Part shown: in pieces, positions 1 to 64,000 of the stretch
Layout of the letters: every line of letters starts with the position of its first letter
Position numbering within the stretch: position 1 is the stretch's first letter
DNA from: an uncultured Bdellovibrionales bacterium
Lineage (GTDB): Bacteria; Patescibacteriota; Minisyncoccia; Moranbacterales; UBA2206
DNA: 64,000 nucleotides
Assembly (NCBI GenBank): GCA_964636505.1
Contig: CAZWRY010000002.1
Coordinates: 17,248-81,247, forward strand
Reading direction: 5' to 3'
Notes under the pieces: generated by a model
What the model was told of the DNA's origin: nothing
The model's database searches: none
The model's input: only the letters and a program-made list of their open reading frames with translations
Program-made: the position numbers and the translations under genes

Positions 1-404
1 GTTTTGGCCTTTCCGACCAAAAATATGGTTAGGTTTTTGGTAGATAAATTGGTCAAAGCTATGTCCGGACCTAAAATATCGCTTAATTTAAAGAGTAATC
101 TTGACCAATATGTTTGTTCTCTCTGAATATTCTCAATATCCGCTATTTCGGAGTTAATTTGTTTTATTTCAGAATCATATCTTTCCATTTCAGCGTATTT
201 TTCATCTAGGCTTTTTTTATTAAAATTTTCTACTGCTAAACTTAGATCAGTTTTCAAAACATAATTTATGTTTAAAAGAAGAATAAAAAAAACCAATAAA
301 ATTCCCAGCAGTTCTGCTCCCAATTTAAAAACCATTCTCATCTTTTTTGTTTCCCTGATGACTTTTTTTTGCTGTTCGGATATCAAATTTAACTTAATTT
401 TCAT
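1..404 (-). CDS. pilN: Type IV pilus assembly protein PilN. 3' part truncated by the window edge; start codon at 404..402 overlaps the pilM stop by 11 nt.
   Basis: Minus-strand translation MKIKLNLISEQQKKVIRETKKMRMVFKLGAELLGILLVFFILLLN... has the INLL start motif, a TM helix and a coiled coil, and lies immediately downstream of pilM. Not in the ORF track because it runs off the window. Confidence 0.55.
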   Translation of the reverse strand, partial: MKIKLNLISEQQKKVIRETKKMRMVFKLGAELLGILLVFFILLLNINYVLKTDLSLAVENFNKKSLDEKYAEMERYDSEIKQINSEIADIENIQREQTYWSRLLFKLSDILGPDIALTNLSTKNLTIFLVGKAK

Positions 405-1473
405 AATAAAATCCTCGGAGGGCAAGCCCTATTGCCGTTGAAAATTTAACGGAATCTTCCCTGTTGATTACTGGTAAATTATTGCCTAGATTTAAATTTA
501 CCCAGGGGTCTCCCATCTCAACTTCTTTTTTTAATCTTTTCGCCAAATATGGAATAATGCCTTTCAGGTTAGCCCCGACTCCAGAGAGAATCAGCCTGTC
601 TATGCTCCTTACTTTTTGCGATGAGCCGGAGTAAAAGTCGGCCGTGTTTTCAATTTCTTTGGCTAAATTTTCCAAAACCGATTTTACAGAATTGGAAATG
701 GGATTTGTTTTTAATGGATTTTCTATGCCATAATTTTCCTTTATCTTTTCCGTCTGCACTTCATTGATGTTCATCCCTTTGCATATGGCGTCACTTACCA
801 CGTCCGAAGAAAAAGGAATGCTAGATGTAAAACAAGGCACACCATTTTCCACAATGATAAAACTGGTCTTATTTTTACCCAAATCAACAATCAAATCGAG
901 GGATTCTTCCTCGTTTTGGTCTAAAACCAGGCTTCTTGCCGTAGCGATAGATTCCACTTCAAAAACATATGGATCCAAACCCGCTTTCACAAGAACCTCG
1001 GATAAAACATCCACAATTTCTTTTTGAACGGCTACCGTCAAAACTTTTTGTTTGTTCTTTCCTTCATAGCCGATAAACTGCCAATCAAAATAAACATCTT
1101 CAATGGCTAACGGGATATTGGCTTCCATTTCCCATTTTACCGCCTCATAAGCATCCTCCTCTTTTATTTTAGGAATATTAATAACCCTTAAAAAAACTTT
1201 TGATTCAGGCAAAGAGCAAATAACTTTTTTGGTGTTTATTTTTTTAGGCCTGGCTTTTTCTAATGCTTCTTTTATGGAAGAAACGACTGCCTCTTTGTCT
1301 GTTATTTTCCCGTTTTCAATGCTTCCGCTTTTCATTTTGACACAAGAAAAGCTCCTGATTTCATCTTCGGCATTATCTCTTTCTATTTGAAAAATTTTAA
1401 CATCAGAATCGCCGATGTCTATGCCAAAAAATGTTGGTTCAAAATTTATTATTTTTTTATTCAGAAAACTCAT
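394..1473 (-). CDS. pilM: Type IV pilus assembly protein PilM (actin-like ATPase).
   Basis: 359 aa; FGIDIG...VKI N-terminus and actin/FtsA-like fold motifs; lies in the pilus locus. Confidence 0.85.
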   Translation of the reverse strand: MSFLNKKIINFEPTFFGIDIGDSDVKIFQIERDNAEDEIRSFSCVKMKSGSIENGKITDKEAVVSSIKEALEKARPKKINTKKVICSLPESKVFLRVINIPKIKEEDAYEAVKWEMEANIPLAIEDVYFDWQFIGYEGKNKQKVLTVAVQKEIVDVLSEVLVKAGLDPYVFEVESIATARSLVLDQNEEESLDLIVDLGKNKTSFIIVENGVPCFTSSIPFSSDVVSDAICKGMNINEVQTEKIKENYGIENPLKTNPISNSVKSVLENLAKEIENTADFYSGSSQKVRSIDRLILSGVGANLKGIIPYLAKRLKKEVEMGDPWVNLNLGNNLPVINREDSVKFSTAIGLALRGFYYEN

Positions 1474-1500
1474 TTTTGTTTTTTATTTTTCTTTATTCTA

Positions 1501-2958
1501 TCATAACTCTTGCCACAGATCTAGCAAATATTGAGATCCGGTGGGAAAATATGGCGGAGGAAAATATAAAAGGTTATTATCAAAATTGATATTTCTGTTC
1601 TCATATCCTGTATTGCGCGGACAGCTGTCCAGCCAAGAAAAACCGTAGCGTTGATTGGAAGCAATGGCGCCCTCAATTGTTATTGTGTCTTTTTTGTCCT
1701 CACACCAAGTGTGTCCGCAATTACAACCATTGCCCGTGTAATACTCTCTGCCAATCCTACCGTTTTGCGCCAATAAAGCTCCGTCAATATGTAATACATT
1801 CAGACTGTCTCTGATTATTTCAATATCTTTCTCGGCCACAATTCCTAAAACATTAATGCCATCATGCAAATTGTTGTAATAAGTAACATTATTACCAATA
1901 AAAACATTCGGCTGATTACCGGCCCTCATGTCAGCTGCTACGATCGTCAACATTTTTCCGGAATTCGCCGTTCCCAAAATTCCCTCCAACCAAATATTGT
2001 CTTCCACAAAAATGACTCCGTTATCCGGAATAGGGTTATCCAGACTCCAAGTATCATGAACGGAAAAAATCGGATTGTTATTGGAAGCGGCATGATTGTT
2101 AACCTGCCTAATGTCATATTTGTCCCCCTTCAGAATAATCTTCCTGCCATCTCCGGAGCTGTCATAGTATGTTCCTGTTTTAATAGCTTCGGCTTTCATT
2201 AAACTTAAGTCAGCCGAAACGGAAGAAAAATCCTTATTTGAAATCGGATATTTTTTCCCGGATAAAAAAACTTTGCTGTTCATATCCGTATTATATTCTC
2301 CGCTCCAAGTCGTCCAGACACCCGGCTTGATGGCGCGAACATCCGAATCGTTATCGTAATACGAGCTCACTGCGCTAAAAACAGTATTGTGGGCCACACC
2401 GTCAAAATGCACTCCATTATTGGCAAAAATTTTTCCGTAAACATTAGTTCCTACGCCTAAGCGCGTATAATCATTCCCGAGTACCGCATATTCACTCCAC
2501 GATGGTTTTCTATATCTGACTTTTATGGTTCTAGCCGCTTCGGGATATTTATATGTCCAAGCGGTTGATTTTACCTCCACTACCGTAGAGCCTTTTGCAG
2601 GAGGCGTCACTTCAAGACGATATTTACCAATGATTCCTCCTTCTGGATCCCTATATTCCGCTTCGTATGGGCTGGCCACACCCAGAGGACTTCCGTTTTT
2701 CCAAAAATTATCAACTTGTTGCGCCGTTCGACCTTCAGTATTATGCGCTAAATACCAACGATAAAAATAAATTCCGGATTCGGAAATCCTAAAAGCTTCT
2801 TCGCGAAAATTGGTATAGGAGCTGAATTTGACCTGAGAAACAACAAATTGAATAACCGAAAGCATAATGATGGAAACAACTGACATAATAACCAACATGT
2901 ATGCCAAAACAGATCCTTTTGAATTATTGTTTTTTTTACCTCCGTGCCGATTATTCAT
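1501..2958 (-). CDS. PilX-like or minor-pilin-like pilus-associated protein with a large Cys-containing extracellular domain.
   Basis: 485 aa; N-terminal hydrophobic anchor KGSVLAYMLVIMSVVSIIMLSV resembles PilX_N; C-terminal CNCGHTWC cluster; sits between the pilins and pilM. Confidence 0.45.
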   Translation of the reverse strand: MNNRHGGKKNNNSKGSVLAYMLVIMSVVSIIMLSVIQFVVSQVKFSSYTNFREEAFRISESGIYFYRWYLAHNTEGRTAQQVDNFWKNGSPLGVASPYEAEYRDPEGGIIGKYRLEVTPPAKGSTVVEVKSTAWTYKYPEAARTIKVRYRKPSWSEYAVLGNDYTRLGVGTNVYGKIFANNGVHFDGVAHNTVFSAVSSYYDNDSDVRAIKPGVWTTWSGEYNTDMNSKVFLSGKKYPISNKDFSSVSADLSLMKAEAIKTGTYYDSSGDGRKIILKGDKYDIRQVNNHAASNNNPIFSVHDTWSLDNPIPDNGVIFVEDNIWLEGILGTANSGKMLTIVAADMRAGNQPNVFIGNNVTYYNNLHDGINVLGIVAEKDIEIIRDSLNVLHIDGALLAQNGRIGREYYTGNGCNCGHTWCEDKKDTITIEGAIASNQRYGFSWLDSCPRNTGYENRNINFDNNLLYFPPPYFPTGSQYLLDLWQEL

Positions 2959-3026
2959 ATCTTTTTAGAAATCATACTTTAAATAAATTTTATCCGGATT
3001 ATTTTTCTCTAAACTGCCGCAAGAAT

Positions 3027-3641
3027 TTATTGCATATAATCATTTATATTTCTTAGCTGGGCAAAAGACTCAAGATTGACATTATTGGGAGCTCTTACCG
3101 GGTCAATATTTATCATCAAATGAATTTTGATAAGTCTTACATCTATTACACTTACAGGTGTCGCCAGAGGATTATTTGCTGAATCGCCAGGATAATTTTT
3201 ATTAAAATAATAAAATACCGGATCGTCTATCGTATTAACGATGTTTTTTGCAATAACTCTGACACTTTCATCGTTTTCAGAATAAGTTGCCGGATTTCCG
3301 CTTGGATTGGCAATACCTTCCTTAAGTTCTTGATTTTCCAAAAAATAATGGACTTTTTCAATCACATTATCCCTGTCTATATCAAAAAAAACCACCAAAT
3401 CAAACTCGTCTCCGGACTTGATTGGAAATTCTCCGCTGTCAGACTGTTGAATTTTTCTGAGATTTCCGGTTATTTCATTCATCGCCCTGGAAACAATTAG
3501 GGTTGATTGTCCTTCTTCCATAATAAAAGACCTGGCTTGCCAGTTTTTCAAGAAAAGCAAAGTTACGCCTTCCATGCTTAAAACAAAAATAGCAATAGCA
3601 ACTAGCGTTTCTATAAGAGTTATGCCTTTTTTATTTTTCAC
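3027..3641 (-). CDS. Type IV pilin or pseudopilin with a prepilin-type N-terminal cleavage/methylation domain.
   Basis: 204 aa; MKNKKG|ITLIETLVAIAIFVL class III signal with Glu at +5. Confidence 0.7.
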   Translation of the reverse strand: MKNKKGITLIETLVAIAIFVLSMEGVTLLFLKNWQARSFIMEEGQSTLIVSRAMNEITGNLRKIQQSDSGEFPIKSGDEFDLVVFFDIDRDNVIEKVHYFLENQELKEGIANPSGNPATYSENDESVRVIAKNIVNTIDDPVFYYFNKNYPGDSANNPLATPVSVIDVRLIKIHLMINIDPVRAPNNVNLESFAQLRNINDYMQ

Positions 3642-3653
3642 TTTTTTGTTTTA

Positions 3654-5042
3654 TTATTCAGAAATTAATTTTACGGTTTCGCTAACCAAACCTTCTATTG
3701 AAATATCCGATTGATTGTCGTTGAATCCATCAGCGGCTACCTTTATTTGATATGTTCCTTTTGCAAGATATGGCAGTGTTGTCGGGAAAAAGGCCAATCC
3801 ATATTTGTCAGTAGTCAGAGTAACGTCATAACCGGCCGTTTCATTTTTTAAATTAACCGAGGCCCCTTCAATAGCAATACTTTCATCGCTGGCTCTGACT
3901 ACTTTAATCAGCAGCGAGTCGGCTGTTTTATCCGCAAAAATTGCCTTGACATCCATTGCTGTATTGGGTGCCAAATCAAACTGGACATTTAAATTCTGTC
4001 CGGGATCAACTTTTATGAATCGGTACTGGCTGGTTGAATCAGAAAAAACAAAAGTGTATGTTCCATAACTCATATTTTCCAGAATTTTTTCTCCCGTTTC
4101 CCCTGAATTGAGATTTTGGTTAAAAGTAAAAAGCTCAACTGAAGGAACATCCAATGTGTCTCCCTGTTTTCTGCCCCCAGAAAGATTAAATCCTATATTT
4201 TTAACTCTGTTACCCAAGGGATCTTCGGTGGTTAAATTTATACTGGAAATCTTGTCCGTTATGACTGCTTTCATATTTAATGTATCTGCAATAACTGAAG
4301 CGTGTATATCTACCGGATTAAAAGTACTTGTCGGATAGGGCGGATAGGTGTTTGCCGAATAATATCCGCTTTTTGAAACTTCCAATGAATAGTTGCGATC
4401 ACCGACTGGCATAGATGGAAGAGAAATATTACCCGTATCATCAGAAGAAACGGTCATATCCACTCCCTCAGATTGATTCTTGATACGGACTTGAGCTTGA
4501 GGTATGCCGTTGCCTGAATTATCTAAAATATTCAAGGCAAGCGTGCCGCCGCCCACGCTTTTTTCAACTCCGATAGGAGAAAAAATAGAAACAAGGAAAA
4601 CGGTTCGGCTTTTCATCGGATCGGTCCCCCAGGCAACTGTTATCTTTACTTCTTTATAATCATTTGGAATCGCATCATTGGGAACCAACCCTTGTTTTCC
4701 ATCATAAGCATCGTCTATGTATTTTATAAAGGTAGAAACATAATAAGTATTGGTATTTTGAATAACTGTTTCTTCGGCCAAAATATCTCCCCGCGGTACA
4801 CTCGTTGTGGTTCCGATGTCATCGTAGTCAAGATTTCTGATTATTTCCATTTTTTCATTCGCCAAAGCAGTCGCTTCTAATTTGAATTTTGATTCTCTGA
4901 TGTATTTGATTCCCAAAATAGCGGTTTGATAAAAACAAACCGCTATCAAGGAAAAAATAAGCAAAACAATCATTGCTTCCACCAATGTAAAACCGGCTGA
5001 AGCTTTTGTTTTTATTTTCCCTCCAAAAAAATGAACAAGCAT
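3654..5042 (-). CDS. Large type IV pilin-like protein (prepilin N-terminus plus Ig-like/carboxypeptidase-regulatory-like repeats).
   Basis: 462 aa; leader ...ASAG|FTLVEAMIVLLIF; repetitive beta-rich C-terminal region. Confidence 0.7.
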   Translation of the reverse strand: MLVHFFGGKIKTKASAGFTLVEAMIVLLIFSLIAVCFYQTAILGIKYIRESKFKLEATALANEKMEIIRNLDYDDIGTTTSVPRGDILAEETVIQNTNTYYVSTFIKYIDDAYDGKQGLVPNDAIPNDYKEVKITVAWGTDPMKSRTVFLVSIFSPIGVEKSVGGGTLALNILDNSGNGIPQAQVRIKNQSEGVDMTVSSDDTGNISLPSMPVGDRNYSLEVSKSGYYSANTYPPYPTSTFNPVDIHASVIADTLNMKAVITDKISSINLTTEDPLGNRVKNIGFNLSGGRKQGDTLDVPSVELFTFNQNLNSGETGEKILENMSYGTYTFVFSDSTSQYRFIKVDPGQNLNVQFDLAPNTAMDVKAIFADKTADSLLIKVVRASDESIAIEGASVNLKNETAGYDVTLTTDKYGLAFFPTTLPYLAKGTYQIKVAADGFNDNQSDISIEGLVSETVKLISE

Positions 5043-5079
5043 GTCTTTGTAGTTTATTTAAAGTTTTTTCTTTTGGATA

Positions 5080-6300
5080 TTATTTTATGCTTTCCATAAC
5101 GCTATACATCTGTTGTAGCACCGAAATAGCAAAAAATCCCACGGCTATTCCGATAATAATCATCAAAACCGGTTCAATGATAGAAGATATGTTTTTTGTT
5201 AATTGATCCACCTCTTGTTCATAAAAATCGGCTAACTTGGCCAGAACTTCTTCGGTTTTTCCCGTTTCTTCGCCAACTTCAATCATTTGTGGAACCAAGA
5301 CTGGAAATACCTTGGATTCCTCATAAATTATGCTGCTGAGATTTATTCCTTTTTGTACATTTTCCGAAGCTTTGATTAAAACTTTTTTATAACGGAAATT
5401 GCCCAAAGTTCTGGAAAGAATTTTTAATGCTTCAACTACCGGCACTCCGCTGCCCAGCAATGAACTGTAGATTCTGCAAAACCTGGCGCAATTAAGCTTT
5501 ATCACAATATTGCTTACTCCCGGAAAATTGATAGCCATAACTCCTAAAACTCTTTTGCCAACATTGGTTTTTAGAGACATAAAAACAGCCGTAAAAAAAG
5601 CCACAATTCCAATAATCATTATTCCCCAATGATTTTTAAACAAGTCACTCAAAAAAATTATAAATTTGGTGGAAGCCGGCAATTCAGAATCAAATTCTTC
5701 AAACATATCCACTAGCTGGGGAACAACAAAAACCATCATCAAAAAACCAATGACCACCATAACTACCAGAATAACGGCCGGATAAACCAAGGCACCCCTG
5801 GTTTTTCGTAAAATATCGTGGTCTTTTTCCATCTGTAAAGCCAAGATAGTCAAGACTTGTTCCAAATTTCCGCTTACTTCTCCGACTCTGATCATATTCA
5901 CAAATAAATCGCTGAAAACTCCCGGAAATTTAGCCATACCCTCTGAAAGTTGATTGCCGGCTTGAACGCTTTCTTGGATATTTTTTAGAATGGATTTAAA
6001 TTTCTTGTTTTTAGTTTGAACAGCCAAATTTCCCAAAGATTTAGATACCGATAAGCCTGAGGCCACCATCACACTCAAATTGCGGGTAAACATCAACTTC
6101 TCCTTAAGAGGAATGGTTGAAAAACGATCCCAAAAACCGATTCCATCGCTTTTTTCTTTCTTATCTTCCAATTTCTTGCAGAAGGTCAGGACATAATTTT
6201 CGGACCGCAAAATTCTAGCCAGATCTTTTTCGTCTTTAACCTCAATTTCTCCGCTTTTCGTTTCTCCGGAATAATTTTTGGCTTTGAAAAAAAATTTCAT
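5080..6300 (-). CDS. pilC: Type IV pilus inner-membrane platform protein PilC (GspF family).
   Basis: 406 aa; two T2SSF repeats and TM segments (GALVYPAVILVVMVVIGFLMMVFVVPQ). Confidence 0.85.
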   Translation of the reverse strand: MKFFFKAKNYSGETKSGEIEVKDEKDLARILRSENYVLTFCKKLEDKKEKSDGIGFWDRFSTIPLKEKLMFTRNLSVMVASGLSVSKSLGNLAVQTKNKKFKSILKNIQESVQAGNQLSEGMAKFPGVFSDLFVNMIRVGEVSGNLEQVLTILALQMEKDHDILRKTRGALVYPAVILVVMVVIGFLMMVFVVPQLVDMFEEFDSELPASTKFIIFLSDLFKNHWGIMIIGIVAFFTAVFMSLKTNVGKRVLGVMAINFPGVSNIVIKLNCARFCRIYSSLLGSGVPVVEALKILSRTLGNFRYKKVLIKASENVQKGINLSSIIYEESKVFPVLVPQMIEVGEETGKTEEVLAKLADFYEQEVDQLTKNISSIIEPVLMIIIGIAVGFFAISVLQQMYSVMESIK

Positions 6301-6327
6301 GAACGAATAATTTATAGTTTAAAAAGC

Positions 6328-8085
6328 TTACTCGGTTGTAACTCTAAGTATCTCCTCTATTGAAGTAAGGCCCATAGCCGCCTTAATAAATCCGTCTTCT
6401 ACCATGCTTAACATTCCGTCCTCCTGGCATTTTTTTTGCATTTCTTCTTCTGATGCCTTATGAGAAATCATTTTTTTCATTTCATCATTCACCTCCAAGA
6501 CTTCAAATATACCCAACCTACCCCTATAGCCTTCTTTATTGCACTGCTCGCATCCGGCCGAACGATAAAATTTTATACTTTTCCATTTATCCTTATCTCC
6601 GGAACTTTCTTTTATCTTCATAGCATCGCTATTTTTTATTATTTCAAATATCCTGTTCATATCATAATTTTTTTCCAGATTCTTAATATCGTCATTATCT
6701 AAAATGTATTCCTTGCGACAATTTGGGCAAAGTTTTCTGACTAATCGTTGGGCAATGATGGAATTTATAGTAGAAGCCAAAAGAAACGGTTCGGCTCCCA
6801 TATCAATGAGCCTGGGAACTGTTCCTATGGCGCTATTAGTGTGTAAAGTTGACAAAACAAGATGTCCGGTCATAGCAGAATGAATAGCCATTTCCATCGT
6901 TTCATTGTCTCTGATTTCACCGACCATTATCACATCCGGATCCTGACGCAAAAGCGAACGTAAACCGGCAGCAAAAGTCAGTCCGACCTTGGGATTAATT
7001 TGAGTCTGGTTGATCCTGACCATTCTATATTCAACCGGGTCTTCTACTGTGCTAATGTTTAGCTCTGGTGTATTTAAGATATCCATTATTGTGTATAAAG
7101 TAGTAGTTTTTCCTGATCCGGTCGGACCGGTCACTAAAATCATCCCGTTTGGTTTTTTGATATGGCGATGAACTGTTTCCAATCCCTTACCCGAAAACCC
7201 GACTTCTTCCAAAGTAAGCCCTTTGGAATTTTCATTCAAAAGACGCATTACGATTTTTTCTCCGTCAAAAATAGGCAAGATGCTTACACGAAAAGAAATT
7301 TTCAAGTCATCTTTTTCAATCTTGAACCTTCCGTCCTGCGGAACGCGATGCTCATCCAGTTTTAAATTAGAGAGAACTTTTATTCTGGCAATGATGCCTT
7401 GCATTACCTGCTTGGGCAAGGTCATCGCATCATGCAAAACTCCGTCAATACGATATCTTACTCTTACTTCTTTTTCGTCCGGTTCAATATGAATATCGCT
7501 GGCCTCTTGCAAAATAGCGTGTTTAATGAGCGTGTCTACTATCCTGATTATTGGTAAACCTTGGGCCACTTTTTCCAAGTCTTCTTCTTTACCTTCTTCC
7601 TTTTCGATGCCCTCTGAATCCTTGGTAATCATATCTCCAAATTCGGCCTTTAAGCTTTTTTCGTAATATTTTAGGACATTATCAATACTTTCCCCTGTCG
7701 TAAGACAAGCTACGACTTTCAATTCCGATTTTTTTTTAATGAAATCAATCGTTTGAATGTCTTCAGGGTTCAACATTGCCACTTTTAATTCTTTGCCTGT
7801 TTTGCTAAAAGCAATTATTTTGTATTTTTTGGCAATCGGTTCCGGAATCATTTGCAGGACTTCTTGAGGAATTATTTCCTTAGTTAAATCAACAAAAGGC
7901 ACGCCCAAAATATAGGCATAAAGTTTTCGTAAATTAATCTCGTCAATGAGACCCTCTTTAAGAAGAATTTCTCCTAATTTTATTTTTTCTTTTTCCGCTT
8001 TCTGATAGGCCTTTTCCAAATCCTCCGCTTTTATTATGTCGGAGTCGCTTATAAATTCCTTCAGTTGTTTGTTTTTTATTTGCAT
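6328..8085 (-). CDS. pilB: Type IV pilus assembly ATPase PilB (GspE family).
   Basis: 585 aa; N-terminal GspII domain, Walker A GPTGSGKTTTLY, C-terminal tetracysteine motif (CPNC...CEQC). Confidence 0.9.
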   Translation of the reverse strand: MQIKNKQLKEFISDSDIIKAEDLEKAYQKAEKEKIKLGEILLKEGLIDEINLRKLYAYILGVPFVDLTKEIIPQEVLQMIPEPIAKKYKIIAFSKTGKELKVAMLNPEDIQTIDFIKKKSELKVVACLTTGESIDNVLKYYEKSLKAEFGDMITKDSEGIEKEEGKEEDLEKVAQGLPIIRIVDTLIKHAILQEASDIHIEPDEKEVRVRYRIDGVLHDAMTLPKQVMQGIIARIKVLSNLKLDEHRVPQDGRFKIEKDDLKISFRVSILPIFDGEKIVMRLLNENSKGLTLEEVGFSGKGLETVHRHIKKPNGMILVTGPTGSGKTTTLYTIMDILNTPELNISTVEDPVEYRMVRINQTQINPKVGLTFAAGLRSLLRQDPDVIMVGEIRDNETMEMAIHSAMTGHLVLSTLHTNSAIGTVPRLIDMGAEPFLLASTINSIIAQRLVRKLCPNCRKEYILDNDDIKNLEKNYDMNRIFEIIKNSDAMKIKESSGDKDKWKSIKFYRSAGCEQCNKEGYRGRLGIFEVLEVNDEMKKMISHKASEEEMQKKCQEDGMLSMVEDGFIKAAMGLTSIEEILRVTTE

Positions 8086-8111
8086 TTTAAAATAAAAAAA
8101 TTATCTTTCAA

Positions 8112-8492
8112 TTATTTTTCTAGGCCCAAACTTTCTTTTATTTTTTTAACAATATCTTCCAAGGCATAGCTGGATTTAATCAAGTAAGTGGTCGCACCCA
8201 GTTCAAATGCTCGATTAACATCCTCGGCACTTTCCAGGTTAGTCAGCAAGATAACCGGTATTTTTTGAGTCTTCTTGTTTTTTTTGATTTCTTCCAAAAC
8301 CTCAAAGCCGTTTTTTTTAGGCAAAATTATGTCCAAAAGAATCAGATCCGGATTCTCTCTTCCTACTAAGGTTATCCCCTCTTCACCATTAAAAGCACTG
8401 ACTGTTTCAAATTTTTCTAAAGTTAAAAATTCCTTCAGGGATTCCTGAAGCGAAACTTCATCTTCAATAATTAATATTTTATATTTTTTCAT
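8112..8492 (-). CDS. Stand-alone CheY-like response regulator receiver protein.
   Basis: 126 aa; ILIIEDE...DLILLDIILP...K signature residues; no output domain. Confidence 0.8.
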   Translation of the reverse strand: MKKYKILIIEDEVSLQESLKEFLTLEKFETVSAFNGEEGITLVGRENPDLILLDIILPKKNGFEVLEEIKKNKKTQKIPVILLTNLESAEDVNRAFELGATTYLIKSSYALEDIVKKIKESLGLEK

Positions 8493-8539
8493 ATATTTTA
8501 AAAAAATAATTTTAAATTTGCATTTTTCAAAAATTACTT

Positions 8540-9481
8540 TCAGGCCGCCGGCAAAGAAATATAAAAAATTGATCCGATATCTTCTTTTGATTTAAACCAT
8601 GTTTTTCCGCCGGATTCTTCAATGATATTTTTCACAATGTATAAACCCAGCCCGGTGCCTTCGGCTCGGTAACGAGACACATTATAGCTCCGAAAAAATT
8701 TGCTAAAAACTTGTTTTTGCTGGCTCCCGGGTATTCCAATACCGTTATCTTTGATGCTAAGGATCCAAAAATTGTTATTTCTCTTGAGTAAGACTTCAAT
8801 TTTACCGTGTTTCCTGGAATATTTTATTGAGTTGCTGAGAAGGTTTTCCACGGCTAGTTTTATTTTTTCCGGATCGCCCACCACCCTCGCCTCCTTTTTG
8901 TTGTTTTTTACGCTAATTTTCATGGAAACTCCGCTATTTTTCAGTAACGGACCTAGGTCATTACCAACTTCTCTCACGATATCAGCTAAGTCAATCTTTT
9001 CTCTTTTTAAAGAAAGTCTTTTTTGGTCAATTCTAGCTACATCCAAAAGATCGCTCACGAGTCTGGACATCCGCTTTGTCAAAACTTCTATATTTTCTAT
9101 GCCTTGCAATTGTCTTTTATTTAAGCCATTTTTAAACTTTGAATTTAAAAGTTCTAACTCCCATTTAATTGCTGAGATTGGCGTCCGCAATTGATGAGAA
9201 GCCAAGGAAATAAATTCGCTTTTAGTTTTATTGAGCCTGTTTACCTGTTCAACTCCTTTAACAACCATGCCTCCAAAAAAGAAAATTGTTATCGTTACAA
9301 TAGTTTCTGATAAAATCAAGACCTCTGGATTATCATAATTTTTAGCAATAAAATAGGTGGCTGTCATCGCCATGGAGTTAACAACGCCTAAAACAATAAA
9401 CAAAAACGATGGAGTTTGCCAAACACTAACACCAAGATCGTTGGCTTGTTTTTTTAGATTTAAATCGTTTATTATTTTCAT
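8540..9481 (-). CDS. Membrane sensor histidine kinase.
   Basis: 313 aa; N-terminal TM helices, H-box SHQLRTPISAI, HATPase_c G-box GTGLGLYIVK. Confidence 0.8.
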   Translation of the reverse strand: MKIINDLNLKKQANDLGVSVWQTPSFLFIVLGVVNSMAMTATYFIAKNYDNPEVLILSETIVTITIFFFGGMVVKGVEQVNRLNKTKSEFISLASHQLRTPISAIKWELELLNSKFKNGLNKRQLQGIENIEVLTKRMSRLVSDLLDVARIDQKRLSLKREKIDLADIVREVGNDLGPLLKNSGVSMKISVKNNKKEARVVGDPEKIKLAVENLLSNSIKYSRKHGKIEVLLKRNNNFWILSIKDNGIGIPGSQQKQVFSKFFRSYNVSRYRAEGTGLGLYIVKNIIEESGGKTWFKSKEDIGSIFYISLPAA

Positions 9482-9585
9482 TTTTGTTTTAGCTCAAACT
9501 TCTTCTGCCTCATTTGCCAGAAGATAAGTTTTTAGCCGAATATTTTATTTTTTGCAAATAAATTATACCACAAAAAACAAATAAC

Positions 9586-9610
9586 AAAAAACGCCTATAG
9601 GGCGATTTTA
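9586..9610 (-). terminator. Rho-independent terminator candidate for the 9633..10589 gene.
   Basis: Near-palindrome CGCCTATAGGGCG followed on the minus strand by a TTTTTT run. Confidence 0.45.
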
Positions 9611-9632
9611 AGACTTACGTATGATTTAAAAT

Positions 9633-10589
9633 TTAACCCAACAGCGACAATTCGCTTAATTTTTTGCAAAATTTTTCATAGGTTTTTACCCCTTGGGGCT
9701 CAGGCAAAAAAACCATTTTTTTATCATTAGCAATAATCACACTCCCGGCCCGATGCGTTCTTGGATCTTTGGCAATTCTTTCCATCTGCCATTTTTTCAA
9801 TCTTTCTTCAATGAAATCGGCTTGAAAAATTTTTTCTCCTATTTTTCTGATTATTTTAGCCGGACAAAAATCTTCCACAAATTTTAAGTTAGATTCTTCA
9901 AAGATACCGTAATTGACTTTATATTTTTTCATCCAAATATTTTTTTCTCTGAATTTTTGGAATGTTTTTGATCCGAAAAGCGGGAGTAAAAAATAATATT
10001 CTGAAGCAGAAAAAAAATATTCCGGTTCGGAAAAATCATCTTTCAAATTGATCTCCAGATATTTTTTATTAAGGAAATGATTGAGACAGGCCCTGTCTTC
10101 TATTTTTGTTCCATATCTTCTTTTGCCCAAAAGATGCACTGTTAAAGTTACCAAAAGTCTGCCGGTAAATATTTTTCTGTTTTTAAGCACGATTAAAAAA
10201 TCCAGATCGCTCTTTTTTTCAGTATTTTTCATTGCCAATCTTCCGCTCACGGCCACCATCCTCACGAAAGGTACAAAACGCAATATTTTTGCTATTTTTA
10301 TGGCTATTTTAAGCTTTTTTTCAGCTATTTTATTTCTTTCCAATCTTTGTTTGACCAAATTTTCCCGACCCCGCAAAAAATAAAAACCTTCCGAAGTGCA
10401 GATAAATCTTCGCAGTTTATCGCCTTCAAGCTCTTTTATGACATTGGCTAAAGTCATTTTTTCTTCCCCTGTTTCAATTGGCTCCATCCGCGTTAAATAT
10501 TTCCAAATTTCAAAAGCCGTCATGGGATAATCCAGGGCATCATAATAGGCCAGGGTAGTAAGAACATACTTGCTTAAATTTGAAGACAT
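9633..10589 (-). CDS. Hypothetical protein with a Pol-beta-type nucleotidyltransferase motif.
   Basis: 318 aa; VAVSGRLAMKNTEKKSDLDFLIV matches the GS-x9-13-DxD nucleotidyltransferase signature; nothing else recognised. Confidence 0.4.
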   Translation of the reverse strand: MSSNLSKYVLTTLAYYDALDYPMTAFEIWKYLTRMEPIETGEEKMTLANVIKELEGDKLRRFICTSEGFYFLRGRENLVKQRLERNKIAEKKLKIAIKIAKILRFVPFVRMVAVSGRLAMKNTEKKSDLDFLIVLKNRKIFTGRLLVTLTVHLLGKRRYGTKIEDRACLNHFLNKKYLEINLKDDFSEPEYFFSASEYYFLLPLFGSKTFQKFREKNIWMKKYKVNYGIFEESNLKFVEDFCPAKIIRKIGEKIFQADFIEERLKKWQMERIAKDPRTHRAGSVIIANDKKMVFLPEPQGVKTYEKFCKKLSELSLLG

Positions 10590-10609
10590 AATTTAAAAAT
10601 TATAAAATT

Positions 10610-13459
10610 CTACAGGTATTTCCCCGTCCAGCTTTTTTTGATTTTTTTGAGCTTGTCCGGTGTACCAGCATAAACAACTTCCCCTCCCTGGTCTCCGCCA
10701 TCCGGTCCCAAATCAATGACCCAATCTGAATTCCTGATCACATCTATATTGTGCTCCACGACCACAACCGTATTGCCTTTATCCACTAGCGCGTCTAACA
10801 CGCCTAATAACATTTTAACATCTTCAAAATGAAGACCGATAGTTGGTTCATCCAAAATATAGAGGGTTTGGCCGGTTGATTTTCTGGCCAATTCCGTAGC
10901 CAGCTTTATTCTTTGCGCTTCTCCGCCGGATAAACTTGTGGCGCTTTGACCAAGCTTAAGGTAGCCCAAGCCCACATCCTCAAGAGTTTTTAATTTTTCA
11001 AAAATCAAAGGCGATTTCTTGAAAAATTTTAAAGCATAAGAAACACTCATGTCCAAAACTTCGGCGATATTGGCTCCTTGATATTCAATATCCAAGGTTT
11101 TACGATTATATCTTGTTCCTCCGCATGATTCACATTTAACATACATATCCGGTAGGAGATACATTTCAATTTTTTTTGTTCCTTCTCCTTGACAATTTTC
11201 GCATCGCCCGCCCTTCATGTTAAAACTAAAACGGCTGGCCGTATAGCCTCTTTTTTTAGCTTCCGGCGTTGCCGCGAAAAGATCGCGAATTAAAGAAAAA
11301 ACACCCGTATAAGTAGCCGCGTTTGACCTTGGTGTCCTTCCAATCGGAGTTTGATTAATGTTAATTACTTTATCAATGTTTTTTATGCCATCAATTTTTC
11401 TGTATTTTCCCGGCACATCCTTGGCTCTATAAAAATATTTGGCCAGATATTTAGCCAAGATATCTGAGACTAACGTTGATTTGCCCGATCCGGAAACACC
11501 CGTGATTGAAACAAATTTGCCCAAAGGAATTTCCACATCAATATTTCTCAGGTTATGCTCGCTGGCGCCGGTTATTTTTATGAATTTTTTATTGCCTTTG
11601 CGATATGTCTTTTTATTCACGACTTTTTTGCGGCCGATAATATAGTCGGCTGTAGCTGTTTTTGACTTGAGAAGCTTTTGAAAATCCCCCTGAAAGATAA
11701 CTTCTCCGCCTTCCTCTCCGGCACCGGGACCCATATCAATAATCCAGTCAGCTTTACGGATAATGTCCTCGTCGTGTTCCACAACTATCAAAGAGTTTCC
11801 GCCTTCTCGCAAAGATTGCATGGTCCCAATTAACTTTTCCGTATCCCGATTATGGAGTCCGATAGAAGGCTCGTCCAAAACATAGGTGATGCCGGTAAGT
11901 TCCGCTCCAATTTGAGTTGCCAAACGAATTCTTTGGGCTTCTCCGCCGGAAATCGATTCTGCCCGGCGAGAAAGAGAAAGATAGTCCAAGCCTACATTTA
12001 TCAGCGCTTCGGTTTTTATCAATATTTCTTTAATAATACCGTTGGCAATTTCTTTCTTGTCCGAACTGTCACAAGAAGCTTTGACTTCTTTTAGAAAAGC
12101 CTTTAGCTTTTCTAGATCCAAATTGACCACATCGTCAATTGATTTTTCACCGATCATAACCGCCAGATATTCCTTTTTTAGTCTTTTGCCTTCACAAGCC
12201 GGACAAACTTTTTCCAACATATATTTTTCCAGGTCGCTGCGGACATATTCAGAAGTTGACTCTTCATATTTTTTCTTAAGAATGGCAGCAACGCCTTCAA
12301 AAGGAACTTCAATCTGCTTAAGTCCGCCCATGTCGTTTTTCTGTTCCACTCTGATCTCTTTTTTGTCCGGTCCATAAAAAATAATTTCCAGAGCTTTAGG
12401 TGAAAGTTTTTTGACCGGAACATCAACAGAAAAAGAATATTCCTTAGCCAAAGCCCTCAAAATATTTAGATAATTGCTCTGTCCGCTCAGTCTTCCGTTA
12501 GATTTACTCCAAGGTAAAATGGCTCCTTCTGAAAGGGTCAGGTTTTTATTTGGGATTACTAAATCCAAATCAACTTCTTTGGTAATTCCAAGGCCGGCGC
12601 AATATCCGCAAGCTCCTTCCGGATTGTTAAAAGAAAAGTGTCTGGGAGTTATTTCATTTATCCTGGTTTGACAAGTATGACAAACAAAATCGCGATTAAA
12701 GACTGAATCTCCTTCTTCTTCGGAAAAAACAATAATAGATCCGCCGCCAACTTTCATGGCTGTTTCAATTGAATCCAAGAGCCTTTCTTCATCCTGGTTT
12801 TCACCCCTAATATTGATTCTATCTACCACCACTTCAATGGCCGAGTTAAACTTATCACTCACAATCAGCAAAGCCTCATTGGTTAACATTATCTTTCCAT
12901 CAAATCTGACTCTGGCGTAACCCAAATGACTGATGCTACGCAAAATTTCACGCGAACTTTTGCCTTCTTCTTTTACTTTAGCCATAATAACTACTTGCGA
13001 ATTTTTGGGAAATTTTAAAATTCTTTCTAAAATTTCCTGGTTGGTTTTCTTGGACATAAGTTCTCCGCAAACCGGACAATAAGGCATTCCGATTTTGGAA
13101 AAAAGAATCCTAAGATAATCATAAATTTCCGTAAGTGTTCCAACAGTTGAACGCGGGCTACGACTCAAACTTTTCTGATCAATGGAAATAGTCGGGCTAA
13201 GATTTTCAATTTTATCCATATCCGGCTTAGCCGCTACATCCAAGAATTGCCGGGCATAGGACGACATTCCCTCCAGATATCTGCGATTGCCTTCCGCATA
13301 AACTAAATCAAAGGCTAAAGATGATTTACCTGAACCTGAAAGCCCGGTTACCACCACCAATTGATTGCGAGGAATATCAATATCCACATTTTTCAGATTA
13401 TTGACTCTGGCCCCGCGAATAATTATCTTATCCCTTGAGGAAGAAACTTTTTTTGACAT
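10610..13459 (-). CDS. uvrA: Excinuclease ABC subunit A (UvrA), copy 1.
   Basis: 949 aa; two ABC modules (GLSGSGKSSLAF..., [11 protein letters not shown]), zinc-finger insertions, LSGGEAQRI signatures. Confidence 0.92.
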   Translation of the reverse strand: MSKKVSSSRDKIIIRGARVNNLKNVDIDIPRNQLVVVTGLSGSGKSSLAFDLVYAEGNRRYLEGMSSYARQFLDVAAKPDMDKIENLSPTISIDQKSLSRSPRSTVGTLTEIYDYLRILFSKIGMPYCPVCGELMSKKTNQEILERILKFPKNSQVVIMAKVKEEGKSSREILRSISHLGYARVRFDGKIMLTNEALLIVSDKFNSAIEVVVDRINIRGENQDEERLLDSIETAMKVGGGSIIVFSEEEGDSVFNRDFVCHTCQTRINEITPRHFSFNNPEGACGYCAGLGITKEVDLDLVIPNKNLTLSEGAILPWSKSNGRLSGQSNYLNILRALAKEYSFSVDVPVKKLSPKALEIIFYGPDKKEIRVEQKNDMGGLKQIEVPFEGVAAILKKKYEESTSEYVRSDLEKYMLEKVCPACEGKRLKKEYLAVMIGEKSIDDVVNLDLEKLKAFLKEVKASCDSSDKKEIANGIIKEILIKTEALINVGLDYLSLSRRAESISGGEAQRIRLATQIGAELTGITYVLDEPSIGLHNRDTEKLIGTMQSLREGGNSLIVVEHDEDIIRKADWIIDMGPGAGEEGGEVIFQGDFQKLLKSKTATADYIIGRKKVVNKKTYRKGNKKFIKITGASEHNLRNIDVEIPLGKFVSITGVSGSGKSTLVSDILAKYLAKYFYRAKDVPGKYRKIDGIKNIDKVININQTPIGRTPRSNAATYTGVFSLIRDLFAATPEAKKRGYTASRFSFNMKGGRCENCQGEGTKKIEMYLLPDMYVKCESCGGTRYNRKTLDIEYQGANIAEVLDMSVSYALKFFKKSPLIFEKLKTLEDVGLGYLKLGQSATSLSGGEAQRIKLATELARKSTGQTLYILDEPTIGLHFEDVKMLLGVLDALVDKGNTVVVVEHNIDVIRNSDWVIDLGPDGGDQGGEVVYAGTPDKLKKIKKSWTGKYL

Positions 13460-13566
13460 ATTAAAAGATTTATTTAATGGGAAATTATTCTAAAAATAAG
13501 TTCCTGTTTGCAATAACTAATAGTACAGCAATCCTTTTTGTTTGTAAACCCCTTATCAACAAAAGA

Positions 13567-13604
13567 AGCCCGGAAAGGATAACGATCCTTTCCGGGCTTT
13601 TTGG
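13567..13604 (-). terminator. Strong bidirectional rho-independent terminator downstream of uvrC.
   Basis: 13-bp perfect stem AGCCCGGAAAGGA / TCCTTTCCGGGCT with a 6-nt loop and T-runs on both strands. Confidence 0.75.
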
Positions 13605-13787
13605 TCTTTCCCAATCAGCCTCAACGGATTCCTCGGACTCCGTTGAGATTTTTTAAATAACCGCTCTTATCATCTTCCTAACCTCCCTCTTGGATTTGGA
13701 TTTGGTTTTTCCCCGTTTTTCCGGGCTCCGGCTCCATTAGCCTCCTTTCTTAGGATTTTTGGCAACTCTCTTTTTATCCTATTTTAC

Positions 13788-15086
13788 TTATTTTGTCAAG
13801 AATTCGCTTTTTCTCATCTTTCTGTGATATCCAATTGCAAAACGATGCGCTTCATCTATGATTCTACCTAATAACTCTCTATCGTCTGCTATTTTTTTAA
13901 AATCATTTGAAAATTCTGTAATTGGAAATTGCTTGCCCGCTGGGCACAGCCAGAGATCAGAAATTAGAAATTGGAAATTGGAAGTTTTTCGTGTAGGACC
14001 CTTGGCAACAGCAATAATCGGAACTTTTATTCCTAAGCTCCTTAATAATTTCTCTGCCATGTTTAAGTGTCCTTGCCCTCCATCCAAGAGAATCAAGTGA
14101 GGCATCGGCCAATCATTTTTAAATCTACGTAGCAGCACCTCTTGCATCATTCCGATATCATTAATGCCCTCAACGGTTCTGATTTTGAATTTTCGGTACT
14201 GAGATTTGTTTGGCTGGCCTCCCTCAAAAACCACCATGGAGCCGACTGCGTTTTTTCCGCTAATATTGGAAATGTCGTACGCTTCAATACGAATAGTTTT
14301 TAGTTTATGTTTTTTAGTTTTTAGATCAATTTCAAAATCTTTTGAAATCAAAGCCACATCACGAATATGATTTAGCGCAAAAACTTTATTTCTTATTTCC
14401 GCCGCCTTTTCAAATTCATGATTCTTGGCTGCTAACTGCATTTCTTTTTCCAGTGTTTTAACCAGATTTTTTTTCTTACCTTCCAAAATCATCTGGATAC
14501 CATGGATATTTTTTTGATAATCTTTGAGAGTAATTGCACCGGCGTGTGGTCCCGGACAAAGTCCCAACTGAAAATCCAAACAGCCTTTTTCGGTTTCCTG
14601 CTTATTGGAATGAAAGGGGAAAATACGGCGAATTATTTTGAGCGCTACCTCCATTTGTTTTTTAAAAGTATATGGACCAAAAGCAGTTCGTAGTTTATAG
14701 TTTTTGGTTTGTAGTTTTTTAAAATCAATTTCCGTTTTTCGTAAAATCAAAACTCGCGAAAATTCTTCTTTAGTAATAACGAAATAGGAAAATGATTTAT
14801 CATCTTTAAGTTCAATGTTATATTTCGGCTGATATTTTTTGATCAAATTGCTTTCCAAAATCAAAGCCTCCAGAACAGAATCAGTCTTTTGAAAGTCAAT
14901 ATCGGCAACTTTCGGCATCATAACTTCAATATGATTTCTGGTTTCCGCGCCCCGAAAGTACGAAGCCACCCGGCTTTTTAAATTAGTTGCTTTTCCAATA
15001 TATAAAATATTTTTGGCTTTATCTTTGAAAATATATACTCCGGGATCTGATGGCAATTTGGCAATTTTTATTTTCATCTTTGACAT
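13788..15086 (-). CDS. uvrC: Excinuclease ABC subunit C (UvrC), short form without the C-terminal HhH2 domain.
   Basis: 432 aa; N-terminal GIY-YIG (PGVYIFKDKAKNILYIGKATNLKSRV), UVR domain (EFEKAAEIRNK), RNase H-like endonuclease region (RIEAYDISNISG...LLDGGQGHL...HRFAIGYHRK). Contains in-frame heptamer-repeat insertions. Confidence 0.85.
   Translation of the reverse strand: MSKMKIKIAKLPSDPGVYIFKDKAKNILYIGKATNLKSRVASYFRGAETRNHIEVMMPKVADIDFQKTDSVLEALILESNLIKKYQPKYNIELKDDKSFSYFVITKEEFSRVLILRKTEIDFKKLQTKNYKLRTAFGPYTFKKQMEVALKIIRRIFPFHSNKQETEKGCLDFQLGLCPGPHAGAITLKDYQKNIHGIQMILEGKKKNLVKTLEKEMQLAAKNHEFEKAAEIRNKVFALNHIRDVALISKDFEIDLKTKKHKLKTIRIEAYDISNISGKNAVGSMVVFEGGQPNKSQYRKFKIRTVEGINDIGMMQEVLLRRFKNDWPMPHLILLDGGQGHLNMAEKLLRSLGIKVPIIAVAKGPTRKTSNFQFLISDLWLCPAGKQFPITEFSNDFKKIADDRELLGRIIDEAHRFAIGYHRKMRKSEFLTK
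13921..13985. repeat. Miniature heptamer-repeat element inside uvrC, in frame: ATTGGAAATTG, a GC-rich hairpin segment, then AGAAATT AGAAATT GGAAATT GGAAG.
   Basis: Shares the 11-mer ATTGGAAATTG and AGAAATT tandem units with the rpoB-rpoC spacer at 60730..60775, and a GGCAAG-containing GC-rich segment with the uvrB insertion at 21855..21880. Confidence 0.7.
14295..14324. repeat. AGTTTTT-type heptamer tandem array (4 units) inside uvrC.
   Basis: AGTTTTT AGTTTAT GTTTTTT AGTTTTT; a second array lies at 14685..14720. Confidence 0.6.
14685..14720. repeat. AGTTTWT heptamer tandem array (5 units) inside uvrC.
   Basis: AGTTCGT AGTTTAT AGTTTTT GGTTTGT AGTTTTT; encodes the Lys-rich KKLQTKNYKL segment. 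Confidence 0.6.
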
Positions 15087-15130
15087 TTCTTAAAAATAAT
15101 TATAGCTTAATTCTAGCACCTTAAAACAAT

Positions 15131-15526
15131 ATGCCAAAGAAAGGAGACAGTATGTGCATGATGTATCCGGTACCGTCAAAAAAATGCGTTTTTGGGCCTG
15201 ATTTTAAGGCTGTAATTGAACATTTGCTCATGCACTTTAAAGTACATGAGTTGTATTTTTGTCGACCTGGAAATGACTGCTTGATCGTCTATCCGAGAGA
15301 AAATGTTCCTTTTAAAGTTACTGAGCCCCTGGAATTCTTTTATGACTCCGAGCAAAAGAAAAGAGGAATAATCAGCCCGGGAACCTATTTCATAAAAGAA
15401 CATTCTGTTTTTCCGTCGGGCCATCAACTGGTCTTGCAAAAAAACAACGCGGATAACCGGCTTCTCCCTTGTTTTACCTGGAAAGATGGCCCGGGCATTG
15501 ATTGGAGAGGAATAACAGCACAATAA
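15131..15526 (+). CDS. Hypothetical protein (cassette gene 1); probable start at 15152 after a GGAG ribosome-binding site.
   Basis: 131-aa ORF on the opposite strand from the flanking uvr genes; AAAGGAGAC precedes the ATG at 15152 by 7 nt; locally GC-richer; no recognisable domain. Confidence 0.5.
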   Translation: MPKKGDSMCMMYPVPSKKCVFGPDFKAVIEHLLMHFKVHELYFCRPGNDCLIVYPRENVPFKVTEPLEFFYDSEQKKRGIISPGTYFIKEHSVFPSGHQLVLQKNNADNRLLPCFTWKDGPGIDWRGITAQ

Positions 15527-15545
15527 ATTCTTAAAGGAGAAAAAA

Positions 15546-15857
15546 ATGCAGATAATAGAAGAAGTATTGCTGGAAGATTTAAGAGCAGGCGATATTCTGC
15601 TTTATGAAGTCAAAAGCGACGGCAGTTTTATCCTTGAAGCCTTTAGGCAAAATTGCCTATCGGGAGAAACGTCAACTTATTTCAGAGTGTTTTTTGATGA
15701 TTACTTCATCAAAAAACTTTGGGAACACCACTGCTACAATCAACCGGGCAGTCACAACGCTTTTATTAAATCTCTGGCTGATTGGGTTGCCTTAAAAGGG
15801 GTGGTTATGACCGAACGTCAACTTTGGCCTAAGTATCCGCTCTGCAAGGTGTCCTAA
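15546..15857 (+). CDS. Hypothetical protein (cassette gene 2).
   Basis: 103 aa; AAAGGAGAAAAAA then ATG; 19-nt gap after gene 1; followed by a terminator. Confidence 0.5.
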   Translation: MQIIEEVLLEDLRAGDILLYEVKSDGSFILEAFRQNCLSGETSTYFRVFFDDYFIKKLWEHHCYNQPGSHNAFIKSLADWVALKGVVMTERQLWPKYPLCKVS

Positions 15858-15864
15858 CCGACGA

Positions 15865-15903
15865 AAAGCGCAGCTTCTTATCAAGAGTTGCGCTTTTTAT
15901 TTT
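15865..15903 (+). terminator. Rho-independent terminator of the two-gene cassette.
   Basis: Stem AAAGCGCA / TGCGCTTT, 16-nt loop, then a TTTATTTT run. Confidence 0.55.
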
Positions 15904-15938
15904 CCCAAAAAAATTCAGAAAAATGTTTAACTCTGTTT

Positions 15939-18824
15939 TTATTTTTTCAAAACATCCCCGAGATATTTAGCAGTGTAACTTTCCTTTTGATATTTGATAA
16001 TTTCTTCCGGCGTTCCGCTTACAATGACTCGCCCGCCTTGCTCTCCGCCTTCCGGTCCCAAATCAATAATCCAGTCAGCTGTTTTGATAATGTCCATATT
16101 GTGCTCAATAACCACCACGGTATTGCCGGCATCAACTAATTTATTAAGTACGCCTAAAAGTTTTTTAATGTCATCAAAATGAAGACCCGTCGTCGGCTCA
16201 TCTAAAATATACAGCGTGTTTCCGGTTGAACGGCGCGCCAGTTCTGTGGCTAATTTTATCCTTTGCGCTTCTCCGCCGGAAAGAGTTGTGGCTGATTGGC
16301 CCAAATGAATATAGTCCAGTCCGACTTCTTCCAAAATTTTAAGCTTGTCATGAATTTCTGGAAAATTTTCAAAGAAAATTTTGCCTTCTGAAACCGTCAT
16401 TTCCAAAACATCGGCAATATTTTTACCTTTATATTTTACTTTCAGAGTTTCACTGTTGTATCTTTTGCCTTTGCAGACATCGCAAGGCAAATAAACGTCT
16501 GGCATAAACTGCATTTCAATTTTCAAAAATCCTTCGCCTTGGCAATTTTCACATCTTCCCCCATTTACATTAAAGGAGAATCTCCCTGGCAAATATCCCT
16601 TGGCTTTAGCATCTTTAGTTTTGGCAAAAAGTTCTCTGATCGGAGAAAAAAGCCCTGTGTAAGTGGCAGGATTAGAACGCGGAGTGCGACCGATTGGAGA
16701 TTGATCAATCATAATTACTTTATTGACATGTTGCGACCCAATTATTTCCGAATGTTTCCCTGGACGATCCAATGATCGCATTATCTTTGAAGCTAAAGAT
16801 TTATACAAAACATCTTCTACTAGAGTTGATTTTCCTGATCCGGAAACTCCAGTCACAACAGTCAAAACTTTGAGTGGAAATTCCACGGTAATATTTTTTA
16901 GATTATTTTCTCTAGCTCCACGCACCACAATCATTTTTTTATTTTTAATCGGACGACGAAAACTGGGGACTTCAATTTTTTCTTCACCACTAAGATATCT
17001 GGCCGTTAAAGATTTTTTGCTTTTCATCACTTCTTGAGGAGAACCTTCGGCCACAATTTCTCCGCCCGCTTTACCTGCGCCTGGACCAATATCAACTAAA
17101 TAATCCGCAGCTCTAATCGTTTCCTCATCATGTTCAACCACAATCAAAGTATTTCCGATATCACGTAAATCCAAAAGTGTTTTTAATAATTTTTTATTAT
17201 CCCGCGCATGCAGACCGACTGATGGCTCATCCAAAATATATAAAACTCCGACTAATTGCGATCCGATTTGAGAAGCCAAACGAATTCTTTGCGTCTCTCC
17301 TCCAGCCAAAGTGGCCGCTGATCTTCCCAGCGTTAAGTATCCAAGGCCAACATTATCCAAAAATCCCAAACGCGCTTCAATTTCTTTCAAAATTCTGCCC
17401 GCAATCAAATCTTCTTTTTTGCTGAGTTTTAATTTTTTGAAAAAATCCAAAGCTTCACTCACACCGACGGTAGAAACTTCGTAGATATTCTTCCCGCTAA
17501 CGGTCACCAGCAAAGCTTCCTTCTTGTATCTTGAGCCATGGCAAACCGAACAAGGATTTTGCGACATATATTTTTCAATGTCTTTTCTCACTCCATCTGA
17601 ATCAGTTTTTGCGTAGCGATCTTCCAAATATCCGGTTATGCCCCGCCAATTCAAATTATATTTCCAAACCGAACCGGTTTTACTGCGCAAAGTTACCGGA
17701 ACTTCTTCGGCTTCTTCTGCCGAAATCGGACAATAAGCATTTTCTTCGCCATAGAGCAAAATATTCAAATTTTCTTGGGATAAATCTCTGATACGAACAT
17801 TATCTTTGATATGAAAATGATTGGTCACCGCTCGTAGAATCGTGCCTTGCCAATTATTTTTTTTGTAGCTCCAAGGCATTATTCCGCCCTCGGCAATCGT
17901 TTTGTTTTTATCAGGAATCACCAAATTAATACCCATTTCTTTTTTAGTTCCCAATCCCTCACAAACCGGACAAGCCCCATAAAGAGAGTTAAAAGAAAAA
18001 AGTCTCGGTTCCATTTCCGGAAAATTTATTTCGTCATGAACCGGACAAGATAATTTTTGATTAAAAATAAGTTCCGCTTCTTTTTGCTTCCTATCTCTTG
18101 TTCCTTGTTTCTTTATTTTCACCAGCCCATCCGACAACTTCAAGGCCTTTTCAGTATCTTCAAAAATACGAGGAATATTTTCATCACTAATAGCCATCGT
18201 ATCCACTACAACATCAATTGTGTGTTTTTTGTATCTATCTAAAGTTATTTTTTCTTTAGGATTAAGCTCAACTTTTTTGCCATTAACATAGGCTTTGGAA
18301 TAACCGCGGCGATACATATCCAAAAGAAGGGCTGAGTATTCACCTTTGCGTCCGCGTACAATCGGACTCAGAATTTCAATTTCTTTTTTATCGCCGACAC
18401 TTAAAATACGATCCACAATTTCATCCGTGGAAAGCTTGGTTATTTCTCGTCCACAAATCGGACAATGAGGAATACCAATTTTGGCATAAAGCAAACGCAA
18501 ATAATCATGAATCTCTGTCACCGTTCCGACAGTTGACCTCGGATTATGCGAAGCTGATTTTTGATCAATAGAAATTGCCGGCGAAAGACCCTCAATGTAG
18601 TCCACATTTGGTTTGTCCATTTGCCCCAAAAATTGCCGAGCGTAACTGGACAAACTTTCCAAATATCGTCTCTGGCCTTCGGCAAAAATAGTATCAAAAG
18701 CTAGCGTTGATTTTCCGCTACCGGAAATCCCCGTAAATACAACAAATTTATTGCGCGGCAAATTCAGATTTATATTCTTAAGGTTATGCTCTCTCGCCCC
18801 GCGAATGATGATTTCGTCTTTCAT
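15939..18824 (-). CDS. uvrA: Excinuclease ABC subunit A paralogue (UvrA, copy 2), full length.
   Basis: 961 aa; same architecture as copy 1 ([23 protein letters not shown], zinc fingers) but clearly diverged in sequence. Confidence 0.9.
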
Positions 18825-18891
18825 ATTTTATTACCTTAAGGCAAATTACATTATATTATTTTAAGGAACTTTAATCAAGCCCATAAAAATC

Positions 18892-18932
18892 AAAAAGGCA
18901 TTGACTGATATTGCATGTCAATGCCTTTTTTT
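18892..18932 (-). terminator. Bidirectional rho-independent terminator after the 18945..19919 gene.
   Basis: Perfect 9-bp stem GGCATTGAC / GTCAATGCC flanked by A- and T-runs. Confidence 0.7.
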
Positions 18933-18944
18933 GCGTTTGCGAAA

Positions 18945-19919
18945 TTATTCCATCAGGACTAGGATCTTCCCCCTGATTTCAGCCTTTTTGGCCTCCATAA
19001 CGGAGAGGAATTTTTGGGCCGCCGCTAGCTCATCCTCCAGCCTCCGAACATTTTCGGCCAGGTTTTTTGTCTCGGTCTGAAACTCTACATATTCAGCCGA
19101 AAGAACTTCCAATTCCGTCTTGGCCGGTTCTTTTTGCTCGGAATTAAGACTGGGTATCTCCGCTTTTTTCTGTTCCTGATCCGAATGTCCAGCTTGTATA
19201 TCTTTTTGTAAGCCAAGAAGTTTTTGTCCCTTCTCAGCCAAAGAGAAATAAACTTTTATACGAGAAGTGGACGCCACTTTCTCAATATATCTCTCCTTTT
19301 CCAAAAATTTCACAGCCTGGGTTTCTGAACACTTGATACCCAGAGAAACAATAGTCTTCTTCAGCTGGCTCTGAAGAATCCTGCCGAACTCCGCCATCTG
19401 GACCTCCAGGAGAATAACCTTTATAGTTTCTTCGTCCAGAACATCGGCCACTATCCTCCGCGTAAAAAGCAGAGGGGCTTCTGTTAGGGCTGGAATTCCA
19501 GATGCAACTCTGCCCGCATTGTTTGCTCTCATCTTTTCTTGTCCCCTTTCTCCTTTTTTTATTTTATTTTTCTTTTCGTTCCGAAGATTAAATTCAACTT
19601 CGGCCTTTTTTAACAGATTAAAGAAGCTTTGTTCTTTTTCCGTATAGCCTTCCGGACGGAAAAAGAAGCAGTTAAACCGAGTCCCATTATCTCCCGGCTT
19701 CACTGCCACAACAACTGACCCTCTCTTGGGGTCTATTCTTTTAACTTCCAGCGGGCAGCAATGGGCAGAGCCTTTGATTTGCTCACCCAGATGAATATTT
19801 AATTCATAATCTTTTCTGTCAAACTGGACCAGTTCGAGGAACTCCTCAAGCAATTTCAACATTCCTTTCGGAATGTCTGTTGAGTGGGGTCCCTTCTTTA
19901 TACAAACTCTTTTTACCAT
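18945..19919 (-). CDS. Hypothetical protein: Cys-containing N-terminal domain, central winged-helix-like segment, C-terminal coiled coil. GC-richer than its neighbours.
   Basis: 324 aa; segment AEFGRILQSQLKKTIVSLGIKCSETQAVKFLEKERYIEKV...YFSLAEKG resembles a MarR/ArsR-type wHTH; heptad-rich tail; about 47% GC against about 35% in flanking genes. Confidence 0.5.
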   Translation of the reverse strand: MVKRVCIKKGPHSTDIPKGMLKLLEEFLELVQFDRKDYELNIHLGEQIKGSAHCCPLEVKRIDPKRGSVVVAVKPGDNGTRFNCFFFRPEGYTEKEQSFFNLLKKAEVEFNLRNEKKNKIKKGERGQEKMRANNAGRVASGIPALTEAPLLFTRRIVADVLDEETIKVILLEVQMAEFGRILQSQLKKTIVSLGIKCSETQAVKFLEKERYIEKVASTSRIKVYFSLAEKGQKLLGLQKDIQAGHSDQEQKKAEIPSLNSEQKEPAKTELEVLSAEYVEFQTETKNLAENVRRLEDELAAAQKFLSVMEAKKAEIRGKILVLME

Positions 19920-20058
19920 CCCTCGCTTCCTCCTTTCTCCTTTGAGTATTTTGTTGTTCAGGTACAGCTTGAAAATTTAGCATAAATTGGCTAAAAAGTC
20001 AAGAAAAAAGCCCTGAGCATTTCTGTCTAGGGCTCTAAAAAGTCTTTATTTAAAGGTT

Positions 20059-21015
20059 TTATTGGCAACTGCCACCTTGTGTTGTGGTGGTTGCCGAACT
20101 TAAAACCTTGGCACATTCGGCTGGAGCTTTGTTGAAAGCACTGCAAATGGCTTTTTTGTAGCCTTCTGAATCGCCATAGGAATATACGACATTTGATAAA
20201 ACCTCGTTAATTAAAAATGTTGGCGAGCCATTGGCTCCCGCCGCATTTGAAACTTTTTCGTTTTCTTTCATAAGAGTAACGCCTTGAGAGGATACACAAC
20301 TATTAACCGCAGCTACACTCAGGCCAGCATTTTTAATTCCGGCCTCCCAACAAGATCCATCGCTACTACAATTTTTGTTTATATAAGACACAAATGTAAA
20401 CCATTTATCTTTGCCATAGGTTTTTAAAACACAAGCTTCTCTTTCATTTTGAGCCACTTCCTTATCGCCATGCAAAGATCGAATGGCATCACCTTCAGAA
20501 TTTACAATATAGTGAAAATTGAAATTAACTTTATTCTTTAATAAATCATAAACGGGCTTTAATGTGTCTTCGGCTTTATTGCCAAAAGGACAAAAACTCA
20601 TTGTATATAGGTCAACTGTCGGCTTGTCATTTTTCGGAATTTCCATATTGGCTTTCTGCGCTGCCGCTTGTTGCTGGTTTTTCATCTCCTGAATTTTTTT
20701 CTTAATTTCATCAATATTAATTGCTTCCGGAAAAAATAATTTTCCGTCTTTGGTTGCATAGGATTCAACTTCTTGTTGCCCGTCATTCAAACTGATAGCT
20801 ATTTTATATATTCCGTTTTCCGAAACAACCTTTTTAATTTCGGCTTTCATTCCAGCTTGCAACAAGTTTTCATTGATAAAAGACTCCATGTTAACTTTGA
20901 CTTCTTCAGGACTCATCTGTAAAGAACTTCCTTTGATGGTAAGTAACGGACGACTGCAACCGGTAACAACGATCGCAGCCAGAGCTACAAATATCAATAT
21001 GCCTGTTTTTTTCAT
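20059..21015 (-). CDS. Lipoprotein of unknown function.
   Basis: 318 aa; signal peptide with lipobox VVTGC|S. Confidence 0.6.
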   Translation of the reverse strand: MKKTGILIFVALAAIVVTGCSRPLLTIKGSSLQMSPEEVKVNMESFINENLLQAGMKAEIKKVVSENGIYKIAISLNDGQQEVESYATKDGKLFFPEAINIDEIKKKIQEMKNQQQAAAQKANMEIPKNDKPTVDLYTMSFCPFGNKAEDTLKPVYDLLKNKVNFNFHYIVNSEGDAIRSLHGDKEVAQNEREACVLKTYGKDKWFTFVSYINKNCSSDGSCWEAGIKNAGLSVAAVNSCVSSQGVTLMKENEKVSNAAGANGSPTFLINEVLSNVVYSYGDSEGYKKAICSAFNKAPAECAKVLSSATTTTQGGSCQ

Positions 21016-21090
21016 GTTTTTTGCTATAATTTATTAATTAAGATTTGGCTTTTTCTATTTTAGGCTAAATAGAAAATTAAGGCAAACACA

Positions 21091-23142
21091 TCATTTTACC
21101 TTCAATTTTCGTAACTCGGAGATTTCATCGCGAATAATAGCCGCACTTTCAAACTGAAGACTGCGAGCCGCTTCTTTCATATCCTTTTCTCTTTGCTTAA
21201 TATACCCCGCAATGTTTTCCAGGCTTTCCAAATTGACAAATTCTTTGGAAATTTCCGGTTTGATTTCATGATCCACAATAGATTGAATTTTTTTCTGAAT
21301 AGTCTGAGGAGTAATGTGATGCTTTTTATTATACTCAGCTTGAATTTTTCTTCGGCGATTGGTTTCATCAATCGCTCGCTTCATTGAACCGGTAATTTGA
21401 TCGGCATACAAAATAACCCGCCCGGAAACATTTCTGGCCGCACGTCCGATTGTTTGAATAAGTGAAGTTTCACTGCGCAAAAATCCTTCCTTATCCGCAT
21501 CCAAAACCGCTACTAATTTAACTTCCGGCAAATCCAGTCCTTCACGCAATAAGTTTACTCCAACCAGAACATCAATTTCCCCCCGACGCAATTTTTCCAA
21601 AATTCTGACCCGATCCAAGGTTTCCACATTAGAATGCAAATATTCCGCTTTGATTTTATTTTCCTTTAAGAAATCGGATAAATCTTCGGCCATTTTTTTG
21701 GTAAGCGTCGTAATTAAAACTCGACCATTATCCTCCACTACTTTTCCAATTTCAATTAAAACATCTTTGACTTGTCCTTGGGTTGATTTTATCGCGAGCT
21801 CAGGATCAATGAGACCTGTTGGACGAATAACTTGCTCCACAATACCGTATTTTGCATCTTGCCTACCGGCGAGACAGATATTTTTTAATTTGTTTTTAAT
21901 TTGCGATTTGGAATTTATTTGGAATTTAGAATTTAGAATTTGTGATTTGATATATTCATACGGCCCAGGTGTCGCTGAAGTAAAAATTACCTGGTTTGTT
22001 TTTTCTTCAAATTCAGAAAATCTGAGCGGACGATTTTCATAGGCACTGGGCAAACGAAAACCATTATCAATCAAAGCGGTCTTGCGAGCCCGATCACCAT
22101 TAAACATGGCATTCAGCTGCGGCACGGTCACATGCGATTCATCAATGACCAAAAGATAGTCTTTATTAAAGTAATCCATCAATGTATATGGCGGTTCGCC
22201 TTTTTTTCTTTCAGTCAAATACAAAGAATAATTTTCAATACCATTGCAATAGCCGACTTCGCGCATCATTTCAATGTCCTGCTTGGTTCTTCTTTTCAAT
22301 CTTTCCGCTTCCAATAATTTATTTTCTTTTTTCAAATAAGCGACTCTGCCTCGCATCTCTATCTCTATCCTTTTTAATGCTTCTTCCATCAAGCCTTCAG
22401 GAACCACAAAATGTTTGGCTGGATAAATCAAAGTTTGTTTCAAGGTTCCCAGCTCTTCACCGGTCAAAAAATCATATTCCACAATTTTCTTTACCCTGCC
22501 CTTTTCAGCATTAATTCTGGTCACAATTTCGCGATCTGTCGGCATAATTTCCAATGTTTCACCGGTAAGTCTGAATTTGCCGCGGCTAAGCAATTCGCTT
22601 CTTTGAAACTGCATATCAATCAACTCTTTTATTTTTTCTTCTCGTTTGAATTCTTCGCCCACTTTTACTTCAAAACTGATATCCCGATAAAAATCCGGCG
22701 AACCCAAACCATAGATACAAGAAACAGAAGCCACAATAATCACATCACTCCGTGAAAGCAAGGCGGAAGTTGAAGCATGGCGCAAACGATCAATTTCATC
22801 ATTAATCTGCGCCTCTTTTTCAATATATGTGTCCGAAGAAGCGATGTAGGCTTCCGGCTGATAATAGTCATAGTAAGAAACAAAATATTCCACCGCATTC
22901 TTGGGAAAAAACACGCGAAATTCTTGCGCCAATTGGGCTGCCAAAGTTTTGTTGGGCGCAATCACCAAGGTTGGTTTTTGTACTTTTTCAATGACATTGG
23001 CAATTGTGAAAGTTTTACCCGATCCCGTCACACCCAAAAGCGTCTGGAATTTTTGTCCCTTTTTGAGTCCTTCCGTCAGCTTTTTAATCGCCTCTGGCTG
23101 ACTTCCGGCCGGTTTAAATTTTTTATTCAGAATAAATTTCAT
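21091..23142 (-). CDS. uvrB: Excinuclease ABC subunit B (UvrB) carrying an in-frame insertion of about 28 aa.
   Basis: 683 aa; helicase motifs (GVTGSGKT, DESH), beta-hairpin region, C-terminal UVR domain (FESAAIIRDEI). The insertion YIKSQILNSKFQINSKSQIKNKLKNICLAGRQDAKYG lies between ...SATPGPYE and IVEQVIRPTGL. Confidence 0.92.
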   Translation of the reverse strand: MKFILNKKFKPAGSQPEAIKKLTEGLKKGQKFQTLLGVTGSGKTFTIANVIEKVQKPTLVIAPNKTLAAQLAQEFRVFFPKNAVEYFVSYYDYYQPEAYIASSDTYIEKEAQINDEIDRLRHASTSALLSRSDVIIVASVSCIYGLGSPDFYRDISFEVKVGEEFKREEKIKELIDMQFQRSELLSRGKFRLTGETLEIMPTDREIVTRINAEKGRVKKIVEYDFLTGEELGTLKQTLIYPAKHFVVPEGLMEEALKRIEIEMRGRVAYLKKENKLLEAERLKRRTKQDIEMMREVGYCNGIENYSLYLTERKKGEPPYTLMDYFNKDYLLVIDESHVTVPQLNAMFNGDRARKTALIDNGFRLPSAYENRPLRFSEFEEKTNQVIFTSATPGPYEYIKSQILNSKFQINSKSQIKNKLKNICLAGRQDAKYGIVEQVIRPTGLIDPELAIKSTQGQVKDVLIEIGKVVEDNGRVLITTLTKKMAEDLSDFLKENKIKAEYLHSNVETLDRVRILEKLRRGEIDVLVGVNLLREGLDLPEVKLVAVLDADKEGFLRSETSLIQTIGRAARNVSGRVILYADQITGSMKRAIDETNRRRKIQAEYNKKHHITPQTIQKKIQSIVDHEIKPEISKEFVNLESLENIAGYIKQREKDMKEAARSLQFESAAIIRDEISELRKLKVK
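21845..21952. repeat. Miniature heptamer-repeat element inside uvrB, in frame: a GC-rich segment plus a GGAATTT / AGAATTT tandem array.
   Basis: GATTTGGAATTTATTTGGAATTTAGAATTTAGAATTTGTGATTTG plus GCCTACCGGCGAGACAG; the encoded ICLAGRQ parallels LCPAGKQ encoded by the uvrC element. Confidence 0.65.
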
Positions 23143-23333
23143 TGCTATATTTTATTTAGAACAGAACTTACACGTTTGACAATAAAAATCTGTCTCGGAG
23201 GCGTGAATTTGAAATTGATTGTTTCATGCCGTAGCACAGATTTTTAGGGGCAAACATGTGAGTTCTTTGGAATTTGATTTTATTAAAAATAAAATTCATA
23301 TTTTATTTGATAACCAATAATACTCCAAAGAAA

Positions 23334-23363
23334 CAAAAAAATCCAGGTTCACTGGATTTTTTG
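23334..23363 (-). terminator. Rho-independent terminator downstream of the mannose-1-P guanylyltransferase gene (bidirectional).
   Basis: Stem ATCCAG / CTGGAT, loop GTTCA, flanked by A7 and T6 runs. Confidence 0.6.
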
Positions 23364-23366
23364 TTT

Positions 23367-24407
23367 CTACAAATATTTTTCCAAACCCTTTTCTCTCATA
23401 TCTTTTACCAGATCTGAGATTTGGACTACTTTGTCTTTTGGAACCACTACAATCGCATCTTTGGTGTTGACCACTACCATGCCCTCCAGGCCAACAGTCG
23501 CCACGATTTTTTCATTTTCCAAATTATAGACCAAGGAATCTTTAGTTTTAAAATCAACCACATTGCCCATGACCACATTATCCTCTATCTTTTTAGCCAG
23601 CGCTTCTTTCAGAGCATAGAGTGTCCCCGGATCGCTCCAGCCCATATCCGTCTTTAAAATCACCGCGCTGGAAAGATCCACTTTTTCAATAATAGCATTA
23701 TCAAAAGATATTTTGGGCGCTTCTTCATAATTTCCTTGCGTAACTTTCCCGTAAACTTCCGGCGCCAATTTTTGATAACATTCTGTCAGAAATGAAACAG
23801 AGGTTATAAAATATCCCGGATTCCAAAAATATTCTCCCGAGGAAAAAATTTCATTGCAAACTTCTTGCTCCGGCTTGTATTTCCAACCCAAAAAAGAATA
23901 GAATTCTCTGCCCCCGATTTCTCCCGCTTTCTTTCCCAATTTCATCCAGCCCAAATTATTATTGGCAAATCTTGGTTTTTCAGCAATAAAAATAAATCTG
24001 TTTGGATTTTGCTCAATTAGTTTTTCTCCCGATTGAAGTGCCTTTTGAAATTCTTCCACTTTGTCCATTAAATGGTCCGCCCAAACAATAGCCATAGCTC
24101 CGAAATATCCCAATCCAGAAAGTTTATTGAGAGCAAAACAAACAGCTGGCCCAACATCGCGCCTGGCTGGTTCCAAAAAAATATTTTCTGCCGGCAACTC
24201 TGGCAATTGAGACTTGATATTTTCGGCATATTTTTCATTTGTCTGCACATAAATATTTTCAGCGCCAAAAACAGGCGCCACCCTTTCAAAAGCTAATTGG
24301 ATAGTAGACTTTCCATTAAAAATTTTATCAAATTGTTTTGGCGAATTTTCTCGGCTTATCGGCCAAAGCCTGGTCCCCGCCCCGCCAGCAAAAATTATAA
24401 TCTTCAT
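23367..24407 (-). CDS. Mannose-1-phosphate guanylyltransferase (GDP-mannose pyrophosphorylase).
   Basis: 346 aa; N-terminal IIFAGGAGTRLWPISR nucleotidyl-transferase signature. Confidence 0.8.
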   Translation of the reverse strand: MKIIIFAGGAGTRLWPISRENSPKQFDKIFNGKSTIQLAFERVAPVFGAENIYVQTNEKYAENIKSQLPELPAENIFLEPARRDVGPAVCFALNKLSGLGYFGAMAIVWADHLMDKVEEFQKALQSGEKLIEQNPNRFIFIAEKPRFANNNLGWMKLGKKAGEIGGREFYSFLGWKYKPEQEVCNEIFSSGEYFWNPGYFITSVSFLTECYQKLAPEVYGKVTQGNYEEAPKISFDNAIIEKVDLSSAVILKTDMGWSDPGTLYALKEALAKKIEDNVVMGNVVDFKTKDSLVYNLENEKIVATVGLEGMVVVNTKDAIVVVPKDKVVQISDLVKDMREKGLEKYL

Positions 24408-24743
24408 AGACTTTATGACTTTAGACTTGTTATCTTATGTTATAATTAAAACATAATGAACAAGAAATTAAAAGCCGAAAAACGCGAAGCCAAAAAGAAG
24501 CCTAAAATGAAAATTTCCGGCCGGAGTGTTTTTGGTTTAAAAGCAATTATCATCAAAAAGGCTAGAAAAACATCCCGACAGTAAGTTTAGTCGTATATAA
24601 TTTTAGAGGCTTATTGCAAAAAGTATAAATAGAGTTTTATTCATATCAATTCGGCTCTAAAATTATATGCAACTAAGCTTGCCTCTTGCTAATTGGAGTC
24701 AATTGACTAAATAACCTAGATATGCTAAGCTGGGATAAGTTAT

Positions 24744-25103
24744 ATGAGCATAATAATCCGAATTTTGGCTAATTCACTGGCTATTTTGATAGCCGCAAGA
24801 CTTATTCCAGGGTTCGTTTTCTCGGGTGATATTTTGAATTTACTTATCGCCGGAGCAGTTATCGGGCTCATAAATTCCATTGTAAAACCAGTCTTACAGA
24901 TTCTTTCTTTTCCGATCATTCTCCTGACCCTAGGACTTTTTAACCTGTTAATTAACATTTTTCTTCTGTTTCTGGCAGCCAGATTTTTGCCGGATCTCCA
25001 TATTCAAACTTTCTGGGCCGCTTTCTGGGGAGTTATCATTATCAGTTTCACTAACTACCTCATTTCATATTTGAGTAAACCAAGGAAAACTGATGAGACT
25101 TAA
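24744..25103 (+). CDS. DUF360 / phage-holin-4-like small membrane protein.
   Basis: 119 aa; four predicted TM helices; MSIIIRILANSLAILIAARLIPG N-terminus typical of the family. Confidence 0.55.
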   Translation: MSIIIRILANSLAILIAARLIPGFVFSGDILNLLIAGAVIGLINSIVKPVLQILSFPIILLTLGLFNLLINIFLLFLAARFLPDLHIQTFWAAFWGVIIISFTNYLISYLSKPRKTDET

Positions 25104-25123
25104 CCTATTAAACTAACGCTAAA

Positions 25124-25360
25124 ATGCTGCGAATTTTAAATATAATAGAAATAATTGTGGCCATTGTTCTGACCATTTCCATTCTCTTGCAAAACAGAGG
25201 TGCCGGACTAAGCGGAACATTCGGAGGAGATTTTGGTGGATATTATAGTAAAAGAGGGTTTGAGAAATTTCTGGTTTCTTTTTCTATTCTTCTTTCCATT
25301 TCCTTTATTCTTTTGGCTATAGCCAACTTTATTCTTTCAAGCAAAATCACTAATCAGTAA
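25124..25360 (+). CDS. secG: Preprotein translocase subunit SecG.
   Basis: 78 aa; two TM helices flanking LLQNRGAGLSGTFGGDFGG...KRGFEKFL. Confidence 0.7.
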   Translation: MLRILNIIEIIVAIVLTISILLQNRGAGLSGTFGGDFGGYYSKRGFEKFLVSFSILLSISFILLAIANFILSSKITNQ

Positions 25361-25468
25361 TTCAAGTATATTAGTAACGACACTTTTCAAAAATGGCCAA
25401 TTATAAATAAGTGGCCAAAAATACACAATATTCTAGATCTCAAAGAAAAGATTATCTTTTATTTTCTT

Positions 25469-27076
25469 TTGGTTATTCTTTTAATCTCTTTAGTGACTTG
25501 GGGAATTATTACTTACTACAACAAAACCAAAGCTATCCCAAAATACGGAGGAGAATATATCGAAGGCATTGTCGGACAACCTCAACACATTAATCCGGTT
25601 TTGTCTCTTTCTAATAATACCGACGATGATTTGTCTCAATTGATTTATAGCAGCTTAATGAAATATGACAGCACCGGCAATCTGACTAATGATGTGACCG
25701 ACAGTTATGATCTTTCCGATGACAAAACATTGTACACTTTTCGTTTGAAAAACAATGTTTTGTGGCATGATGGAGAAAAACTCACGGCCGAAGACATTGC
25801 TTTTACTCTAAGTTTAATCGTAGATCCTTCCTATAAAAGTCCTCTGCGTTACAATTGGCAAAGCGTAGAAACTAATATCGTAGACGAAAATACCATAACT
25901 TTCAAAATCAAAAGTCCACACGCCGGATTCTTGAATAATCTTACCTTTGGAATCTTGCCCAAGCACATTTGGGAAACAGTGGAAGCGGAAAAATTTCCTC
26001 TGACCAGCTTGAATCTTGAGCCAATCGGTTCAGGACCATACAAATATGGTTCCATCCAAAAAGACTCCAAAGGCAATATCATTTCCTATAAACTTTCTGT
26101 TAATCCAAATTATTACTTGGGCAAGCCCTATGTTTCTAAGATAACCTTTAATTTCTATGCCGACGATGATTCGGCTATTGTCGCCTACAACAAGAAAGAA
26201 ATTATGGGCATCAGCAGCCTGCCGACCGATAAAATTTCAGCTATCAAAAATGCCCGCAGCACGAATGTGCATAAGTCAAATCTGCCTCGATATTTTGCTA
26301 TTTTCTTTAATCAGGGCAAAAATGTTCCTTTGGGAAGTTCTGAAGTCCGGGAAGCTTTAAATTTAGCCACTGACAGACAAGAAATTTTGAATAAAGTTTT
26401 ATCAGGAAACGGTTATCCGATCTACACACCTATAACCAAAGGTATGTTAGGTTACGACGAAAATATCGGTAAAAAAGATTTCAATTTAGACAGGGCTAAT
26501 CAAATTTTAGATGAAGCCGAATGGAAGCGCGGTGATGATAGCATAAGATCAAAAAATAATACTGTTTTAGAAATAAATCTGGTTACCGCCAATTGGCTGG
26601 AACTTTCCGGAACAGCCGATATAATTAAAGCACAATGGGAAAAAATCGGCGCCAAAGTAAATGTAAGCGTGCTTTCAATTTCTGACATCCAGCAAAACCA
26701 TATCCGCACACGCGAATATGATGCTTTGCTTTTTGGACAATTCTTGGGAGGCGACTCTGATCCATATTTCTTCTGGCATTCATCTCAAGTTAAAGATCCG
26801 GGCTTGAATCTATCTTTGTTTGGAAAAGACGAAACGGATAAATTAATTGAACAAGGCAGAACTGAATTTGATAGGGAAAAAAGAGCTTCCATTTACCGTG
26901 ATTTTCAAGAAAAATTAATCGCTGTGAGTCCTGCCATATTTCTGTATAGTCCTTACTACATCTATCCAGTACGCGCTTCAGTCAAAGGCATTGATAATCA
27001 AAACTTAGTTTCACCTTCTTATCGTTTTTCTTTGATTAACAATTGGTTTATCAAGACCAAAAGAATTGGTAAATAA
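25469..27076 (+). CDS. ABC transporter substrate-binding protein, family 5 (peptide/nickel type). Apparent TTG start.
   Basis: 535 aa; N-terminal anchor; SBP_bac_5-like sequence (EGIVGQPQHINP..., LWHDGEKLTAEDIAFT...). Confidence 0.75.
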   Translation: MVILLISLVTWGIITYYNKTKAIPKYGGEYIEGIVGQPQHINPVLSLSNNTDDDLSQLIYSSLMKYDSTGNLTNDVTDSYDLSDDKTLYTFRLKNNVLWHDGEKLTAEDIAFTLSLIVDPSYKSPLRYNWQSVETNIVDENTITFKIKSPHAGFLNNLTFGILPKHIWETVEAEKFPLTSLNLEPIGSGPYKYGSIQKDSKGNIISYKLSVNPNYYLGKPYVSKITFNFYADDDSAIVAYNKKEIMGISSLPTDKISAIKNARSTNVHKSNLPRYFAIFFNQGKNVPLGSSEVREALNLATDRQEILNKVLSGNGYPIYTPITKGMLGYDENIGKKDFNLDRANQILDEAEWKRGDDSIRSKNNTVLEINLVTANWLELSGTADIIKAQWEKIGAKVNVSVLSISDIQQNHIRTREYDALLFGQFLGGDSDPYFFWHSSQVKDPGLNLSLFGKDETDKLIEQGRTEFDREKRASIYRDFQEKLIAVSPAIFLYSPYYIYPVRASVKGIDNQNLVSPSYRFSLINNWFIKTKRIGK

Positions 27077-27151
27077 TAGTCTTCTTTTTAAAAAAATTAT
27101 CTTTTCCCCTTGCTTGCTGCCCATCAGGTAAGCCGCGAGGCCAATAAAATT

Positions 27152-28165
27152 ATGGAAAAAACACATAACCAAATAGACAAAGAAAATCTGCGCCAAGTTA
27201 TTATTGACTTTCCCAAGCAGTTTGCAGAAGGTTTTGAATTAGCCCAAAATATCAAAATTAAAGGTAATTTTTCTTCTGTGATTGTTTCTGGCATGGGCGG
27301 CTCCGCTTTGCCCACCGAAACAGTAAAGCTCTATTTGGATGAAAATGCATCATACAAGAAAGATTTTAATCTTTTAGCCAACCGGACATATTCTTTGCCT
27401 AAAAACCATGACAAAAATTGTTTGTGCATTATTTCTTCTTTTTCCGGCAATACCGAAGAAACTTTGTCTTCTTTAAATGAAGCTATTAAGAAAAAGCTTC
27501 CTGTTGTCGGAATTGCCCACGGCGGAAAATTGATTGAAATCTGCAAAAAAAATAATATCCCCTGCATTGAACTGCCCTTCGTATCGCAGCCGCGCTATGC
27601 CACAGGATATTTCTTTGCCACCTTTCTTAAGGTATTGTCTAACTCAGGTCTGATCAGATTGGATGAGAAAAAAATAATCCAAGAAGCCCAGATTCTTGGA
27701 AAAGAAATTTTGAAAATTGAAAATAAAGGCAAAAGTCTGGCGCAAAAATTAGTCGGAAAAACCCCCCTTATTTATGCTGCCGATAAACTTAGAGCTGTGG
27801 CCATGATTTGGAAAATAAAAATAAATGAAAACGCCAAAACTCCGGCCTTCTATAATGTTTATCCGGAACTCAGCCACAATGAAATGGTCGGCTTTACTTT
27901 GCCACAAGGAAAATTTCATGTTCTGACTCTGATGGATAAAAATGAACATCCGCAAATCATAAAAAGAATGAAAATAACCGCCAAACTCTACAAACAAAAA
28001 GACATTGATACCTCTTTGATTGATATTGATAATTCAAGTGTTTTCAACTTAATTTTTAAGTCTCTCCTTTTAGGCGATTGGATTTCCTACTATCTGGCCT
28101 TGGAATACAAGCAAGACCCGACACCGGTAAAAATGGTTGAGGACTTGAAAGCCATGTTGGCTTAA
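27152..28165 (+). CDS. Bifunctional phosphoglucose/phosphomannose isomerase (SIS domain family). The ORF track starts at 27110; an ATG at 27152 is more likely.
   Basis: SIS motif VIVSGMGGSALPTE; archaeal-type PGI/PMI architecture. Confidence 0.7.
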   Translation: MEKTHNQIDKENLRQVIIDFPKQFAEGFELAQNIKIKGNFSSVIVSGMGGSALPTETVKLYLDENASYKKDFNLLANRTYSLPKNHDKNCLCIISSFSGNTEETLSSLNEAIKKKLPVVGIAHGGKLIEICKKNNIPCIELPFVSQPRYATGYFFATFLKVLSNSGLIRLDEKKIIQEAQILGKEILKIENKGKSLAQKLVGKTPLIYAADKLRAVAMIWKIKINENAKTPAFYNVYPELSHNEMVGFTLPQGKFHVLTLMDKNEHPQIIKRMKITAKLYKQKDIDTSLIDIDNSSVFNLIFKSLLLGDWISYYLALEYKQDPTPVKMVEDLKAMLA

Positions 28166-28230
28166 AAAACTTTATAAATATTAACTAACTAATTAACCTT
28201 AACATTCTTTGTTAAGTAACTTTTAATCTT

Positions 28231-29952
28231 ATGATAAAAAGAACAGAAAACTTGTCTGCCTCTGGCGGACAGCGTTCTTATTCTCGAAATAATTTGAGAA
28301 TAATTCCTCTCGGAGGCCTTGAGGAAGTGGGACGCAATATGACCGTATTTGAATACGGACAAGACATAATAATCGTTGACATGGGCCTTCAATTTCCTGA
28401 TGAAGATATGCCGGGAATAGATTACATCATTCCCGATATCAGTTATCTCAAGGGAAAAGAAAAAAATATCCGCGGGATAATTATTACCCACGGACATTAC
28501 GACCACATTGGGGCTATTCCTCATATTATGGAAAGGATTGGCAATCCGCCAATCTACATGACGGAACTTACCCGTGGTATCGTTCTTAAAAGACAAGAAG
28601 ATTTCAAGGACAAAACTCCTTTGAACATTCATACTGTCAAAAAAATAGACCGCTTAAGATTGGGCGTGTTTAATATTGAATTTTTTCATGTTAACCACAC
28701 CATCCCCGATGCAGTCGGCTTGGCTATCAATACGCCGGTTGGAACCGTTATTCATACGGGGGATTTCAAATTTGACCACTCTCCGATTTCGGATGCTCCG
28801 GCCGATATCGCTAAAATAGCCAGACTTGGCAGCGAAAACATCCTGGCTTTAATGTCGGACTCAACTGACTCACAAACTCCGGGATATTCACTTTCTGAAT
28901 CGCGTATTGCCAAAACTTTGGATGAGATATTTGAACGCACGGATGGTCGCCTCATTATTGCTACTTTTTCTGCGCTCATCAGCCGTATTCAATCGGTGGT
29001 TTCGGCGGCGGAAAAACATGGTCGCAAATTAGCCGTAGATGGATATTCCATGCGCACTAATGTTGAAATAGCCAGGACCCTAGGACATCTGCAAAGCAAA
29101 AAAGGCACCCTAATTCCAATTAATAAAGTTAATGAATATCCGGATAACAAAGTTGCCATTATTTGTACTGGCGCGCAAGGTGAAGCTAATGCAGTTTTGA
29201 TGCGCATTATCAATGATGAGCACCGCTTTGTAAAAGTTCACAAAAATGACACTTTCGTGCTTTCTTCCTCAGTTATTCCGGGCAATGAGAGAACCGTGCA
29301 AGCCATTATGGACAGCATCTATCGTAAAGATGCCAAAGTCATCAATTACAAAATGATGGATGTCCATGCCGGAGGACATGCCAGACAAGAAGACCTTAAA
29401 ATGATGATTAATTTGATTCGTCCCAAATATTTGATTCCGATTCATGGAAATTATTTTATGCTCAAGCTTCACGGCGAGCTGGGAGTTTCTGTAGGAATGG
29501 ATCCTAAAAATATTTTGATTGGTGAAAACGGTCGGGTTATGGAATTTGACTATCGCGGTAACGGAAAAGTTATGACTGAAAAAGTTCCGACTAACCATAT
29601 TATGGTTGACGGATTGGGCGTAGGCGACATTGGTCAGGTTGTTTTGCGCGATCGCCAATTGTTAGCTAAAGACGGAATGTTTGTTATTACGACTATCGTT
29701 GACGGCAAAACTAAGCAAATCGTCGGCAAACCGCAAGTTACTTCCCGAGGCTTTATTTTCGTCAAAGAAAATTTTGATCTGGTTAATGCCACCAAGAAAA
29801 AAGTGGAAGAAATTATTGCACAGAAAACTTCGCCCAATGAACCAGCTAACTGGGAATATGTCAAAAACAATATCCGCGAAACAGTCGGCTCATTCCTCTT
29901 CACAAAAACCCAAAGAAGACCAATGGTACTGCCGGTGATTATTGAAGTCTAA
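28231..29952 (+). CDS. rnj: Ribonuclease J (metallo-beta-lactamase / beta-CASP).
   Basis: 573 aa; IIPLGGLEEVGRNMTVFEY..., HxHxDH motif ITHGHYDHIGAIP, beta-CASP and C-terminal domains. Confidence 0.88.
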   Translation: MIKRTENLSASGGQRSYSRNNLRIIPLGGLEEVGRNMTVFEYGQDIIIVDMGLQFPDEDMPGIDYIIPDISYLKGKEKNIRGIIITHGHYDHIGAIPHIMERIGNPPIYMTELTRGIVLKRQEDFKDKTPLNIHTVKKIDRLRLGVFNIEFFHVNHTIPDAVGLAINTPVGTVIHTGDFKFDHSPISDAPADIAKIARLGSENILALMSDSTDSQTPGYSLSESRIAKTLDEIFERTDGRLIIATFSALISRIQSVVSAAEKHGRKLAVDGYSMRTNVEIARTLGHLQSKKGTLIPINKVNEYPDNKVAIICTGAQGEANAVLMRIINDEHRFVKVHKNDTFVLSSSVIPGNERTVQAIMDSIYRKDAKVINYKMMDVHAGGHARQEDLKMMINLIRPKYLIPIHGNYFMLKLHGELGVSVGMDPKNILIGENGRVMEFDYRGNGKVMTEKVPTNHIMVDGLGVGDIGQVVLRDRQLLAKDGMFVITTIVDGKTKQIVGKPQVTSRGFIFVKENFDLVNATKKKVEEIIAQKTSPNEPANWEYVKNNIRETVGSFLFTKTQRRPMVLPVIIEV

Positions 29953-29967
29953 AAAAACTTCATTACA

Positions 29968-29996
29968 AAAAGCCCCGCAATTGTGGGGCTTTTAAG
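29968..29996 (+). terminator. Rho-independent terminator of rnj.
   Basis: Stem GCCCCGC / GTGGGGC with AATT loop, followed by TTT. Confidence 0.6.
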
Positions 29997-29997
29997 T

Positions 29998-30026
29998 TTG
30001 CAAAATGCGTTTATTTTGAGTATTAT
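29998..30026 (+). promoter_or_regulatory. Sigma-70-like promoter candidate for trpS (TTGCAA-17-TATTAT).
   Basis: -35 at 29998..30003 and -10 at 30021..30026 with a 17-nt spacer; ATG at 30059. Confidence 0.45.
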
Positions 30027-30029
30027 TAT

Positions 30030-30065
30030 CTTATAAACCTTATGGGCCTTATAACTCTATGAACT
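30030..30065 (+). repeat. Four tandem 9-mers (CTTATAAAC CTTATGGGC CTTATAACT CTATGAACT) running into the trpS start codon.
   Basis: Direct reading of the sequence; the trpS ATG (30059) lies in the last unit. Confidence 0.6.
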
Positions 30066-31048
30066 CGCAAAAGCGCATTTTTTCCGGCGTTCAGCCGAGT
30101 GGAAATCTGCATATTGGCAATTATCTGGGTGCCATCAAAAACTGGGTCAAGCTTCAAGATGAATTTGAGTCTATTTTTTGCATTGTTGATTTGCATGCCA
30201 TTACAGTCCCCCAAAAACCGGAAGAACTCAGAAAACGAGTCTTGGAAGTTGCCAAAATATATTTAGCTTCCGGTATTGACCCCGAAAAATCCAGCATCTT
30301 TATTCAATCGCACATCAAAGAACATGCAGAATTAGCCTGGGTTTTAAATTCTATTGCCAAGATGCCAGAATTGGACAAGATGACTCAATTTAAAGACAAA
30401 ACGCAAAAGGGCGGACGTGAAAGTGCCGGAGTTGGACTATATGACTATCCGGTTCTGATGGCCGCTGATATTCTCTTGTATGACACAGAAAAGGTTCCCG
30501 TCGGAGAAGATCAAGTTCAGCATGTGGAACTGACTCGAACATTAGGCAAAAGATTCAATAGTCGTTTTGGTGAAACGTTTGTTATTCCGGAACCCTACAT
30601 CACTAAAGAGGGTATGAGAATAATGGGACTTGATGACCCAGCCAAAAAAATGTCTAAATCAGCTGCTTCAGAATATAATTATATTGCTCTAACCGATGAA
30701 CCGGACGTGATTCGCAAGAAAATCAAAAAGGCCGTGACTGATTCTGGTAGTGAAATAAAATACGAAGATTCAAAGCCGGCCCTCAAAAATTTGATTAATA
30801 TCTATTCCGGATTTTCCGGCAAATCCACCAAAGAAATTGAAGCCATGTATGTCGGCAAAGGGTATGGAGATTTCAAGGCCGACTTAGCTGAAGTTATTAT
30901 TTCTAAGCTACAGCCAATTCAAGAAAAAATGAAGGCTTTATCCGATGAGGAAGTTTTGCAAATTTTGAAAGAAGGCGCTGAAAAAGTTCAAAAAATCGCC
31001 GAAAATAAAATGAAAGAAGTGAAAGAAAAAATCGGATTCATCCTATAA
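30059..31048 (+). CDS. trpS: Tryptophan--tRNA ligase.
   Basis: 329 aa; HIGH-type motif PSGNLHIGNY and KMSKS motif. Confidence 0.92.
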   Translation: MNSQKRIFSGVQPSGNLHIGNYLGAIKNWVKLQDEFESIFCIVDLHAITVPQKPEELRKRVLEVAKIYLASGIDPEKSSIFIQSHIKEHAELAWVLNSIAKMPELDKMTQFKDKTQKGGRESAGVGLYDYPVLMAADILLYDTEKVPVGEDQVQHVELTRTLGKRFNSRFGETFVIPEPYITKEGMRIMGLDDPAKKMSKSAASEYNYIALTDEPDVIRKKIKKAVTDSGSEIKYEDSKPALKNLINIYSGFSGKSTKEIEAMYVGKGYGDFKADLAEVIISKLQPIQEKMKALSDEEVLQILKEGAEKVQKIAENKMKEVKEKIGFIL

Positions 31049-31057
31049 ATTGAAACA

Positions 31058-31090
31058 TTAAAAAAAACCGCCAGAAGGCGGTTTTTTTGT
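31058..31090. terminator. Bidirectional terminator shared by convergent trpS and PMM/PGM.
   Basis: AAAAAAAA CCGCC AGAA GGCGG TTTTTTT. Confidence 0.75.
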
Positions 31091-32455
31091 TTATCCCCTT
31101 ATGAGCCCCAATAGTTCATCTCTCTTTTTTTCCATAAGTTCTTTGCTTTTAGCTTCTACGTTCAGACGAATAACAGGCTCCGTGTTTGAACCACGAAGGT
31201 TAAATCGCCAATCAGCATATTCAATGGAAACTCCATCTATTTCATCAACACTCTCAGCTTCTGGAGCATATTTTTCTTTGGCCGCGGCTATTTTTGATTT
31301 TACATCCTGAACCTCACTGTTTATTTCTCCGCTCACAAAATATTTTTTCCAAAACATTTCAGTCATAATTTCTGAAAGTGTTTTATCTTCCGTTGAAAGA
31401 AATTCCAGCATCATCACAAAAGGAATGAGTCCATTATCACAATAAAAATAATCTTTGAAATAATAATGGGCACTCATCTCGCCTCCAAAGACAACATTAT
31501 CTTTTCTCATTCTTTCTTTAATAAAAGCATGCCCGGACTTATTGATAATATCCTGGCCTCCATTTTCCGAAGCCACATCTCGAATGGCCCAAATAAGTCT
31601 TGGGTCATGTAAAATAGTGGCTCCTGGATTTCTTTGTAAAAATATCTTACCCAATAAGGCCGTAATAAAATAGCCCTCGATAAATTCGCCTTTCTCTGTA
31701 AAAAAGAAGCAGCGGTCGGCATCCGCATCCCAAGCCACTCCAAAGTCAGTCCCATTTTCCACAACTAGCTTGGAAATTTCTTCCCTGTTTTCTGGAATGA
31801 GCGGATCTGGACGACCCTTGGGAAAATTGCCATCTGATTCCCAATTCAATTTCACGATATCAATATCCACTCCTTCCAACAGTTTATCGATAGCTCTGCC
31901 ACCAACTCCAAAATTTGGATTAGCTACAACTTTAAATTTTTTGAATTTGGAAAAGTCAGCAAAAGTTTTTATTTTGGCGATGTAATCAGCCATAATATCT
32001 TTTTTCTCAACTAGCTTCAAATTTTCTTCAGTTAATTCAAAATCCGTGATTTCTGTCTCATCTTTCAAAACCATGTCCCGAATTTCAAAAAGTCCAGTGT
32101 CCGACGAAATGGGTCGCGATTCTTCTCGCACAAACTTCAAACCATTATATTCCTTGGGATTATGTGAAGCCGTAAGAGAAAATCCTCCAGCATAACCATA
32201 ATTAGCCACAGAAAAATAGAGCATATCGGTGGAAACTTCTCCTACATCAATGACTTTTATTTTTTGATCGGTCACCGCTTTGATGGCCGCTTTTTTGAGT
32301 GATGGCGAAGAAAGGCGTACATCGGATCCAATCACAACTTCACTGGGTTTCACAAATTCACAATACGCCTTAGCAATTTTATAAACATCCTGTTCGTTTA
32401 TTTCAGAAGGATAAATTCCTCTCACATCATAGGCTTTGAATATGGACTCTTTCAT
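31091..32455 (-). CDS. Phosphomannomutase/phosphoglucomutase (alpha-D-phosphohexomutase family).
   Basis: 454 aa; active-site TASHNP, Mg-binding DADADR, AYDVRG N-terminal motif. Confidence 0.85.
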   Translation of the reverse strand: MKESIFKAYDVRGIYPSEINEQDVYKIAKAYCEFVKPSEVVIGSDVRLSSPSLKKAAIKAVTDQKIKVIDVGEVSTDMLYFSVANYGYAGGFSLTASHNPKEYNGLKFVREESRPISSDTGLFEIRDMVLKDETEITDFELTEENLKLVEKKDIMADYIAKIKTFADFSKFKKFKVVANPNFGVGGRAIDKLLEGVDIDIVKLNWESDGNFPKGRPDPLIPENREEISKLVVENGTDFGVAWDADADRCFFFTEKGEFIEGYFITALLGKIFLQRNPGATILHDPRLIWAIRDVASENGGQDIINKSGHAFIKERMRKDNVVFGGEMSAHYYFKDYFYCDNGLIPFVMMLEFLSTEDKTLSEIMTEMFWKKYFVSGEINSEVQDVKSKIAAAKEKYAPEAESVDEIDGVSIEYADWRFNLRGSNTEPVIRLNVEAKSKELMEKKRDELLGLIRG

Positions 32456-32661
32456 ATGGATTTAAACGTATTACTTAAAAATTTAACGCACTGTTATTTT
32501 AGCATTGACAACCCAAAGCAGACAAGGGAGAATAACCATCATTCTCATTTATCTGTTTTATTATAAAAAAAGACACAAGACAAACGTTATTATTCATTTC
32601 TCAAGCGAAAGCAAAAATCGTTAAATAGGTATACTTCCAACAAAGTCAAATTATAATAATA

Positions 32662-32694
32662 CAAAAAAAGCCGTCAACTCATAGTTAGCGGCTT
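32662..32694 (-). terminator. Terminator candidate for the 32733..33002 gene.
   Basis: Imperfect 10-bp stem GCCGTCAACT / AGTTAGCGGC with minus-strand T-run. Confidence 0.4.
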
Positions 32695-32732
32695 TTCTAA
32701 TTCGCGATGGATGATGATGTAGAAGTCTGGAA

Positions 32733-33002
32733 TTATTCATCTTCTTCCGATAGGTCGAAATAGATTATCTTACTCAAATCGCCAGTGGCTATATCCTCTT
32801 CCCTCTTCTTACGCTTTCTCTCCTCAAGAATGTCGGTAAAGCGGTATTTTACCCATGATTGCCATCTATTATGACAGATGGGACAATCCTGATACGGTTC
32901 AATTACCTTTCCACAACGGCAACAACGCAGAACGCCACCCTTGCTGTTTTTACGTACTGTCTCTATACACTCCTGAACATCTGCTTCGCTGAGCTGTTTC
33001 AT
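32733..33002 (-). CDS. Small zinc-ribbon protein, hypothetical.
   Basis: 89 aa; CCRCGK...CPIC pattern. Confidence 0.4.
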   Translation of the reverse strand: MKQLSEADVQECIETVRKNSKGGVLRCCRCGKVIEPYQDCPICHNRWQSWVKYRFTDILEERKRKKREEDIATGDLSKIIYFDLSEEDE

Positions 33003-33259
33003 AGAATTTCTCCTTCTCGTTGAGATATTTTGACAATATGGTTAAATAAAACAAAAATAAAATCAAATTTTTTAATTTTATCGCCTCTCTCTTTCTACAT
33101 CTAAAGAACGACCTGCAATGGTAGCATGAATAGAGTGATTTGTCAAATAAAAAATAATTTTTGCCTAATTTAAGCCATTAAAATAGTATGAAATGGAATA
33201 ATTAGCGCAAGAAACACTTTTCTTAGGTACTCACACAACCTAAAACCACAAATTCCTTT

Positions 33260-34024
33260 CTACTCGATTATCATTTGCTCCCCAACAAAATATTTACCGT
33301 TCCAATCGTCAATAATTTTATTAAAACCTTGTTCCAAAAACAGTTTTTTTATTTCCTTATAAATCTTTTTTTGCGTTTCCAAATCTCCTGTTTCCAAGAT
33401 ATGCCTATAATCGGCGATAAATTCTTTTGGCTTCCATGGCAAAAAATTGAGTGGATAGTTTTCTAATTCCCATTCAAAATATTTATTGTATGGTTTTATT
33501 CTTTCTTCAAGGGCATAAAGAGCAGTCATCAACGGCGGTAATGATTCGACAGCATCTAAGTATGCAGCCAAATTATTGCCATCTCTATAATATTTGGCGG
33601 AACGATAAACTTGGTTAATATAGTTATCGAGAGCATCTTCTATTACTGTTTTTTGTACTTCTTTCGGCAATTTACCTTTCTCATCCATCATTTTTTGTAT
33701 ATTTCCGGTTTTATCAATGATAGCTTTGTTGTGGGCAAAATTATATCTTTCCCATTCTCTGTCACTGCCCCAATCAGCATATTTGGAAAACTGGCTCAAT
33801 GTGTGTACCCAGATTTCAAAATCGCTTGAGTTGTAACTTAAAATTTTTTCCTTCAGATTTTCAGAAGCATCATCTGACACAACAACATACACATCCATAT
33901 CAGAATCTTTGGTTATAAATTTTTCGCTTTTCCCCATTGAACCACCCAAAAAAAGTCCTAGCACATCAGGATCTTTTTTACACTCATTCAAAACTTCTGT
34001 ATATTTTTTTTGTTGATTATCCAT
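33260..34024 (-). CDS. Nucleotidyltransferase-domain protein with ANT(6)/aminoglycoside-NTase-like architecture; substrate unknown.
   Basis: 254 aa; GLFLGGSMGKSEKFITKDSDMDVYVV (GS...DxD) followed by a helical C-terminal domain. Confidence 0.5.
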   Translation of the reverse strand: MDNQQKKYTEVLNECKKDPDVLGLFLGGSMGKSEKFITKDSDMDVYVVVSDDASENLKEKILSYNSSDFEIWVHTLSQFSKYADWGSDREWERYNFAHNKAIIDKTGNIQKMMDEKGKLPKEVQKTVIEDALDNYINQVYRSAKYYRDGNNLAAYLDAVESLPPLMTALYALEERIKPYNKYFEWELENYPLNFLPWKPKEFIADYRHILETGDLETQKKIYKEIKKLFLEQGFNKIIDDWNGKYFVGEQMIIE

Positions 34025-34383
34025 AACTATTAAATATTTATATTAAACAATTTTTTAATCTATATCTTAAGCATATTTGATTATTATTAAAATGTAAACT
34101 AAAGTATAAAAAGAGTTAACCCTAAATGTTTTTATATATGAAAATTGGCATAATGCAAACTCAATCAGACATTATTTAAGCGATAGTTCTGAAAAATGCA
34201 TCCCCTTTGACTTCATAATAAAGTTGCCACCGCCCCAATACGAACGTGTAATAGTGGCTCGTGATACGCAAGGAAGAATTGTTCGGTCAATTCCAATTCA
34301 ATGAAATAAAAAAGGAGTATACTCATATTCCAGATTTAAGTCCGCAAATATAAACTACTCCTCTAGTGCTACTCACTATATTT

Positions 34384-34782
34384 TTATTCAGTCGTTTTCC
34401 CTTCAAATTCCGCTTCATTGGCTTCCGCTTCTTCCTTGGTAAGCCTGACAATCCCGTCTTTGTGATGAGCAGGAGAATAAATGGTGTAAAGTTTCAATTC
34501 TTCAGTTTCAGAAACGTTAATGACATTATGCTGAGCACCAGATGGAACAATTATAGCTGTGCCATCCTTGACATCATATTCATTGCTATCGATTATCACT
34601 TTTCCATCTCCCTGTTCGAATCTGAAAAACTGGTCGTTTTCTTCGTGAACCTCCATTCCAATTTCCTCTTTTGGTTTTAGGCTCATAAGAACCAACTGGC
34701 TGTGCTTGCCAGTATAGAGCACTTTGCGAAAATTTCCGTTTTCCAAAGTGTCTTTTTCGATTTCTCCAAAAAATCCTTTCAT
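34384..34782 (-). CDS. Cupin-domain protein.
   Basis: 132 aa; cupin motifs G(x)5HxH-like (MEVHEEND...) and IIVPSGAQHNVIN. Confidence 0.55.
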   Translation of the reverse strand: MKGFFGEIEKDTLENGNFRKVLYTGKHSQLVLMSLKPKEEIGMEVHEENDQFFRFEQGDGKVIIDSNEYDVKDGTAIIVPSGAQHNVINVSETEELKLYTIYSPAHHKDGIVRLTKEEAEANEAEFEGKTTE

Positions 34783-34815
34783 ATTGTTTTTGTTAATGAT
34801 TAAATTCCTATTGTA

Positions 34816-35550
34816 TTATTGAGCTGTCCAACCTCCATCCACATAAAGAATTGAACCTGTGACATATTTTGATTCATCGGAAGCTAAATATACGGCTGCA
34901 TAAGCGATATCATTCGGTTCTCCCATATGTCCTAGTGGCGTAGCGGAACAAATACCTTTATTAGCATCTTCATTATCTTGCATCCCTTTGGTCATTTGCG
35001 TCTTGATAAATCCTGGAGCAATAGCATTCACTCTGATTCCGTCAGATGCTAATTCTAAAGCAGAAGTGCGAGTTAGCTGGTTTACTCCGCCTTTAGAAGC
35101 ACAATAGGCTCCAGCGGTTTTAAATCCGACTTGTCCCAAAATGGAAGTAGTATTGATGATGGAACCTTTAATACCTTTTTCTTTCATATAGCTACTAGCT
35201 TCCCTGATTCCATAAAAAACCCCGCTTAAATTGATAGCAATTACTTTATCCCATATCTCATCAGACATAGTGGCTATTTCTCCCACAAGTCCCACGCCAG
35301 CATTGTTTACTATAATGTCTAATTGCCCAAATTTTTCTACAGCACTATCTATCAAATTTTTCACTTCTTCTTTTTTTGAAGTATCCGCTTTGACAAAAAT
35401 TGCATTTTCTCCTAAATCGTTTTCATTTGAATATGGATTAACATCCGAGAAAACCACTTTTGCTCCTTCTTTGAGATACATTTCGGCAATTGCCTTGCCG
35501 AGTCCCGATGAAGCTCCTGTTACGATTGCCACTTTGTTTTCCAGTCGCAT
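34816..35550 (-). CDS. SDR-family NAD(P)-dependent oxidoreductase (glucose-1-dehydrogenase / 3-oxoacyl-ACP-reductase-like).
   Basis: 244 aa; TGASSGLGKA Rossmann motif, NNAG, catalytic YCASK. Confidence 0.85.
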   Translation of the reverse strand: MRLENKVAIVTGASSGLGKAIAEMYLKEGAKVVFSDVNPYSNENDLGENAIFVKADTSKKEEVKNLIDSAVEKFGQLDIIVNNAGVGLVGEIATMSDEIWDKVIAINLSGVFYGIREASSYMKEKGIKGSIINTTSILGQVGFKTAGAYCASKGGVNQLTRTSALELASDGIRVNAIAPGFIKTQMTKGMQDNEDANKGICSATPLGHMGEPNDIAYAAVYLASDESKYVTGSILYVDGGWTAQ

Positions 35551-35599
35551 AGTTTTTGTTTTTATTTGAATTTTTGATTAAAAATACAAATAAAAAAAT

Positions 35600-36112
35600 T
35601 TAATTATTATTCATTGCTAAATCAAGTTTTTTATAAAATTTTGAATGAATTATAATCGGCAATAAAAATCGATATGTGAAAAATGATACTATGAAAGCAA
35701 TAATAATACTGCCTGCGATATCAATCGAATGATGGATTCCTGCCATCACTCTGGCTATGCCAACTAATATAGAGAGCCCGAAAAGCAATATCCCAGCTTT
35801 TCGATTAAAGCAAAAAATAACAGCGGCTATCGCACTGCCAAGTAACATATGATTTGAAGGAAATCCATTGTTTGCTTCGTGAAAAATAAGAGGGAGTGAA
35901 TTATCCAATACAAATGGACGTGGATTATAGTAAAAAATAGCCGATATTTTCGCTATCAAATAAATAAGAGGGAAAGAAACAAGACCGAAGATTGTTATTT
36001 GTTTTTGATGGTTTCTCGATTGTTTCAGAAAATAAAACAAGACAATAATCACTATTAAAATAAGTAAATATTCTGCATTAAAAATTATCAGATTATTTAA
36101 CAGATTTTTCAT
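35600..36112 (-). CDS. PAP2-family membrane phosphatase.
   Basis: 170 aa; PSNH and ARVMAGIHHSIDIAGS motifs (PSGH / SRx5Hx3D). Confidence 0.65.
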   Translation of the reverse strand: MKNLLNNLIIFNAEYLLILIVIIVLFYFLKQSRNHQKQITIFGLVSFPLIYLIAKISAIFYYNPRPFVLDNSLPLIFHEANNGFPSNHMLLGSAIAAVIFCFNRKAGILLFGLSILVGIARVMAGIHHSIDIAGSIIIAFIVSFFTYRFLLPIIIHSKFYKKLDLAMNNN

Positions 36113-36123
36113 ATGTTTTTATT

Positions 36124-36399
36124 TTATTCTTCAATTCTTAACGCTTTTCCTTTAACAATCGCTTCGGCGATTTTAATTCTGGCAGAAGACAAAATCCGCT
36201 GAAAAGTGCTTTGAGAAGTGTTCATTTTTTTTGAAGCCTCAATTTGCTCCAGCCCGTCAAAATCCTTAAGTTTTACCGCTTCCATTTCTTCTTTAGTTAG
36301 AATAACCTCGTCCAATTCATACATCGGTATTCCCTGGGGTTTGAAATAATGAGCCTTGGGTTTGAAGCGTAATCGCTTGCATAGTTTTGGTCTTGTCAT
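36124..36399 (-). CDS. DUF134 / UPF0251 predicted DNA-binding protein.
   Basis: 91 aa; typical family length and C-terminal HTH-like QSTFQRILSSARIKIAEAIV. Confidence 0.65.
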   Translation of the reverse strand: MTRPKLCKRLRFKPKAHYFKPQGIPMYELDEVILTKEEMEAVKLKDFDGLEQIEASKKMNTSQSTFQRILSSARIKIAEAIVKGKALRIEE

Positions 36400-36400
36400 A

Positions 36401-37453
36401 TTATTTTCTTTCTAAATTAACATTACACTCGGGACATTTTAGACTTGAGCAAGGCACTCCTCTTTCGTGTGGCACGCTATAACCGCATTTCGGACATACA
36501 CATTGTCCATCCGGTCCCTTTCCAACCGCCTCTTCTATTTTTTCCTTAAATCTTCCTCTTCTTTGCCAGCCAAAACTTCTACCGAAGCTAGGTTTGTAGA
36601 AACTGCTTTCAATTTCGTGGCTGGATATTTGAATGACCACATATTGCAGACTCTCGATTCCGTTTATAAGTTTATCCCTTAAGTTATTGGAAATTTTCGT
36701 TGCTTCTTCTACTTTTAAATCGCTGGGAAGATTGATTTCTAAATTAGCTGTAATAGTCGAGCCCTTCTTTTGGGTTTTCAATGAAATAAGTTCAATGTTC
36801 TCATTTTTAGCGATTTCTTTTATTATATTTTCTGTTTCTTCTCCGGCAGAAACATCTAACAATGAACCTGCCGCATCTTTTCCCACAATAAACGCTTCCT
36901 TTATTATATATACCCCCATCAGCATCGCCAAAACAGAATCGGCATAAATCCAATAAGGCGTTAGAAATAATCCGCCTAATATGGCAAGGGAGGTGTAAAC
37001 ATCAATTCTGGAATGGACTCCGTCTGAAAGCAGACTAATTGAGTTTTCTTTTTTGCCGTAGTAAGTTTTGAGCCTTGCCATTGCTTCGTTCACAATGCTG
37101 GAAAAAATCATTATTCCAAAAGCCAAATATCCAACTTCGACTTCTTGCGGAGAAAATATATTTTTGAAAGCATTATAAATAATTCCGATGCCAGTTGCCA
37201 AAATAATTATTGTAATAATAACTCCGCCCAAAACTTCAAACTTGTAATGTCCGTAGGGATGTTCTTTGTCGGCTGGTTTTTTTGCTATTTTTATCCCAAT
37301 ATAGCTTATGATTGAAGAAAAAATATCCACTAAAGAATCAATACCTGCCGTCAAAATAGCCGATGAATTGGAAAAAAATCCAACGGCAATTTTACCTCCA
37401 GCCAAAGTCGCATTTGCGATTATTGATAATATAGCAATTTTTTCTTTCATCAA
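36401..37453 (-). CDS. Cation diffusion facilitator (CDF) metal-efflux transporter fused to a C-terminal Cys4 zinc ribbon.
   Basis: 350 aa; six TM helices, HPYGHYKFE motif, cytoplasmic domain, tail CVCPKCG...CPEC. Confidence 0.8.
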   Translation of the reverse strand: MMKEKIAILSIIANATLAGGKIAVGFFSNSSAILTAGIDSLVDIFSSIISYIGIKIAKKPADKEHPYGHYKFEVLGGVIITIIILATGIGIIYNAFKNIFSPQEVEVGYLAFGIMIFSSIVNEAMARLKTYYGKKENSISLLSDGVHSRIDVYTSLAILGGLFLTPYWIYADSVLAMLMGVYIIKEAFIVGKDAAGSLLDVSAGEETENIIKEIAKNENIELISLKTQKKGSTITANLEINLPSDLKVEEATKISNNLRDKLINGIESLQYVVIQISSHEIESSFYKPSFGRSFGWQRRGRFKEKIEEAVGKGPDGQCVCPKCGYSVPHERGVPCSSLKCPECNVNLERK

Positions 37454-37468
37454 TTTATATTACACTTT

Positions 37469-38674
37469 TTATCCAAACATCAGCCACTGTGGTTTGAATA
37501 TCAAAAGTATTCCGATAATAAGCATAATCATTCCACCAATTAGTTGCGAGTATTTTGAATACTTGGTAGAAATTCCTGTCATTTCCAGAGTAATCATCGC
37601 TACAAAGAAAATAAACAAATCATCCAGCATAAAGAAAAAAATGTATAGCAAAATGTAAAGATAGTATTGTAATTTGGAAAGTTCGTTGAGTGCCAAGACT
37701 TGAGTGTATACCGCAGGAAGTCCCGCTGAACAAATGAGTTCCACTAAATTTACCAAAAAAGCCAATGCGATAATTCCTCCCAGTGCTAGCCAAAAACTAT
37801 TTTTACCGACTGTCGCTTTCAATTTTTGGAAAACTTTCTGTCGACTTTCGTCATTAGCGACTTTGCATCCGCTTTCTTTGTTGAATAAAAATTCTTTCAA
37901 ACTGTATCCTCCGCCAAATAACGCTAAAATTCCAATCAATATCCGCACCCAAATCACAAAGCCGAGAAATAAAATAAGATTAAGCCAGGCAGACATAAAC
38001 AAAAAATAGACGGAAGCGGAGGCGATAATAAAAGCTGTTCCCAAAATCCACATCCTTTTTCGGTCTTTCATCCCCAAAAGCAGACTAATAAGAAATAGGA
38101 GGGTCCACATCGCACAAGGGTTGAAACCGTCCAGAAAACCCATAATTATCGTGAGAATCGGCAGAGAAAATTTGTAAGCGTCAATTTTTCCAATAAGCGG
38201 AAGATTGATAATTTTCTCTTTTTCATTATTTTCAGATTCGGTGTTTTGTTTTGAATCTTTTTTATTTTCATCTTTAGAATTCATTATACTCGCTATCTTG
38301 TCAGGACAGCCACTATTGTTGCATTTTTCTATCTGGCTTTTGATTTCTTCCGAAGTTATGCTTTCAGCATATCCGACAAAATTTTTGTCACTGATAACCG
38401 AAAACGGAACGCCTGAAACATCTACATTCAATGATTTACCAATTTTTTGCAAAAGCAATGCGTTTTCCTTGTTGTGATATATTTCAAAACTCCTTATTTC
38501 CAAATTCGGATAAACTTTTTGCATTTCCTGCAAGAATTGCATCTCCTTGGCACAATGCGGGCAGCCATCACCGTAAAAGAAATATGCCTTTATTGATTCT
38601 GAAGCGTTAACCGAAATTACTGGTAGAGTCAGAAATGAAATTGAAAAAAATAATAGTAAAAAAAACTTCTTCAT
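37469..38674 (-). CDS. Thioredoxin-domain protein fused to a CcdA/DsbD-type thiol-disulfide transmembrane transporter.
   Basis: 401 aa; signal peptide, GCPHC thioredoxin motif, then multi-TM region with FNPCAMW (DsbD_2-like). Confidence 0.7.
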   Translation of the reverse strand: MKKFFLLLFFSISFLTLPVISVNASESIKAYFFYGDGCPHCAKEMQFLQEMQKVYPNLEIRSFEIYHNKENALLLQKIGKSLNVDVSGVPFSVISDKNFVGYAESITSEEIKSQIEKCNNSGCPDKIASIMNSKDENKKDSKQNTESENNEKEKIINLPLIGKIDAYKFSLPILTIIMGFLDGFNPCAMWTLLFLISLLLGMKDRKRMWILGTAFIIASASVYFLFMSAWLNLILFLGFVIWVRILIGILALFGGGYSLKEFLFNKESGCKVANDESRQKVFQKLKATVGKNSFWLALGGIIALAFLVNLVELICSAGLPAVYTQVLALNELSKLQYYLYILLYIFFFMLDDLFIFFVAMITLEMTGISTKYSKYSQLIGGMIMLIIGILLIFKPQWLMFG

Positions 38675-38677
38675 ACG

Positions 38678-38947
38678 CTATTTGTTTTGGTTTTGATTGA
38701 TAATTTCAACCAGCTTGTCCTTATCAATTTCTCCGTTTAAACGCAAAAATTCTTTTTCTTCTTTGTCTAAAAAAACAAAAGTGGGAAGCGTTTTGTCAAT
38801 TTTATGTTTCTTCACCATTTCTTTGTCATTGTCAAAATCATAATACTCGGTTTTAAGCCAGGGATTTTCCTCTTCAATTTTTTTCCATCTGGGCTTCATA
38901 ACTAGACACCCAGAGCACCAAACAGCCCCGAATTTTAATACTTTCAT
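38678..38947 (-). CDS. Small thioredoxin-like protein.
   Basis: 89 aa; WCSGC CxxC motif. Confidence 0.6.
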   Translation of the reverse strand: MKVLKFGAVWCSGCLVMKPRWKKIEEENPWLKTEYYDFDNDKEMVKKHKIDKTLPTFVFLDKEEKEFLRLNGEIDKDKLVEIINQNQNK

Positions 38948-39831
38948 AAATTTTGTTTTAAATTATTGTTCATTTCTATATTGCTAATTATTTCCTGAAA
39001 CAAACTTTTGTATTCTGGGTTCATCTCTAAAATCGGCTTCATCTCAATAGTTGCATCAACAAAATCTTTTCGGTATGGAATTTTGCCTAATATCGGAATA
39101 TCACTCTCTTTGGCAAATTTTTCTATTTCCAAACAAAAATTATTTGCTAAATCGTATTTATTGATAACAATTCCGTGCTTGATTTGGAAATGACGAGCCA
39201 GATACAAAACTCTTTTTAAATCGTGTAGAGCTGAGGGCGTTGGTTCGGTTACGGCCACAATATAATCAGTGCCGACCAACGAAGCTATAACCGGGCAACC
39301 GACTCCAGCTGAAGAATCTATAAGAAGCATTTCAATTTTTAATTGCTGGCTAATTTTGTCCGCATACTTTCTGACTTCCGCTACAATCTCTCCTGAAGCC
39401 AGTTCTCCCAGTTTAAGCTCGCCCGAAACAATATTTACTTGATAATTTTTTCCTGTGTATATTTCTCCGATTTCCTTTTTATCTTCCGAGATAGCTCCTG
39501 TTGGACAAGCTACTTTGCAAGCCTTGCATCCGATGCAAATATCTTGCACGAAAGCGGGATATTTATCTTTGACAAAAACAATGGCGTTTTGCTTGCAAAC
39601 TTCGGCACATTTTCCGCATTTCTTGCATTTAGAAAAATTCCACTTGGGAATGGCCTGATAAACAGTTTCAGATTTTTTTCTTTGAACAGAAAGCAAAAGA
39701 TGGTCATTGGGACATTCCACATCGGCATCAACTAAAAGTGTTTTATATTTTCTGGCAAATTCAATCGCCAAGGAAGTGGCAACCATCGATTTTCCCGTTC
39801 CGCCTTTCCCCCCAGTAACCGCTATCTTCAT
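38944..39831 (-). CDS. MinD/Mrp-like P-loop ATPase with an inserted 2x[4Fe-4S] ferredoxin domain.
   Basis: 295 aa; GGKGGTGKS deviant Walker A; two CxxCxxCxxxCP motifs (CKKCGKCAEVC, CIGCKACKVACP). Confidence 0.8.
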   Translation of the reverse strand: MKIAVTGGKGGTGKSMVATSLAIEFARKYKTLLVDADVECPNDHLLLSVQRKKSETVYQAIPKWNFSKCKKCGKCAEVCKQNAIVFVKDKYPAFVQDICIGCKACKVACPTGAISEDKKEIGEIYTGKNYQVNIVSGELKLGELASGEIVAEVRKYADKISQQLKIEMLLIDSSAGVGCPVIASLVGTDYIVAVTEPTPSALHDLKRVLYLARHFQIKHGIVINKYDLANNFCLEIEKFAKESDIPILGKIPYRKDFVDATIEMKPILEMNPEYKSLFQEIISNIEMNNNLKQNL

Positions 39832-40187
39832 AGTTTATGCTCTTCGCAAACATCTTCCAAAGATGCTTTCTGAAGTTTATTATTTTTCCACATCTCAAAA
39901 ATTTCTTTTACTGTTTCCGCTGATTGAACATATACTTCAATATTAAACTCTCGGCATAAATTCAAAGCCCGTGGACCCAATCCTCTGCAAAGCAAGACAT
40001 TCGCACTATGTTTTTTCATAAGTTCTGGCGGAAGCCCAATTCCTCCCATATGTTCGCTGGTATTATCTATTATTTCAAGAACTTGCCCATTTTCATCAAG
40101 AAACGTATAAGTATTGCACCTGCCGAAATGTTCGGCTATTTTGTCGTCTAAACCTTTTTTACCGTCTGTTGGAATGACAATTTTCAT
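39828..40187 (-). CDS. NifX/NifB-C-terminal-like dinitrogenase FeMo-cofactor-binding-domain protein.
   Basis: 119 aa; MKIVIPTDGK...FGRC...; small alpha/beta fold of this family. Confidence 0.7.
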   Translation of the reverse strand: MKIVIPTDGKKGLDDKIAEHFGRCNTYTFLDENGQVLEIIDNTSEHMGGIGLPPELMKKHSANVLLCRGLGPRALNLCREFNIEVYVQSAETVKEIFEMWKNNKLQKASLEDVCEEHKL

Positions 40188-40194
40188 ATTGGTT

Positions 40195-40527
40195 TTAATT
40201 GCTTAATTTTTTATCAATAAATTTCTGGATAACATCTTTTACTGCTCCATCCCCATTATATACTTCAATATTGAATTGCTTCAAAACATCCATTGCTCTG
40301 GGCCCTATGGTTCTGGCGATTACAACATTAACATTATTTTCTGCTAAAAGCTTGGCAGCCGACATTCCTGCCCCGCTAGCTTGATTTTCGTTATCGTTCT
40401 TTATGGCATCCGCTTTTGTTATCTTGCCGTTTTCAATATCTGCAATGACAAAATATGGGCATCTGCCAAATAACTCGGCAACACTATCGGACAATTCTTT
40501 GCCTTCCGAACTAATAGCTATTTTCAT
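40195..40527 (-). CDS. NifX/NifB-C-terminal-like FeMo-cofactor-binding-domain protein (second copy).
   Basis: 110 aa; MKIAISSEGK...FGRCPYFVI family signature. Confidence 0.7.
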   Translation of the reverse strand: MKIAISSEGKELSDSVAELFGRCPYFVIADIENGKITKADAIKNDNENQASGAGMSAAKLLAENNVNVVIARTIGPRAMDVLKQFNIEVYNGDGAVKDVIQKFIDKKLSN

Positions 40528-40547
40528 AACATTGAAATCTTAAAAAA

Positions 40548-40820
40548 TTATTTTTGATTTTTAATCTCTTCCAAACGGGATTTGACCGCTTTTAATTCTT
40601 CTTCCAGAACTTCCGCTTCTTTAGCAAGAATTTCAGCTTCTTCTTTTTTGTCTACGATTGGAGCAGGATAGTATCCCCAAAATCTTCTCCAGCCCAATCC
40701 GCGACCACCGCCTCGTCTTCGTCCATAATCCATACCGCCACCACAAGGACCCATTCCTCTTCCTGACATCGGTCCCATTCCCATCGGGCCTGTTCCATTT
40801 TGTCTTGGCATATTTATCAC
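40548..40820 (-). CDS. DUF5320-family small protein (Gly/Met-rich N-terminus plus coiled coil).
   Basis: 90 aa; MPRQNGTGPMGMGPMSGRGMGPCGGG typical of DUF5320, which is found next to NifX-like and MinD-Fd genes in anaerobes. Confidence 0.6.
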   Translation of the reverse strand: MINMPRQNGTGPMGMGPMSGRGMGPCGGGMDYGRRRGGGRGLGWRRFWGYYPAPIVDKKEEAEILAKEAEVLEEELKAVKSRLEEIKNQK

Positions 40821-40929
40821 CTCACTTTCTATTTTAGTTTTTTAGTTGAGTATATACTATGAATATATACCCATAATATATTACTGTCAAACACGCAGAC
40901 TATTTCAAAATTTTTTATCCGGGCATCCC

Positions 40930-40958
40930 TTGATTTTTTCAGCTTTTTAGCGTAAAAT
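40930..40958 (+). promoter_or_regulatory. Sigma-70-like promoter candidate (TTGATT-17-TAAAAT) for the 757-aa gene.
   Basis: -35 at 40930..40935, -10 at 40953..40958, ATG at 40983. Confidence 0.4.
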
Positions 40959-40982
40959 AAGGAAAATTATAATTACAATTAT

Positions 40983-43256
40983 ATGCCTCTTGATTTCGAT
41001 ATACCCGCCTCAAAAGCTAGAAAATTCGGTCTGATTGAAGAACTTCCAAAAATAAAGGATACAGAGAGGGTTTTAATTGAGGTTAATTCAATAAAAGAGA
41101 CAGCTAGTTCCGTTGACATTGATTGCAGGGTTTCGGTCAGAGGGAAACAAAGTGAGAATAAGATAAAATATTCAATAAACGATATTACGCCAGAAAAAGC
41201 CACCTTCGCAGGATGGGCTTTTATTTTGTCTTATACAGAACGAGGTGGATTCTATTCTGGCGAAAAAATTTCCGAGAAAGAAGAAAAATCTCTAAAGGAT
41301 AGTGCTAAAGCATTTCTCGAAATAGCAACAAAAGAGGATTCTTCAAAATCAAAAAAAATATCTTGTTTGCCTTATTATTTAATAGCAAAACATCACTTAT
41401 ATGATTATAAGGATAGGGCGAAAACAAACCTTCATAAATCGTTAGACTGTCCCGATGTATTTCCAGATGCATACGATGCTTTAATAAATCTAGAAAGCTA
41501 TTCCGTAAAGAAATTGCTTATTGCCCAAGAAGGATTAAAAAAATTCCCAAGTGAAGAAAAACTTATAACTGAAATAGTAGATTACTATGTTGAACATAAC
41601 GAAAATAAAAAAGCAACCGATTTAATTCTAAGCAAAAAAGAAGTCATTCCACCGGACAAATGGATAAATTATAAAAGTCTAAGATTGTTGCTGGTTTTTT
41701 GCTTAATCAAACTTAAAAAATTCGATGAAGCAAGAAAAGAAACAAAAATACCAATATGCGAAACTGACTTTGAAGAAGATGCAAATCTTTTTCTAAAAGG
41801 ATTCATTGAATATGAAGCTGGTGATTATCAAAAGGCAACCGACTTTTTTCTTGATACAATAAAAATTTCCACTTATAACTCTAGCGAAGTAAGAGCAAGT
41901 TATTATTTCCTATTGGGATGCTATTATAATCTGGGACAGACAAGCCAACTGGAAGAACTAGCCAAGGAATTTGAATTAGCCAGTGATTACTTTTACGTAG
42001 AAGCTCTTAGGGGGTTTCACTATGTGGAGAATGTTAGAAAAATTCTCAAAGATATAATCAAATCTGAAGTTGATGAACTCGTAAAAGCTAAACTTTCTGG
42101 ATTATTGGCTTTCTCTTATTTTCAGGAAATTGAAACTAATCAGCAAAGCATTAAAAACAGAGCTTTCTGGGGCGGAGATTTAACAAAAAAGGAGAAGGAG
42201 AGAATAAAGAAAAACCTTTCACTTTTAGAGGATACCTTGAGATACTATCCGCGTGTTTCATTTTTTAATGCCTTGTATGCAAATTTATGTAATTATATTG
42301 GATATTATGATAAAGCTGTTAAATTTGACTTGAAGGCAATTGACGGCAAGGAAAATGAAAATATGGATGCATACAGCTATACGGAACTTACTGAATGTTC
42401 TAAGGAATTTATTGATAATTATGCAGAAATAATCAAGGAAAATGTTAGAGATATTGATAAATATATCGAAGAAAGACTTAGTTCAGACATAAACTCTTTA
42501 TACGAAATAAAAAAATACAATGTAATATCAGAGATATATTTCTATCTTAAAAATCAGAACAAGCTTGATACAATATGGGGAGCAGAAACTGAAAGCTTTA
42601 ATGGCTTCCTATTCCGTCTTGCATATAGCCTGAATGAAAAGGGACATATAAAAGACGCTTCGGTGGCATACAAAAAACATATTGAATTTTACGATGAAGA
42701 TTCGAGTGTTCTGAATAACTTGGCACTAATAAGAGAAAAAGAAGGCAAACTGGAAGAAGCAAAAAGCTTAATAACCAAGGCTAAAAATATTTCTGAAGAA
42801 AATGATGAGGTGGTTGATAGAAATTATGCCCGATTGACTTCGAGTTCAAAAAAAATACAATCAACTTCAGAAATTATTGAAAAAGCAGAAGAAATAAAAT
42901 CAACATTCACACCCCAAGCATTGATTGAAAAAGGCATAGGATATTTCCAATTTCGCAAACAGCGACCAAAAATAAAAATTGGCCAATCTGATAGTCGGCA
43001 TTTCAGATTGTTGCAATTTTTATCCAGTCCTCTTGGCTCTTCCAGAACCATCGACAGCGTTTTTGACGCCATTAAATTGCCGAAAGATAAAAATGACCAG
43101 ATGCTGAACGGCTATAACACCTATCAATCAATCGGCAGAAAAATAGACCTAATAGAGTATGCTAAGAAAGAACTTCAAAAAAATAAGGAGCTTCAGGGCA
43201 GACTCAAGTTTGAATTAGACCGCAATCAAAAAACATATAGGCTTCGGCTTGTTTAG
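40983..43256 (+). CDS. Large TPR-like / alpha-helical repeat protein of unknown function.
   Basis: 757 aa; several TPR-like helix pairs (for example AYKKHIEFYDEDSSVLNNLALIREKEGKLEEAKSLI); no catalytic motif recognised; starts the putative integrative island. Confidence 0.6.
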   Translation: MPLDFDIPASKARKFGLIEELPKIKDTERVLIEVNSIKETASSVDIDCRVSVRGKQSENKIKYSINDITPEKATFAGWAFILSYTERGGFYSGEKISEKEEKSLKDSAKAFLEIATKEDSSKSKKISCLPYYLIAKHHLYDYKDRAKTNLHKSLDCPDVFPDAYDALINLESYSVKKLLIAQEGLKKFPSEEKLITEIVDYYVEHNENKKATDLILSKKEVIPPDKWINYKSLRLLLVFCLIKLKKFDEARKETKIPICETDFEEDANLFLKGFIEYEAGDYQKATDFFLDTIKISTYNSSEVRASYYFLLGCYYNLGQTSQLEELAKEFELASDYFYVEALRGFHYVENVRKILKDIIKSEVDELVKAKLSGLLAFSYFQEIETNQQSIKNRAFWGGDLTKKEKERIKKNLSLLEDTLRYYPRVSFFNALYANLCNYIGYYDKAVKFDLKAIDGKENENMDAYSYTELTECSKEFIDNYAEIIKENVRDIDKYIEERLSSDINSLYEIKKYNVISEIYFYLKNQNKLDTIWGAETESFNGFLFRLAYSLNEKGHIKDASVAYKKHIEFYDEDSSVLNNLALIREKEGKLEEAKSLITKAKNISEENDEVVDRNYARLTSSSKKIQSTSEIIEKAEEIKSTFTPQALIEKGIGYFQFRKQRPKIKIGQSDSRHFRLLQFLSSPLGSSRTIDSVFDAIKLPKDKNDQMLNGYNTYQSIGRKIDLIEYAKKELQKNKELQGRLKFELDRNQKTYRLRLV

Positions 43257-43302
43257 AGTATTTCAGAGTAAAACATAGAAAATTAAAAGGCATCAGTTTA
43301 GA

Positions 43303-43330
43303 GGGCTTTATTGGAAAGCCTTTTTTATTT
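43303..43330 (+). terminator. Rho-independent terminator of the 757-aa gene.
   Basis: GGCTTT ATTGG AAAGCC followed by TTTTTTATTT. Confidence 0.6.
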
Positions 43331-43437
43331 GGATAAAATAGCCGCATTTTCTATACAAAACCCTCTTTAACCCTCTCACTCATTTTTCACTGAGAGGGTT
43401 ATTCATACTGGACATATAACCATTAACAAAAAATTAT

Positions 43438-43731
43438 ATGCCCAGAAAATTATCCAAAAGTAACTCGGAGAAATTGGGTCGGATTTCATCCGATAACTAT
43501 CAAGATTTTTTAACTACTTATGACTTAGGCTGTTCAGCCGCACTGGTGAGCAGTGGCTTTGAGCTTGTCTCGCTGGATAAATCCAATCCGAAAAAAGTCC
43601 AGTTTATTTTCAAAAGAGAAATCGGCATTGAAAAAGTTGTTGACCAATACTGGGCAGACCGTCTGGATGTGAAGGCTAGGACGTTTTTCGACAACGTGAA
43701 AATGCTCAAAAATCGCATCTGGAGCGAATAA
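43438..43731 (+). CDS. DUF5659-like small protein.
   Basis: 97 aa; core TTYDLGCSAALVSSGFELVSLDKSNPKKVQFIFKRE resembles the DUF5659 family recalled from memory. Confidence 0.45.
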   Translation: MPRKLSKSNSEKLGRISSDNYQDFLTTYDLGCSAALVSSGFELVSLDKSNPKKVQFIFKREIGIEKVVDQYWADRLDVKARTFFDNVKMLKNRIWSE

Positions 43732-43745
43732 TTAACTTTGCCCAG

Positions 43746-44087
43746 ATGAAAACAAATACCCGAAAAATTTGTAGCCACAGAAGCTATACGATAGACGAAC
43801 TATCGAAAATTCTGGGCAAATGTGAAAAGACTTTTTCCCGTTGGATTGAAGAAGGCTTGAAAACAATCCCTGGATGCAAGAAGCCAATTCTGATAAGTGG
43901 CCGAGAAGTTAAAGAATTTATGAAGAATAGAAGATTAAAAAGAAAAATCCCGCTCAACCGCAACCAGTTTTTATGTATGACTTGTAAGGCCGCAAGATAT
44001 GCCAAAAGAGGTTCAATTAAGGTTGTCGGCGACAAAAAAACTGCTCTCTGTCGTGTCTGCAACGGCAAAATGAGCCGAATAATTTAG
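43746..44087 (+). CDS. Small HTH-like plus zinc-ribbon protein, hypothetical.
   Basis: 113 aa; C-terminal CMTCK...CRVCNG Cys4. Confidence 0.45.
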   Translation: MKTNTRKICSHRSYTIDELSKILGKCEKTFSRWIEEGLKTIPGCKKPILISGREVKEFMKNRRLKRKIPLNRNQFLCMTCKAARYAKRGSIKVVGDKKTALCRVCNGKMSRII

Positions 44088-44112
44088 CCCTACCAAAACG
44101 ACTATATGATAT

Positions 44113-45279
44113 TTGCAATCCTCGCTTAAATGTCTATTTTCACTGCTAATTATTATTTTCAACATTATGACAAAAATACTCTACCAAAATGAGCAAAGAA
44201 AACGGGAATTTCTCGAGCATTTGAAAGGTGCGGAAGGTTTCTCTGAAAGCTCCATCAATACCTTTGCTGAAGCCGTAGACCAATGGCAGATTTTCACCGA
44301 AAACGATGACTTTGCTAATTTCAACAAGTCAAAGGCTCTATCTTTTCGAGACTGGCTGAAAACTAGAAAATCCAACACTGAAAACGGCACAATTTCACTG
44401 GTAACACAATATAACTATCTTCGCCGAGTAAAAAGATTTTTCACTTGGCTAGCGGGGCAACCAGTTTATAAAAACAAAATTTTAAAGAATGACGTGGAAT
44501 TTTTACGCCTTTCTAAGGGAGATGCCCGCATAGCTCGCCAAGGCACGACCAAGCAAATGCCCACTTTTGAAGAAGCAAGGGCAATAATTGAAAGCATAGC
44601 GATAAAAAACGAAATAGATATGCGAGACCGAGCATTTATCTCCTTTATTCTTACTACTGGTATTCGCATTCACGCCGCCGCAACCTTGCGAATGAAAAGT
44701 TTTGACGCGAAAAACAGACTGATAGACCAAAATCCGGCAGACGGTATAAAAACCAAAAATTCAAAACGGATACTAACCACTTTCTTTCCTATAGGCTGGG
44801 ATGAACCGGAAAAATATTTTTTGGAATGGTTTGATTATTTAAAATCAAAAGGTTTCCGGCCAGATGACCCGATTTTTCCAGCTACACTAAATAATTTGAT
44901 TTCTGGAAGACAAGCTTACAGCCAAAATTCAATCGGCAGAAATTTTTGGAGCGGCACGAGCGGTGCAAGAAAAATTTTTGAGAAAAGATGTAAAAATGCT
45001 GACCTGCCATATTTTCATCCACATTCTTTCCGCCATTTGGTAGTTAACATTTTGAGTAAAACCCGTCTCACAGAAGAAGAGAAACGGGCCATAAGTCTTA
45101 ACCTTGGGCACGCCAATGTCGGCACGACTTTTGGTTCATATGGCTATGGAAGTATGACTGAAGATGACGCAGTCAAAATAGTGCAGAAATTGAAAGCAAC
45201 CAATCAAGACGGGAGCAATTTAGTCCTTTCAGATGATGAAAGAGCTGTTTTTGAGCGAGTTATAAATAGAATTTTATAA
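44113..45279 (+). CDS. Tyrosine-type site-specific recombinase/integrase. The true start is probably the ATG at 44167 (MTKILYQNEQ...).
   Basis: 388 aa; N-terminal SAM-like core-binding domain; catalytic R...HSFRH...LGHANVGTTFGSYGY (R-H-R-Y). Confidence 0.8.
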   Translation: MQSSLKCLFSLLIIIFNIMTKILYQNEQRKREFLEHLKGAEGFSESSINTFAEAVDQWQIFTENDDFANFNKSKALSFRDWLKTRKSNTENGTISLVTQYNYLRRVKRFFTWLAGQPVYKNKILKNDVEFLRLSKGDARIARQGTTKQMPTFEEARAIIESIAIKNEIDMRDRAFISFILTTGIRIHAAATLRMKSFDAKNRLIDQNPADGIKTKNSKRILTTFFPIGWDEPEKYFLEWFDYLKSKGFRPDDPIFPATLNNLISGRQAYSQNSIGRNFWSGTSGARKIFEKRCKNADLPYFHPHSFRHLVVNILSKTRLTEEEKRAISLNLGHANVGTTFGSYGYGSMTEDDAVKIVQKLKATNQDGSNLVLSDDERAVFERVINRIL

Positions 45280-45297
45280 ATAATACACGAGAAGAGA

Positions 45298-45528
45298 ATG
45301 GCTATCAAAGCTCGGATACAATTTCAGAGGATTTATAAAAATCCCGAAAAAACAATTTCTTTCAGAGAGGCTTTTATGTGCTCGGAAATTTCAACAAAAA
45401 AGATACATCAGCCCTCAGTGGATTATCAGCTCGCCGAAAATGAAGACGGGTTGTTTGAGAAAGCCTTTGACATTTTGTTTGAAGAAACATTGAGGCAAAA
45501 TAATGATTTGACAACTAATGACAATTAA
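45298..45528 (+). CDS. Hypothetical small protein.
   Basis: 76-aa ORF between the two recombinase genes; no motif. Confidence 0.3.
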   Translation: MAIKARIQFQRIYKNPEKTISFREAFMCSEISTKKIHQPSVDYQLAENEDGLFEKAFDILFEETLRQNNDLTTNDN

Positions 45529-45543
45529 GTATATAATAAAATT

Positions 45544-45723
45544 ATGGAATTTCTCACACTTGAACAAGTGGCTAAATACTTTGGAGTTCATCCTCGCACC
45601 GTTATGCGTTGGCTTAAGCAAGGCAGTCTCAAAGGTTATAAGTTGGGCAAAGGCAAAACGGCTCTTTTACGCATCCCCAAATCAGAAGTAAGTAAATTTT
45701 TAGAAAAACATAAAATCAAATGA
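45544..45723 (+). CDS. Excisionase / MerR-like HTH DNA-binding small protein; its stop overlaps the recombinase start (ATGA).
   Basis: 59 aa, below the ORF-track cutoff: MEFLTLEQVAKYFGVHPRTVMRWLKQGSLKGYKLGKGKTALLRIPKSEVSKFLEKHKIK; helix-turn-helix_17-like. Confidence 0.55.
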   Translation: MEFLTLEQVAKYFGVHPRTVMRWLKQGSLKGYKLGKGKTALLRIPKSEVSKFLEKHKIK

Positions 45724-47360
45724 ACTCGTTGAATGATGACAAATCAATAAAGCTTATAGCCACTTACGCTCGTGTTTCTGAAAATCCTGATGATGAAGAA
45801 GGGACTATAAAAAATCAGTCAATGACTTTTAATGAATTGGCTGAAAAGAATAATTGGCAGATAATCCAAGAATATAAAGATGATGATTGGAGTGGCGACA
45901 TTTTGGAACGACCCGCACTTGATAAACTTCGGCTTGATGCAAAAAACAAAAACAGAGTTTGGGAAGCAGTCCTTATTTATGACCCAGACCGTTTGGCTCG
46001 CCGATACTCTTATCAAGAACTGGTGATGGATGAATTGCGGGAAGCAGGCATTGAGGTGATTTTTGTAACCGTTCCCGCTCCCCGAAATACTGAAGAAAAA
46101 ATAATGTATGGCTTCAAGGGCTTGTTTGCCGAGTATGAACGAGCAAAAATTGCCGAGAGATTTCGTTTAGGCAAACTTCGCAAAGCCAGAAACGGACATA
46201 TTTTGACAACACAACCTTTATACGGCTATAACTATATTCCAAAACAAGGTGATAGGCACGGCTATTATGAAATCAATCCGATAGAAGCAAGAGTTGTTAA
46301 AATGGTATTTTCTTGGATTGCTAATGACGGAATGACTTTGAGGGGCGTGGTAAAAAAATTGCACGAGTTGGGCATCAGACCACGCAAAAGCAAAAGGGAT
46401 GTTTGGAACACGGGCACATTGAGCACAATGCTTCGGCATAGAGGATATATTGGTGAGGCACACTGGGGCAGTTCGTATGCAGTTGTTCCTGAAAGGCCGC
46501 TCAAAAATGAAAAATATAAAAAAGTAAAAAAGACCAGCCGCAGGATTAGACCAAGAGAAGAATGGATAACAATTCCTGTTCCAGCAATTATTGAGACAGA
46601 ATTATTTGAAAAAGCGAACACTCAATTGCAAGCAAATTTTGCATTATGCAAACGTAACAAAAGAAATGAATATCTCTTGGCTGGTAAAATTGAATGCGTC
46701 TGTGGCAGAAAAAGAACTGGCGAAGGATATTACAATAAGCCAAATCTTTATTATCGTTGCAGTGATAGAGTGCTAAATTTTCCCTTACCATCAAAATGCA
46801 AGGAAAGAGGCATCAATGCCAGAGTAGCTGATGAGCTTGTTTGGAAAAAAATTGCAAGACTAATGAGTTCTCCAGAATTGCTGGCAGAGCAAGTCAATCG
46901 CTGGTTCAAAAACAAGCAAAGTAAAACGGGAACGGTATTGATTGATATTGAAGCTCTAAAAAAAGAAGTTGAAAAACTGGGCAAACAAGTTGAACGATAT
47001 AATAAAGGCTATGGAGTGGGAGCGTTCACTCTGGATGAGCTCAAGGAATACACTGACCCTCTACGAGAGCAAATTAGCCAGCTTCAAGCCCAAATTTCAA
47101 AAGCTACAAGTGAAAGCAATCAAACTCATCTGAAAGCACCAAATGAGCAAGAAATGGAAGCATTTGCCGAAAAAGCGAGAAAGACCCTTCAAAACTTGAG
47201 TTTTACTCTCAAACGTGCGATAATTTTAAATACTGTTGAAAAAGTAATTGCTTCAAAAGAACATTTACGGGTAAACGGTTATTTACCCCTAAATGTCTCA
47301 TTGTGTTATGAAGATAGGAATTGTAGGACTGCCGAATGTGGGCAAAAGCACTCTGTTTAA
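45720..47360 (+). CDS. Large serine recombinase (resolvase, recombinase and zinc-ribbon domains).
   Basis: 546 aa; catalytic YARVSE serine, DxxRLAR motif, recombinase domain, Cys-rich zinc ribbon (CVCGRK...CSDR), coiled coil; 3' end overlaps ychF by 50 nt. Confidence 0.88.
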   Translation: MNSLNDDKSIKLIATYARVSENPDDEEGTIKNQSMTFNELAEKNNWQIIQEYKDDDWSGDILERPALDKLRLDAKNKNRVWEAVLIYDPDRLARRYSYQELVMDELREAGIEVIFVTVPAPRNTEEKIMYGFKGLFAEYERAKIAERFRLGKLRKARNGHILTTQPLYGYNYIPKQGDRHGYYEINPIEARVVKMVFSWIANDGMTLRGVVKKLHELGIRPRKSKRDVWNTGTLSTMLRHRGYIGEAHWGSSYAVVPERPLKNEKYKKVKKTSRRIRPREEWITIPVPAIIETELFEKANTQLQANFALCKRNKRNEYLLAGKIECVCGRKRTGEGYYNKPNLYYRCSDRVLNFPLPSKCKERGINARVADELVWKKIARLMSSPELLAEQVNRWFKNKQSKTGTVLIDIEALKKEVEKLGKQVERYNKGYGVGAFTLDELKEYTDPLREQISQLQAQISKATSESNQTHLKAPNEQEMEAFAEKARKTLQNLSFTLKRAIILNTVEKVIASKEHLRVNGYLPLNVSLCYEDRNCRTAECGQKHSV

Positions 47361-48354
47361 GGCTTTAACGCGGGTAACCGTAGACATCAACAATTACCCC
47401 TTTTGCACCATTGAGCCCAATGTGGGCATTGTTAAGGTACCCGATGAACGCCTTCAAAAATTGGCTAAAATGTCGCATTCAAAAAAAATAATCCCGGCCG
47501 TGGTGGAATTTGTGGATATTGCCGGCATTGTTAAAGGCGCTTCCGTCGGCGAAGGTCTGGGTAATAAATTCCTGTCTCATATTCGCGAAGTAGATGCCAT
47601 TGCCGAAGTTGTGAGAGTTTTTAAAAATTCCAATATTACTCATGTGCACAACAAGATTGATCCGGAAAATGATATTGAAATTATCAATTCAGAATTAATG
47701 CTGGCCGACCTGGAAACCATTGGCAAAGTAAAAATCAGATTGGAAAAGGATAAGCGCGGGAATAAGAAAGGCGCTACCGAGCAATTGGAAGTTTTGGAAA
47801 AAATTCAGAAAAATTTGGAAAATGGACATTTGGCCAATGAAACAGTTTTGGATATGCAAGAAGAAAATACCCAAATCATTGTCCGCGAACTTTCACTTTT
47901 GACCATGAAACCGTTCTTGTATGTCTACAACATAGCTGATGTTAATCAAAAGTTATCAGATAGCTTGGAAAAAAGAAGCCATGTGAAATTGGATATAAAA
48001 ATAGAAGAAGAGCTTTTGGAAATGTCTCCCGAAGAAGCCACAGAAATGGAAATCAAATCATCAATTGATGGCTTGATAGTTAAGGCTTACGAAATTCTTG
48101 GGCTCATCACCTTCCTCACAACCGGCGAAGATGAAACTCGCGCCTGGACTATCCGCAAAAATTCAACTGCGCCGATAGCCGGCGCTGCTATTCATAATGA
48201 CTTCAAAGACCGTTTCATTCGAGCTGATATCATCCAATGGAACAAGCTCCTGGAAGCCAGCTCTTGGTCCAAAGCCAGAGAGATGGGAATGCTTAGGACC
48301 GAAGGCAAAGACTACATTGTCCAAGATGGAGACGTAATAGAATTTAAGATATAA
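47311..48354 (+). CDS. ychF: Ribosome-binding ATPase YchF (Obg-family GTPase).
   Basis: [18 protein letters not shown]1 motif, TGS domain at the C-terminus. The ORF track's upstream extension (47293) belongs to the overlap with the recombinase. Confidence 0.85.
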
Positions 48355-48517
48355 CTTGACCATTTCCAGACCAGATGCTAAACTAAAAACAATCTAGAAA
48401 GACCAGGATTTTCCCGCCCGGAGTATTCAGGGATAGGAAAATATTCATCCGCAAGAAATGGCTTTCTTTGAGGATTTTTTAATACTTTAAGATATAAATA
48501 TAAAGCACGAAAATATT

Positions 48518-48564
48518 GAAATGTTTTGTTTCATGTTTCATGTTCTATGTTTTATGAGTGTATG
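48518..48564 (+). repeat. NNNNATG heptamer ladder (CATGTT units) ending at the rpsF start codon.
   Basis: ATG triplets at 48521, 48533, 48540, 48547, 48554 and 48562 (spacing 12,7,7,7,8); the last is the S6 start. Confidence 0.65.
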
Positions 48565-49053
48565 AAATACGAACTGTTTTATCTAGTCGGTGTTTCGAAA
48601 GAAGCCGAACTGCCAAAAATAAAAGAAGATCTCAGAAATATCGTTTTGGAAGAAGGTGGTGTTTTTGAAGAGAAAGAAACCGAAGAAAAAAGAAAACTTT
48701 CCTATGCAATCAAACATGAAACCCATGGCATCTATATCGCCCAAAGATTTGAACTTGCTGAAAATGAAAAGATTCAAACTATCATCCGAAAAGTTAACCT
48801 TCATCCTAATGTTCTAAGATTTTTAATCAGCAAAACTAAAGATTTACCAGGGTTGAGAACCAAAGAAGAAAGAATCAAAGGATTTCCTGTTCAACCAGTC
48901 AAAGAAAAACCTGCAAAAAAATCCCCAGAAAAGTCAGTGAAAAAAATTGAAAAAACTGAAGTCCAAAAAGAAAAGACCGAGAAAGAAACCGCTAGTGAAA
49001 AAATTGACAATGAAGATATTGACAAAAAATTAGAAGAAATTTTAAATATTTAA
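48563..49053 (+). CDS. rpsF: 30S ribosomal protein S6 with a Lys/Glu-rich C-terminal extension.
   Basis: MKYELFYLVGVSKEAELPKIKEDL...; S6 fold followed by a KE-rich tail; classic rpsF-ssb-rpsR order. Confidence 0.8.
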
Positions 49054-49054
49054 T

Positions 49055-49190
49055 TTGTCCCTCACCATTTTTCAGCTGCTTACAAATAAAAAATAAATAA
49101 TTTTTGGAAATATAAATAATTATTTAATAACAACTTAATTATTAATAAAACCCTCGCCCTAGGCGAAAGCCGAAAAATGGTGAGGGACAA
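49055..49190. repeat. 19-bp perfect inverted repeat (TTGTCCCTCACCATTTTTC ... GAAAAATGGTGAGGGACAA) enclosing a 98-nt AT-rich loop between rpsF and ssb.
   Basis: Left arm 49055..49073, right arm 49172..49190; the right arm contains the ssb GAGGGA Shine-Dalgarno, 11 nt before the ATG at 49199. Confidence 0.8.
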
Positions 49191-49198
49191 GAAATATT

Positions 49199-49672
49199 AT
49201 GAATGTCAATAAAGTTCTTCTCGTGGGCCGGCTTACTCGCGATCCTGAAATAAGGACAACTGCCGGAGGCCAAAATGTCGCTTCACTTAGTTTGGCCACT
49301 AATCGTTTTTGGAAAGATAAAAATGGACAAAGACAAGACAAGACCACTTTTCATAATGTTATCCTTTGGGGAAGATTAGCTGAAATTGCAGGGCAATATT
49401 TGACTAAAGGGCAAGAAGCTTATATTGAAGGCCGCATAGAAACACGCAAATATACTGCCAAAGACGGAAGTGACCGCTATATTACGGAAATAATCGCTGA
49501 AAATATGCAGCTTGGATCGAAACCCCAGGGAGGAAACGGCGCCTATAATGCTTCAACTTCTAGGCCTGCCCAAAACACTCCGAGTGGACAAGGCTCAGCA
49601 CCCGAGGAAATCCCGACCATCAACCTGGATGAAGAGCAAGAAGAAGTAAAAATTTCAGATGTACCCTTTTAA
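49199..49672 (+). CDS. ssb: Single-stranded DNA-binding protein.
   Basis: 157 aa; OB-fold (LVGRLTRDPEIR...), Gly/Gln-rich linker, acidic C-terminal DVPF tip. Confidence 0.88.
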   Translation: MNVNKVLLVGRLTRDPEIRTTAGGQNVASLSLATNRFWKDKNGQRQDKTTFHNVILWGRLAEIAGQYLTKGQEAYIEGRIETRKYTAKDGSDRYITEIIAENMQLGSKPQGGNGAYNASTSRPAQNTPSGQGSAPEEIPTINLDEEQEEVKISDVPF

Positions 49673-49749
49673 GTAAAGATAATCACTAAATAGCACGAAT
49701 TCTATAGCTAATCATCATGATTTAGAAAAGATTCGTTATTTCAATTATT

Positions 49750-49956
49750 ATGGAAAAGAAACTTTGTTTTTTTTGTGAAAATAAACTGGATAAAATTGAT
49801 TTCAAAGATGCCTACCTTCTGCGAAGGTTTATGAATTCTCAAGGCAAAATTTATCCCCCCAAACGCCACGGCACTTGTTCCAAGCATCAAAGAACTCTTG
49901 CCAACGCCATCAAAAAAGCCCGCTTTATGGCCTTGGTTCCGTTTGTAGTTAAATAA
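49750..49956 (+). CDS. rpsR: 30S ribosomal protein S18.
   Basis: 68 aa; CFFCENK...IDFKD...LRRF...GKI motifs. Confidence 0.85.
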   Translation: MEKKLCFFCENKLDKIDFKDAYLLRRFMNSQGKIYPPKRHGTCSKHQRTLANAIKKARFMALVPFVVK

Positions 49957-49993
49957 CTTCACATAATGTGGGACATAGACTAAAAACTTGATT

Positions 49994-50038
49994 TATTTTC
50001 ATGTTATATGTTCCATGTTTTATGTTTCATGAATTATG
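49994..50038 (+). repeat. Perfect 7-nt NNNNATG ladder of six units ending at the efp start codon.
   Basis: ATG at 50001, 50008, 50015, 50022, 50029 and 50036, each exactly 7 nt apart; the last is the efp start. Confidence 0.7.
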
Positions 50039-50593
50039 TTAGGTATAAGTGAAATAAAAACAGGAAAAAACATCATTTTAAATAAAGAACCCTTCGCGGT
50101 TCTTTACCACGAACATTCTAAAACAGGCCGTGCTGGATCCGTTCTCAGAACCAGACTTCGCAACCTCTTAACAGGTGCTGTCTTGGAAAAAACATTTCAA
50201 GGCGCCGAACAAGTTACCGAAGCTGATATTACAAAATCCAAAGCTCAATTTCTCTATAAAGAAAAAGAGGTCTATTCTTTTATGGATACGGAAAACTACG
50301 ACCAATTTTCTCTTTCGTCTGAAACTTTGGGCGATGCCGTAAATTATTTAATTGAAGGCACGGAGGTCTCAGTTTTGAATTTCAATGGCAACCCGATCAA
50401 CATTGAATTGCCGGTTAAGATAAGCTTGGAAGTTATGGAAGCTCCACCCGGAATAAAAGGCAACACTGTTTCTACTGGCGGAAAAGTTGTAACTCTGCAA
50501 ACCGGACTCAAGATTTCTGCACCTCTTTTCATTAACCAAGGCGATGTCATCATCGTAAACACAGAGCGAGGAGAATATGTCGGGCGAGCCTGA
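50036..50593 (+). CDS. efp: Elongation factor P.
   Basis: 185 aa; KOW-like N-domain and two OB domains; GKG region; ...RGEYVGRA C-terminus. Confidence 0.85.
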   Translation: MLGISEIKTGKNIILNKEPFAVLYHEHSKTGRAGSVLRTRLRNLLTGAVLEKTFQGAEQVTEADITKSKAQFLYKEKEVYSFMDTENYDQFSLSSETLGDAVNYLIEGTEVSVLNFNGNPINIELPVKISLEVMEAPPGIKGNTVSTGGKVVTLQTGLKISAPLFINQGDVIIVNTERGEYVGRA

Positions 50594-50894
50594 ATCATAG
50601 AACATGCGCAACATAAAACATGCCTGCCCGCTAACGCGGGACGCAACCATGGAAACATACAACGGACTTGTTTAATTTTCTGCAATATTTTTCATCTCTT
50701 ATTTAAAGAAAAAGCCGAGCTTTGAAAAATTTTTCTCTTAAATATAAACAAAAAAACTCTGAACCAATCAGAGTTTTATTTTTATTTTCTATTTTTAAAA
50801 TATCCTTAAGCTTATTTCAATAATCTTTTTTTATTATTGTAAATATTTTTACCTCTATTATTGTTTCAAAAAAGCTTTTTGATATTTTGTTCTT

Positions 50895-51059
50895 TTATAA
50901 TATTCCGGCAGTGCTAATGAAGGTGAACACCATCACTGGGACCATGGCAACCAGAATGGCGAAGTTTCTTTCTTCTTCTCTTTTTATTTGTTTCGCCCGC
51001 TTTCGACACTCGGGACAATCTGACCCGCACCCTTCTTCTTTTTTGATATCTTCTTCCAT
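50895..51059 (-). other. Cryptic 54-codon ORF (CxxxCxxC N-terminus plus C-terminal TM helix) inside a GC-rich structured island; could equally be a small ncRNA.
   Basis: Minus-strand ATG...TAA translates to MEEDIKKEEGCGSDCPECRKRAKQIKREEERNFAILVAMVPVMVFTFISTAGIL. It has no clear SD and uses GC-rich codons atypical for the genome. Confidence 0.25.
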
Positions 51060-51154
51060 GTTGTTTTTTGTTTCCGCATGAGGCGCCTTCCTGCCGGTAT
51101 GCAGGGATTCGCCTTGGTTGGAAAAAATTACTAATTAAGCCTGGATTTAACACT

Positions 51155-51192
51155 AAAAAATAAAAAAGCGGGAATTCACCCGCTCCTTTTTT
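51155..51192 (-). terminator. Rho-independent terminator of recA (bidirectional).
   Basis: AGCGGG AATTCA CCCGCT flanked by A-run and T-run. Confidence 0.7.
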
Positions 51193-51249
51193 AGCTTCTT
51201 CTGCACTACATTATAATTATACACCTAAGCGCCTTAAAAGTCAATGTTT

Positions 51250-52254
51250 TTAATCCTGCGCGTCTTCTTTTTCTTTCATCTTTTCATAAATTTTTTTGGA
51301 AATTTCTTTCATCAGCTTCCCATCACTTTTGATGGCTGCCTTGGCTGCCTCGCGTCCTACGCCCAATTTTGTTTCTCCAAAAGAATACGAGTTACCCTTT
51401 TTATCAATTGCTTCAAGTTTGACTCCGGTATCCAAAATATCTCCGGAAGCGGAAACTCCTTCATTATACATGATATCAAATTCGGCTGTCTTGAAAGGCG
51501 GCGCTACTTTATTTTTTACAATCTTGACTTTCACTCTGTTGCCAACGATATCTTCGCCTTTTTTTATTTGCGCCGATCGCCTGACTTCAATGCGCACGGA
51601 AGAATAAAATTTAAGAGCGTTTCCGCCGGTAGTCGTTTCCGGATTTCCAAAAACAATTCCAATTTTCATTCTGATCTGATTGATAAAAATAACCGTGCAA
51701 TTTGATTTAGCCACAATAGCCGTGAGTTTCCTAAGAGCTTGAGACATTAGCCTGGCCTGCCTGCCCATATGCTGGTCTCCCATCTCACCCTCAATTTCTG
51801 CTTTGGGCACCAGAGCCGCTACAGAATCAACGACAATAACACTCACGGCTCCGGAATTAACTAAAGTTTCCACAATATCCAAAGCTTGCTCTCCGTTATC
51901 CGGCTGGGAAATAAGCAAATCTTTAATATTAACACCTATTCTTTTGGCATATTCAGGATCAAGAGCATGTTCAGCATCAATAAAAGCAGCTACACCTCCG
52001 GCTTTTTGCGCATTGGCAATAATATGTAAAGTTAAAGTTGTCTTTCCGGATGATTCAGGCCCATAAACTTCAATTATCCTGCCACGTGGAATGCCGCCAA
52101 TTCCTAGAGCGATATCCAAAGAAATTGAACCGCTCGGAATAGATTCAACATCAACTTTTTTAACATTACCAAGTGTCATAATAACCCCTTCACCGAATTT
52201 GTCTTTTATTTGTTCCACAACTGTACTGATAGCCTTGTTTTGTTCTTCTTTCAT
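51250..52254 (-). CDS. recA: Recombinase RecA.
   Basis: 334 aa; Walker [11 protein letters not shown]1/L2 loops, typical RecA sequence. Confidence 0.95.
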
Positions 52255-52288
52255 AGAAAATTAAATTATTAAATAGTTATGCTGCTGG

Positions 52289-53311
52289 TCAATATTTCAT
52301 ATCTTTCGTAAAAGTAACACCTTTTATGGCCGAGGGTTTATCTCCCAATGCTCCTACATCTTTTCCATTAAATTTCACAAAAGTACTGCTGGCTTTTCCT
52401 GAATCAATCACTATTTTTTCCTTGGCTGTAAACGATTGGACTCCGCCAGAAAGTACTGTACCGCTAAAAATCAAATTTCCGTCAGACTCCACACTTATTT
52501 GTACCGGACCGGAATCAATTCTGATTTCCAAATTAACGCCTTCTGAATATAGATTATTGTTCCCGGAATAATTTTCACTTTGCGCGGTATTTTCCGTAGG
52601 CTGATTTTCTTGAAAAACAGCTTGCACGGTAATGATTTCTTCCGTTTCTTTTTCAAAGCGATTTACGGCTTTTATATTTATGATGTTTGATCCGGATTGT
52701 AAAATTAAATTTTCCCTGAAATTCCCTTCGTCACCCACTAAAACCGGCTGTCCGTTGACCGAGAGTTTAGCATCTCTGTCTGTAATGCCTTCTACCAGAA
52801 CTGAGCTGCCCTGAATAACAGTATTTTGCTCGGGACCCAAAACAACCAATCTAGGTACGCTCGCAAAAGATCCAATTTCTTTATAAAGATAAGTGAAGCC
52901 GGCCAAAACTAAAATTGTAACCAAAGTTCCGGCGATAATTTTGGGAGTAAAAACAAAAGATTGGATTTTGAGTGGTTTCAATAATCGGAAACTATTTTTG
53001 CCTTCTTCCTTTTTATCGGCAGACATCCTTAGGTTCTTTTTTATCTCTTTTTCTTTTTCAAATAACTTTATCATGACGTTTTCATCAATTCCCAAAAATT
53101 CAGCATAGCTTTTTAAAAATCCTTTCGCATAAACATCCACGGGCAATTTTTCATAAGCCCCCTCTTCAATAAATTCCAAATATTTAACTTGGATATTGGT
53201 ATTGCGGGAAACATCAGCCAAACTCATTCTCCTGTCGCTTCTGATTTTTTTAAGCTTTTCTCCTAAAGTAAGTGTCCCGATACTTTTTTTAGTAAAACCG
53301 TTCATAGACAA
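52289..53311 (-). CDS. rodZ: RodZ-like cytoskeleton protein (XRE-type HTH, TM helix, C-terminal DUF4115-like domain).
   Basis: 340 aa; N-terminal HTH (LGEKLKKIRSDRRMSLADVSRNTNI), TM at about 115-140, beta-rich periplasmic domain. Confidence 0.6.
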   Translation of the reverse strand: MSMNGFTKKSIGTLTLGEKLKKIRSDRRMSLADVSRNTNIQVKYLEFIEEGAYEKLPVDVYAKGFLKSYAEFLGIDENVMIKLFEKEKEIKKNLRMSADKKEEGKNSFRLLKPLKIQSFVFTPKIIAGTLVTILVLAGFTYLYKEIGSFASVPRLVVLGPEQNTVIQGSSVLVEGITDRDAKLSVNGQPVLVGDEGNFRENLILQSGSNIINIKAVNRFEKETEEIITVQAVFQENQPTENTAQSENYSGNNNLYSEGVNLEIRIDSGPVQISVESDGNLIFSGTVLSGGVQSFTAKEKIVIDSGKASSTFVKFNGKDVGALGDKPSAIKGVTFTKDMKY

Positions 53312-53382
53312 TTAAACTTTTCAATCCTTATGAAATCTATAGAATTTATAAACTTTACGAACTTTATAAGCTTTTAGCTTCT

Positions 53383-55731
53383 CTACATTTGCCATTTGTC
53401 CCTTTTTTCTTGATCTAATGTCGGATTAACATAATCCGGATTTTCTCCGGAAAGATAAACTTCTCTAGGTTTAGCTCCGTCGGCCGGTCCTATGATTCCC
53501 TTGTTTTCCATGATATCCAAAAGCCGAGCTGCTCTGGCATAACCGACACGCAGTCTTCTTTGCAAGAGTGAGGCTGAAGCTTTTTTGGCTTGAGTCACCA
53601 CTTCCTTAGCTTGTTCCAGCAGCTCGTCTTCATCATCTTCGCCGCCAGAATTAAAATCCAAAAGTCCCTGGGAAGCCGGAGTAGAACTCTTTGGCACATC
53701 TTCTTCCGTGCCCGTATCCAAATCATTGGGAACATCTTCTGCATCAACTTTTTGGTTACGAATGAATTTAACTACTCTTTTCACCTCCGTTTCACTCACA
53801 AAAACGCCTTGAATCCTTTTCGGTTTTGGAGAAGAAGCCGAGAGATAGAGCATGTCGCCATTACCTAAAAGCTTTTCCGCTCCACCCATATCAATAATTG
53901 TTCTGGAGTCTATTTGAGTAGCCACTTGAAAAGCAATTCTGGTTGTAATGTTGGCTTTAATAAGTCCGGTTAAAACTTCCACTGACGGCCTTTGAGTGGA
54001 AACAATCAAATGAATCCCAACCGCCCGTGCCATTTGCGCTAAACGGACGATTGAGCCCTCCACAATCTTACCGTGACTGCCCATGAGATCTGCCACTTCA
54101 TCAATGACAATAACAACAAACGGTAAACTTTCCAGATCCTCTTCAGCAATTTCTCCGGTTTCCGGATTTTGATATTTTCTCTTTTCTCCTTTTTTAATTT
54201 TATCATTGTATGATTTAATATCTCGGGATGAAATTTCCTGAAGCAAACGATACCTTCTTTCCATTTCGCCAACCGCCCACTTGAGAGCATTTAAAACTTT
54301 ATTATTGTCCACAATTACATCACTCAAAAGATGGGGGATTTTATTATACAAAGAAAGTTCAACTCTTTTTGGATCAATCATTAAAAATTTCAAATTCTTT
54401 GGTGAATTTTGATAGAGCAATGTTGTAATAATGGAGTTTATGGCCACTGATTTTCCCGTTCCGGTTGAACCGGCAATCATAAGGTGTGGCATTTTTTCCA
54501 AATTTCCCAAAATGAAATTTCCGCTCACATCTTTACCCAAAGCCAATGTCAAATCTGATTCACGCTGAGCAAAGTCTTTGCTCCCCACAACATCTCGCAG
54601 GCATACCATTTCCGGAACCTTGTTGGGTGCCTCAATGCCTATCATGGATTTCCCCGGAATTGGCGCTTCGATTCTGATCGGATGCACTGCCATAGCCAAG
54701 GCCAGATCATTTTGCAAAGCTAAAATTCTGGATATCTTGACTCCTACTGCCGGACGAAAACTGTATTGGGTAACTGCCGGACCCACTTTGATTTCTCCTA
54801 TTTCCACATCTATTCCAAAATTTTTCAAAGTCTTTTGAATGATCTCGGCATTCTTCCGGGTATCTCCGCCTACAGCTCCACCGGAACTTTTTTCCAAAAT
54901 ATCCACCGGCGGCAAAATCCAATTATCATCCTTGGATTTTTTTCCGGATGGATTTTTTCGGATTGAAAAAGTGTTTTTTATTGAATCGGAAAATGATTTT
55001 CGGGAAAAATTGCTGCCCTCTTTATCATTTTCAAATTTATCCGGACCCTCCACAAATTCTATTTTCCCGATATTGCCTTCGTCTTCTTTTGTTTTTTTAT
55101 CTTCTTTGGCTGGAATTATTTTTTCTACCATTTCCGGTTCTTTTGTTTCAGCAGCTTCAGTCGTTTCTTCCTCTGTTTTTTCTTTTTTTCCAAGAGATCT
55201 TAGTTTATTAATAAAATTAATAATAGAAAAATTGAAAGCCACGATAAAACCGCAAAGAATGAGAGCCAAAATAATCACAAAACCTCCAGCTTGTCCCAAA
55301 TATTTGACCGCCAAGCTGGCCAGTCCAAAACCAACATAGCCTCCGCCTGATCCGGCCTTGGCAATCTCAGCCATTTTTCCTGCCGGAAAAAACCAATGAA
55401 AAAAACCTGAGAGTCCGGCTAACACAACTGCCAGCCCCAACAATTTAGAAACATAAAAAGATGTTTCTTTTCTGAGTAATAAAATTATTCCAGCTAATAA
55501 TAAAAAAATAGGCAAAACCATTTTGACCCAACCAATGGCTAGCCCAAAGACATTACTTAGGCGCTCACCAACAACTCCAGCCTTACCCACAAAACCCAAG
55601 ATTAAAACCAAGGCCAGAGCAAACAAAAAAACCGCTGCCACGCCCCTTTTGGCATCGGAGGCAATATTAGGCCTTTTTCCTTCGAATTCAAGATCTTCTT
55701 CGTTTTTGTTATTTTTCTTTTTTCTCCCCAT
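53383..55731 (-). CDS. ftsK: DNA translocase FtsK/SpoIIIE.
   Basis: 782 aa; N-terminal TM helices, linker, motor domain with Walker A GSTGTGKSV, C-terminal gamma wHTH domain. Confidence 0.9.
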   Translation of the reverse strand: MGRKKKNNKNEEDLEFEGKRPNIASDAKRGVAAVFLFALALVLILGFVGKAGVVGERLSNVFGLAIGWVKMVLPIFLLLAGIILLLRKETSFYVSKLLGLAVVLAGLSGFFHWFFPAGKMAEIAKAGSGGGYVGFGLASLAVKYLGQAGGFVIILALILCGFIVAFNFSIINFINKLRSLGKKEKTEEETTEAAETKEPEMVEKIIPAKEDKKTKEDEGNIGKIEFVEGPDKFENDKEGSNFSRKSFSDSIKNTFSIRKNPSGKKSKDDNWILPPVDILEKSSGGAVGGDTRKNAEIIQKTLKNFGIDVEIGEIKVGPAVTQYSFRPAVGVKISRILALQNDLALAMAVHPIRIEAPIPGKSMIGIEAPNKVPEMVCLRDVVGSKDFAQRESDLTLALGKDVSGNFILGNLEKMPHLMIAGSTGTGKSVAINSIITTLLYQNSPKNLKFLMIDPKRVELSLYNKIPHLLSDVIVDNNKVLNALKWAVGEMERRYRLLQEISSRDIKSYNDKIKKGEKRKYQNPETGEIAEEDLESLPFVVIVIDEVADLMGSHGKIVEGSIVRLAQMARAVGIHLIVSTQRPSVEVLTGLIKANITTRIAFQVATQIDSRTIIDMGGAEKLLGNGDMLYLSASSPKPKRIQGVFVSETEVKRVVKFIRNQKVDAEDVPNDLDTGTEEDVPKSSTPASQGLLDFNSGGEDDEDELLEQAKEVVTQAKKASASLLQRRLRVGYARAARLLDIMENKGIIGPADGAKPREVYLSGENPDYVNPTLDQEKRDKWQM

Positions 55732-55871
55732 AATACAATTATTTTAGCACAAAAAAAGCAAAACAAGAAATCTTAAATAAAAAACATATTTGCTGATGAT
55801 ATTATATCACTACTCTTCTTTTCTGCCTAGCCCTACTTGTGGATAAGTTATCAAAAGGGCAACCATGCACA

Positions 55872-55900
55872 TTGACAGAATGAAGTCTCTGTCGTATTAT
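55872..55900 (+). promoter_or_regulatory. Near-consensus sigma-70 promoter (TTGACA-17-TATTAT) for the LysM/L,D-transpeptidase gene.
   Basis: -35 at 55872..55877, -10 at 55895..55900; followed by the palindrome ATTGCAGCAAAATGCAAT at 55906..55923, then a GGAGGGAG RBS and the ATG at 55956. Confidence 0.55.
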
Positions 55901-55955
55901 TGTTCATTGCAGCAAAATGCAATATTTCTCAACAAAATCATATAGGAGGGAGAAA

Positions 55956-56573
55956 ATGATAAACGTTCTTTTTATTGTGTTGTTTGCTTGGATTGTTTTT
56001 TCATCGGAAACTTCTTTTGCCCAAGCCATTCCCGAAGGTTTTATCGAGTATAAAATCAAGAAGGGTGATGTCTTGGAGAAAATTGCTCCACGCGAACACT
56101 GGAATTTGATTCAGAAGGTCAATCGAATCGATGAACGCCATTTGATTATCGGCAAAAAAATCCTGCTCCCTGTTGATTTAAAAAGAGCCAGCGATTTTCT
56201 GCCGATTCCAAAGTTTATTGAGCAAAAAAGATTGAACCAGCGTTGTCTCTATGTTTTCCTCGACACTCAATATTTTGGCGCCTATGAAGATGGAAAGCTC
56301 GTTTTCTGGGGGCCGATATCTTCCGGGAAAAAAGACACATCCACTCCAGCGGGAAAGTTTAGCGTCATGTGGAAATCAAAATTTTATCGTTCCAGAAAGT
56401 TTGATGCTGACATGCCATTTGCGGTGAATATATCTCATGTCGGATACTTTCTCCATGAACAGTCATTGCCGGGAAGACCAGCCTCACACGGATGCATTCG
56501 ACTGCTACGTGAGGATGCCAAAAAGATTTATGCCTGGATTAAAAAGAATGATCCGGTCATAATCATTCCTTAA
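55956..56573 (+). CDS. LysM-domain L,D-transpeptidase (YkuD family).
   Basis: Signal peptide MINVLFIVLFAWIVFSSETSFA, LysM (YKIKKGDVLEKIA), catalytic HGCIRL motif. The ORF track starts at 55917; the start at 55956 has a strong RBS. Confidence 0.78.
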   Translation: MINVLFIVLFAWIVFSSETSFAQAIPEGFIEYKIKKGDVLEKIAPREHWNLIQKVNRIDERHLIIGKKILLPVDLKRASDFLPIPKFIEQKRLNQRCLYVFLDTQYFGAYEDGKLVFWGPISSGKKDTSTPAGKFSVMWKSKFYRSRKFDADMPFAVNISHVGYFLHEQSLPGRPASHGCIRLLREDAKKIYAWIKKNDPVIIIP

Positions 56574-56589
56574 GAAATTTTGTCTCACA

Positions 56590-56622
56590 AAAAAGGTCTT
56601 GAAGTTTCAAGACCTTTTAAAT
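56590..56622 (+). terminator. Rho-independent terminator of the L,D-transpeptidase gene.
   Basis: AGGTCTTGAAGTTTCAAGACCT perfect inverted repeat followed by a T-rich tail. Confidence 0.7.
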
Positions 56623-56737
56623 TATTTTGGGCAGTTATATTTTGGTATATATTTTTGCTTTATTAACTTATTTTATAGACAATTTAGTACTTTCATTTAT
56701 ACATTTTTTGCTAACTTTCTAATAAGCTCTGTGCTTT

Positions 56738-56986
56738 TTAAAAAATATCTGGATAATTCAAATGCGCTATATCTATTCTTTTTTTTGTAATAATTGTTAT
56801 TGGATTATCCTTATCATTTTTATAATCCTTTGCTAATTTAGCTATTTTTGAAATCCAATCATCTTTTTCCCTTTTTCCACAAAAATTTTTAATTACTTTA
56901 TAAAGAGATAGAAAATTCCAATTAAGACTTTTATTGCTTTCTCCAAATAGACTTATTAGCCTTTGTATTTTTTTATTAAAATCCAC
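56738..56986 (-). CDS. Hypothetical small protein.
   Basis: 82-aa ORF in a very AT-rich region; no motif; weak support. Confidence 0.3.
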   Translation of the reverse strand: MDFNKKIQRLISLFGESNKSLNWNFLSLYKVIKNFCGKREKDDWISKIAKLAKDYKNDKDNPITIITKKRIDIAHLNYPDIF

Positions 56987-57004
56987 ACTTAATTATACCA
57001 CCAA

Positions 57005-57043
57005 AGAAACAAAAAACACTCCGTTCTAAAAGCGGAGTGTTTT
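57005..57043 (-). terminator. Rho-independent terminator of rpoC.
   Basis: Stem AAACACTCCG / CGGAGTGTTT, 9-nt loop, minus-strand T-run. Confidence 0.75.
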
Positions 57044-57064
57044 AAATTGGAAGCGAGATATTCC

Positions 57065-60000
57065 TTAGTCTTTCTTGCGATAACCGGTCCCAGCTGGGAT
57101 AAGTTTACCAATGATGACATTCTCCTTGAGACCTCGAAGCTTGTCTTCTTTGCCAACCACTGCGGCATTGATGAGAACTCTGGCGGTTTCTTGGAAAGAT
57201 GCAGCTGAGAGGAAGCTTTCAGTTGAAAGAGCTACTTTGGTAATACCCATGAGCAGTCTTTCGCCTTTAGCCAACTCTTTGCCCTCGGCTTTCATTTGAG
57301 CATTAACTTCGTCAAATTCATCTTTTTCAACAATTTCACCTGAAACCAAAGTTGAGTTGCCTGAATCACTAATGAGCACACGGCTCAGCATCTGACGCAC
57401 GATAACTTCAATGTGCTTATCATTGATGCCTTCTCCCTGGGAAGCATAAATTTCCTGAATTTCACGGACAATATATCTGTGAACTTCTTCCCATCCCATT
57501 GTCTTGTATAAATTCTTGAGCTCAATATTACCTTCAACCAATTTGGAACCCTTGCCAACCAAATCACCTTCGGCTACTTTCAAAGTGCTGCCGGCTGAAA
57601 CTTGATATTCTTCAATCTTCTTAGTTTTGTCTTGCGATTCAATTTTGACAGTAATTACTTTTTCGCCATGAATAATTTCCGTTACTTTCCCATCCACTTG
57701 AGCGATAGCTGCTTCTCCTTTTGGGGGCCTGGCTTCAAAAAGTTCTTCTACACGCGGCAAACCTTGGGTGATGTCAGATCCGGCAATACCTCCAATATGG
57801 AAAGTACGCATGGTTAGCTGTGTTCCCGGTTCGCCAATAGCCTGAGCAGCTACAATTCCAACTGCCTGTCCAACTTGAACCAGCTGCCCGCGTCCCAAAT
57901 CAACTCCGTAACATTTCTGGCAAACACCGCGAGAAGTTTTGCAAGTCACGACTGATCTGATTTTTACTTTAGGAATATTCAATTTCTCAATTCTGTTGCC
58001 TTGCTCCTTGTTGATCAAAGCGCCTTTTTCCACAATGATTTCGCCGGAATGCGGATCAGTTACATTTTCCAGAACTACTCGGCCAATAACACGTGCGGCA
58101 AAACTTTGTCCGATTCTATCCGAATCTTCCTTATACAAATATATTCCAGTCTTGTCTTTGCAATCTTCCTCTTGAATAATAACATCCTGAGAAACATCCA
58201 CGAGCCTTCGGGTTAAATATCCGGCGGTCGCAGTTCTGAGGGCAGTATCGGCCATACCTTTTCTGGCTCCGTGAGTAGAAATGAAATATTCAAGTACATT
58301 CAAACCTTCTTTGTAGCAGCTCTTGATTGGCAGTTCAATGGTTTCCCCGGTTGGTCCAGCCATGAGTCCTTTCATACCAGACATCTGTACCACCACCGAT
58401 TCGGAACCTCTGGCTTTGGAATAAACCATAGAATAAACTGGGCCTTCCTTGTCCATCGATCCGCGCACCAATTCAGTGATAGTATTTTTAGTGTTGTTCC
58501 AAATTTCAATCACTCGGACTTTTCTTTCCTCTTCAGTCAAAAGTCCCATGTTATATTGTTGTTTGACCACTTCCACTTTTTCTTCCGCTTCAGCCATCAG
58601 TCTTTGCTTTTCAGCCGGAACAGTCAAATCTTCCATGCCCCAGCTTATACCTGATTTGGTCACAAATTCAAATCCAAGGCTCTTGATATCATCAATAAAT
58701 CTGACTGCTTCATCATGTCCGGATGTTTCCATTACTTTGGCTACTAAGGCTTTGAGTTCCTTTTTGGTCATTTCTTCATTTAAAAATCTCATGGATTCCG
58801 GCAAAATTTCATTGAGTCTGATTCGGCCAATAGTCGTTTCAATTATCTGACCGTTGTACATGACTTTTATTTTTGCTTGGATATCAATCACTCCCAATTC
58901 ATAGGCCATTACCGCTTCATTGAAAGATCCAAAAACTCGGCCCTCGCCTTTAGCTCCAGCCAAAGTGTGGGTAATATAATAACAGCCCAAGACCATATCC
59001 AAAGTCGGAGTGGTAATTGGATCGCCACTGGCCGGCTTCAAAAGATTTTTAGAACTGAGCATTAAGTTTTCGCTTTCCCATCTGGCTTTATCTGTCAAAG
59101 GAACATGTGCTGCCATCTGGTCTCCATCAAAGTCAGCATTGAAAGCGCTACATACCATTGGATGAACCTGGATAGCTTTGCCTTCAATTAAAACTGGCCT
59201 GAAAGCTTGGATACTCAAACGATGCAAGGTCGGAGCACGGTTCAACATTACATAGTGATGCGAAATGATTTCATCCAAAATTTCATATGATTCTTCGCTT
59301 TCAGCTTCTACCATTTTGCCGGCGCTGCGCACATTGTAGGCAGCTTCTCTTTCAATTAATTTATTAATAATGAACGGTTTAAAAAGTTCCAAAGCCATTT
59401 TCTTTGGGATACCGCATTGATAAATTTTGAGTTTTGGTCCAACCACAATAACGCTTCTTCCGGAATAATCCACGCGCTTACCCAAAAGGTTTTGTCTGAA
59501 ACGTCCTTGCTTTCCTTTCAGTGTGTCCGCCAAAGATCTGAGGGCTCTCTTTTGACCAGTAGAAGCAGCAACGCTTACTTGTCCGCGTCTGGCATTGTTA
59601 TCAAACAAAGCATCTACAGCTTCCTGAAGCATTCTTTTTTCATTACGGGTGATAACTTCCGGCGCACCGATTTCAATTAATTTTTTAAGACGATTATTTC
59701 TGTTAATAATTCGACGATAAAGATCGTTCAAATCGGAAGTCGCAAAGCGTCCTCCGTCCAAGGCTACCATCGGGCGAAGATCTGGCGGGATAACCGGAAT
59801 AACTGTCGGCAACATCCATTCTAATTTTAAGCCTGCTTTCAAAAAGCCTTGGAACAACTTAATTCTCTTTAATATTTTTTTCTTATCGGCAATTTCTTCG
59901 TCATTCAATTCATTTTTAAGTTTTTTTATTTCCTCTTCAACTTTGATGCTTTCTAAAACTCTTCTGACTGCTTCAGCTCCGATGCCGGCTGAAAAAACTT

Positions 60001-60640
60001 GCCCGTAGCGGGAAGACAAATTGAAATATTCAAGTTCAGAAATAATTTTCAGCTTAGCCAGACTCTTAAGTTCATCCTTGGCTGTTTTGTAAATATTTTT
60101 CAGTTCTTCTGTTTTCTGGTTTTTTTCTGCCTCTTCCAGCTTATTGATTTCTTTGATTTTGCCCTTGTATTCCTGATCCAACTGATTCAAAGCTTTGCTT
60201 CTTTCTTCTTCGTCTACATTCAAAATCATGTAGCTGGAAAAATAGATAATCTTTTCCAACTCTTGTGGACTCATGCCAAGCGCCATTCCGATTTTTGAAG
60301 GAACACCACGCAAAAACCAAATATGTGAAACCGGCACAGCCAACTGGATGTGTCCCATTCTTTCGCGTCGTACGCTGGAGCGAGTTACTTCCACTCCGCA
60401 CTTATCGCAGACAATACCCTTATATCTGATTCTTTTGTATTTTCCGCAATAACATTCCCAGTCCTTGGAAGGCCCAAATATTTTTTCACAGAAAAGGCCG
60501 TCCTTTTCATAGCGTTGCGTTCTGTAGTTAATGGTTTCCGGACGAGTTACCTCTCCGTTAGACCAACCCAAAACTTCATCGGGACTGGCGAGTTTTATTT
60601 TGACACTGTTAAAATCACTTACTTTAGTTATAGAGTCCAT
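57065..60640 (-). CDS. rpoC: DNA-directed RNA polymerase subunit beta'.
   Basis: 1191 aa; zinc-binding CYCGKYK...CDKCGVEV, NADFDGD catalytic motif, trigger loop and bridge helix regions. Confidence 0.97.
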   Translation of the reverse strand: MDSITKVSDFNSVKIKLASPDEVLGWSNGEVTRPETINYRTQRYEKDGLFCEKIFGPSKDWECYCGKYKRIRYKGIVCDKCGVEVTRSSVRRERMGHIQLAVPVSHIWFLRGVPSKIGMALGMSPQELEKIIYFSSYMILNVDEEERSKALNQLDQEYKGKIKEINKLEEAEKNQKTEELKNIYKTAKDELKSLAKLKIISELEYFNLSSRYGQVFSAGIGAEAVRRVLESIKVEEEIKKLKNELNDEEIADKKKILKRIKLFQGFLKAGLKLEWMLPTVIPVIPPDLRPMVALDGGRFATSDLNDLYRRIINRNNRLKKLIEIGAPEVITRNEKRMLQEAVDALFDNNARRGQVSVAASTGQKRALRSLADTLKGKQGRFRQNLLGKRVDYSGRSVIVVGPKLKIYQCGIPKKMALELFKPFIINKLIEREAAYNVRSAGKMVEAESEESYEILDEIISHHYVMLNRAPTLHRLSIQAFRPVLIEGKAIQVHPMVCSAFNADFDGDQMAAHVPLTDKARWESENLMLSSKNLLKPASGDPITTPTLDMVLGCYYITHTLAGAKGEGRVFGSFNEAVMAYELGVIDIQAKIKVMYNGQIIETTIGRIRLNEILPESMRFLNEEMTKKELKALVAKVMETSGHDEAVRFIDDIKSLGFEFVTKSGISWGMEDLTVPAEKQRLMAEAEEKVEVVKQQYNMGLLTEEERKVRVIEIWNNTKNTITELVRGSMDKEGPVYSMVYSKARGSESVVVQMSGMKGLMAGPTGETIELPIKSCYKEGLNVLEYFISTHGARKGMADTALRTATAGYLTRRLVDVSQDVIIQEEDCKDKTGIYLYKEDSDRIGQSFAARVIGRVVLENVTDPHSGEIIVEKGALINKEQGNRIEKLNIPKVKIRSVVTCKTSRGVCQKCYGVDLGRGQLVQVGQAVGIVAAQAIGEPGTQLTMRTFHIGGIAGSDITQGLPRVEELFEARPPKGEAAIAQVDGKVTEIIHGEKVITVKIESQDKTKKIEEYQVSAGSTLKVAEGDLVGKGSKLVEGNIELKNLYKTMGWEEVHRYIVREIQEIYASQGEGINDKHIEVIVRQMLSRVLISDSGNSTLVSGEIVEKDEFDEVNAQMKAEGKELAKGERLLMGITKVALSTESFLSAASFQETARVLINAAVVGKEDKLRGLKENVIIGKLIPAGTGYRKKD

Positions 60641-60780
60641 ATTATAAATAAATTTTCAAATCTCAATTTTCAATTTTCAATCAATGATCAATTTTCAATT
60701 TTTTAATTTCAAAAATTTAGTCATTGAATCATTGGAAATTGTTTAGAAATTAGAAATTAGAAATTAGAAATTTGTTAATC
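60641..60780. repeat. AT-rich heptamer tandem arrays (TCAATTT x about 5, then ATTGGAAATTG plus AGAAATT x4) filling the rpoB-rpoC spacer.
   Basis: Direct reading; shares the 11-mer ATTGGAAATTG and AGAAATT units with the uvrC-internal element. Confidence 0.75.
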
Positions 60781-60794
60781 AAAAAATTCATTGC

Positions 60795-63700
60795 TTATAC
60801 CTGTGTGTCAGTATCACCTTTCTCTTCTTTCATGTCTTCATCTTCTTCTTTCTTGGCACCAATAAGTTCAATGCTGAGTGATAAGCCTTTGAGCTCATTT
60901 ACCAAAACATTGAAAGATGTCGGGATATTTGGACTCTTTATCATTTCACCCTTAATAATAGATTCATAAGCTTTCGATCTGCCCATTACATCATCTGATT
61001 TTATGGTAAGCATTTCTTGCAATGTATACGCTGCTCCATAACCTTCAAGCGCCCAAACTTCCATTTCTCCAAATCGCTGTCCTCCAAACTGAGCTTTTCC
61101 TCCTAGAGGTTGCTGCGTAATCAAGGAATACGGACCAATGGAGCGCATATGAATTTTATCATCCACCAAATGATGCAGCTTCATCACATACATAACGCCC
61201 ACGGTGGATTTATTGTCAAAATATTCACCGGTCTTTCCATTAACTAATCTTATTTTTCCATCTTCCGGCAAACCGGCTTTAGTTAGTTCTTCTTTAATTT
61301 GTTTTTCCGAAACTCCGTCCAAAGCTGGAGAAGCCGCTTTATATCCAAGCCTAGAAGCTGCCCAACCTAAATGAGTTTCCAAAATTTGACCAATGTTCAT
61401 ACGACTGGCCACACCCAAAGGATTAAGCACCATATCTACCGGAGTTCCATCCGGAAGATAGGGCATATCTTCAGCCGGAGCAATTCTGGAAATAACACCT
61501 TTGTTTCCATGGCGTCCGGCCAATTTATCTCCTACAGAAATTTTCTTGAGTTGGGCAACGGAAACTTGAATCTGCTGGATAACTCCAGTAGTAAGCTTGT
61601 CTCCTTGTTCGCGTGAAAATATTTTAATATCCACAACCTTTCCGTATTCTCCGTGCGGTAAATAAAGCGAACTGTCTTTAACATCTCTGGATTTCTCCCC
61701 AAAGATGGCACGCAGCAATCTTTCCTCACTGGTCAGATCGCCTTCGCCTTTGGGAGAAATTTTTCCAACCAAAATATCGCCAGATTTTACTTCCGCTCCA
61801 ATTCTGATAATCCCGGTTTCATCCAAATTCTTAAGCCTTTCTTCTCCAATATTTGGAATATCTCGGGTCACTACCTCCGGCCCAAGTTTTGTATCGCGAA
61901 CATCAATAGAAAAATCTTCAATGTGAATTGAACTGTATCTATCGTCTTGCAAAAGTTTTTCAGAAATTACGATAGCATCTTCGTAGTTGAAACCTTCCCA
62001 AGGAATAAAAGCTACCAAGATGTTTTGTCCGAGCGCCAATTCTCCATGATCAGTTGAAGCACCATCTGCCAAAAGTTTTCCCTTTTTCACTAAATCACCT
62101 TTTTTGACCCTTGGAATTTGGTTCATACAAGTGAAGGCATTGGATTTAACAAAATTTTGCAACAAATATTCTCGGCGCAAGTAAGGTTTTTTAGAGCCAA
62201 CCTTGGCTTCTTCTTTAACTACGATGTGAGAACTGTCTACTTCCACAACTTCACCAGCCTCTTTGGCATTAACAACTTGTCCTGAATCAGAAGCTGATTT
62301 GTCCTCGATTCCGGTTCCAACAATTGGCGCTTCCGGCTTTACACAAGAAACAGCTTGTCGCTGCATGTTTGAACCCATGAGTGCACGGTTGGCATCGTCA
62401 TGTTCCAAAAATGGAATCAAGGCGGTTGCCACCGAAATCATTTGCTTGCAAGAAACATCGATATAATCAATTTTTTCCGCTTCAATTTCAGCCGCATTAC
62501 CTCTTACTCTGGCTTCAACAATTTTATCCATTACATTTCCAAACTCATCCAATCTTATTCCGGCATGAGCGATATTTTTTCTGTCTTCTTGGGTTGCATT
62601 CACATATTCAATCTCATCGCTCATCCAAGGTTTGATTTTTACAGTCTTTATTTTTTTATTGCCAGCTAAAGCTTTGGCTATTTTTTCATCTATAAAAGTT
62701 TCCGCTTTAATGCCGTCAATATCTTCACTTAAAAATTTGTGCAGTATTTTTTCTTCGATGTTTTCAACTTCTTGATAAACCTTGAAGTAAGGAGTTTCCA
62801 AAAATCCATATTTATTTATCTTAGCGTAGGTTGCCAAATGTCCAACCAAACCAATGTTTGGACCTTCTGGAGTTTCTACTGGACAAATTCTTCCATAGTG
62901 CGAATGATGCACATCACGGACTTCAAACCCAGCTCTTTCGCGGGTTAGCCCTCCGGGGCCCATGGCCGAAAGCCTTCGTTTGTGTTCCAGCTCGGCCAAT
63001 GGATTAACCTGATCCATGAATTGAGAAAGCTGAGAACTGGAAAAAAATTCTTTAATAGCCGCTGCAATTGGACGAGAGTTAATGAGTTGTCCCGGAACCA
63101 CTGTATTAATTTCACAAGTACTCATTCTGTCTTTGATGTTTCTGACCATTCTGGCAAAACCGACGCGTAATTTATTTTGTACTAATTCTCCAATCGCTCT
63201 CACTCTTCTGTTGCCCAAGTGATCAATATCGTCCGCTACCGCAGTTTTGTCATTATTCAATCGGATAATTTCTTTGATGATAGCCACCAAATCTTCTCTG
63301 CGCAGAACACGATAATCTTCCGTGTTTGGAAAATCAAATTCCAATCTTTGGTTGAGTCTATACCTGCCGACTTCTCCAAAGTCATATCTTTCAAAATTAA
63401 AAAACATTGAATCAATCATTTGTTTGGCATTATCTTCGGTTGCCAAATCTCCTGGACGAATTCTTTTGTAAACTTCTTTATATCCTTCGCCTTGATTTTT
63501 GGTAATATCCTTTTCAATAGTTTTTTGGATATATTTTGTTTCACCATTATCAGTATCTTTGAAAAGATCCAATAAATCTTTATCACTAGAATATCCAAAA
63601 GCCCGGAGCAAGGCTGTTACCGGTACTTTTCTTTTTCGGTCAATTTTTACCGAAAGGACGCCTTCAAAGTCCGTATCAATTTCCAGCCAGGCTCCACGGT

Positions 63701-64000
63701 TAGGAATAATTTTGGCCCCAAAAAGTCTCTTGCCTTTTTGATATTCCATCGTAAAGAAAACTCCCGGGCTTCTGATAAGCTGGCTAACTACGACTCTTTC
63801 CACTCCGTTAATCAAAAAAGTTCCGCGATCAGTCATAATAGGAAAATCCCCCAGGTAGATTTCCTGTTCTTTTATTTCGCCTGTGCTCTTGATGACTAAT
63901 TTTACTTTGCAACGAAGCGGGGCTTCATAGGAGATGTTTTTATTCTTAGCGGTTATTTCATCATATTTCGGATCATCCAAATAGTAATCTTCAAAGTAGA
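60795..64000 (-). CDS. rpoB: DNA-directed RNA polymerase subunit beta, 5'-truncated by the window edge (about 70 N-terminal residues missing).
   Basis: Reading frame stays open to the window end (...EDYYLDDPKYDE...); the ORF-track start M at 63980 is a TTG codon, not the true start. Conserved rpoB blocks throughout (GDK..GRHGNKGV, NADFDGD-partner regions). Confidence 0.95.
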   Translation of the reverse strand, partial: YFEDYYLDDPKYDEITAKNKNISYEAPLRCKVKLVIKSTGEIKEQEIYLGDFPIMTDRGTFLINGVERVVVSQLIRSPGVFFTMEYQKGKRLFGAKIIPNRGAWLEIDTDFEGVLSVKIDRKRKVPVTALLRAFGYSSDKDLLDLFKDTDNGETKYIQKTIEKDITKNQGEGYKEVYKRIRPGDLATEDNAKQMIDSMFFNFERYDFGEVGRYRLNQRLEFDFPNTEDYRVLRREDLVAIIKEIIRLNNDKTAVADDIDHLGNRRVRAIGELVQNKLRVGFARMVRNIKDRMSTCEINTVVPGQLINSRPIAAAIKEFFSSSQLSQFMDQVNPLAELEHKRRLSAMGPGGLTRERAGFEVRDVHHSHYGRICPVETPEGPNIGLVGHLATYAKINKYGFLETPYFKVYQEVENIEEKILHKFLSEDIDGIKAETFIDEKIAKALAGNKKIKTVKIKPWMSDEIEYVNATQEDRKNIAHAGIRLDEFGNVMDKIVEARVRGNAAEIEAEKIDYIDVSCKQMISVATALIPFLEHDDANRALMGSNMQRQAVSCVKPEAPIVGTGIEDKSASDSGQVVNAKEAGEVVEVDSSHIVVKEEAKVGSKKPYLRREYLLQNFVKSNAFTCMNQIPRVKKGDLVKKGKLLADGASTDHGELALGQNILVAFIPWEGFNYEDAIVISEKLLQDDRYSSIHIEDFSIDVRDTKLGPEVVTRDIPNIGEERLKNLDETGIIRIGAEVKSGDILVGKISPKGEGDLTSEERLLRAIFGEKSRDVKDSSLYLPHGEYGKVVDIKIFSREQGDKLTTGVIQQIQVSVAQLKKISVGDKLAGRHGNKGVISRIAPAEDMPYLPDGTPVDMVLNPLGVASRMNIGQILETHLGWAASRLGYKAASPALDGVSEKQIKEELTKAGLPEDGKIRLVNGKTGEYFDNKSTVGVMYVMKLHHLVDDKIHMRSIGPYSLITQQPLGGKAQFGGQRFGEMEVWALEGYGAAYTLQEMLTIKSDDVMGRSKAYESIIKGEMIKSPNIPTSFNVLVNELKGLSLSIELIGAKKEEDEDMKEEKGDTDTQV

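What the first reader, a model, noticed from the sequence alone, without database searches (positions are those of the whole stretch)
21845..21952. UvrB carries an in-frame insertion of about 28 aa made of the same repeat family
Relative to canonical UvrB (...SATPGxYE-[about 8 aa]-VVxQVVRPTGLLDP), this protein has YIKSQILNSKFQINSKSQIKNKLKNICLAGRQDAKYG inserted. The DNA is a GGAATTT/AGAATTT heptamer array plus a GC-rich segment (GCCTACCGGCGAGACAG) that shares GGCAAG and Cys-x-AG-(R/K)-Q coding with the uvrC element. Two DNA-repair genes of the same pathway are therefore hit in frame by related elements.
Basis: partly seen in the sequence, partly recalled or inferred. Interest (0 to 1): 0.65.

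Follow-up and report, generated by a model that had tools for sequence, protein, structure and literature searches.

The report
Repeat DNA inserted in-frame in UvrB
The DNA-repair helicase UvrB of this tiny-genome (Moranbacteria, CPR) bacterium carries about 30 extra, probably floppy amino acids, encoded by a 7-base tandem repeat plus a worn copy of a small palindromic repeat; this kind of in-frame "junk" insertion is already known from other bacteria, but here it turns over unusually fast.

Summary
uvrB (21091-23142, minus strand) has a 37-aa linker (residues 397-433, window 21844-21954) where solved UvrB structures and half of its closest relatives have 6-7 aa. Residues 402-431 have no counterpart in any solved UvrB.

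The DNA is an AAATTCY heptamer array, the top-scoring tandem repeat in the window. It is followed by a 21-nt GC-rich core, a decayed copy of the 20-nt palindrome CCTGCCTGCCGGCAGGCAGG. That palindrome recurs in Moranbacteria and in at least 120 metagenome contigs, both intergenic and in frame in housekeeping genes.

AlphaFold predicts a disordered loop. The site is a hot spot:
- 69 of 120 close homologues carry inserts of at least five unrelated palindromic types.
- Parsimony needs at least 27 filled/empty changes.
- Two strains about 99% identical differ only by this cassette.

The link to uvrC is only partly supported. The uvrC GC core is a private 24-nt insertion not demonstrably related, and its "heptamers" are conserved coding sequence. 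In a relative, however, one 45-nt palindrome sits in frame in uvrB, uvrA and uvrC.

Best reading: tolerated REP/RPE-like selfish DNA at a permissive linker. This is a new variant of a known kind.

The parts
21091..23142 (-). uvrB gene (683 aa), host of the insertion
   Evidence: ORF list and translation. 100% match to P0001 with UvrB Pfam domains. 15 solved UvrB structures matched at E<=1e-134.
21844..21954 (-). Expanded linker, residues 397-433 (YIKSQ...AKYG). It lies between motif III (FTSATP) and the first strand of the C-terminal helicase domain (IVEQVIRPTG).
   Evidence: Coordinates. The linker is 37 aa here, against 6 aa in 49 of 116 parsed close homologues and 4-8 aa in 70 of 81 diverse UvrB representatives.
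21850..21939 (-). Net inserted segment (residues 402-431, 90 nt, 28% G+C) with no counterpart in any solved UvrB
   Evidence: PDB phmmer split. pLDDT <50 for residues 407-430 in a model with mean pLDDT 86. Open only in the uvrB frame on the sense strand; only 7% of composition-matched shuffles are stop-free in frame.
21898..21949 (-). AT-rich heptanucleotide array (AAATTCY on the coding strand, GGAATTT/AGAATTT on the plus strand), imperfect, about 7 units
   Evidence: TRF rows at 21887-21949 with periods 7, 14, 18 and 25 and scores 41-65, above all 20 shuffles. Sequence read.
21880..21903 (-). Second A-rich repeat stretch (AAATTAAAAAC x2, coding KNKLKN) between the heptamers and the GC core
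   Evidence: TRF period 11, 2.0 copies, 100% matches, at 21882-21903.
21857..21879 (-). GC-rich core (codons ICLAGRQ at 21859-21879; hairpin TCTTGCC-TACC-GGCGAGA at 21857-21874). It is a decayed copy of the 20-nt palindrome family F1, and it replaces about 18 nt of a second heptamer array ([ACT]A[AG]ATAC x5) that is intact in the closest relatives.
   Evidence: Exact 12-mer CCGGTAGGCAAG: 3 hits at <=1 mismatch against 0.19 expected. Second-best local alignment to the F1 consensus in the window. DNA alignment with L001. Hairpin -4.6 kcal/mol on the plus strand, z = -2.6.
51086..51105 (.). Second F1-family palindrome in the window (CCTTCCTGCCGGTATGCAGG, 3 mismatches from consensus), intergenic between efp and recA
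   Evidence: best match in the window, score 28. Hairpin -7.9 kcal/mol.
13935..13958 (-). Private 24-nt GC-rich hairpin insertion in uvrC (DLWLCPAG). Same kind of event, but homology to the uvrB core is not shown.
   Evidence: Absent from L001/L005 UvrC and from the other 119 homologues. Hairpin -6.4 kcal/mol, z = -1.4. F1 alignment score only 16. No relative in 2.2 Mb of loci.

Best explanation
The segment is selfish or neutral repeat DNA fixed in frame at a structurally permissive linker of UvrB. It has two components.

1. An AT-rich 7-nt microsatellite. Such arrays are common in this genome, both between genes and in genes, and presumably grow and shrink by replication slippage.
2. A worn copy of a REP-like 20-nt GC-rich palindrome (F1, CCTGCCTGCCGGCAGGCAGG). 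F1 is dispersed in Moranbacteria and related uncultivated bacteria, in terminator-like intergenic positions and inside genes.

Because UvrB must stay functional, only variants that keep the frame and avoid stop codons survive. The product is a roughly 30-aa disordered loop between the two RecA-like helicase halves, probably with little effect on repair.

The site turns over quickly. Different palindrome families occupy the same codon position in different lineages. Whole cassettes, including about 8 flanking codons, are exchanged between strains by short-patch homologous recombination bounded by the invariant SATP and VIRPTG coding blocks.

Shown: the insertion and its absence elsewhere; its composition; F1 family membership of the core; the predicted disorder; the hot-spot behaviour; within-species polymorphism; clean in-frame insertions of identical palindromes in several genes of relatives.

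Inferred: slippage as the source of the heptamers; transposition (perhaps by RAYT-like Y1 transposases) as the source of the palindromes; recombination as the means of swapping; functional neutrality.
For: Insertion and absence elsewhere.

Disordered loop: residues 407-430 have pLDDT <50 within a confident model (mean pLDDT 86, pTM 0.81).

Permissive site: 11 of 81 diverse UvrB representatives have longer linkers, and P0123 carries a whole Ser_hydrolase domain there.

Hot spot among the 120 closest homologues (72-100% identity, Moranbacteria):
- 69 are filled and 51 empty, intermingled on the tree.
- Fitch parsimony needs at least 27 state changes.
- The inserts fall into at least five unrelated types. 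At DNA level four of them are GC-rich palindromes.

Within-species polymorphism: L001 (filled) and L003 (empty) are about 99% identical over 11.7 kb and 100% identical in uvrB except for a 135-nt versus 45-nt cassette. Each allele was seen in two assemblies.

F1 family:
- 4 hits at <=3 mismatches in 186 kb of Moranbacteria loci, against 1 in 1,406 kb of other bacteria.
- At least 120 metagenome stretches.
- In frame inside PheRS, AtpA, UvrC, PurH, DinB, GH115 and RNase J domains.
- L163 and L088 show the same layout of a palindrome inside a heptamer array.

Mobility of sister families:
- The 45-nt F2 lies in uvrB, uvrA2 and uvrC of L089 and is absent from sister genome L090.
- F2 and the 39-nt F3 sit at the identical bond in trpS of the 99%-identical strains L003 and L001.
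- A Y1_Tnp transposase flanked by identical 25-nt palindromes lies 34 nt upstream of uvrB in L213.

Precedent: intragenic REPs in uvrA, uvrB and uvrC and in tRNA synthetases of other phyla (PMC3733652).
Against: - Within the 64-kb window the F1 family has only two recognisable copies, and blastn-short finds no other copy of the insert. Multi-copy status in this particular genome is therefore not shown.
- The uvrB core has 7 mismatches to the 20-mer without gaps, and its hairpin is weak (-2.6 kcal/mol on the coding strand, z = -0.7).
- The association between F1 and 7-nt periodic flanks is only mild: lag-7 autocorrelation 0.318 against 0.270.
- No RAYT-like gene is in the window, and no transposase has been tied to F1.
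- Flank residues correlate almost perfectly with filled or empty state (48 of 50 against 64 of 66). This could instead reflect structural co-adaptation or long-term balanced alleles rather than neutral turnover.
- Neutrality of the loop is assumed, not tested.
Confidence: 0.7

Rival explanations
1. Purely local low-complexity expansion. The whole insert arose in place by slippage of AT-rich heptamers in a tolerant loop, and the GC-rich core is just drifted sequence, not a copy of any dispersed element.
For: - Period-7 arrays are over-represented in the window: 11 rows against 0-4 in shuffles.
- The closest relatives (L001, L089) have only heptamers where the window has its GC core.
- No second copy of the insert exists in the window.
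- The core's hairpin is weak.
Against: - The core carries an exact 12-mer of the F1 palindrome and is the second-best F1 match in 64 kb.
- F1 or its variant sits inside heptamer arrays at the same uvrB site in L088 and in L163.
- Unrelated perfect palindromes occupy the same site in relatives.
- Identical 45-nt palindromes lie in different genes. Slippage cannot produce these.
Confidence: 0.12
2. Adaptive or regulatory element. The variable loop, or the 7-nt repeat as a frameshift-prone contingency tract, modulates nucleotide excision repair. It might act through mutator switching, partner binding or evasion of an inhibitor, and the filled and empty cassettes would be kept by balancing selection.
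For: - Filled and empty allele classes with distinct flanks coexist across clades and within a species, with deep divergence confined to the cassette.
- Several NER genes are decorated in the same genomes, while S6, SSB, RNase J and others in the same loci are not.
- Di Nocera et al. speculated on mutator effects of REPs in uvr genes.
- The repeat unit is not a multiple of three.
Against: - The insert sequence is not conserved and is predicted disordered.
- Only two perfect heptamer copies are present, too few for efficient phase variation.
- All 69 filled homologues are in frame. The protein database would, however, hide frameshifted alleles.
- The same palindromes decorate unrelated enzymes.
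- The uvr genes are clustered and make up most of the sampled loci, so local hopping and their size can explain the apparent bias.
Confidence: 0.1
3. A spliced element (mini-intein or intron-like) or an assembly or gene-calling artefact, so that the mature UvrB lacks the segment.
For: - The cassette swaps together with flanking codons, superficially like co-conversion during homing.
- CPR bacteria are known for insertions in rRNA genes (own knowledge).
Against: - Thirty residues are far too few for an intein, and the Cys/Ser...His-Asn-Cys/Ser/Thr junction residues are absent (sequence).
- The segment is kept stop-free only in the uvrB frame, as expected if it is translated.
- The same protein is seen on independent NCBI and Logan contigs, and related alleles appear in many assemblies.
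- No Rfam or intron search was run, so RNA splicing is excluded only by the frame and stop argument.
Confidence: 0.03

Closest known systems
Intragenic REPs (GTAG-/CGTC-tagged palindromic repeats) in replication and repair genes; Di Nocera et al. 2013, PMC3733652
   Same: Short (20-45 nt) GC-rich palindromes are found mostly between genes but also in frame inside uvrA, uvrB, uvrC, other repair genes and tRNA synthetases. They encode 7-30 extra residues, often in linkers. Different REPs sit at about the same site in orthologues; recB of Xanthomonas is the published case.
   Different: - The host is a CPR (Moranbacteria) lineage, which the paper does not list.
- F1 lacks a terminal GTAG or CGTC tag.
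- The palindrome is embedded in a 7-nt microsatellite.
- Turnover at one codon position is extreme: at least 27 changes among 120 close homologues, and polymorphism at about 99% identity.
- Whole cassettes with their flanking codons are exchanged.
Rickettsia palindromic elements (RPE); Ogata et al. 2000, as summarised in PMC3184786 and PMC3733652
   Same: Selfish palindromic DNA inserted in frame in housekeeping genes of a reduced genome. The ORF is preserved and the insertions are tolerated at non-critical sites. R. conorii uvrB carries two such elements.
   Different: RPEs are about 105-146 bp and form recognisable sequence families within Rickettsia. Here the units are 20-45 nt, unrelated in sequence, and combined with heptamer arrays. 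The window's copy is heavily decayed.
REP/RAYT systems (REPtrons): REPs mobilised by IS200-like Y1 (HUH) transposases
   Same: - The palindromes are small.
- The clean F2 and F3 insertions show no target-site duplication.
- A Y1_Tnp gene flanked by identical palindromes exists in a related genome next to uvrB, and homologues occur on three F1-bearing contigs.
   Different: - No such gene is in the window.
- The palindromes flanking the L213 and L104 transposases are not F1, F2 or F3.
- The NCBIfam RAYT score is far below its cut-off (28 against 80 bits).
- Mobilisation is inferred only.
Simple-sequence contingency loci (phase-variable non-triplet repeats inside ORFs)
   Same: A tandem repeat whose unit (7 nt) is not a multiple of three lies inside a coding sequence.
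   Different: The array is short and imperfect. Every allele seen is in frame, and the array encodes a tolerated loop rather than switching the gene on and off.

Membership tests
REP (repetitive extragenic palindrome) superfamilies | Short (about 20-40 bp) GC-rich imperfect palindrome able to form a stem-loop | tested here: met
   The F1 consensus is a perfect 20-nt palindrome (L087, L090). The window copy folds as a 7-bp stem with one G-T pair on the plus strand, -4.6 kcal/mol, z = -2.6.
REP (repetitive extragenic palindrome) superfamilies | Many dispersed copies in the same genome, mostly downstream of genes | tested here: inconclusive
   Only 2 F1-like copies are in the 64-kb window, at 21857 and 51086. 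At lineage level there are 4 hits in 186 kb of Moranbacteria loci and at least 120 metagenome stretches. The rest of this genome was not available.
REP (repetitive extragenic palindrome) superfamilies | Conserved GTAG or CGTC tetranucleotide at one end of the palindrome | tested here: not met
   F1 begins with CCTG and ends with CAGG. GTAG occurs only at the centre, in the Y=T variant and in the window copy. The type E insert of L214 (GTAGAGACGAGGCA|TGCCTCGTCTCTAC) does carry the tag.
REP (repetitive extragenic palindrome) superfamilies | Cognate RAYT (Y1 transposase) gene flanked by the same REPs | tested here: not met
   tblastn with the L213 Y1_Tnp protein finds nothing in the window. RAYT-like genes in L213 and L104 are flanked by other palindromes.
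Rickettsia palindromic elements (RPE) | In-frame insertion in protein-coding genes with the ORF preserved, at sites tolerated by the fold | tested here: met
   The ORF is continuous and the C-terminal helicase domain downstream of the insert is intact. The insert is a low-confidence loop in the model. It is stop-free only in the gene's frame.
Rickettsia palindromic elements (RPE) | Element of about 105-146 bp belonging to the RPE sequence families | tested here: not met
   The units here are 20-45 nt, against the RPE sizes given in PMC3184786. No direct alignment to RPE sequences was made.
MITE | Terminal inverted repeats plus a target-site duplication flanking the element | tested here: not met
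   Filled and empty comparisons for F2 and F3 in uvrB, uvrA2, uvrC and trpS show clean 39- or 45-nt insertions with no consistent duplication. For the window's own cassette no empty site with matching flanks exists.
Intein | At least about 130 aa, with an N-terminal Cys/Ser and a C-terminal His-Asn followed by Cys/Ser/Thr | tested here: not met
   The insert is 30-37 aa and lacks these junction residues.
Phase-variable simple-sequence contingency locus | Long, nearly perfect tract of a non-triplet unit in an ORF, with frameshifted (off) alleles in the population | tested here: inconclusive
   Only two perfect AAATTCT copies are present. All 69 filled homologues are in frame. The protein database cannot show frameshifted alleles, and no reads were examined.

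The most novel reading that the evidence does not exclude
The UvrB linker, and equivalent single positions in UvrA2, UvrC and TrpRS, would be a targeted landing pad. There, a guild of short palindromic elements (F1, F2, F3 and others) and heptamer arrays would be actively inserted, replaced by one another and removed on time scales shorter than 1% genome divergence. The agent could be RAYT-like Y1 transposases or another hairpin-directed mechanism. Excision-repair proteins of these reduced genomes would then carry strain-specific, rapidly changing peptide tags. This would be a first RPE-like system for the Candidate Phyla Radiation, possibly with consequences for repair capacity or mutation rate.
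Probability: 0.2. Interest if true: 0.7.

Novelty: new variant of a known kind. Interest (0 to 1): 0.5.

Why it matters
- It shows that ultra-small CPR genomes, usually described as streamlined, still carry proliferating palindromic and microsatellite DNA that invades conserved housekeeping genes.
- It gives a natural map of permissive sites in UvrB, UvrA and UvrC.
- It provides strain-resolving markers: filled and empty alleles differ between strains about 99% identical.
- It is a practical warning for annotation, profile searches and phylogenies of CPR proteins, because alignments split at these inserts.
- If the turnover is enzyme-driven and biased towards excision-repair genes, it would bear on an open question raised for REPs in other phyla: whether such insertions tune repair and mutation rates.

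Tried and rejected
1. blastn-short of both elements against the window gave only 9-14-nt chance matches. There is no high-identity dispersed repeat inside 64 kb.
2. A scan for perfect GC-rich hairpins gave three unrelated hits. A GC-island scan was dominated by conserved coding motifs. Neither isolates a family.
3. The search for related loci in genome contigs was swamped by the universal UvrB motif YYDYYQPE. Those 80 loci served afterwards as negative controls.
4. A fuzzy-regex search timed out and was replaced by Hamming scans.
5. The idea of a composite 'heptamer array + palindrome' element was tested on 161 flanks of F1 copies. There is only a mild lag-7 excess, so it was not adopted as a rule.
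6. The idea that heptamer arrays are accumulated 7-bp target-site duplications was rejected. The clean F2 and F3 insertions make no duplication.
7. The idea that the 'empty' allele is a simple deletion derivative of the filled one was rejected. In L001 against L003, 24 nt upstream of the array are only 50% identical (my count from the, 40 alignment) in an otherwise identical gene.
8. An antisense-terminator reading of the core was considered. The scan flags it, but the number of terminator-like sites equals the shuffle expectation (2 against 1.7).
9. F1 as the flanking REP of a RAYT-like gene was checked in L112 and L104. The transposase genes are flanked by other palindromes.
Full report
**What is there**

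The window (about 37% G+C) carries an excision-repair cluster on the minus strand:
- uvrA 10610-13459
- uvrC 13788-15086
- a second uvrA 15939-18824
- uvrB 21091-23142

The closest homologues of UvrB and UvrC are all from Candidatus Moranbacteria or the Parcubacteria group, that is, the Candidate Phyla Radiation.

It lies between FTSATPGPYE (helicase motif III) and IVEQVIRPTGLIDP.

On the coding strand the DNA has three parts:
- an imperfect array AAATCAC AAATTCT AAATTCT AAATTCC AAATAAATTCC AAATCGC
- an A-rich 11-mer repeat
- a GC-rich core ATC TGT CTC GCC GGT AGG CAA, followed by GAT GCA AAA TAC

**Is it more than chance, and is it an insertion?**

Tandem Repeats Finder gives overlapping rows at 21887-21949 (periods 7, 14, 18, 25) with scores up to 65. 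This is the highest score in the window. Twenty shuffles that keep local composition give maxima of 39-61. They give 8-25 rows against 54 observed, and 0-4 period-7 rows against 11 observed.

Against all PDB chains, each of 15 solved UvrB sequences aligns in two pieces. The first ends at query 397-401 and the second starts at 432-434. In the best match (9gy7_E) chain residue 405 borders both pieces, so residues 402-431 (window 21850-21939) are extra. The same split is seen for nearly all of the best 150 representatives of 1.84 billion proteins. Among 81 of those that could be parsed, 70 have a 4-8-aa linker.

**Structure**

An AlphaFold2 model built on a 77-sequence alignment has mean pLDDT 86 and pTM 0.81. 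Residues 407-430 fall below 50, between confident blocks of 90-96 before and 84-92 after. This indicates a disordered loop between the two helicase halves.

The site is generally permissive. Eleven of the 81 diverse UvrB representatives have linkers of 9-208 aa, and one (P0123) carries a complete Ser_hydrolase domain (PF06821) there.

The 90-nt insert is open only in the uvrB frame on the sense strand. Only 7% of composition-matched shuffles are stop-free. The third heptamer reads AAATTCC rather than AAATTCT, which avoids an in-frame TAA. The segment is therefore under the constraint expected of translated sequence.

**A hot spot**

In a MAFFT alignment of the 120 best UvrB homologues (72-100% identity), the base length is 652 aa and most length variation sits at this one position. 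Sixty-nine sequences are filled, with 5-43 extra residues, and 51 are empty.

On a neighbour-joining tree built without the insert columns the two states are intermingled to the tips. Fitch parsimony needs at least 27 changes.

The inserts are of several unrelated kinds:
- type A: heptamer-coded KSQIxNxKSQINSKSQ, as in this window
- type B: VIAS..KQS...PRNDN
- type C: SPLP/GEG/GRMRG
- type D: APKAPxGALGAK
- type E: VETRHASSL

At DNA level types B to E are GC-rich palindromes. One example is GCGCCTAAAGCGCCA-CT-TGGCGCTTTAGGCGC in L213. Another is the GTAG-tagged 28-nt perfect palindrome GTAGAGACGAGGCA|TGCCTCGTCTCTAC in L214. L005 has TCTCCCCTT-GGA-AAGGGGAGA (-8.9 kcal/mol, z = -4.5).

**Polymorphism within a species**

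L001 (protein P0002, filled) and L003 (P0005, empty) are syntenic contigs about 99% identical over 11.7 kb. Their uvrB genes are 100% identical except for one cassette. L001 has 135 nt and L003 has 45 nt, bounded by GCGACACC (SATP) and GTTATTCGTCC (VIRP). Each allele is seen in a second, independent assembly (L002, L004).

The eight codons flanking the insert change together with it. Across the tree the flanks track the state:
- Filled alleles read YE[LIMFY]xKS...G[IV][IV]EQ, which is canonical-like (compare YELEHSPGVVEQ of Bacillus caldotenax UvrB, from memory). Sixty-four of 66 have a hydrophobic first residue.
- Empty alleles read YE[KNR]xNSxx. Forty-eight of 50 have a polar first residue.

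I read this as two old allele classes moved among strains by short-patch recombination within the invariant flanking blocks. Structural co-adaptation or balancing selection cannot be excluded.

**What the GC core is**

The closest filled relatives (L001, L089, P0007-P0012) have a second heptamer array ([ACT]A[AG]ATAC x5, coding NTKYxIxDTKY). The window instead has ICLAGRQDAKY, so about 18 nt were replaced by 21 GC-rich nt.

Other Moranbacteria carry a perfect 20-nt palindrome, F1 = CCTGCCTGCCGGCAGGCAGG, in these places:
- in the uvrB insert of L087
- as a 21-nt variant flanked by (GAAATCC)x4 in the uvrB insert of L088
- twice in frame in uvrA of L088
- in a terminator-like intergenic position in L090

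With 3 or fewer mismatches F1 occurs 4 times in 186 kb of Moranbacteria DNA, against once in 1,406 kb of other bacterial UvrB loci.

The window's core contains the exact 12-mer CCGGTAGGCAAG. With one mismatch or fewer the pattern has 3 hits against 0.19 expected. In a local-alignment scan of the whole window with the F1 consensus, the best hit is an intergenic copy at 51086-51105 (score 28) and the second is the uvrB core (score 22). Two of 20 shuffled windows reach 22 anywhere. Because the location was fixed in advance by the finding, this is good evidence that the core is a decayed F1 copy.

By my own estimate, uniform composition would give of the order of one hit per 10^11-10^12 bases; the size of the collection is not stated.

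Among the 80 loci returned, the palindrome lies in frame inside the conserved domains of PheRS-alpha, ATP synthase alpha, UvrC, PurH, DinB, a GH115 hydrolase and RNase J. L163 reads KSQINIKSQISN-LPAGRQ-VNIKSQI, the same layout as here. The association with 7-nt periodic flanks is nevertheless only mild.

**Sister palindromes move**

L089 and L090 are sister genomes, with UvrA2 96% identical. L089 carries a 45-nt palindrome, F2 = CCCGCCTCGACTCGCGGAAACGACCGCTCGTCGACGCGAGGCGGG, three times within 8 kb. All three copies are in frame: in uvrB (a different site from the linker), in uvrA2 and in uvrC. All are absent from L090, as clean 45-nt insertions without target duplication.

The same F2 sits in trpS of L003. 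The 99%-identical strain L001 has a different 39-nt palindrome (F3) at exactly the same bond, GAT|TTT. L006 and the window are empty there. F3 recurs in a 105-nt form in uvrB of L089, and in an intergenic position in L001.

In these loci S6, SSB, RNase J, PGI, the first uvrA and a 379-aa protein show no such indels. However, the uvr genes make up most of the sampled DNA, so a bias towards repair genes is suggestive rather than established.

**A candidate engine**

In L213 a 221-aa gene 34 nt upstream of uvrB matches Pfam Y1_Tnp (31.5 bits, cut-off 23). It matches the NCBIfam REP-associated tyrosine transposase model only weakly (28 bits, cut-off 80). It is flanked on both sides by the identical palindrome TTGACGAAGGTTGAACCTTCGTCAA.

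Homologues occur on three of the 80 F1-selected contigs and on none of the 80 control loci. Their flanking palindromes are not F1, and the window has no such gene. Mobilisation by Y1 transposases is therefore an inference.

**The uvrC comparison**

Aligned with L001, L005 and 119 further homologues, the window's UvrC has a private 8-aa insertion, DLWLCPAG (24 nt, 13935-13958). It sits within SNFQFLIS|KQFPITEFS, a stretch conserved across Moranbacteria UvrC. The 'heptamers' there are therefore ordinary, if low-complexity, coding sequence.

The inserted hairpin (TGCCC-AGC-GGGCA plus GCT/AGC; -6.4 kcal/mol, z = -1.4) scores only 16 against F1, like 10-20 other places in the window. It has no relative in 2.2 Mb of fetched DNA. 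It is the same kind of event as the uvrB core: a short GC-rich hairpin dropped into AT-rich repetitive coding sequence. Common descent of the two cores is not shown.

**Comparison with what is known**

Di Nocera et al. (PMC3733652) describe REPs inside genes. Many are in uvrA, uvrB, uvrC, uvrD, polA, recBCD and tRNA synthetase genes. Rickettsia conorii uvrB carries two, and different REPs lie at about the same site in Xanthomonas recB. The Rickettsia palindromic elements of Ogata et al. are the classic case (PMC3184786).

The present case works like these. Four things differ:
- the host lineage; three full-text searches found no description for CPR or Patescibacteria
- the absence of a terminal GTAG or CGTC tag on F1
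- the embedding in a 7-nt microsatellite
- the very fast, cassette-wise turnover at one codon position

I therefore class it as a new variant of a known kind, of moderate interest.

**Verdict**

The best explanation (confidence about 0.7) is tolerated selfish repeat DNA, a heptamer microsatellite plus a decayed REP-like palindrome, in a permissive disordered linker of UvrB, which turns over by insertion, slippage and short-patch recombination.

Noticed in passing
window 48527-48556 and 49997-50031: Heptamer arrays that each contain ATG (TGTTTCA/TTTCATG, 4-5 units) lie immediately upstream of the likely start codons of rpsF (S6) and efp. They place several ATGs 7 nt apart in all three frames. 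The mechanical TTG start at 48526 would translate the first array, but the Pfam S6 match begins only at residue 14.
   Followed up: partly
window 60641-60794: The rpoB-rpoC spacer consists largely of two heptamer arrays on the coding strand: (TTTCTAA)x4 at 100% identity and (GAAAATT)x8. The first unit is the same as the TAATTTC repeats in the uvrC coding sequence.
   Followed up: partly
window 13788-15086, and 120 homologues: UvrC here is only 432 aa (403-487 aa in relatives). The precomputed Pfam domains are GIY-YIG, UVR, UvrC_M and the RNase H domain, and no C-terminal helix-hairpin-helix domain is listed. UvrC also has at least four further insertion hot spots in Moranbacteria: alignment columns 126-165, 286-309, 337-349 and 498-531.
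   Followed up: partly
window 10610-13459 and 15939-18824: Two full-length uvrA paralogues flank uvrC. Only the second (961 aa here, 966-1038 aa in relatives) shows variable in-frame palindromic inserts. The first is indel-free and 92% identical between the window and L001.
   Followed up: partly
L213 7916-8642: A RAYT-like Y1 transposase gene (221 aa) is bracketed by identical 25-nt palindromes, directly upstream of uvrB in a Moranbacteria MAG (GCA_964535415.1). A third copy of the palindrome is at 7076.
   Followed up: partly
L112 5633-5660 and 5413-5440: Another RAYT-like gene has a near-copy of its own upstream palindrome (ATGTTAGACATCGAATGTTTAACAT) inside its coding sequence, apparently in frame.
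   Followed up: no
P0123 (UvrB representative, 796 aa): A complete Ser_hydrolase alpha/beta-hydrolase domain (residues 431-578) is inserted at the same UvrB linker. P0126 and P0194 have 128- and 70-aa inserts there with no Pfam match.
   Followed up: partly
window 44113-47360: A tyrosine integrase-like ORF (388 aa) and a large serine recombinase-like ORF (546 aa) lie side by side. The end of the second overlaps the start of the next gene at 47293. The names come from reading the translations only. This may be a remnant of an integrated element.
   Followed up: no
L001 7101-7466, L003 7200-7565, L087 16152-16526, L211 15246-15713: Small 23S_rRNA_IVP/bAvd-family genes recur near the uvr cluster in several relatives. 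None was found in the corresponding part of the window.
   Followed up: no
window 51167-51184: A perfect hairpin, AGCGGG-AATTCA-CCCGCT, is flanked by A- and T-runs downstream of recA. It looks like a bidirectional intrinsic terminator, distinct from the F1 copy 60 nt upstream.
   Followed up: no

What the first reader, a model, noticed from the sequence alone, without database searches (positions are those of the whole stretch)
35600..40820. Nine-gene anaerobe-type metal/FeS-handling operon (DUF5320 - 2x NifX-like - MinD-ferredoxin ATPase - Trx - Trx-CcdA - CDF - DUF134 - PAP2)
Genes are overlapping or tightly spaced on one strand. The DUF134 regulator + NifX-like + MinD-like ATPase with 2x[4Fe-4S] + DUF5320 module is, from recalled literature, a widespread association in anaerobic archaea and bacteria that remains functionally uncharacterised. 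Here it is physically fused into one operon with a zinc-ribbon-tailed CDF metal exporter, two thioredoxins and a CcdA/DsbD thiol-disulfide transporter. That pairing argues for a redox-coupled metal or Fe-S cofactor trafficking system in an organism without nitrogenase.
Basis: partly seen in the sequence, partly recalled or inferred. Interest (0 to 1): 0.6.

Follow-up and report, generated by a model that had tools for sequence, protein, structure and literature searches.

The report
Conserved metal/thiol-redox operon in Patescibacteria
This is a real operon of 9 to 11 genes from a candidate-phyla-radiation bacterium that joins homologues of the Desulfovibrio "orange protein" metal-cluster complex to a metal exporter and a thioredoxin-driven membrane relay. 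The same cassette recurs in many relatives behind one conserved 16-base operator, which makes two unstudied protein families (DUF134, DUF5320) directly testable as its regulators.

Summary
One label is weak: the "CcdA" membrane domain matches no Pfam model and resembles CcdA only at profile-profile level (58%, both catalytic Cys aligned). The organism is a Patescibacterium (CPR). The NifX-like plus MinD-ferredoxin module is the counterpart of the Desulfovibrio ORP complex, which has been studied, so it is not uncharacterised.

The link to the CDF and Trx genes is not unique to this contig:
- Among 47 MinD-Fd loci with downstream sequence, 34 have the CDF next and 10 have the Trx-membrane protein.
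- Two relatives carry CDF-NifX fusion proteins.
- Others have a Trx-ferredoxin:thioredoxin-reductase fusion in the same slot.

New here:
- A 16-bp palindromic operator (ATGRRTATATAYTCAT, window 40859-40874) overlaps the -10 of a TTGACA-N17-TATATT promoter.
- In 80 species-level loci it occurs only where DUF134 and DUF5320 are present (27/0/3/50 for DUF134).

Best reading: a DUF134/DUF5320-autoregulated iron/zinc-sulfur and thiol-redox homeostasis operon. Composition, recurrence and the operator are shown. The biochemical function is inferred. The unit probably extends downstream to an SDR and a cupin gene (to 34384).

The parts
40862..40890 (-). Sigma-70-type promoter, TTGACA-17 nt-TATATT
   Evidence: It is the best promoter match in 33000-41200, with 11 of 12 positions. 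The same -35 element and spacing are seen upstream of DUF5320 in relatives.
40859..40874 (-). 16-bp near-palindromic candidate operator ATGGGTATATATTCAT (family consensus ATGRRTATATAYTCAT), overlapping the -10
   Evidence: It is the only copy in the 64-kb window. In relatives, about 30 of 36 sites (1.30 Mb) and 36 of 48 sites (0.63 Mb) lie at most 150 nt upstream of a DUF5320 gene. In the 80 species-level loci it occurs only where DUF134 is present: 27/0/3/50, Fisher p=2.6e-18.
40548..40811 (-). DUF5320 protein (87 aa from ATG 40811): Gly/Met/Pro-rich N-terminus with one conserved Cys, and a C-terminal part that by inspection looks like a coiled coil. First gene of the operon.
   Evidence: Pfam PF17253, 2.3e-23. 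Cys26 is conserved in 97% of 30 relatives. Start site.
40195..40527 (-). NifX-like / orange-protein-like protein 1 (Nitro_FeMo-Co, 110 aa)
   Evidence: Pfam 5.6e-22. PDB hits: MTH1175 8.8e-21 and Desulfovibrio ORP 2WFB 3e-9.
39828..40187 (-). NifX-like protein 2 (119 aa), with an HFGRC motif and a C-terminal C-E-x-H motif
   Evidence: Pfam 2.2e-14. Conservation.
38944..39831 (-). MinD/ParA-type P-loop ATPase with an inserted 2x[4Fe-4S] ferredoxin domain (Orp3/Orp4-like architecture)
   Evidence: Pfam CbiA, ParA and Fer4 x2. It is 75-94% identical across more than 120 Patescibacteria clusters. Start and stop codons overlap the neighbouring genes by 4 nt.
38678..38947 (-). Small cytoplasmic thioredoxin (89 aa, WCSGC)
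   Evidence: Pfam 4.2e-10. The two active-site Cys (WC.GC) are 100% conserved in 39 sequences. It is found within 6 kb of the membrane protein in 38 of 86 loci, mostly as the next gene upstream.
37469..38674 (-). Signal peptide, then an extracytoplasmic Trx/Grx-fold domain (CPHC), then a 6-TM domain with invariant Cys187 (TM1), Cys270 (cytoplasmic loop) and Cys315 (TM4). It is a CPR-wide family without a Pfam model and probably a very divergent CcdA/DsbD relative.
   Evidence: hhalign against a CcdA profile gives 58% probability over 198 columns with both Cys aligned.
36401..37453 (-). CDF metal exporter (FieF/MamB-like, DD-HD type site A) with a conserved cytoplasmic Cys6-His tail
   Evidence: TIGR01297 211 bits; FieF, MntE and MamM are the best sub-models, all below their cut-offs. 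Alignment and tail. The tail is replaced by a NifX domain in L043 and L067.
36124..36399 (-). DUF134 helix-turn-helix protein (sigma-70 region-4-like), the candidate autoregulator
   Evidence: Pfam PF02001 2.3e-19, with weak Sigma70_r4_2. It co-occurs with the operator. No PDB relative.
35600..36112 (-). PAP2 phosphatase (undecaprenyl-diphosphatase-like). A lineage-specific passenger.
   Evidence: Pfam 2.5e-13; NCBIfam hits are below cut-off. It was detected in only 1 of the 86 TrxMem-anchored loci (L001-L086).
34816..35550 (-). Short-chain dehydrogenase, a probable downstream member of the transcription unit
   Evidence: Pfam adh_short_C2 1.8e-70. The same family sits inside cassettes in L001, L002, L017, L026, L050 and L090.
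34384..34782 (-). Cupin_2 protein, a possible last gene of the unit (33 nt after the SDR, followed by a 359-nt gap)
   Evidence: Recurrence was not examined.

Best explanation
This is one sigma-70-driven transcription unit of a Patescibacterium (about 34384/35600 to 40890, minus strand). It merges two cassettes that recur across the phylum behind the same operator:
(A) DUF5320 > NifX-like > NifX-like > MinD-ferredoxin ATPase > CDF > DUF134.
(B) DUF5320 > DUF134 > Trx > Trx-fused membrane protein.

Proposed working, with each step marked:
1. DUF134, the only helix-turn-helix protein that always travels with the element, binds the 16-bp palindrome over the -10 and autoregulates the operon. DUF5320, with its single conserved Cys and a C-terminal part that looks like a coiled coil, is its sensory partner. 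This is inferred from co-occurrence.
2. The two orange-protein/NifX-like proteins and the MinD-type ATPase with two [4Fe-4S] clusters form an ORP-like cytoplasmic complex that binds and passes on labile iron-sulfur (or other metal-sulfide) clusters. This rests on homology to Orp3/4/5/8 and MrpORP, for which Fe-S binding and transfer were shown in Desulfovibrio.
3. The FieF/MamB-type CDF, whose cytoplasmic tail is Cys-rich here and is a NifX domain in some relatives, takes the metal (most likely Fe2+ or Zn2+) from that complex and exports it. This is inferred from adjacency, overlapping genes and the domain fusion.
4. The small cytoplasmic thioredoxin passes electrons through the Cys187/Cys315 pair of the CcdA-like membrane domain to its own extracytoplasmic CPHC domain, which keeps surface thiols or exported metal reduced. 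This is inferred from architecture and remote homology.

Overall it is a metal-sulfur and thiol-redox homeostasis system for a low-potential, sulfidic lifestyle.
For: Gene content and tight spacing.

Recurrence:
- The same order is found in L001 and L092/L093; L009 differs only by a peroxiredoxin inserted between NifX and MinD-Fd.
- Among 80 MinD-Fd-anchored metagenome loci, NifX lies upstream in 46 of 48, the CDF downstream in 34 of 47, DUF134 is present in 38 of 47, and the Trx-membrane protein lies downstream in 10 of 47.
- Among 86 TrxMem-anchored loci, Trx is found in 38, DUF134 in 33 and DUF5320 in 32.
- Cassette A also occurs on long contigs.

Fusions and slot-sharing:
- CDF-NifX fusions occur in L043 and L067.
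- A Trx-ferredoxin:thioredoxin-reductase fusion occupies the same slot between MinD-Fd and the CDF in L097-L099 and L122, and lies upstream of MinD-Fd in L089.

Operator:
- Single copy in the window.
- Specific position upstream of DUF5320.
- Strict co-occurrence with DUF134 and DUF5320.
- It coincides with the best promoter match.

ORP homology: PDB 2WFB 3e-9, MrpORP Di-Nase domain match, literature.

CcdA-like relay:
- Signal peptide plus CPHC domain.
- Six helices, with breaks at the two Cys motifs.
- hhalign 58% with both Cys aligned.
- Invariant Cys residues.

Other cassette members are thiol-redox or metal proteins: Prx, Pyr_redox, ZIP, ABC-3, P1B-ATPase, TauE, YibE/F.
Against: - No experiment or expression data bear on any step.
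- The metal and the direction of flux are guesses. The CDF scores equally well with FieF, MntE and MamM sub-models and reaches none of their cut-offs.
- The ORP complex itself has no established function; cell division was proposed (PMC6345978).
- The membrane domain misses every DsbD Pfam model. Its AlphaFold models are of low confidence (pLDDT 58-69). It carries invariant Asp, Asn and Glu residues in its helices that would also suit a metal transporter.
- DUF134 has no conserved Cys in this phylum, so how a signal would reach it is unknown.
- Co-occurrence cannot separate DUF134 from DUF5320 as the DNA binder.
- CPR genomes have long co-directional gene strings, so some members (PAP2, cupin) may be bystanders.
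Confidence: 0.5

Rival explanations
1. It is a peroxide, disulfide or redox-potential stress regulon. DUF134/DUF5320 sense oxidation. The operon then supplies reductant to the envelope (Trx, TrxMem), removes Fenton-active iron (CDF), and protects or repairs Fe-S clusters (NifX-like proteins and MinD-Fd). This would parallel PerR- or OxyR-type responses; that analogy is from my own knowledge.
For: - Peroxiredoxin, a 168-171-aa protein with a faint Pfam CMD (AhpD-type) hit in L089, a pyridine-nucleotide disulfide oxidoreductase and Trx-FTR fusions are recurrent optional members.
- In Desulfovibrio the orp operons respond strictly to redox potential through OrpR.
- The single conserved Cys in DUF5320 could act as a redox switch.
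Against: - In Desulfovibrio the orp genes are ON at low potential and OFF on oxidation. That is the opposite of a stress-induced regulon.
- Metal importers (ZIP, ABC-3) are also members.
- There is no direct evidence about the signal.
- This reading overlaps with the best explanation and is not exclusive of it.
Confidence: 0.25
2. It is a cell-envelope or cell-division module. The MinD-like ATPase and ORP-like proteins act in division, as first proposed for the Desulfovibrio ORP complex. PAP2 recycles undecaprenyl phosphate, and the Trx-membrane protein maintains envelope protein thiols. The CDF would be incidental.
For: - The ORP complex was described as 'putatively involved in cell division', and MrpORP localises to a cell pole (PMC6345978).
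- The ATPase belongs to the MinD/ParA superfamily.
- PAP2 resembles undecaprenyl-diphosphatases, below cut-off.
Against: - PAP2 was detected in only 1 of the 86 TrxMem-anchored loci (L001-L086).
- The CDF is the most constant neighbour of the ATPase (34 of 47) and is fused to NifX domains in two relatives.
- No division genes occur in the cassettes.
- The ATPase carries a ferredoxin insert that MinD proper lacks.
Confidence: 0.1
3. It is a chance mosaic. The genes are unrelated and sit together only because CPR genomes are compact and co-directional, so they share no function or regulation.
For: - The window has long same-strand gene runs.
- PAP2 and the cupin are not recurrent.
- The order of modules varies between relatives.
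Against: - The same families recur together in dozens of independent species-level loci.
- Start and stop codons overlap.
- There are domain fusions.
- One conserved operator sits in front of both cassette types.
Confidence: 0.05

Closest known systems
[quoted passage not shown]
   Same: - It combines single-domain Nitro_FeMo-Co proteins with a MinD-type P-loop ATPase carrying two [4Fe-4S] ferredoxin motifs, encoded side by side.
- NifX-like protein 1 matches the D. gigas ORP structure 2WFB at 3e-9.
- Both are found in anaerobes.
   Different: - There is one ATPase here instead of two paralogues.
- There is no Mrp/NBP35-NifX fusion (MrpORP).
- There is no sigma-54/OrpR control. A sigma-70 promoter carries a palindromic operator, with DUF134 and DUF5320 genes in place of OrpR.
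- A CDF exporter and a Trx relay are built into the same operon.
CcdA / DsbD / ScsB transmembrane thiol-reductant conduits with periplasmic Trx-fold partners (for example ScsB-ScsC, CcdA-ResA; Thermus CcdA structure 5VKV)
   Same: - It has six TM helices with one essential-looking Cys in TM1 and one in TM4, each next to Pro.
- A dedicated cytoplasmic Trx gene lies upstream.
- It has an extracytoplasmic Trx-fold domain with a CxxC motif.
- hhalign aligns both Cys over 198 columns.
- The N-terminal domain resembles ScsC/DsbA-type proteins.
   Different: - There is no match to Pfam DsbD_TM or DsbD_2.
- It has a third invariant Cys in a cytoplasmic loop, and invariant Asp/Asn/Glu residues in the helices.
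- The client domain is fused at the N-terminus.
- The family is essentially confined to Patescibacteria-like genomes.
Fe/Zn cation diffusion facilitators FieF (YiiP) and magnetosome MamB/MamM
   Same: It shares the CDF fold, the ZT_dimer cytoplasmic domain, and a DD-HD-type transport site by alignment.
   Different: - It has an extra conserved Cys6-His C-terminal tail, or a NifX domain in relatives.
- It is below the equivalog cut-off for every named subfamily.
- It is embedded in an ORP-like operon.
IssA (Pyrococcus thioferrate storage protein) and MrpORP Di-Nase domain: other Nitro_FeMo-Co proteins that hold Fe-S species (as described in PMC6345978)
   Same: They share the domain family and are small cytoplasmic proteins in anaerobes. 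NifX-like protein 2 has HFGRC and C-terminal C-E-x-H motifs reminiscent of the CxHFGHC...CDH ligands described for MrpORP.
   Different: It has no cationic IssA tail and no fused Mrp domain. Cluster binding was not tested here.

Membership tests
ORP complex gene cluster (Desulfovibrio type) | Single-domain Nitro_FeMo-Co (orange-protein-like) proteins | tested here: met
   There are two genes, with Pfam 5.6e-22 and 2.2e-14, and PDB ORP 2WFB at 3e-9.
ORP complex gene cluster (Desulfovibrio type) | MinD-like ATPase carrying two [4Fe-4S] ferredoxin motifs (Orp3/Orp4) | tested here: met
   CbiA/ParA P-loop plus two Fer4 motifs. There is only one copy, and it was not aligned directly to Orp3/Orp4.
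ORP complex gene cluster (Desulfovibrio type) | MrpORP (Mrp/NBP35 fused to a Di-Nase domain) | tested here: not met
   The NF041136 hits are partial: 51.5, 36.5 and 63.3 bits against a cut-off of 450. No such fusion was seen in the operon or in the cassettes inspected in relatives; the rest of the window was not searched with an Mrp model.
ORP complex gene cluster (Desulfovibrio type) | Sigma-54 promoter with the OrpR enhancer-binding protein | tested here: not met
   The promoter is sigma-70-type, TTGACA-17-TATATT, with a palindromic operator. The only regulator-like gene in the operon is DUF134.
ORP complex gene cluster (Desulfovibrio type) | Physical complex of the encoded proteins | not testable with these tools
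   This needs co-purification.
CcdA/DsbD superfamily | Match to the family's sequence models (Pfam PF02683, PF13386) | tested here: not met
   The membrane domain has no hit at E<=10. None of 83 diverse members hits these models. No PDB CcdA hit.
CcdA/DsbD superfamily | Profile-profile homology to CcdA with the two catalytic Cys in register | tested here: inconclusive
   hhalign probability rises from 1.6% to 9.3% to 58% as the profiles become more diverse. The last alignment spans 198 columns with GFNPC aligned to FISPC and CSAG aligned to TPCxGP.
CcdA/DsbD superfamily | Six-TM topology with Cys in TM1 and TM4, plus a cytoplasmic Trx donor and an outward-facing Trx-fold acceptor | tested here: met
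   Helix pattern of the model, at low confidence. Invariant C187 and C315. Adjacent Trx gene. Fused CPHC domain behind a signal peptide.
Cation diffusion facilitator (TIGR01297) | Score above the curated superfamily cut-off | tested here: met
   211.6 bits against a cut-off of 82.35.
FieF / MntE / MamM / MamB equivalogs | Score above the equivalog cut-off | tested here: not met
   Scores of 121-138 bits against cut-offs of 350-500. Substrate therefore cannot be assigned by membership.
DUF134 (PF02001) and DUF5320 (PF17253) | Score above the Pfam gathering threshold | tested here: met
   70.2 bits against 27, and 83.7 bits against 27.

The most novel reading that the evidence does not exclude
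DUF134 and DUF5320 form a previously unrecognised, phylum-wide transcription switch that reads iron-sulfur, sulfide or redox status. The cassette it controls is a dedicated route that hands preformed metal-sulfur species from orange-protein-like carriers to a CDF for delivery across the membrane. A new CcdA-like thiol relay supplies reductant on the outside. This would amount to an export or surface-maturation pathway for metal-sulfur cofactors in ultra-small episymbiotic bacteria.
Probability: 0.12. Interest if true: 0.85.

Novelty: new variant of a known kind. Interest (0 to 1): 0.62.

Why it matters
- The role of the orange-protein (ORP) complex has been open since it was described in 2011. 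Here its homologues are wired to a metal exporter, sometimes by gene fusion, and to thioredoxin systems. That points experiments toward metal-sulfur handling rather than cell division.
- DUF134 and DUF5320 are widespread families without a function. A 16-bp operator that tracks them across a phylum gives a direct gel-shift and reporter test.
- The Trx-fused membrane protein is a large family (over 2,000 clusters at 50% identity), strongly conserved, with no Pfam model. It belongs to organisms whose envelope redox biology is essentially unknown.

Tried and rejected
- Exact-sequence look-ups of the window's MinD-Fd protein and of the 354-aa NCBI version of the membrane protein found nothing on record.
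- A second model of the membrane domain alone had pLDDT 58 and pTM 0.38. I judged it too poor to search with.
- A regex search for canonical CcdA motifs in 1.9 Mb of related loci found no gene, so no in-phylum CcdA was available for comparison.
- Fievet et al. 2011 (PMC3133258) is not held. Statements about the conserved synteny of orp genes in other anaerobes, and about what DVU2107 is, therefore could not be checked.
- Rfam found nothing at the leader hairpin of relatives. RNAalifold on a MAFFT alignment of it failed because the loop lengths vary, so I used a stem search anchored on the loop motif, with shuffles as control.
- The CDF tail was scanned against Pfam at E<=10 and gave only insignificant zinc-ribbon and HypA hits, and no DUF5320 hit.
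- Literature searches for DUF134, DUF5320, COG1342 and UPF0251, and for CPR combined with NifX, CDF or DsbD, found nothing relevant.

Full report
**Observation**

One search shows nine minus-strand ORFs between 35600 and 40820. Successive genes are 1 to 20 nt apart or overlap by 4 nt. Pfam and NCBIfam confirm these assignments:
- DUF5320.
- Two Nitro_FeMo-Co (NifX-like) proteins.
- A MinD/CbiA P-loop ATPase with two 4Fe-4S ferredoxin motifs.
- An 89-aa thioredoxin.
- A 401-aa protein with a weak thioredoxin-like N-terminus.
- A CDF transporter (TIGR01297, 211 bits against a cut-off of 82).
- DUF134.
- PAP2.

The sequence upstream shows that DUF5320 more plausibly starts at the ATG at 40811, behind a GAGGTGA ribosome-binding site. 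The region's best sigma-70 promoter match, TTGACA-17-TATATT, lies at 40890-40862.

Downstream, an SDR (34816-35550) and a cupin (34384-34782) follow on the same strand after 49 and 33 nt. Only chance-level terminator matches occur in between. The unit is therefore probably 11 genes long.

**Organism**

The named homologues of the 401-aa protein and of the ATPase are almost all from Parcubacteria/Patescibacteria MAGs. GC content is 35-40%. The window comes from a CPR bacterium.

**Known counterpart**

NifX-like protein 1 matches MTH1175 (8.8e-21) and the Desulfovibrio gigas orange protein 2WFB (3e-9). It also matches the Di-Nase domain of the MrpORP model.

The literature describes the D. vulgaris ORP complex as follows (PMC6345978):
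- Orp3 and Orp4 each carry two [4Fe-4S] ferredoxin motifs; they are MinD-like ATPases by my recollection of Fievet et al. 2011, which is not held.
- Orp5 and Orp8 are Nitro_FeMo-Co proteins.
- MrpORP transfers Fe-S clusters to them.

The orp operons are transcribed only at low redox potential, through the Fe-S sensor OrpR (PMC8359166). Its cellular role is still unresolved. The window lacks MrpORP, a second ATPase paralogue and sigma-54/OrpR control.

**Is the association with CDF and Trx genes recurrent?**

Yes. I fetched two sets of loci and annotated their ORFs with HMMs built from the window proteins:
- 80 species-level loci around homologues of the 401-aa protein.
- 80 metagenome loci around homologues of the ATPase.

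Around the ATPase the canonical order is DUF5320 > NifX > NifX > MinD-Fd > CDF > DUF134. The counts are:

| Feature | Loci with it / loci with enough sequence on that side |
|---|---|
| NifX upstream | 46 / 48 |
| DUF5320 upstream | 34 / 48 |
| CDF within the next three genes | 34 / 47 |
| DUF134 present | 38 / 47 |
| Trx-membrane protein downstream | 10 / 47 |

Long-contig examples are L087-L089.

Around the 401-aa protein the recurrent core is DUF5320 > DUF134 > Trx > TrxMem. Of 86 loci, Trx occurs in 38, DUF134 in 33 and DUF5320 in 32. Optional inserts of ZIP, CDF, YibE/F, peroxiredoxin, SDR, peptide deformylase or the NifX/MinD-Fd block are seen in L001, L009, L026 and L043.

L092 and L093 have the window's order and L001 has it with two extra genes; L009 adds a peroxiredoxin gene. 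The window operon is therefore the union of two cassettes that share their first gene and their regulator gene.

Three further observations tie the parts together:
- In L043 and L067 the CDF carries a C-terminal NifX domain where the window's CDF has its conserved Cys6-His tail.
- In L097-L099 and L122 a thioredoxin-ferredoxin:thioredoxin-reductase fusion occupies the slot between MinD-Fd and the CDF that Trx and TrxMem occupy in the window; in L089 the same fusion lies upstream of MinD-Fd.
- The remaining variable members are metal transporters (ZIP, ABC-3, P1B-ATPase) or thiol/peroxide enzymes (Prx, a CMD-like protein, Pyr_redox), plus TauE.

PAP2 was detected in only one other locus and is a passenger.

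**A conserved operator**

Aligning the regions upstream of DUF5320 genes revealed TTGACA, about 11 nt, then TT-ATGGGTATATA(T/C)TCAT-A. In several lineages the element is the perfect palindrome ATGAATATATATTCAT. Findings for the pattern ATGRRTATATAYTCAT:
- It occurs once in the 64-kb window, at 40859-40874, overlapping the -10.
- In 1.30 Mb of TrxMem-anchored loci there are 36 sites at up to 2 mismatches, and about 30 lie 10-110 nt upstream of DUF5320.
- In 0.63 Mb of ATPase-anchored loci there are 48 sites, 36 of them upstream of DUF5320. Of 43 DUF5320 genes with enough upstream sequence, 35 have a site.
- In the 80 species-level loci the motif (up to 1 mismatch) occurs only where DUF134 is present: 27 with both, 0 with motif only, 3 with DUF134 only, 50 with neither (Fisher p = 2.6e-18). 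The pattern for DUF5320 is similar.
- In L038 a second copy heads a sub-operon that begins with peptide deformylase and DUF134.

Sixteen conserved, palindromic bases across such divergent genomes are far more than a promoter needs. This is a transcription-factor site. DUF134, with its sigma-70 region-4-like helix-turn-helix, is the obvious binder. DUF5320 is always first in the operon and has one 97%-conserved Cys and a C-terminal part that by inspection looks like a coiled coil. It is a candidate sensory partner. DUF134 itself has no conserved Cys here. These assignments are inferences.

**The 401-aa protein**

It has a signal peptide. It has a Trx/Grx/DsbA-like domain with an invariant CPHC motif. 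Its 245-residue membrane domain matches no Pfam family even at E=10 and no PDB sequence.

The family is large and strongly conserved. There were more than 7,600 hits in the word-indexed search and 2,126 representatives of 50%-identity clusters. Across 83 diverse members the following hold:
- Invariant: D182, N185, P186, C187, W190, C270, N309, C315 and P320.
- Nearly invariant: C38, C41, E312, S316, D351 and D352.

The AlphaFold model (pLDDT 69 overall, about 65 in the membrane part) shows six helices with breaks at the C187 and C315 motifs.

Profile comparison with CcdA gave these results:

| Query | Target | hhalign probability |
|---|---|---|
| Shallow profile of the family (A3) | Thermus CcdA sequence (5VKV) | 1.6% |
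| Diverse profile (A4) | Thermus CcdA sequence (5VKV) | 9.3% |
| Diverse profile (A4) | 22-sequence CcdA profile (A6) | 58% |

The last alignment covers 198 columns. It puts GFNPC on FISPC and the CSAG motif on TPCxGP.

I conclude that this is probably a very divergent CcdA/DsbD-superfamily protein fused to its extracytoplasmic client, with a dedicated cytoplasmic Trx encoded next to it. Membership is unproven. The third invariant Cys and the invariant acidic residues set it apart and leave room for a metal-transport role.

**The CDF**

The best sub-models are FieF, MntE and MamM, all far below their equivalog cut-offs. By alignment the TM2 and TM5 residues are D, D / H, D. From my knowledge of the family, this is the FieF/MamB type. 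Fe2+ or Zn2+ export is the most likely activity but is not established.

**Mechanism**

See the best explanation. Shown here:
- The composition of the operon.
- The tight coupling of its genes.
- Phylum-wide recurrence of the associations.
- The domain fusions.
- The conserved operator tied to DUF134 and DUF5320.

Inferred:
- Who binds the operator.
- That the ORP-like proteins handle Fe-S or metal-sulfide species.
- That the CDF receives metal from them.
- That Trx reduces the membrane protein's Cys pair and thence its CPHC domain.

The rivals are a redox-stress regulon, an envelope/division module and a chance mosaic. They are weighed in their own entries. The first overlaps with the preferred reading. 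The last is contradicted for the core genes.

**Novelty**

Each building block belongs to a known kind: an ORP cluster, a CDF, and a Trx/CcdA-type relay. The following appear to be undescribed in the literature I could search:
- The combination of these blocks.
- The CDF-NifX fusions.
- The Pfam-less Trx-membrane family.
- The DUF134/DUF5320 operator.

I rate the finding as a new variant of a known kind, with interest 0.62.

Noticed in passing
Relatives only: for example L031 about 3335-3365, L015 about 3920-3950, L028 about 7178-7210, L095, L118, L137, L164. Absent from the window leader (40812-40858).: Many related operons have a 5'-leader hairpin between the operator and the DUF5320 start codon. 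The stem sequence varies between lineages (GGATATA/TATATCC, AGGTAAT/ATTACCT, GGAGAGAG/CTCTCT...), but the 3' side of the loop is always AAAGGTCG. Of 19 leaders, 14 have a perfect stem of at least 6 bp flanking the motif, against a mean of 2.5 (maximum 6) in shuffles. No Rfam family matches. It may be an undescribed cis-regulatory RNA or a protein-binding hairpin.
   Followed up: partly
L043 7216-8466 (+); L067 2916-4160 (-): These CDF transporters carry a C-terminal Nitro_FeMo-Co (NifX-like) domain in place of the Cys-rich tail seen in the window's CDF.
   Followed up: partly
L097 6492-7091, L098, L099, L122; L089 5026-5631: A thioredoxin fused to the catalytic chain of ferredoxin:thioredoxin reductase (Pfam Thioredoxin + FeThRed_B). 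In L097-L099 and L122 it lies between MinD-Fd and the CDF, the slot that Trx and TrxMem occupy in the window; in L089 it lies upstream of MinD-Fd, next to a Glu_synthase-like FMN protein and a small ferredoxin. This hints that the ATPase's ferredoxin domain may feed electrons to thioredoxin.
   Followed up: partly
L030, L058, L061 (exact order); variants lacking one member or interrupted in L039, L040, L054, L086: The Trx-membrane protein has a second recurrent context without DUF134 or DUF5320: ArsR-type regulator > small Thioredoxin_3-like protein > ArsP-like permease > (Trx) > TrxMem. These labels are mine, assigned by inspection of the sequences. The conserved operator is absent there.
   Followed up: no
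L008, L017, L019, L072 (next to TrxMem): A repeated triad lies beside the Trx-membrane gene: a Gly/Met/Gln-rich secreted protein, an ECF-type sigma factor, and a small membrane protein that may be an anti-sigma factor.
   Followed up: no
L038 7996 and 13543; also L008, L152, L153: Peptide deformylase, a metalloenzyme, sits inside some cassettes. In L038 it is preceded by its own copy of the operator, so the operator can head an operon that starts without DUF5320.
   Followed up: no
window 37469-38674 (-): One public record (P0007, 354 aa, 100% identical over 88%) evidently annotates this gene from an internal start. That start would remove the signal peptide and probably the CPHC active site (not aligned residue by residue). 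The 401-aa form is the one conserved in homologues.
   Followed up: partly
window 40983-43256 (+) and 43438-43731 (+): A 757-aa protein with only weak TPR hits is transcribed divergently from the operon promoter region, followed by a DUF5659 protein. Its start lies 93 nt from the operon's -35 element, so the two may share the intergenic control region.
   Followed up: no

What the first reader, a model, noticed from the sequence alone, without database searches (positions are those of the whole stretch)
40983..47360. Putative integrative island with two recombinases, an excisionase-like sORF and a 757-aa TPR-like cargo protein, ending inside ychF
Plus-strand block in an otherwise minus-strand region: a promoter, then the 757-aa TPR-like protein, terminator, DUF5659-like and HTH/Zn-ribbon small proteins, a tyrosine integrase, a 76-aa ORF, a 59-aa MerR/Xis-like HTH whose stop overlaps (ATGA) the start of a 546-aa large serine recombinase. 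The recombinase's last about 17 codons overlap the first 50 nt of ychF, as if the element inserted at the 5' end of ychF and supplies or abuts its start. The large TPR protein and the small proteins are candidates for an undescribed cargo function (defence or regulation).
Basis: partly seen in the sequence, partly recalled or inferred. Interest (0 to 1): 0.65.

Follow-up and report, generated by a model that had tools for sequence, protein, structure and literature searches.

The report
Split-integrase mobile element inside ychF
A 13.2-kb mobile element sits inside the start of the conserved gene ychF in a Parcubacteria-type bacterium. Its serine integrase gene is cut in two by the insertion, so the free and the integrated element encode different versions of the enzyme.

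Summary
Its left end was misplaced by about 6.8 kb.

Metagenome contigs from five independent samples carry the uninterrupted site. They join window 34148 directly to 47319. The inserted DNA is therefore 13,170 bp (34149-47318), with crossover at a 2-nt GG core in the first P-loop glycine codon of ychF. It includes the minus-strand metal/redox operon.

The element replaces the ychF promoter and first three codons with its own 8-codon leader.

The large serine recombinase (LSR) ORF runs across attP. Integration leaves 533 codons at the right end, now finished by 13 codons of out-of-frame ychF. A conserved 51-codon C-terminal exon is detached to the left end (34149-34304).

The same layout recurs wherever the sequence extends far enough, in more than 30 related Patescibacteria loci. 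Element proteins are far more conserved than host genes, cargo varies, and two unintegrated (attP) forms were found.

The tyrosine integrase is a swappable accessory gene and does not define the island ends. The 757-aa protein is a rare TPR solenoid with no defence-system match.

This is a known kind of element with an apparently undescribed self-splitting serine integrase.

The parts
32530..34092 (.). Adjacent 1.6-kb variable segment (89-aa Zn-ribbon-like ORF 32733-33002 and 254-aa ORF 33260-34024, both minus strand). It is not part of the recombinase element.
   Evidence: Absent from L001/L002. Present in the empty-site contigs L036, L037 and L058. No Pfam hit for either ORF.
34117..34178 (+). 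attL: host B arm with the displaced native ychF start (ATGAAAATT, 34138-34146), GG core (34147-34148), then the element P' arm (CATAATGCAAACTCAATCAGACAT...).
   Evidence: Comparison of attB (L036/37/58/59/60) with attL and attR. The same arrangement is seen in L005, L008, L010, L011, L017 and L018 and in 13 metagenome contigs.
34149..34304 (+). Detached C-terminal exon of the serine recombinase: 51 codons plus stop (HNANSIRHYLSDSSEKCIPFDFIIKLPPPQYERVIVARDTQGRIVRSIPIQ*). It is in frame with codon 533 of the recombinase only when the element is circular.
   Evidence: Reconstruction. Matches the C-termini of full-length homologues P0025, P0100, P0116 and P0075. Found intact at the left end of the 7 other integrated elements whose left end was in view. 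dN/dS 0.02-0.25 wherever computable.
34384..40820 (-). Cargo operon: cupin, SDR, PAP2, DUF134 regulator, CDF cation-efflux transporter, 401-aa thioredoxin-like membrane protein, thioredoxin, MinD/NUBPL-type Fe-S ATPase, two NifX-like (Nitro_FeMo-Co) proteins, DUF5320.
   Evidence: Pfam. The 401-aa ORF has no Pfam hit; its label comes from reading the sequence only. 83-85% nucleotide identity to the cargo of the related element L004. Absent from the empty sites.
40983..43256 (+). 757-aa protein: small N-terminal beta domain, TPR-like solenoid, and a C-terminal alpha/beta domain that may be a winged helix. Probable regulator; function not established.
   Evidence: Weak TPR Pfam hits. AlphaFold2 pLDDT 78. 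Only generic TPR fold matches. Only 5 homologues found. No PADLOC or PHROG hit.
43300..43324 (+). Terminator-like hairpin after the 757-aa gene.
   Evidence: consensus scan only.
43438..43731 (+). DUF5659 protein. It recurs in most family members.
   Evidence: Pfam E 1e-9. 57-88% identical copies in most full-length family loci; none detected by blast in L020-L024 or L029. L005 carries a diverged Pfam-annotated copy.
43746..44087 (+). 113-aa HTH_17 plus Zn-ribbon-like protein, paired with the tyrosine integrase.
   Evidence: Pfam. Homologous pair in L020, L021 and L052.
44113..45279 (+). Tyrosine integrase (probable start ATG 44161). It is an accessory module in a variable slot.
   Evidence: Phage_integrase E 3e-13 and PHROG 1. 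The slot holds unrelated 341-388-aa ORFs in L004, L005, L008 and L038. One of these hits PHROG 702 'replication protein' weakly.
45298..45528 (+). 76-aa ORF. Its C-terminal half is conserved across the family.
45544..45723 (+). 59-aa HTH_17 excisionase-like protein. Candidate directionality factor or regulator. Its stop overlaps the recombinase start.
   Evidence: Pfam E 5e-15. PHROG 66 'excisionase and transcriptional regulator'. 74-97% identical and in the same position in most family loci.
45720..47360 (+). Large serine recombinase, integrated (truncated) form: 533 element-encoded codons plus 13 codons read from ychF in another frame.
   Evidence: Pfam. Fold matches SPbeta, phiC31, Bxb1 and LI integrases. 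109 of the 120 closest homologues lack the C-terminal module, and the tails listed are mostly ychF-frame readings.
47287..47348 (+). attR: element P arm (includes ATGTCTCATTGTGTTATGAAGATA, which becomes the new ychF leader), GG core (47317-47318), then the host B' arm (AATTGTAGGACTGCCGAATGTGGGC...).
   Evidence: attP dyad ATGTC-N19-GG-N19-GACAT: 17 of 30 positions match against 8.1+/-2.4 by chance.
47293..48354 (+). ychF. The first 8 codons (MSHCVMKI) and the upstream signals come from the element. Host sequence begins at the GG of the first P-loop glycine (47317).
   Evidence: The native form MKIG... is seen in the empty sites.

Best explanation
Window 34149-47318 is a 13,170-bp integrative element moved by its large serine recombinase (LSR).

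Shown:
- Recombination between attP and attB took place at a 2-nt GG core. This is the first two bases of the codon for the first glycine of the ychF P-loop ([11 protein letters not shown]).
- The element displaces the native ychF promoter and first three codons to attL.
- It puts its own upstream DNA and an 8-codon leader in front of ychF.
- attP lies inside the LSR reading frame. In the free form the gene encodes 584 aa, ending in a predicted disordered linker (encoded by the att site itself) and a conserved ~35-aa three-stranded module.
- Integration cuts the gene after codon 533. The integrated copy keeps the catalytic, recombinase, zinc-ribbon and coiled-coil domains but ends in 13 residues of out-of-frame ychF. 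The last 51 codons lie 13 kb away at the left end.
- The layout is family-wide in Patescibacteria, and the elements move between distantly related hosts with varying cargo.

Inferred:
- The two isoforms differ in activity, so the enzyme reports whether the element is free or integrated. My favoured version is that the full-length form drives integration, while the truncated form, together with the overlapping 59-aa HTH_17 protein, remains able to excise.
- ychF is then transcribed from element signals.
- The tyrosine integrase, the 757-aa TPR protein and the metal/redox operon are cargo or accessory modules that play no part in defining the ends.
For: Empty site and crossover:
- Five contigs from five samples (L036, L037, L058, L059, L060) join window 34148 directly to 47319, with 99-100% identical flanks.
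- attB, attL and attR differ exactly as expected for a 2-nt GG crossover.

Family-wide target:
- 22 of 24 related loci from genomes show the ychF P-loop immediately at the recombinase 3' end. The other two are cut off by contig ends. LSR identity ranges from 46 to 82%.
- In the 7 distinct related elements where the left end was in view, the displaced native ychF start sits next to GG and the P' arm. The same is true in 13 of 14 metagenome matches.

Split gene:
- The reconstructed ORF is 584 aa.
- Its tail matches full-length homologues.
- The exon is intact, in frame after GG, in every integrated element whose left end was in view, with dN/dS 0.02-0.25.
- 109 of the 120 closest homologues lack the module.

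Free forms: L038 and L054 carry an intact attP inside a full-length gene, followed by cargo and not by ychF.

Horizontal spread: LSR 94/82/75% and HTH_17 97/93/81% identity, against YchF 74/72/46%, PGM 42/38% and S6 56/29% in the same loci.

LSR membership: Pfam, fold matches, attP dyad.

Structure of the tail: residues 522-545 have pLDDT below 50, followed by strands 547-555, 563-568 and 574-579.
Against: - No recombination was observed directly. Empty sites may be never-occupied ancestors and not products of excision.
- The attP form of this exact element was not found.
- Nothing shows that the two isoforms differ in activity. The C-terminal module has no known homologue with a known function.
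- Conservation of the detached exon could reflect recent integrations from a pool of free elements, and not continuing use after integration.
- The HTH_17 protein is only a candidate directionality factor.
- Strains L001/L002 differ from the window by an additional 1.6-kb indel with untidy junctions that I could not explain.
Confidence: 0.85

Rival explanations
1. One-way ('suicidal') integration. The truncated integrated LSR cannot excise, integration is a dead end, and the family persists through free, replicating copies. This would be the serine-recombinase counterpart of SSV-type archaeal integrases.
For: The gene is split on integration, as in SSV-type integrases (PMC7253208). Most relatives carry a 341-388-aa ORF with a weak 'replication protein' hit, which would allow an episomal life. 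Free attP forms exist. Decayed LSR-less remnants exist (L050).
Against: All catalytic and DNA-binding domains remain in the truncated protein. Well-studied LSRs such as Bxb1 are about 500 aa (my own knowledge; its solved chain is 486 residues) and were not seen to carry such a module. A conserved excisionase-like gene is translationally coupled to the LSR. The window element has a tyrosine integrase and not the Rep-like ORF, so it has no obvious way to replicate when free.
Confidence: 0.25
2. One reading: a 6.4-kb island (40983-47360) whose ends are set by two cooperating recombinases, with the minus-strand genes to the left being ordinary chromosome.
For: The strand switch at about 40900 and the divergent promoter-like sites there.
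Against: Empty sites lack everything from 34149 to 47318. The displaced ychF start and the LSR C-terminal exon are at 34138-34304. No ychF remnant lies near 40900. The operon is also cargo of the related element L004.
Confidence: 0.02
3. The tyrosine integrase is the enzyme that inserted the island, and the serine recombinase is a passenger or invertase.
For: The tyrosine integrase looks intact: Phage_integrase domain, with HxxR and a terminal Y visible in the sequence.
Against: There is no direct repeat at the ends. The crossover is 2 nt and lies inside the LSR gene. The same target and junction occur in family members that lack any tyrosine integrase.
Confidence: 0.02
4. A fixed, vertically inherited chromosomal module that is no longer mobile and only looks like an island.
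For: It sits at the same chromosomal position (between PGM and ychF) in several genomes.
Against: Element proteins are much more similar than host proteins. Presence and absence vary among strains 99.3-100% identical over their aligned flanks. Cargo turns over. attP forms exist.
Confidence: 0.04
5. A prophage or phage satellite.
For: LSRs are common phage integrases. One relative (L005) carries a GP3_package-like gene.
Against: No structural, lysis or packaging hits in the nine window ORFs scanned against PHROGs; the cargo operon was not scanned. No relatives in the viral contig collection in two scans. The element is only 13 kb, and about half of it is a metabolic operon.
Confidence: 0.04

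Closest known systems
Serine-integrase (LSR) integrative elements and prophages that insert into coding genes (e.g. Bxb1 in groEL1, the SPbeta and skin elements, LSR-bearing pipolins reported at ychF; PMC11551731)
   Same: Same enzyme architecture, 2-nt crossover, no target duplication, dyad attP and integration into a conserved gene. ychF has been reported as an LSR target for pipolins in other phyla.
   Different: Here the insertion is at the 5' end and the element rebuilds the gene start. The LSR ORF itself spans attP and loses a conserved C-terminal module on integration. There is no piPolB. The hosts are Patescibacteria.
SSV-type 'suicidal' tyrosine integrases of archaeal viruses and plasmids (PMC7253208, PMC8371274)
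   Same: attP lies within the integrase ORF, and integration partitions the gene to the two ends of the integrated element.
   Different: A different enzyme superfamily (tyrosine versus serine). SSV-type partition disrupts the integrase gene (PMC7253208). Here only a 51-aa tail is removed and all recognised domains stay together.
Integration-dependent immunity of mycobacteriophages (attP inside the repressor gene; PMC8092301)
   Same: Integration changes the C-terminus of a phage protein because attP is inside its gene. The free and integrated forms therefore differ in activity or stability.
   Different: There the gene is the repressor and the integrase is a tyrosine recombinase. Here the altered protein is the serine recombinase itself, and no functional difference has been shown.
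Streptococcus pneumoniae prophage remnant upstream of ychF that controls ychF expression (cited in PMC8637289)
   Same: A mobile-element integrase gene lies immediately upstream of ychF, and the element influences ychF expression.
   Different: That element uses a tyrosine integrase with an intergenic attB between DUF951 and ychF. Here the crossover is inside the ychF coding sequence.

Membership tests
Large serine recombinase (serine integrase) | N-terminal resolvase-type catalytic domain with the catalytic serine | tested here: met
   PF00239 E 1.5e-27. The Y-x-R-V-S motif is invariant in a 69-sequence alignment that includes the window protein.
Large serine recombinase (serine integrase) | Recombinase domain plus zinc-ribbon domain with an inserted coiled coil | tested here: met
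   PF07508 E 4e-18 and PF13408 E 3e-6. Long helices 382-465 in the model. Best fold matches are SPbeta, phiC31, Bxb1 and LI integrases, E 1e-13 to 1e-20.
Large serine recombinase (serine integrase) | Conservative recombination at a 2-nt core with no target-site duplication | tested here: met
   attB, attL and attR share only GG at the switch point. No flanking repeats.
Large serine recombinase (serine integrase) | attP of about 50 bp with imperfect dyad symmetry around the core | tested here: met
   ATGTC-N19-GG-N19-GACAT. 17 of 30 positions are symmetric in the window (chance 8.1+/-2.4; fraction at or above observed 0.0009). Positions -24 to -21 are symmetric in all 9 elements and position -20 in 8 of 9.
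Large serine recombinase (serine integrase) | Catalytic activity, and directionality controlled by a separate factor | not testable with these tools
   Candidate factor: the 59-aa HTH_17 protein coupled to the LSR.
SSV-type self-partitioning integrases | attP within the integrase ORF, with the gene split by integration | tested here: met
SSV-type self-partitioning integrases | Tyrosine-recombinase fold and chemistry | tested here: not met
   The split enzyme is a serine recombinase. It works like an SSV-type integrase in this one respect but is not a member.
Tyrosine integrase (ORF 44113-45279) | Phage_integrase catalytic domain with R..HxxR..Y | tested here: met
   PF00589 E 3e-13 and a SAM-like N-terminal domain. 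The motifs TGIRIH, HSFRH and GSYGY are visible in the translation.
Tyrosine integrase (ORF 44113-45279) | Its own att sites (direct repeats) at the island ends | tested here: not met
   No such repeats. The ends are explained by the LSR.
Prophage | Virion structural, packaging or lysis genes | tested here: not met
   No such PHROG hits in the nine ORFs scanned; the cargo operon was not scanned. No relatives in viral contigs.
Integrative conjugative element | Relaxase and type IV secretion genes | tested here: not met
   Pfam scans of all called ORFs of 59 aa or more in the element show none.
Pipolin | Primer-independent PolB gene | tested here: not met
   No polymerase domain in any ORF of the element.
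Anti-phage defence island (for the 757-aa protein and small ORFs) | Match to a known defence-system protein | tested here: not met
   PADLOC gives nothing for the 757-aa, DUF5659, integrase or 76-aa proteins. The only hit is a weak HTH-level match (mad1) for the 113-aa ORF.

The most novel reading that the evidence does not exclude
The serine recombinase uses its own gene structure as a state sensor. Because attP lies inside the ORF, the free element makes a 584-aa enzyme with a C-terminal beta module that favours or permits integration. The integrated element can only make a 546-aa enzyme that lacks the module. This second enzyme has different directionality or activity: excision-competent with the HTH_17 partner, or silenced. 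This would be a built-in, integration-dependent isoform switch for a serine integrase, used by a large family of Patescibacteria elements that all target the ychF P-loop codons.
Probability: 0.35. Interest if true: 0.85.

Novelty: new variant of a known kind. Interest (0 to 1): 0.68.

Why it matters
1. It defines, to the base pair, a widespread family of mobile elements in Patescibacteria. Mobile DNA in this group is poorly described, and ychF is a nearly universal target.
2. A serine integrase whose gene is cut by its own attachment site gives a directly testable route to state-dependent control of directionality. That is the central open problem for these enzymes and for their use as genome-engineering tools.
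3. The attP/attB pair and the enzyme could serve as an integration tool for Patescibacteria (my own knowledge: genetic manipulation of this group has only recently been reported).
4. The elements carry adaptive cargo between distant hosts. The cargo includes metal and redox genes, APH/Erm-like genes, and glycosyltransferases.

Tried and rejected
- **Flanking direct or inverted repeats around 40400-47800:** only chance-level matches.
- **First empty-site comparison (L001/L002):** it suggested a 14.8-kb insertion starting at 32534 with 29-42 nt of the empty site missing. I spent several steps on deletion, tandem-element and homologous-recombination models. Mismatch mapping showed no clustering of SNPs near the junctions. 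The puzzle was resolved when contigs L036/L037 gave the true attB.
- **A tentative palindrome (GTTAT-GA-ATAAC) at 32530/47308:** this was a false lead.
- **Search for a ychF 5' remnant by peptide pattern:** failed because only 3 codons are displaced.
- **757-aa protein:** PADLOC, PHROGs and Pfam on its separate domains, a PDB sequence search and hhalign against neighbours' ORFs were all negative or insignificant. Foldseek gave only generic TPR matches. The afdb50 library was unavailable.
- **Are the 341-388-aa ORFs of relatives diverged tyrosine integrases?** No similarity.
- **Viral contig scans:** no relatives.
- **Exact look-up of the reconstructed 584-aa protein:** not in the collection.
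- **Rfam and tRNA scans of the window:** nothing.

Full report
**1. The observation**

| Coordinates | Product | Evidence |
|---|---|---|
| 40983-43256 | 757-aa ORF | weak TPR hits |
| 43438-43731 | DUF5659 | E 1e-9 |
| 43746-44087 | HTH_17/Zn-ribbon ORF | Pfam |
| 44113-45279 | tyrosine integrase | PF00589 E 3e-13 |
| 45298-45528 | 76-aa ORF | no family |
| 45544-45723 | 59-aa HTH_17 ORF | E 5e-15 |
| 45720-47360 | 546-aa large serine recombinase (LSR) | Resolvase + Recombinase + Zn_ribbon_recom |

The stop of the 59-aa ORF overlaps the start of the LSR. The LSR ORF ends inside ychF. The window has no tRNA gene and no Rfam match. No flanking repeats above chance were found.

**2. Finding the real ends**

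An exact look-up of the window's YchF found two contigs without the island, L001 and L002.
- Against these, the window has 14.8 kb extra (32534-47307). However, 29-42 nt of the empty site were missing, and the first ychF codons differed synonymously.
- That could not be a clean site-specific insertion.

Look-ups with the proteins at the left edge resolved this.
- Contigs L036 and L037 join window 34148 directly to 47319.
- Three more contigs from three further samples do the same: L058 (11.8 kb), L059 and L060.

The four sites read as follows.

| Site | Sequence |
|---|---|
| attB | tatATGAAAATT-GG-AATTGTAGGACTGCC |
| attL (window 34138-) | tatATGAAAATT-GG-CATAATGCAAACTC |
| attR (window 47308-) | gttATGAAGATA-GG-AATTGTAGGACTGCC |

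The sequences switch partners exactly at GG. The insertion is therefore 13,170 bp with a 2-nt core and no duplication. It includes the whole minus-strand block 34384-40820.

The 1.6 kb further left (32530-~34092) is a separate indel. It is present in the empty-site strains and absent from L001/L002.

A contig from the same sample as L003 stops exactly at the attL core. My inference is that occupied and empty, or circular, forms coexist in that sample.

**3. What the element does to ychF**

GG is the start of the codon for the first glycine of the P-loop ([15 protein letters not shown]).
- The native promoter region and the ATGAAAATT start are displaced to attL.
- At attR the element supplies ATGTCTCATTGTGTTATGAAGATA, so YchF now begins MSHCVMKI-G....
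- Across 30 related loci the element always supplies an ATGTC... leader of about 8 codons ending just before GG. Downstream of GG the sequence is host-specific.

**4. The recombinase gene is split**

The LSR frame crosses the core at codon 533 (AGG).
- In the integrated state it continues into ychF in another frame for 13 codons ([13 protein letters not shown]). It stops at the TAA created by the conserved TTT-AAx (Phe-Lys/Asn) of YchF.
- Joined instead to the left end (34149-34304), it continues for 51 codons. This gives a 584-aa protein ending ...IPFDFIIKLPPPQYERVIVARDTQGRIVRSIPIQ.
- Full-length homologues of 576-604 aa have the same tail. Examples are P0025, P0100, P0116 and Bradyrhizobium P0075.
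- 109 of the 120 closest homologues lack the tail. Most of those I read end in ychF-frame sequence instead.
- The detached exon is present, intact and in frame directly after GG at the left end of the integrated elements whose left end was in view: L004, L005, L008, L010, L011, L017 and L018. Next to it is the displaced native ychF start (ATGTCATTTCAAATC|GG or ATGAAAATT|GG).
- dN/dS is 0.02-0.25 wherever it can be computed, with synonymous sites saturated.
- A scan of metagenomes for the P' arm gave 13 attL-type sites and 1 attP-type site.
- Contigs L038 and L054 show the unintegrated arrangement, with a full-length gene followed by cargo.
- An AlphaFold2 model of P0025 predicts a disordered linker (residues 522-545) followed by a three-stranded module. 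From the sequence, that linker is the stretch encoded by the att site itself.
- The body of the model matches the SPbeta, phiC31, Bxb1 and LI integrases.
- attP has the expected dyad, ATGTC-N19-GG-N19-GACAT.

**5. A mobile family**

| Locus | LSR % id | HTH_17 % id | Host genes % id |
|---|---|---|---|
| L004 | 94 | 97 | YchF 74, S6 56, SSB 70 |
| L005 | 82 | 93 | YchF 72, PGM 42 |
| L008 | 75 | 81 | YchF 46, PGM 38, S6 29 |

- The element proteins are far more conserved than the host genes, so the elements move horizontally.
- 22 of 24 genome loci show the ychF P-loop at the LSR 3' end. The other two are cut off by contig ends. This holds down to 46% LSR identity.
- Element sizes range from 5.6 to 13.2 kb.
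- Cargo varies. L004 carries the same metal/redox operon. L005 carries protease and PKD genes, L008 APH plus an Erm-like methyltransferase, and L038 glycosyltransferases.
- The family was not found in viral contigs.
- The window's YchF is closest to Parcubacteria-group and Moranbacteria proteins, at 78-81% identity.

**6. The other genes**

*Tyrosine integrase.* It looks intact but occupies a variable slot.
- L020, L021 and L052 have a homologous pair (integrase plus HTH/Zn-ribbon protein).
- Most relatives have an unrelated 341-388-aa ORF there. One of these gives a weak 'replication protein' hit.
- It does not explain the island ends.

*The 757-aa protein.*
- It has only five homologues in the protein collection.
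- The 58%-identical one again sits just upstream of a DUF5659 gene in another mobile context, one with a Toprim primase.
- The model (pLDDT 78) shows a small beta domain, a TPR-like solenoid and a C-terminal alpha/beta domain. Its topology resembles an OmpR-type winged helix, but no sequence method supports that.
- No defence-system match was found.
- My best guess, at low confidence, is a TPR-type regulator of the element.

*The cargo operon.* It encodes a CDF transporter, thioredoxins, a MinD-type Fe-S ATPase, NifX-like proteins, a DUF134 regulator, an SDR, a cupin and a PAP2 phosphatase.

**7. Mechanism**

Shown: the ends, the 2-nt crossover, the takeover of the ychF 5' end, the split ORF, the family-wide pattern, horizontal spread and the existence of attP forms.

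Inferred:
- The truncated and full-length enzymes may behave differently. I favour an integration-proficient full-length form and a truncated form that can still excise with the HTH_17 partner.
- The main rival is one-way integration in the manner of SSV-type integrases. It cannot be excluded, because empty sites may be ancestral and exon conservation may reflect recent arrivals.

**8. Comparison with what is known**

- ychF has been reported as an LSR target for pipolins in other phyla (PMC11551731).
- A pneumococcal tyrosine-integrase prophage remnant next to ychF controls its expression (PMC8637289).
- Self-partitioning integrases are known for archaeal tyrosine recombinases (PMC7253208, PMC8371274).
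- Integration-dependent C-terminal truncation is known for mycobacteriophage repressors (PMC8092301).
- I found no report of a serine integrase whose own ORF spans attP. The library does not cover all journals.

**Verdict**

A real and precisely delimited mobile element of a known kind (an LSR integrative element), with a new and testable variant feature.

Noticed in passing
window 32530-34092: A 1.6-kb segment (89-aa Zn-ribbon-like ORF and 254-aa ORF without Pfam hits) is absent from strains L001/L002 but present in strains with the empty attB. Its right flank (ccctaaATGTTTTTATATATGAAAATT|GG) resembles a degenerate P arm of the element family, so it may be the remnant of an earlier element. 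The junctions are not clean, and the origin is unexplained.
   Followed up: partly
L050 10502-12680: An LSR-less 2.1-kb islet lies between an attL-like site (with a truncated LSR C-terminal exon) and ychF. It carries a methyltransferase-like gene and a RelE/ParE-like toxin-antitoxin pair. It looks like a decayed family member.
   Followed up: partly
L008 4552-11609 (also L025): A 7-kb family member in a MAG labelled Saccharibacteria carries an aminoglycoside-phosphotransferase-like (APH) gene and an Erm-like rRNA adenine dimethylase (RrnaAD) as cargo.
   Followed up: no
L004 8558-9679; L038 1167-2288; L008 8513-9679; L005 8566-9591: In the slot where the window has the tyrosine integrase, most family members have a 341-388-aa ORF without Pfam hits. 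The L004 copy hits PHROG 702 'replication protein' weakly (E 1e-4). This hints that excised elements may replicate.
   Followed up: partly
L040 3363-8733 and L041: A 58%-identical homologue of the 757-aa protein is again followed by a DUF5659 gene, then by a 736-aa Toprim_2 primase-like gene. The 757-aa/DUF5659 pair therefore travels as a module among different mobile elements.
   Followed up: partly
L034/L035 contig end = window 34148: A Logan contig from sample SRR35116082 ends exactly at the attL core dinucleotide. This is consistent with a branch in the assembly graph between occupied and empty (or circular) forms in that sample.
   Followed up: no
window 43367-43398: A 10-bp perfect inverted repeat (AACCCTCTCA ... 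TGAGAGGGTT) lies in the intergenic region between the 757-aa gene and the DUF5659 gene, downstream of the terminator-like hairpin. It could be an operator or a second hairpin.
   Followed up: no
P0075, P0077, P0084 (Bradyrhizobium) and P0111 (Nitrososphaera): Full-length LSR homologues at about 60% identity are annotated in Bradyrhizobium genome records (the longest contigs carrying P0077 and P0084 are 8.9-9.8 Mb) and in a Nitrososphaera MAG. The gene is intact there, so these copies either use another target or are not integrated through their own attP.
   Followed up: no
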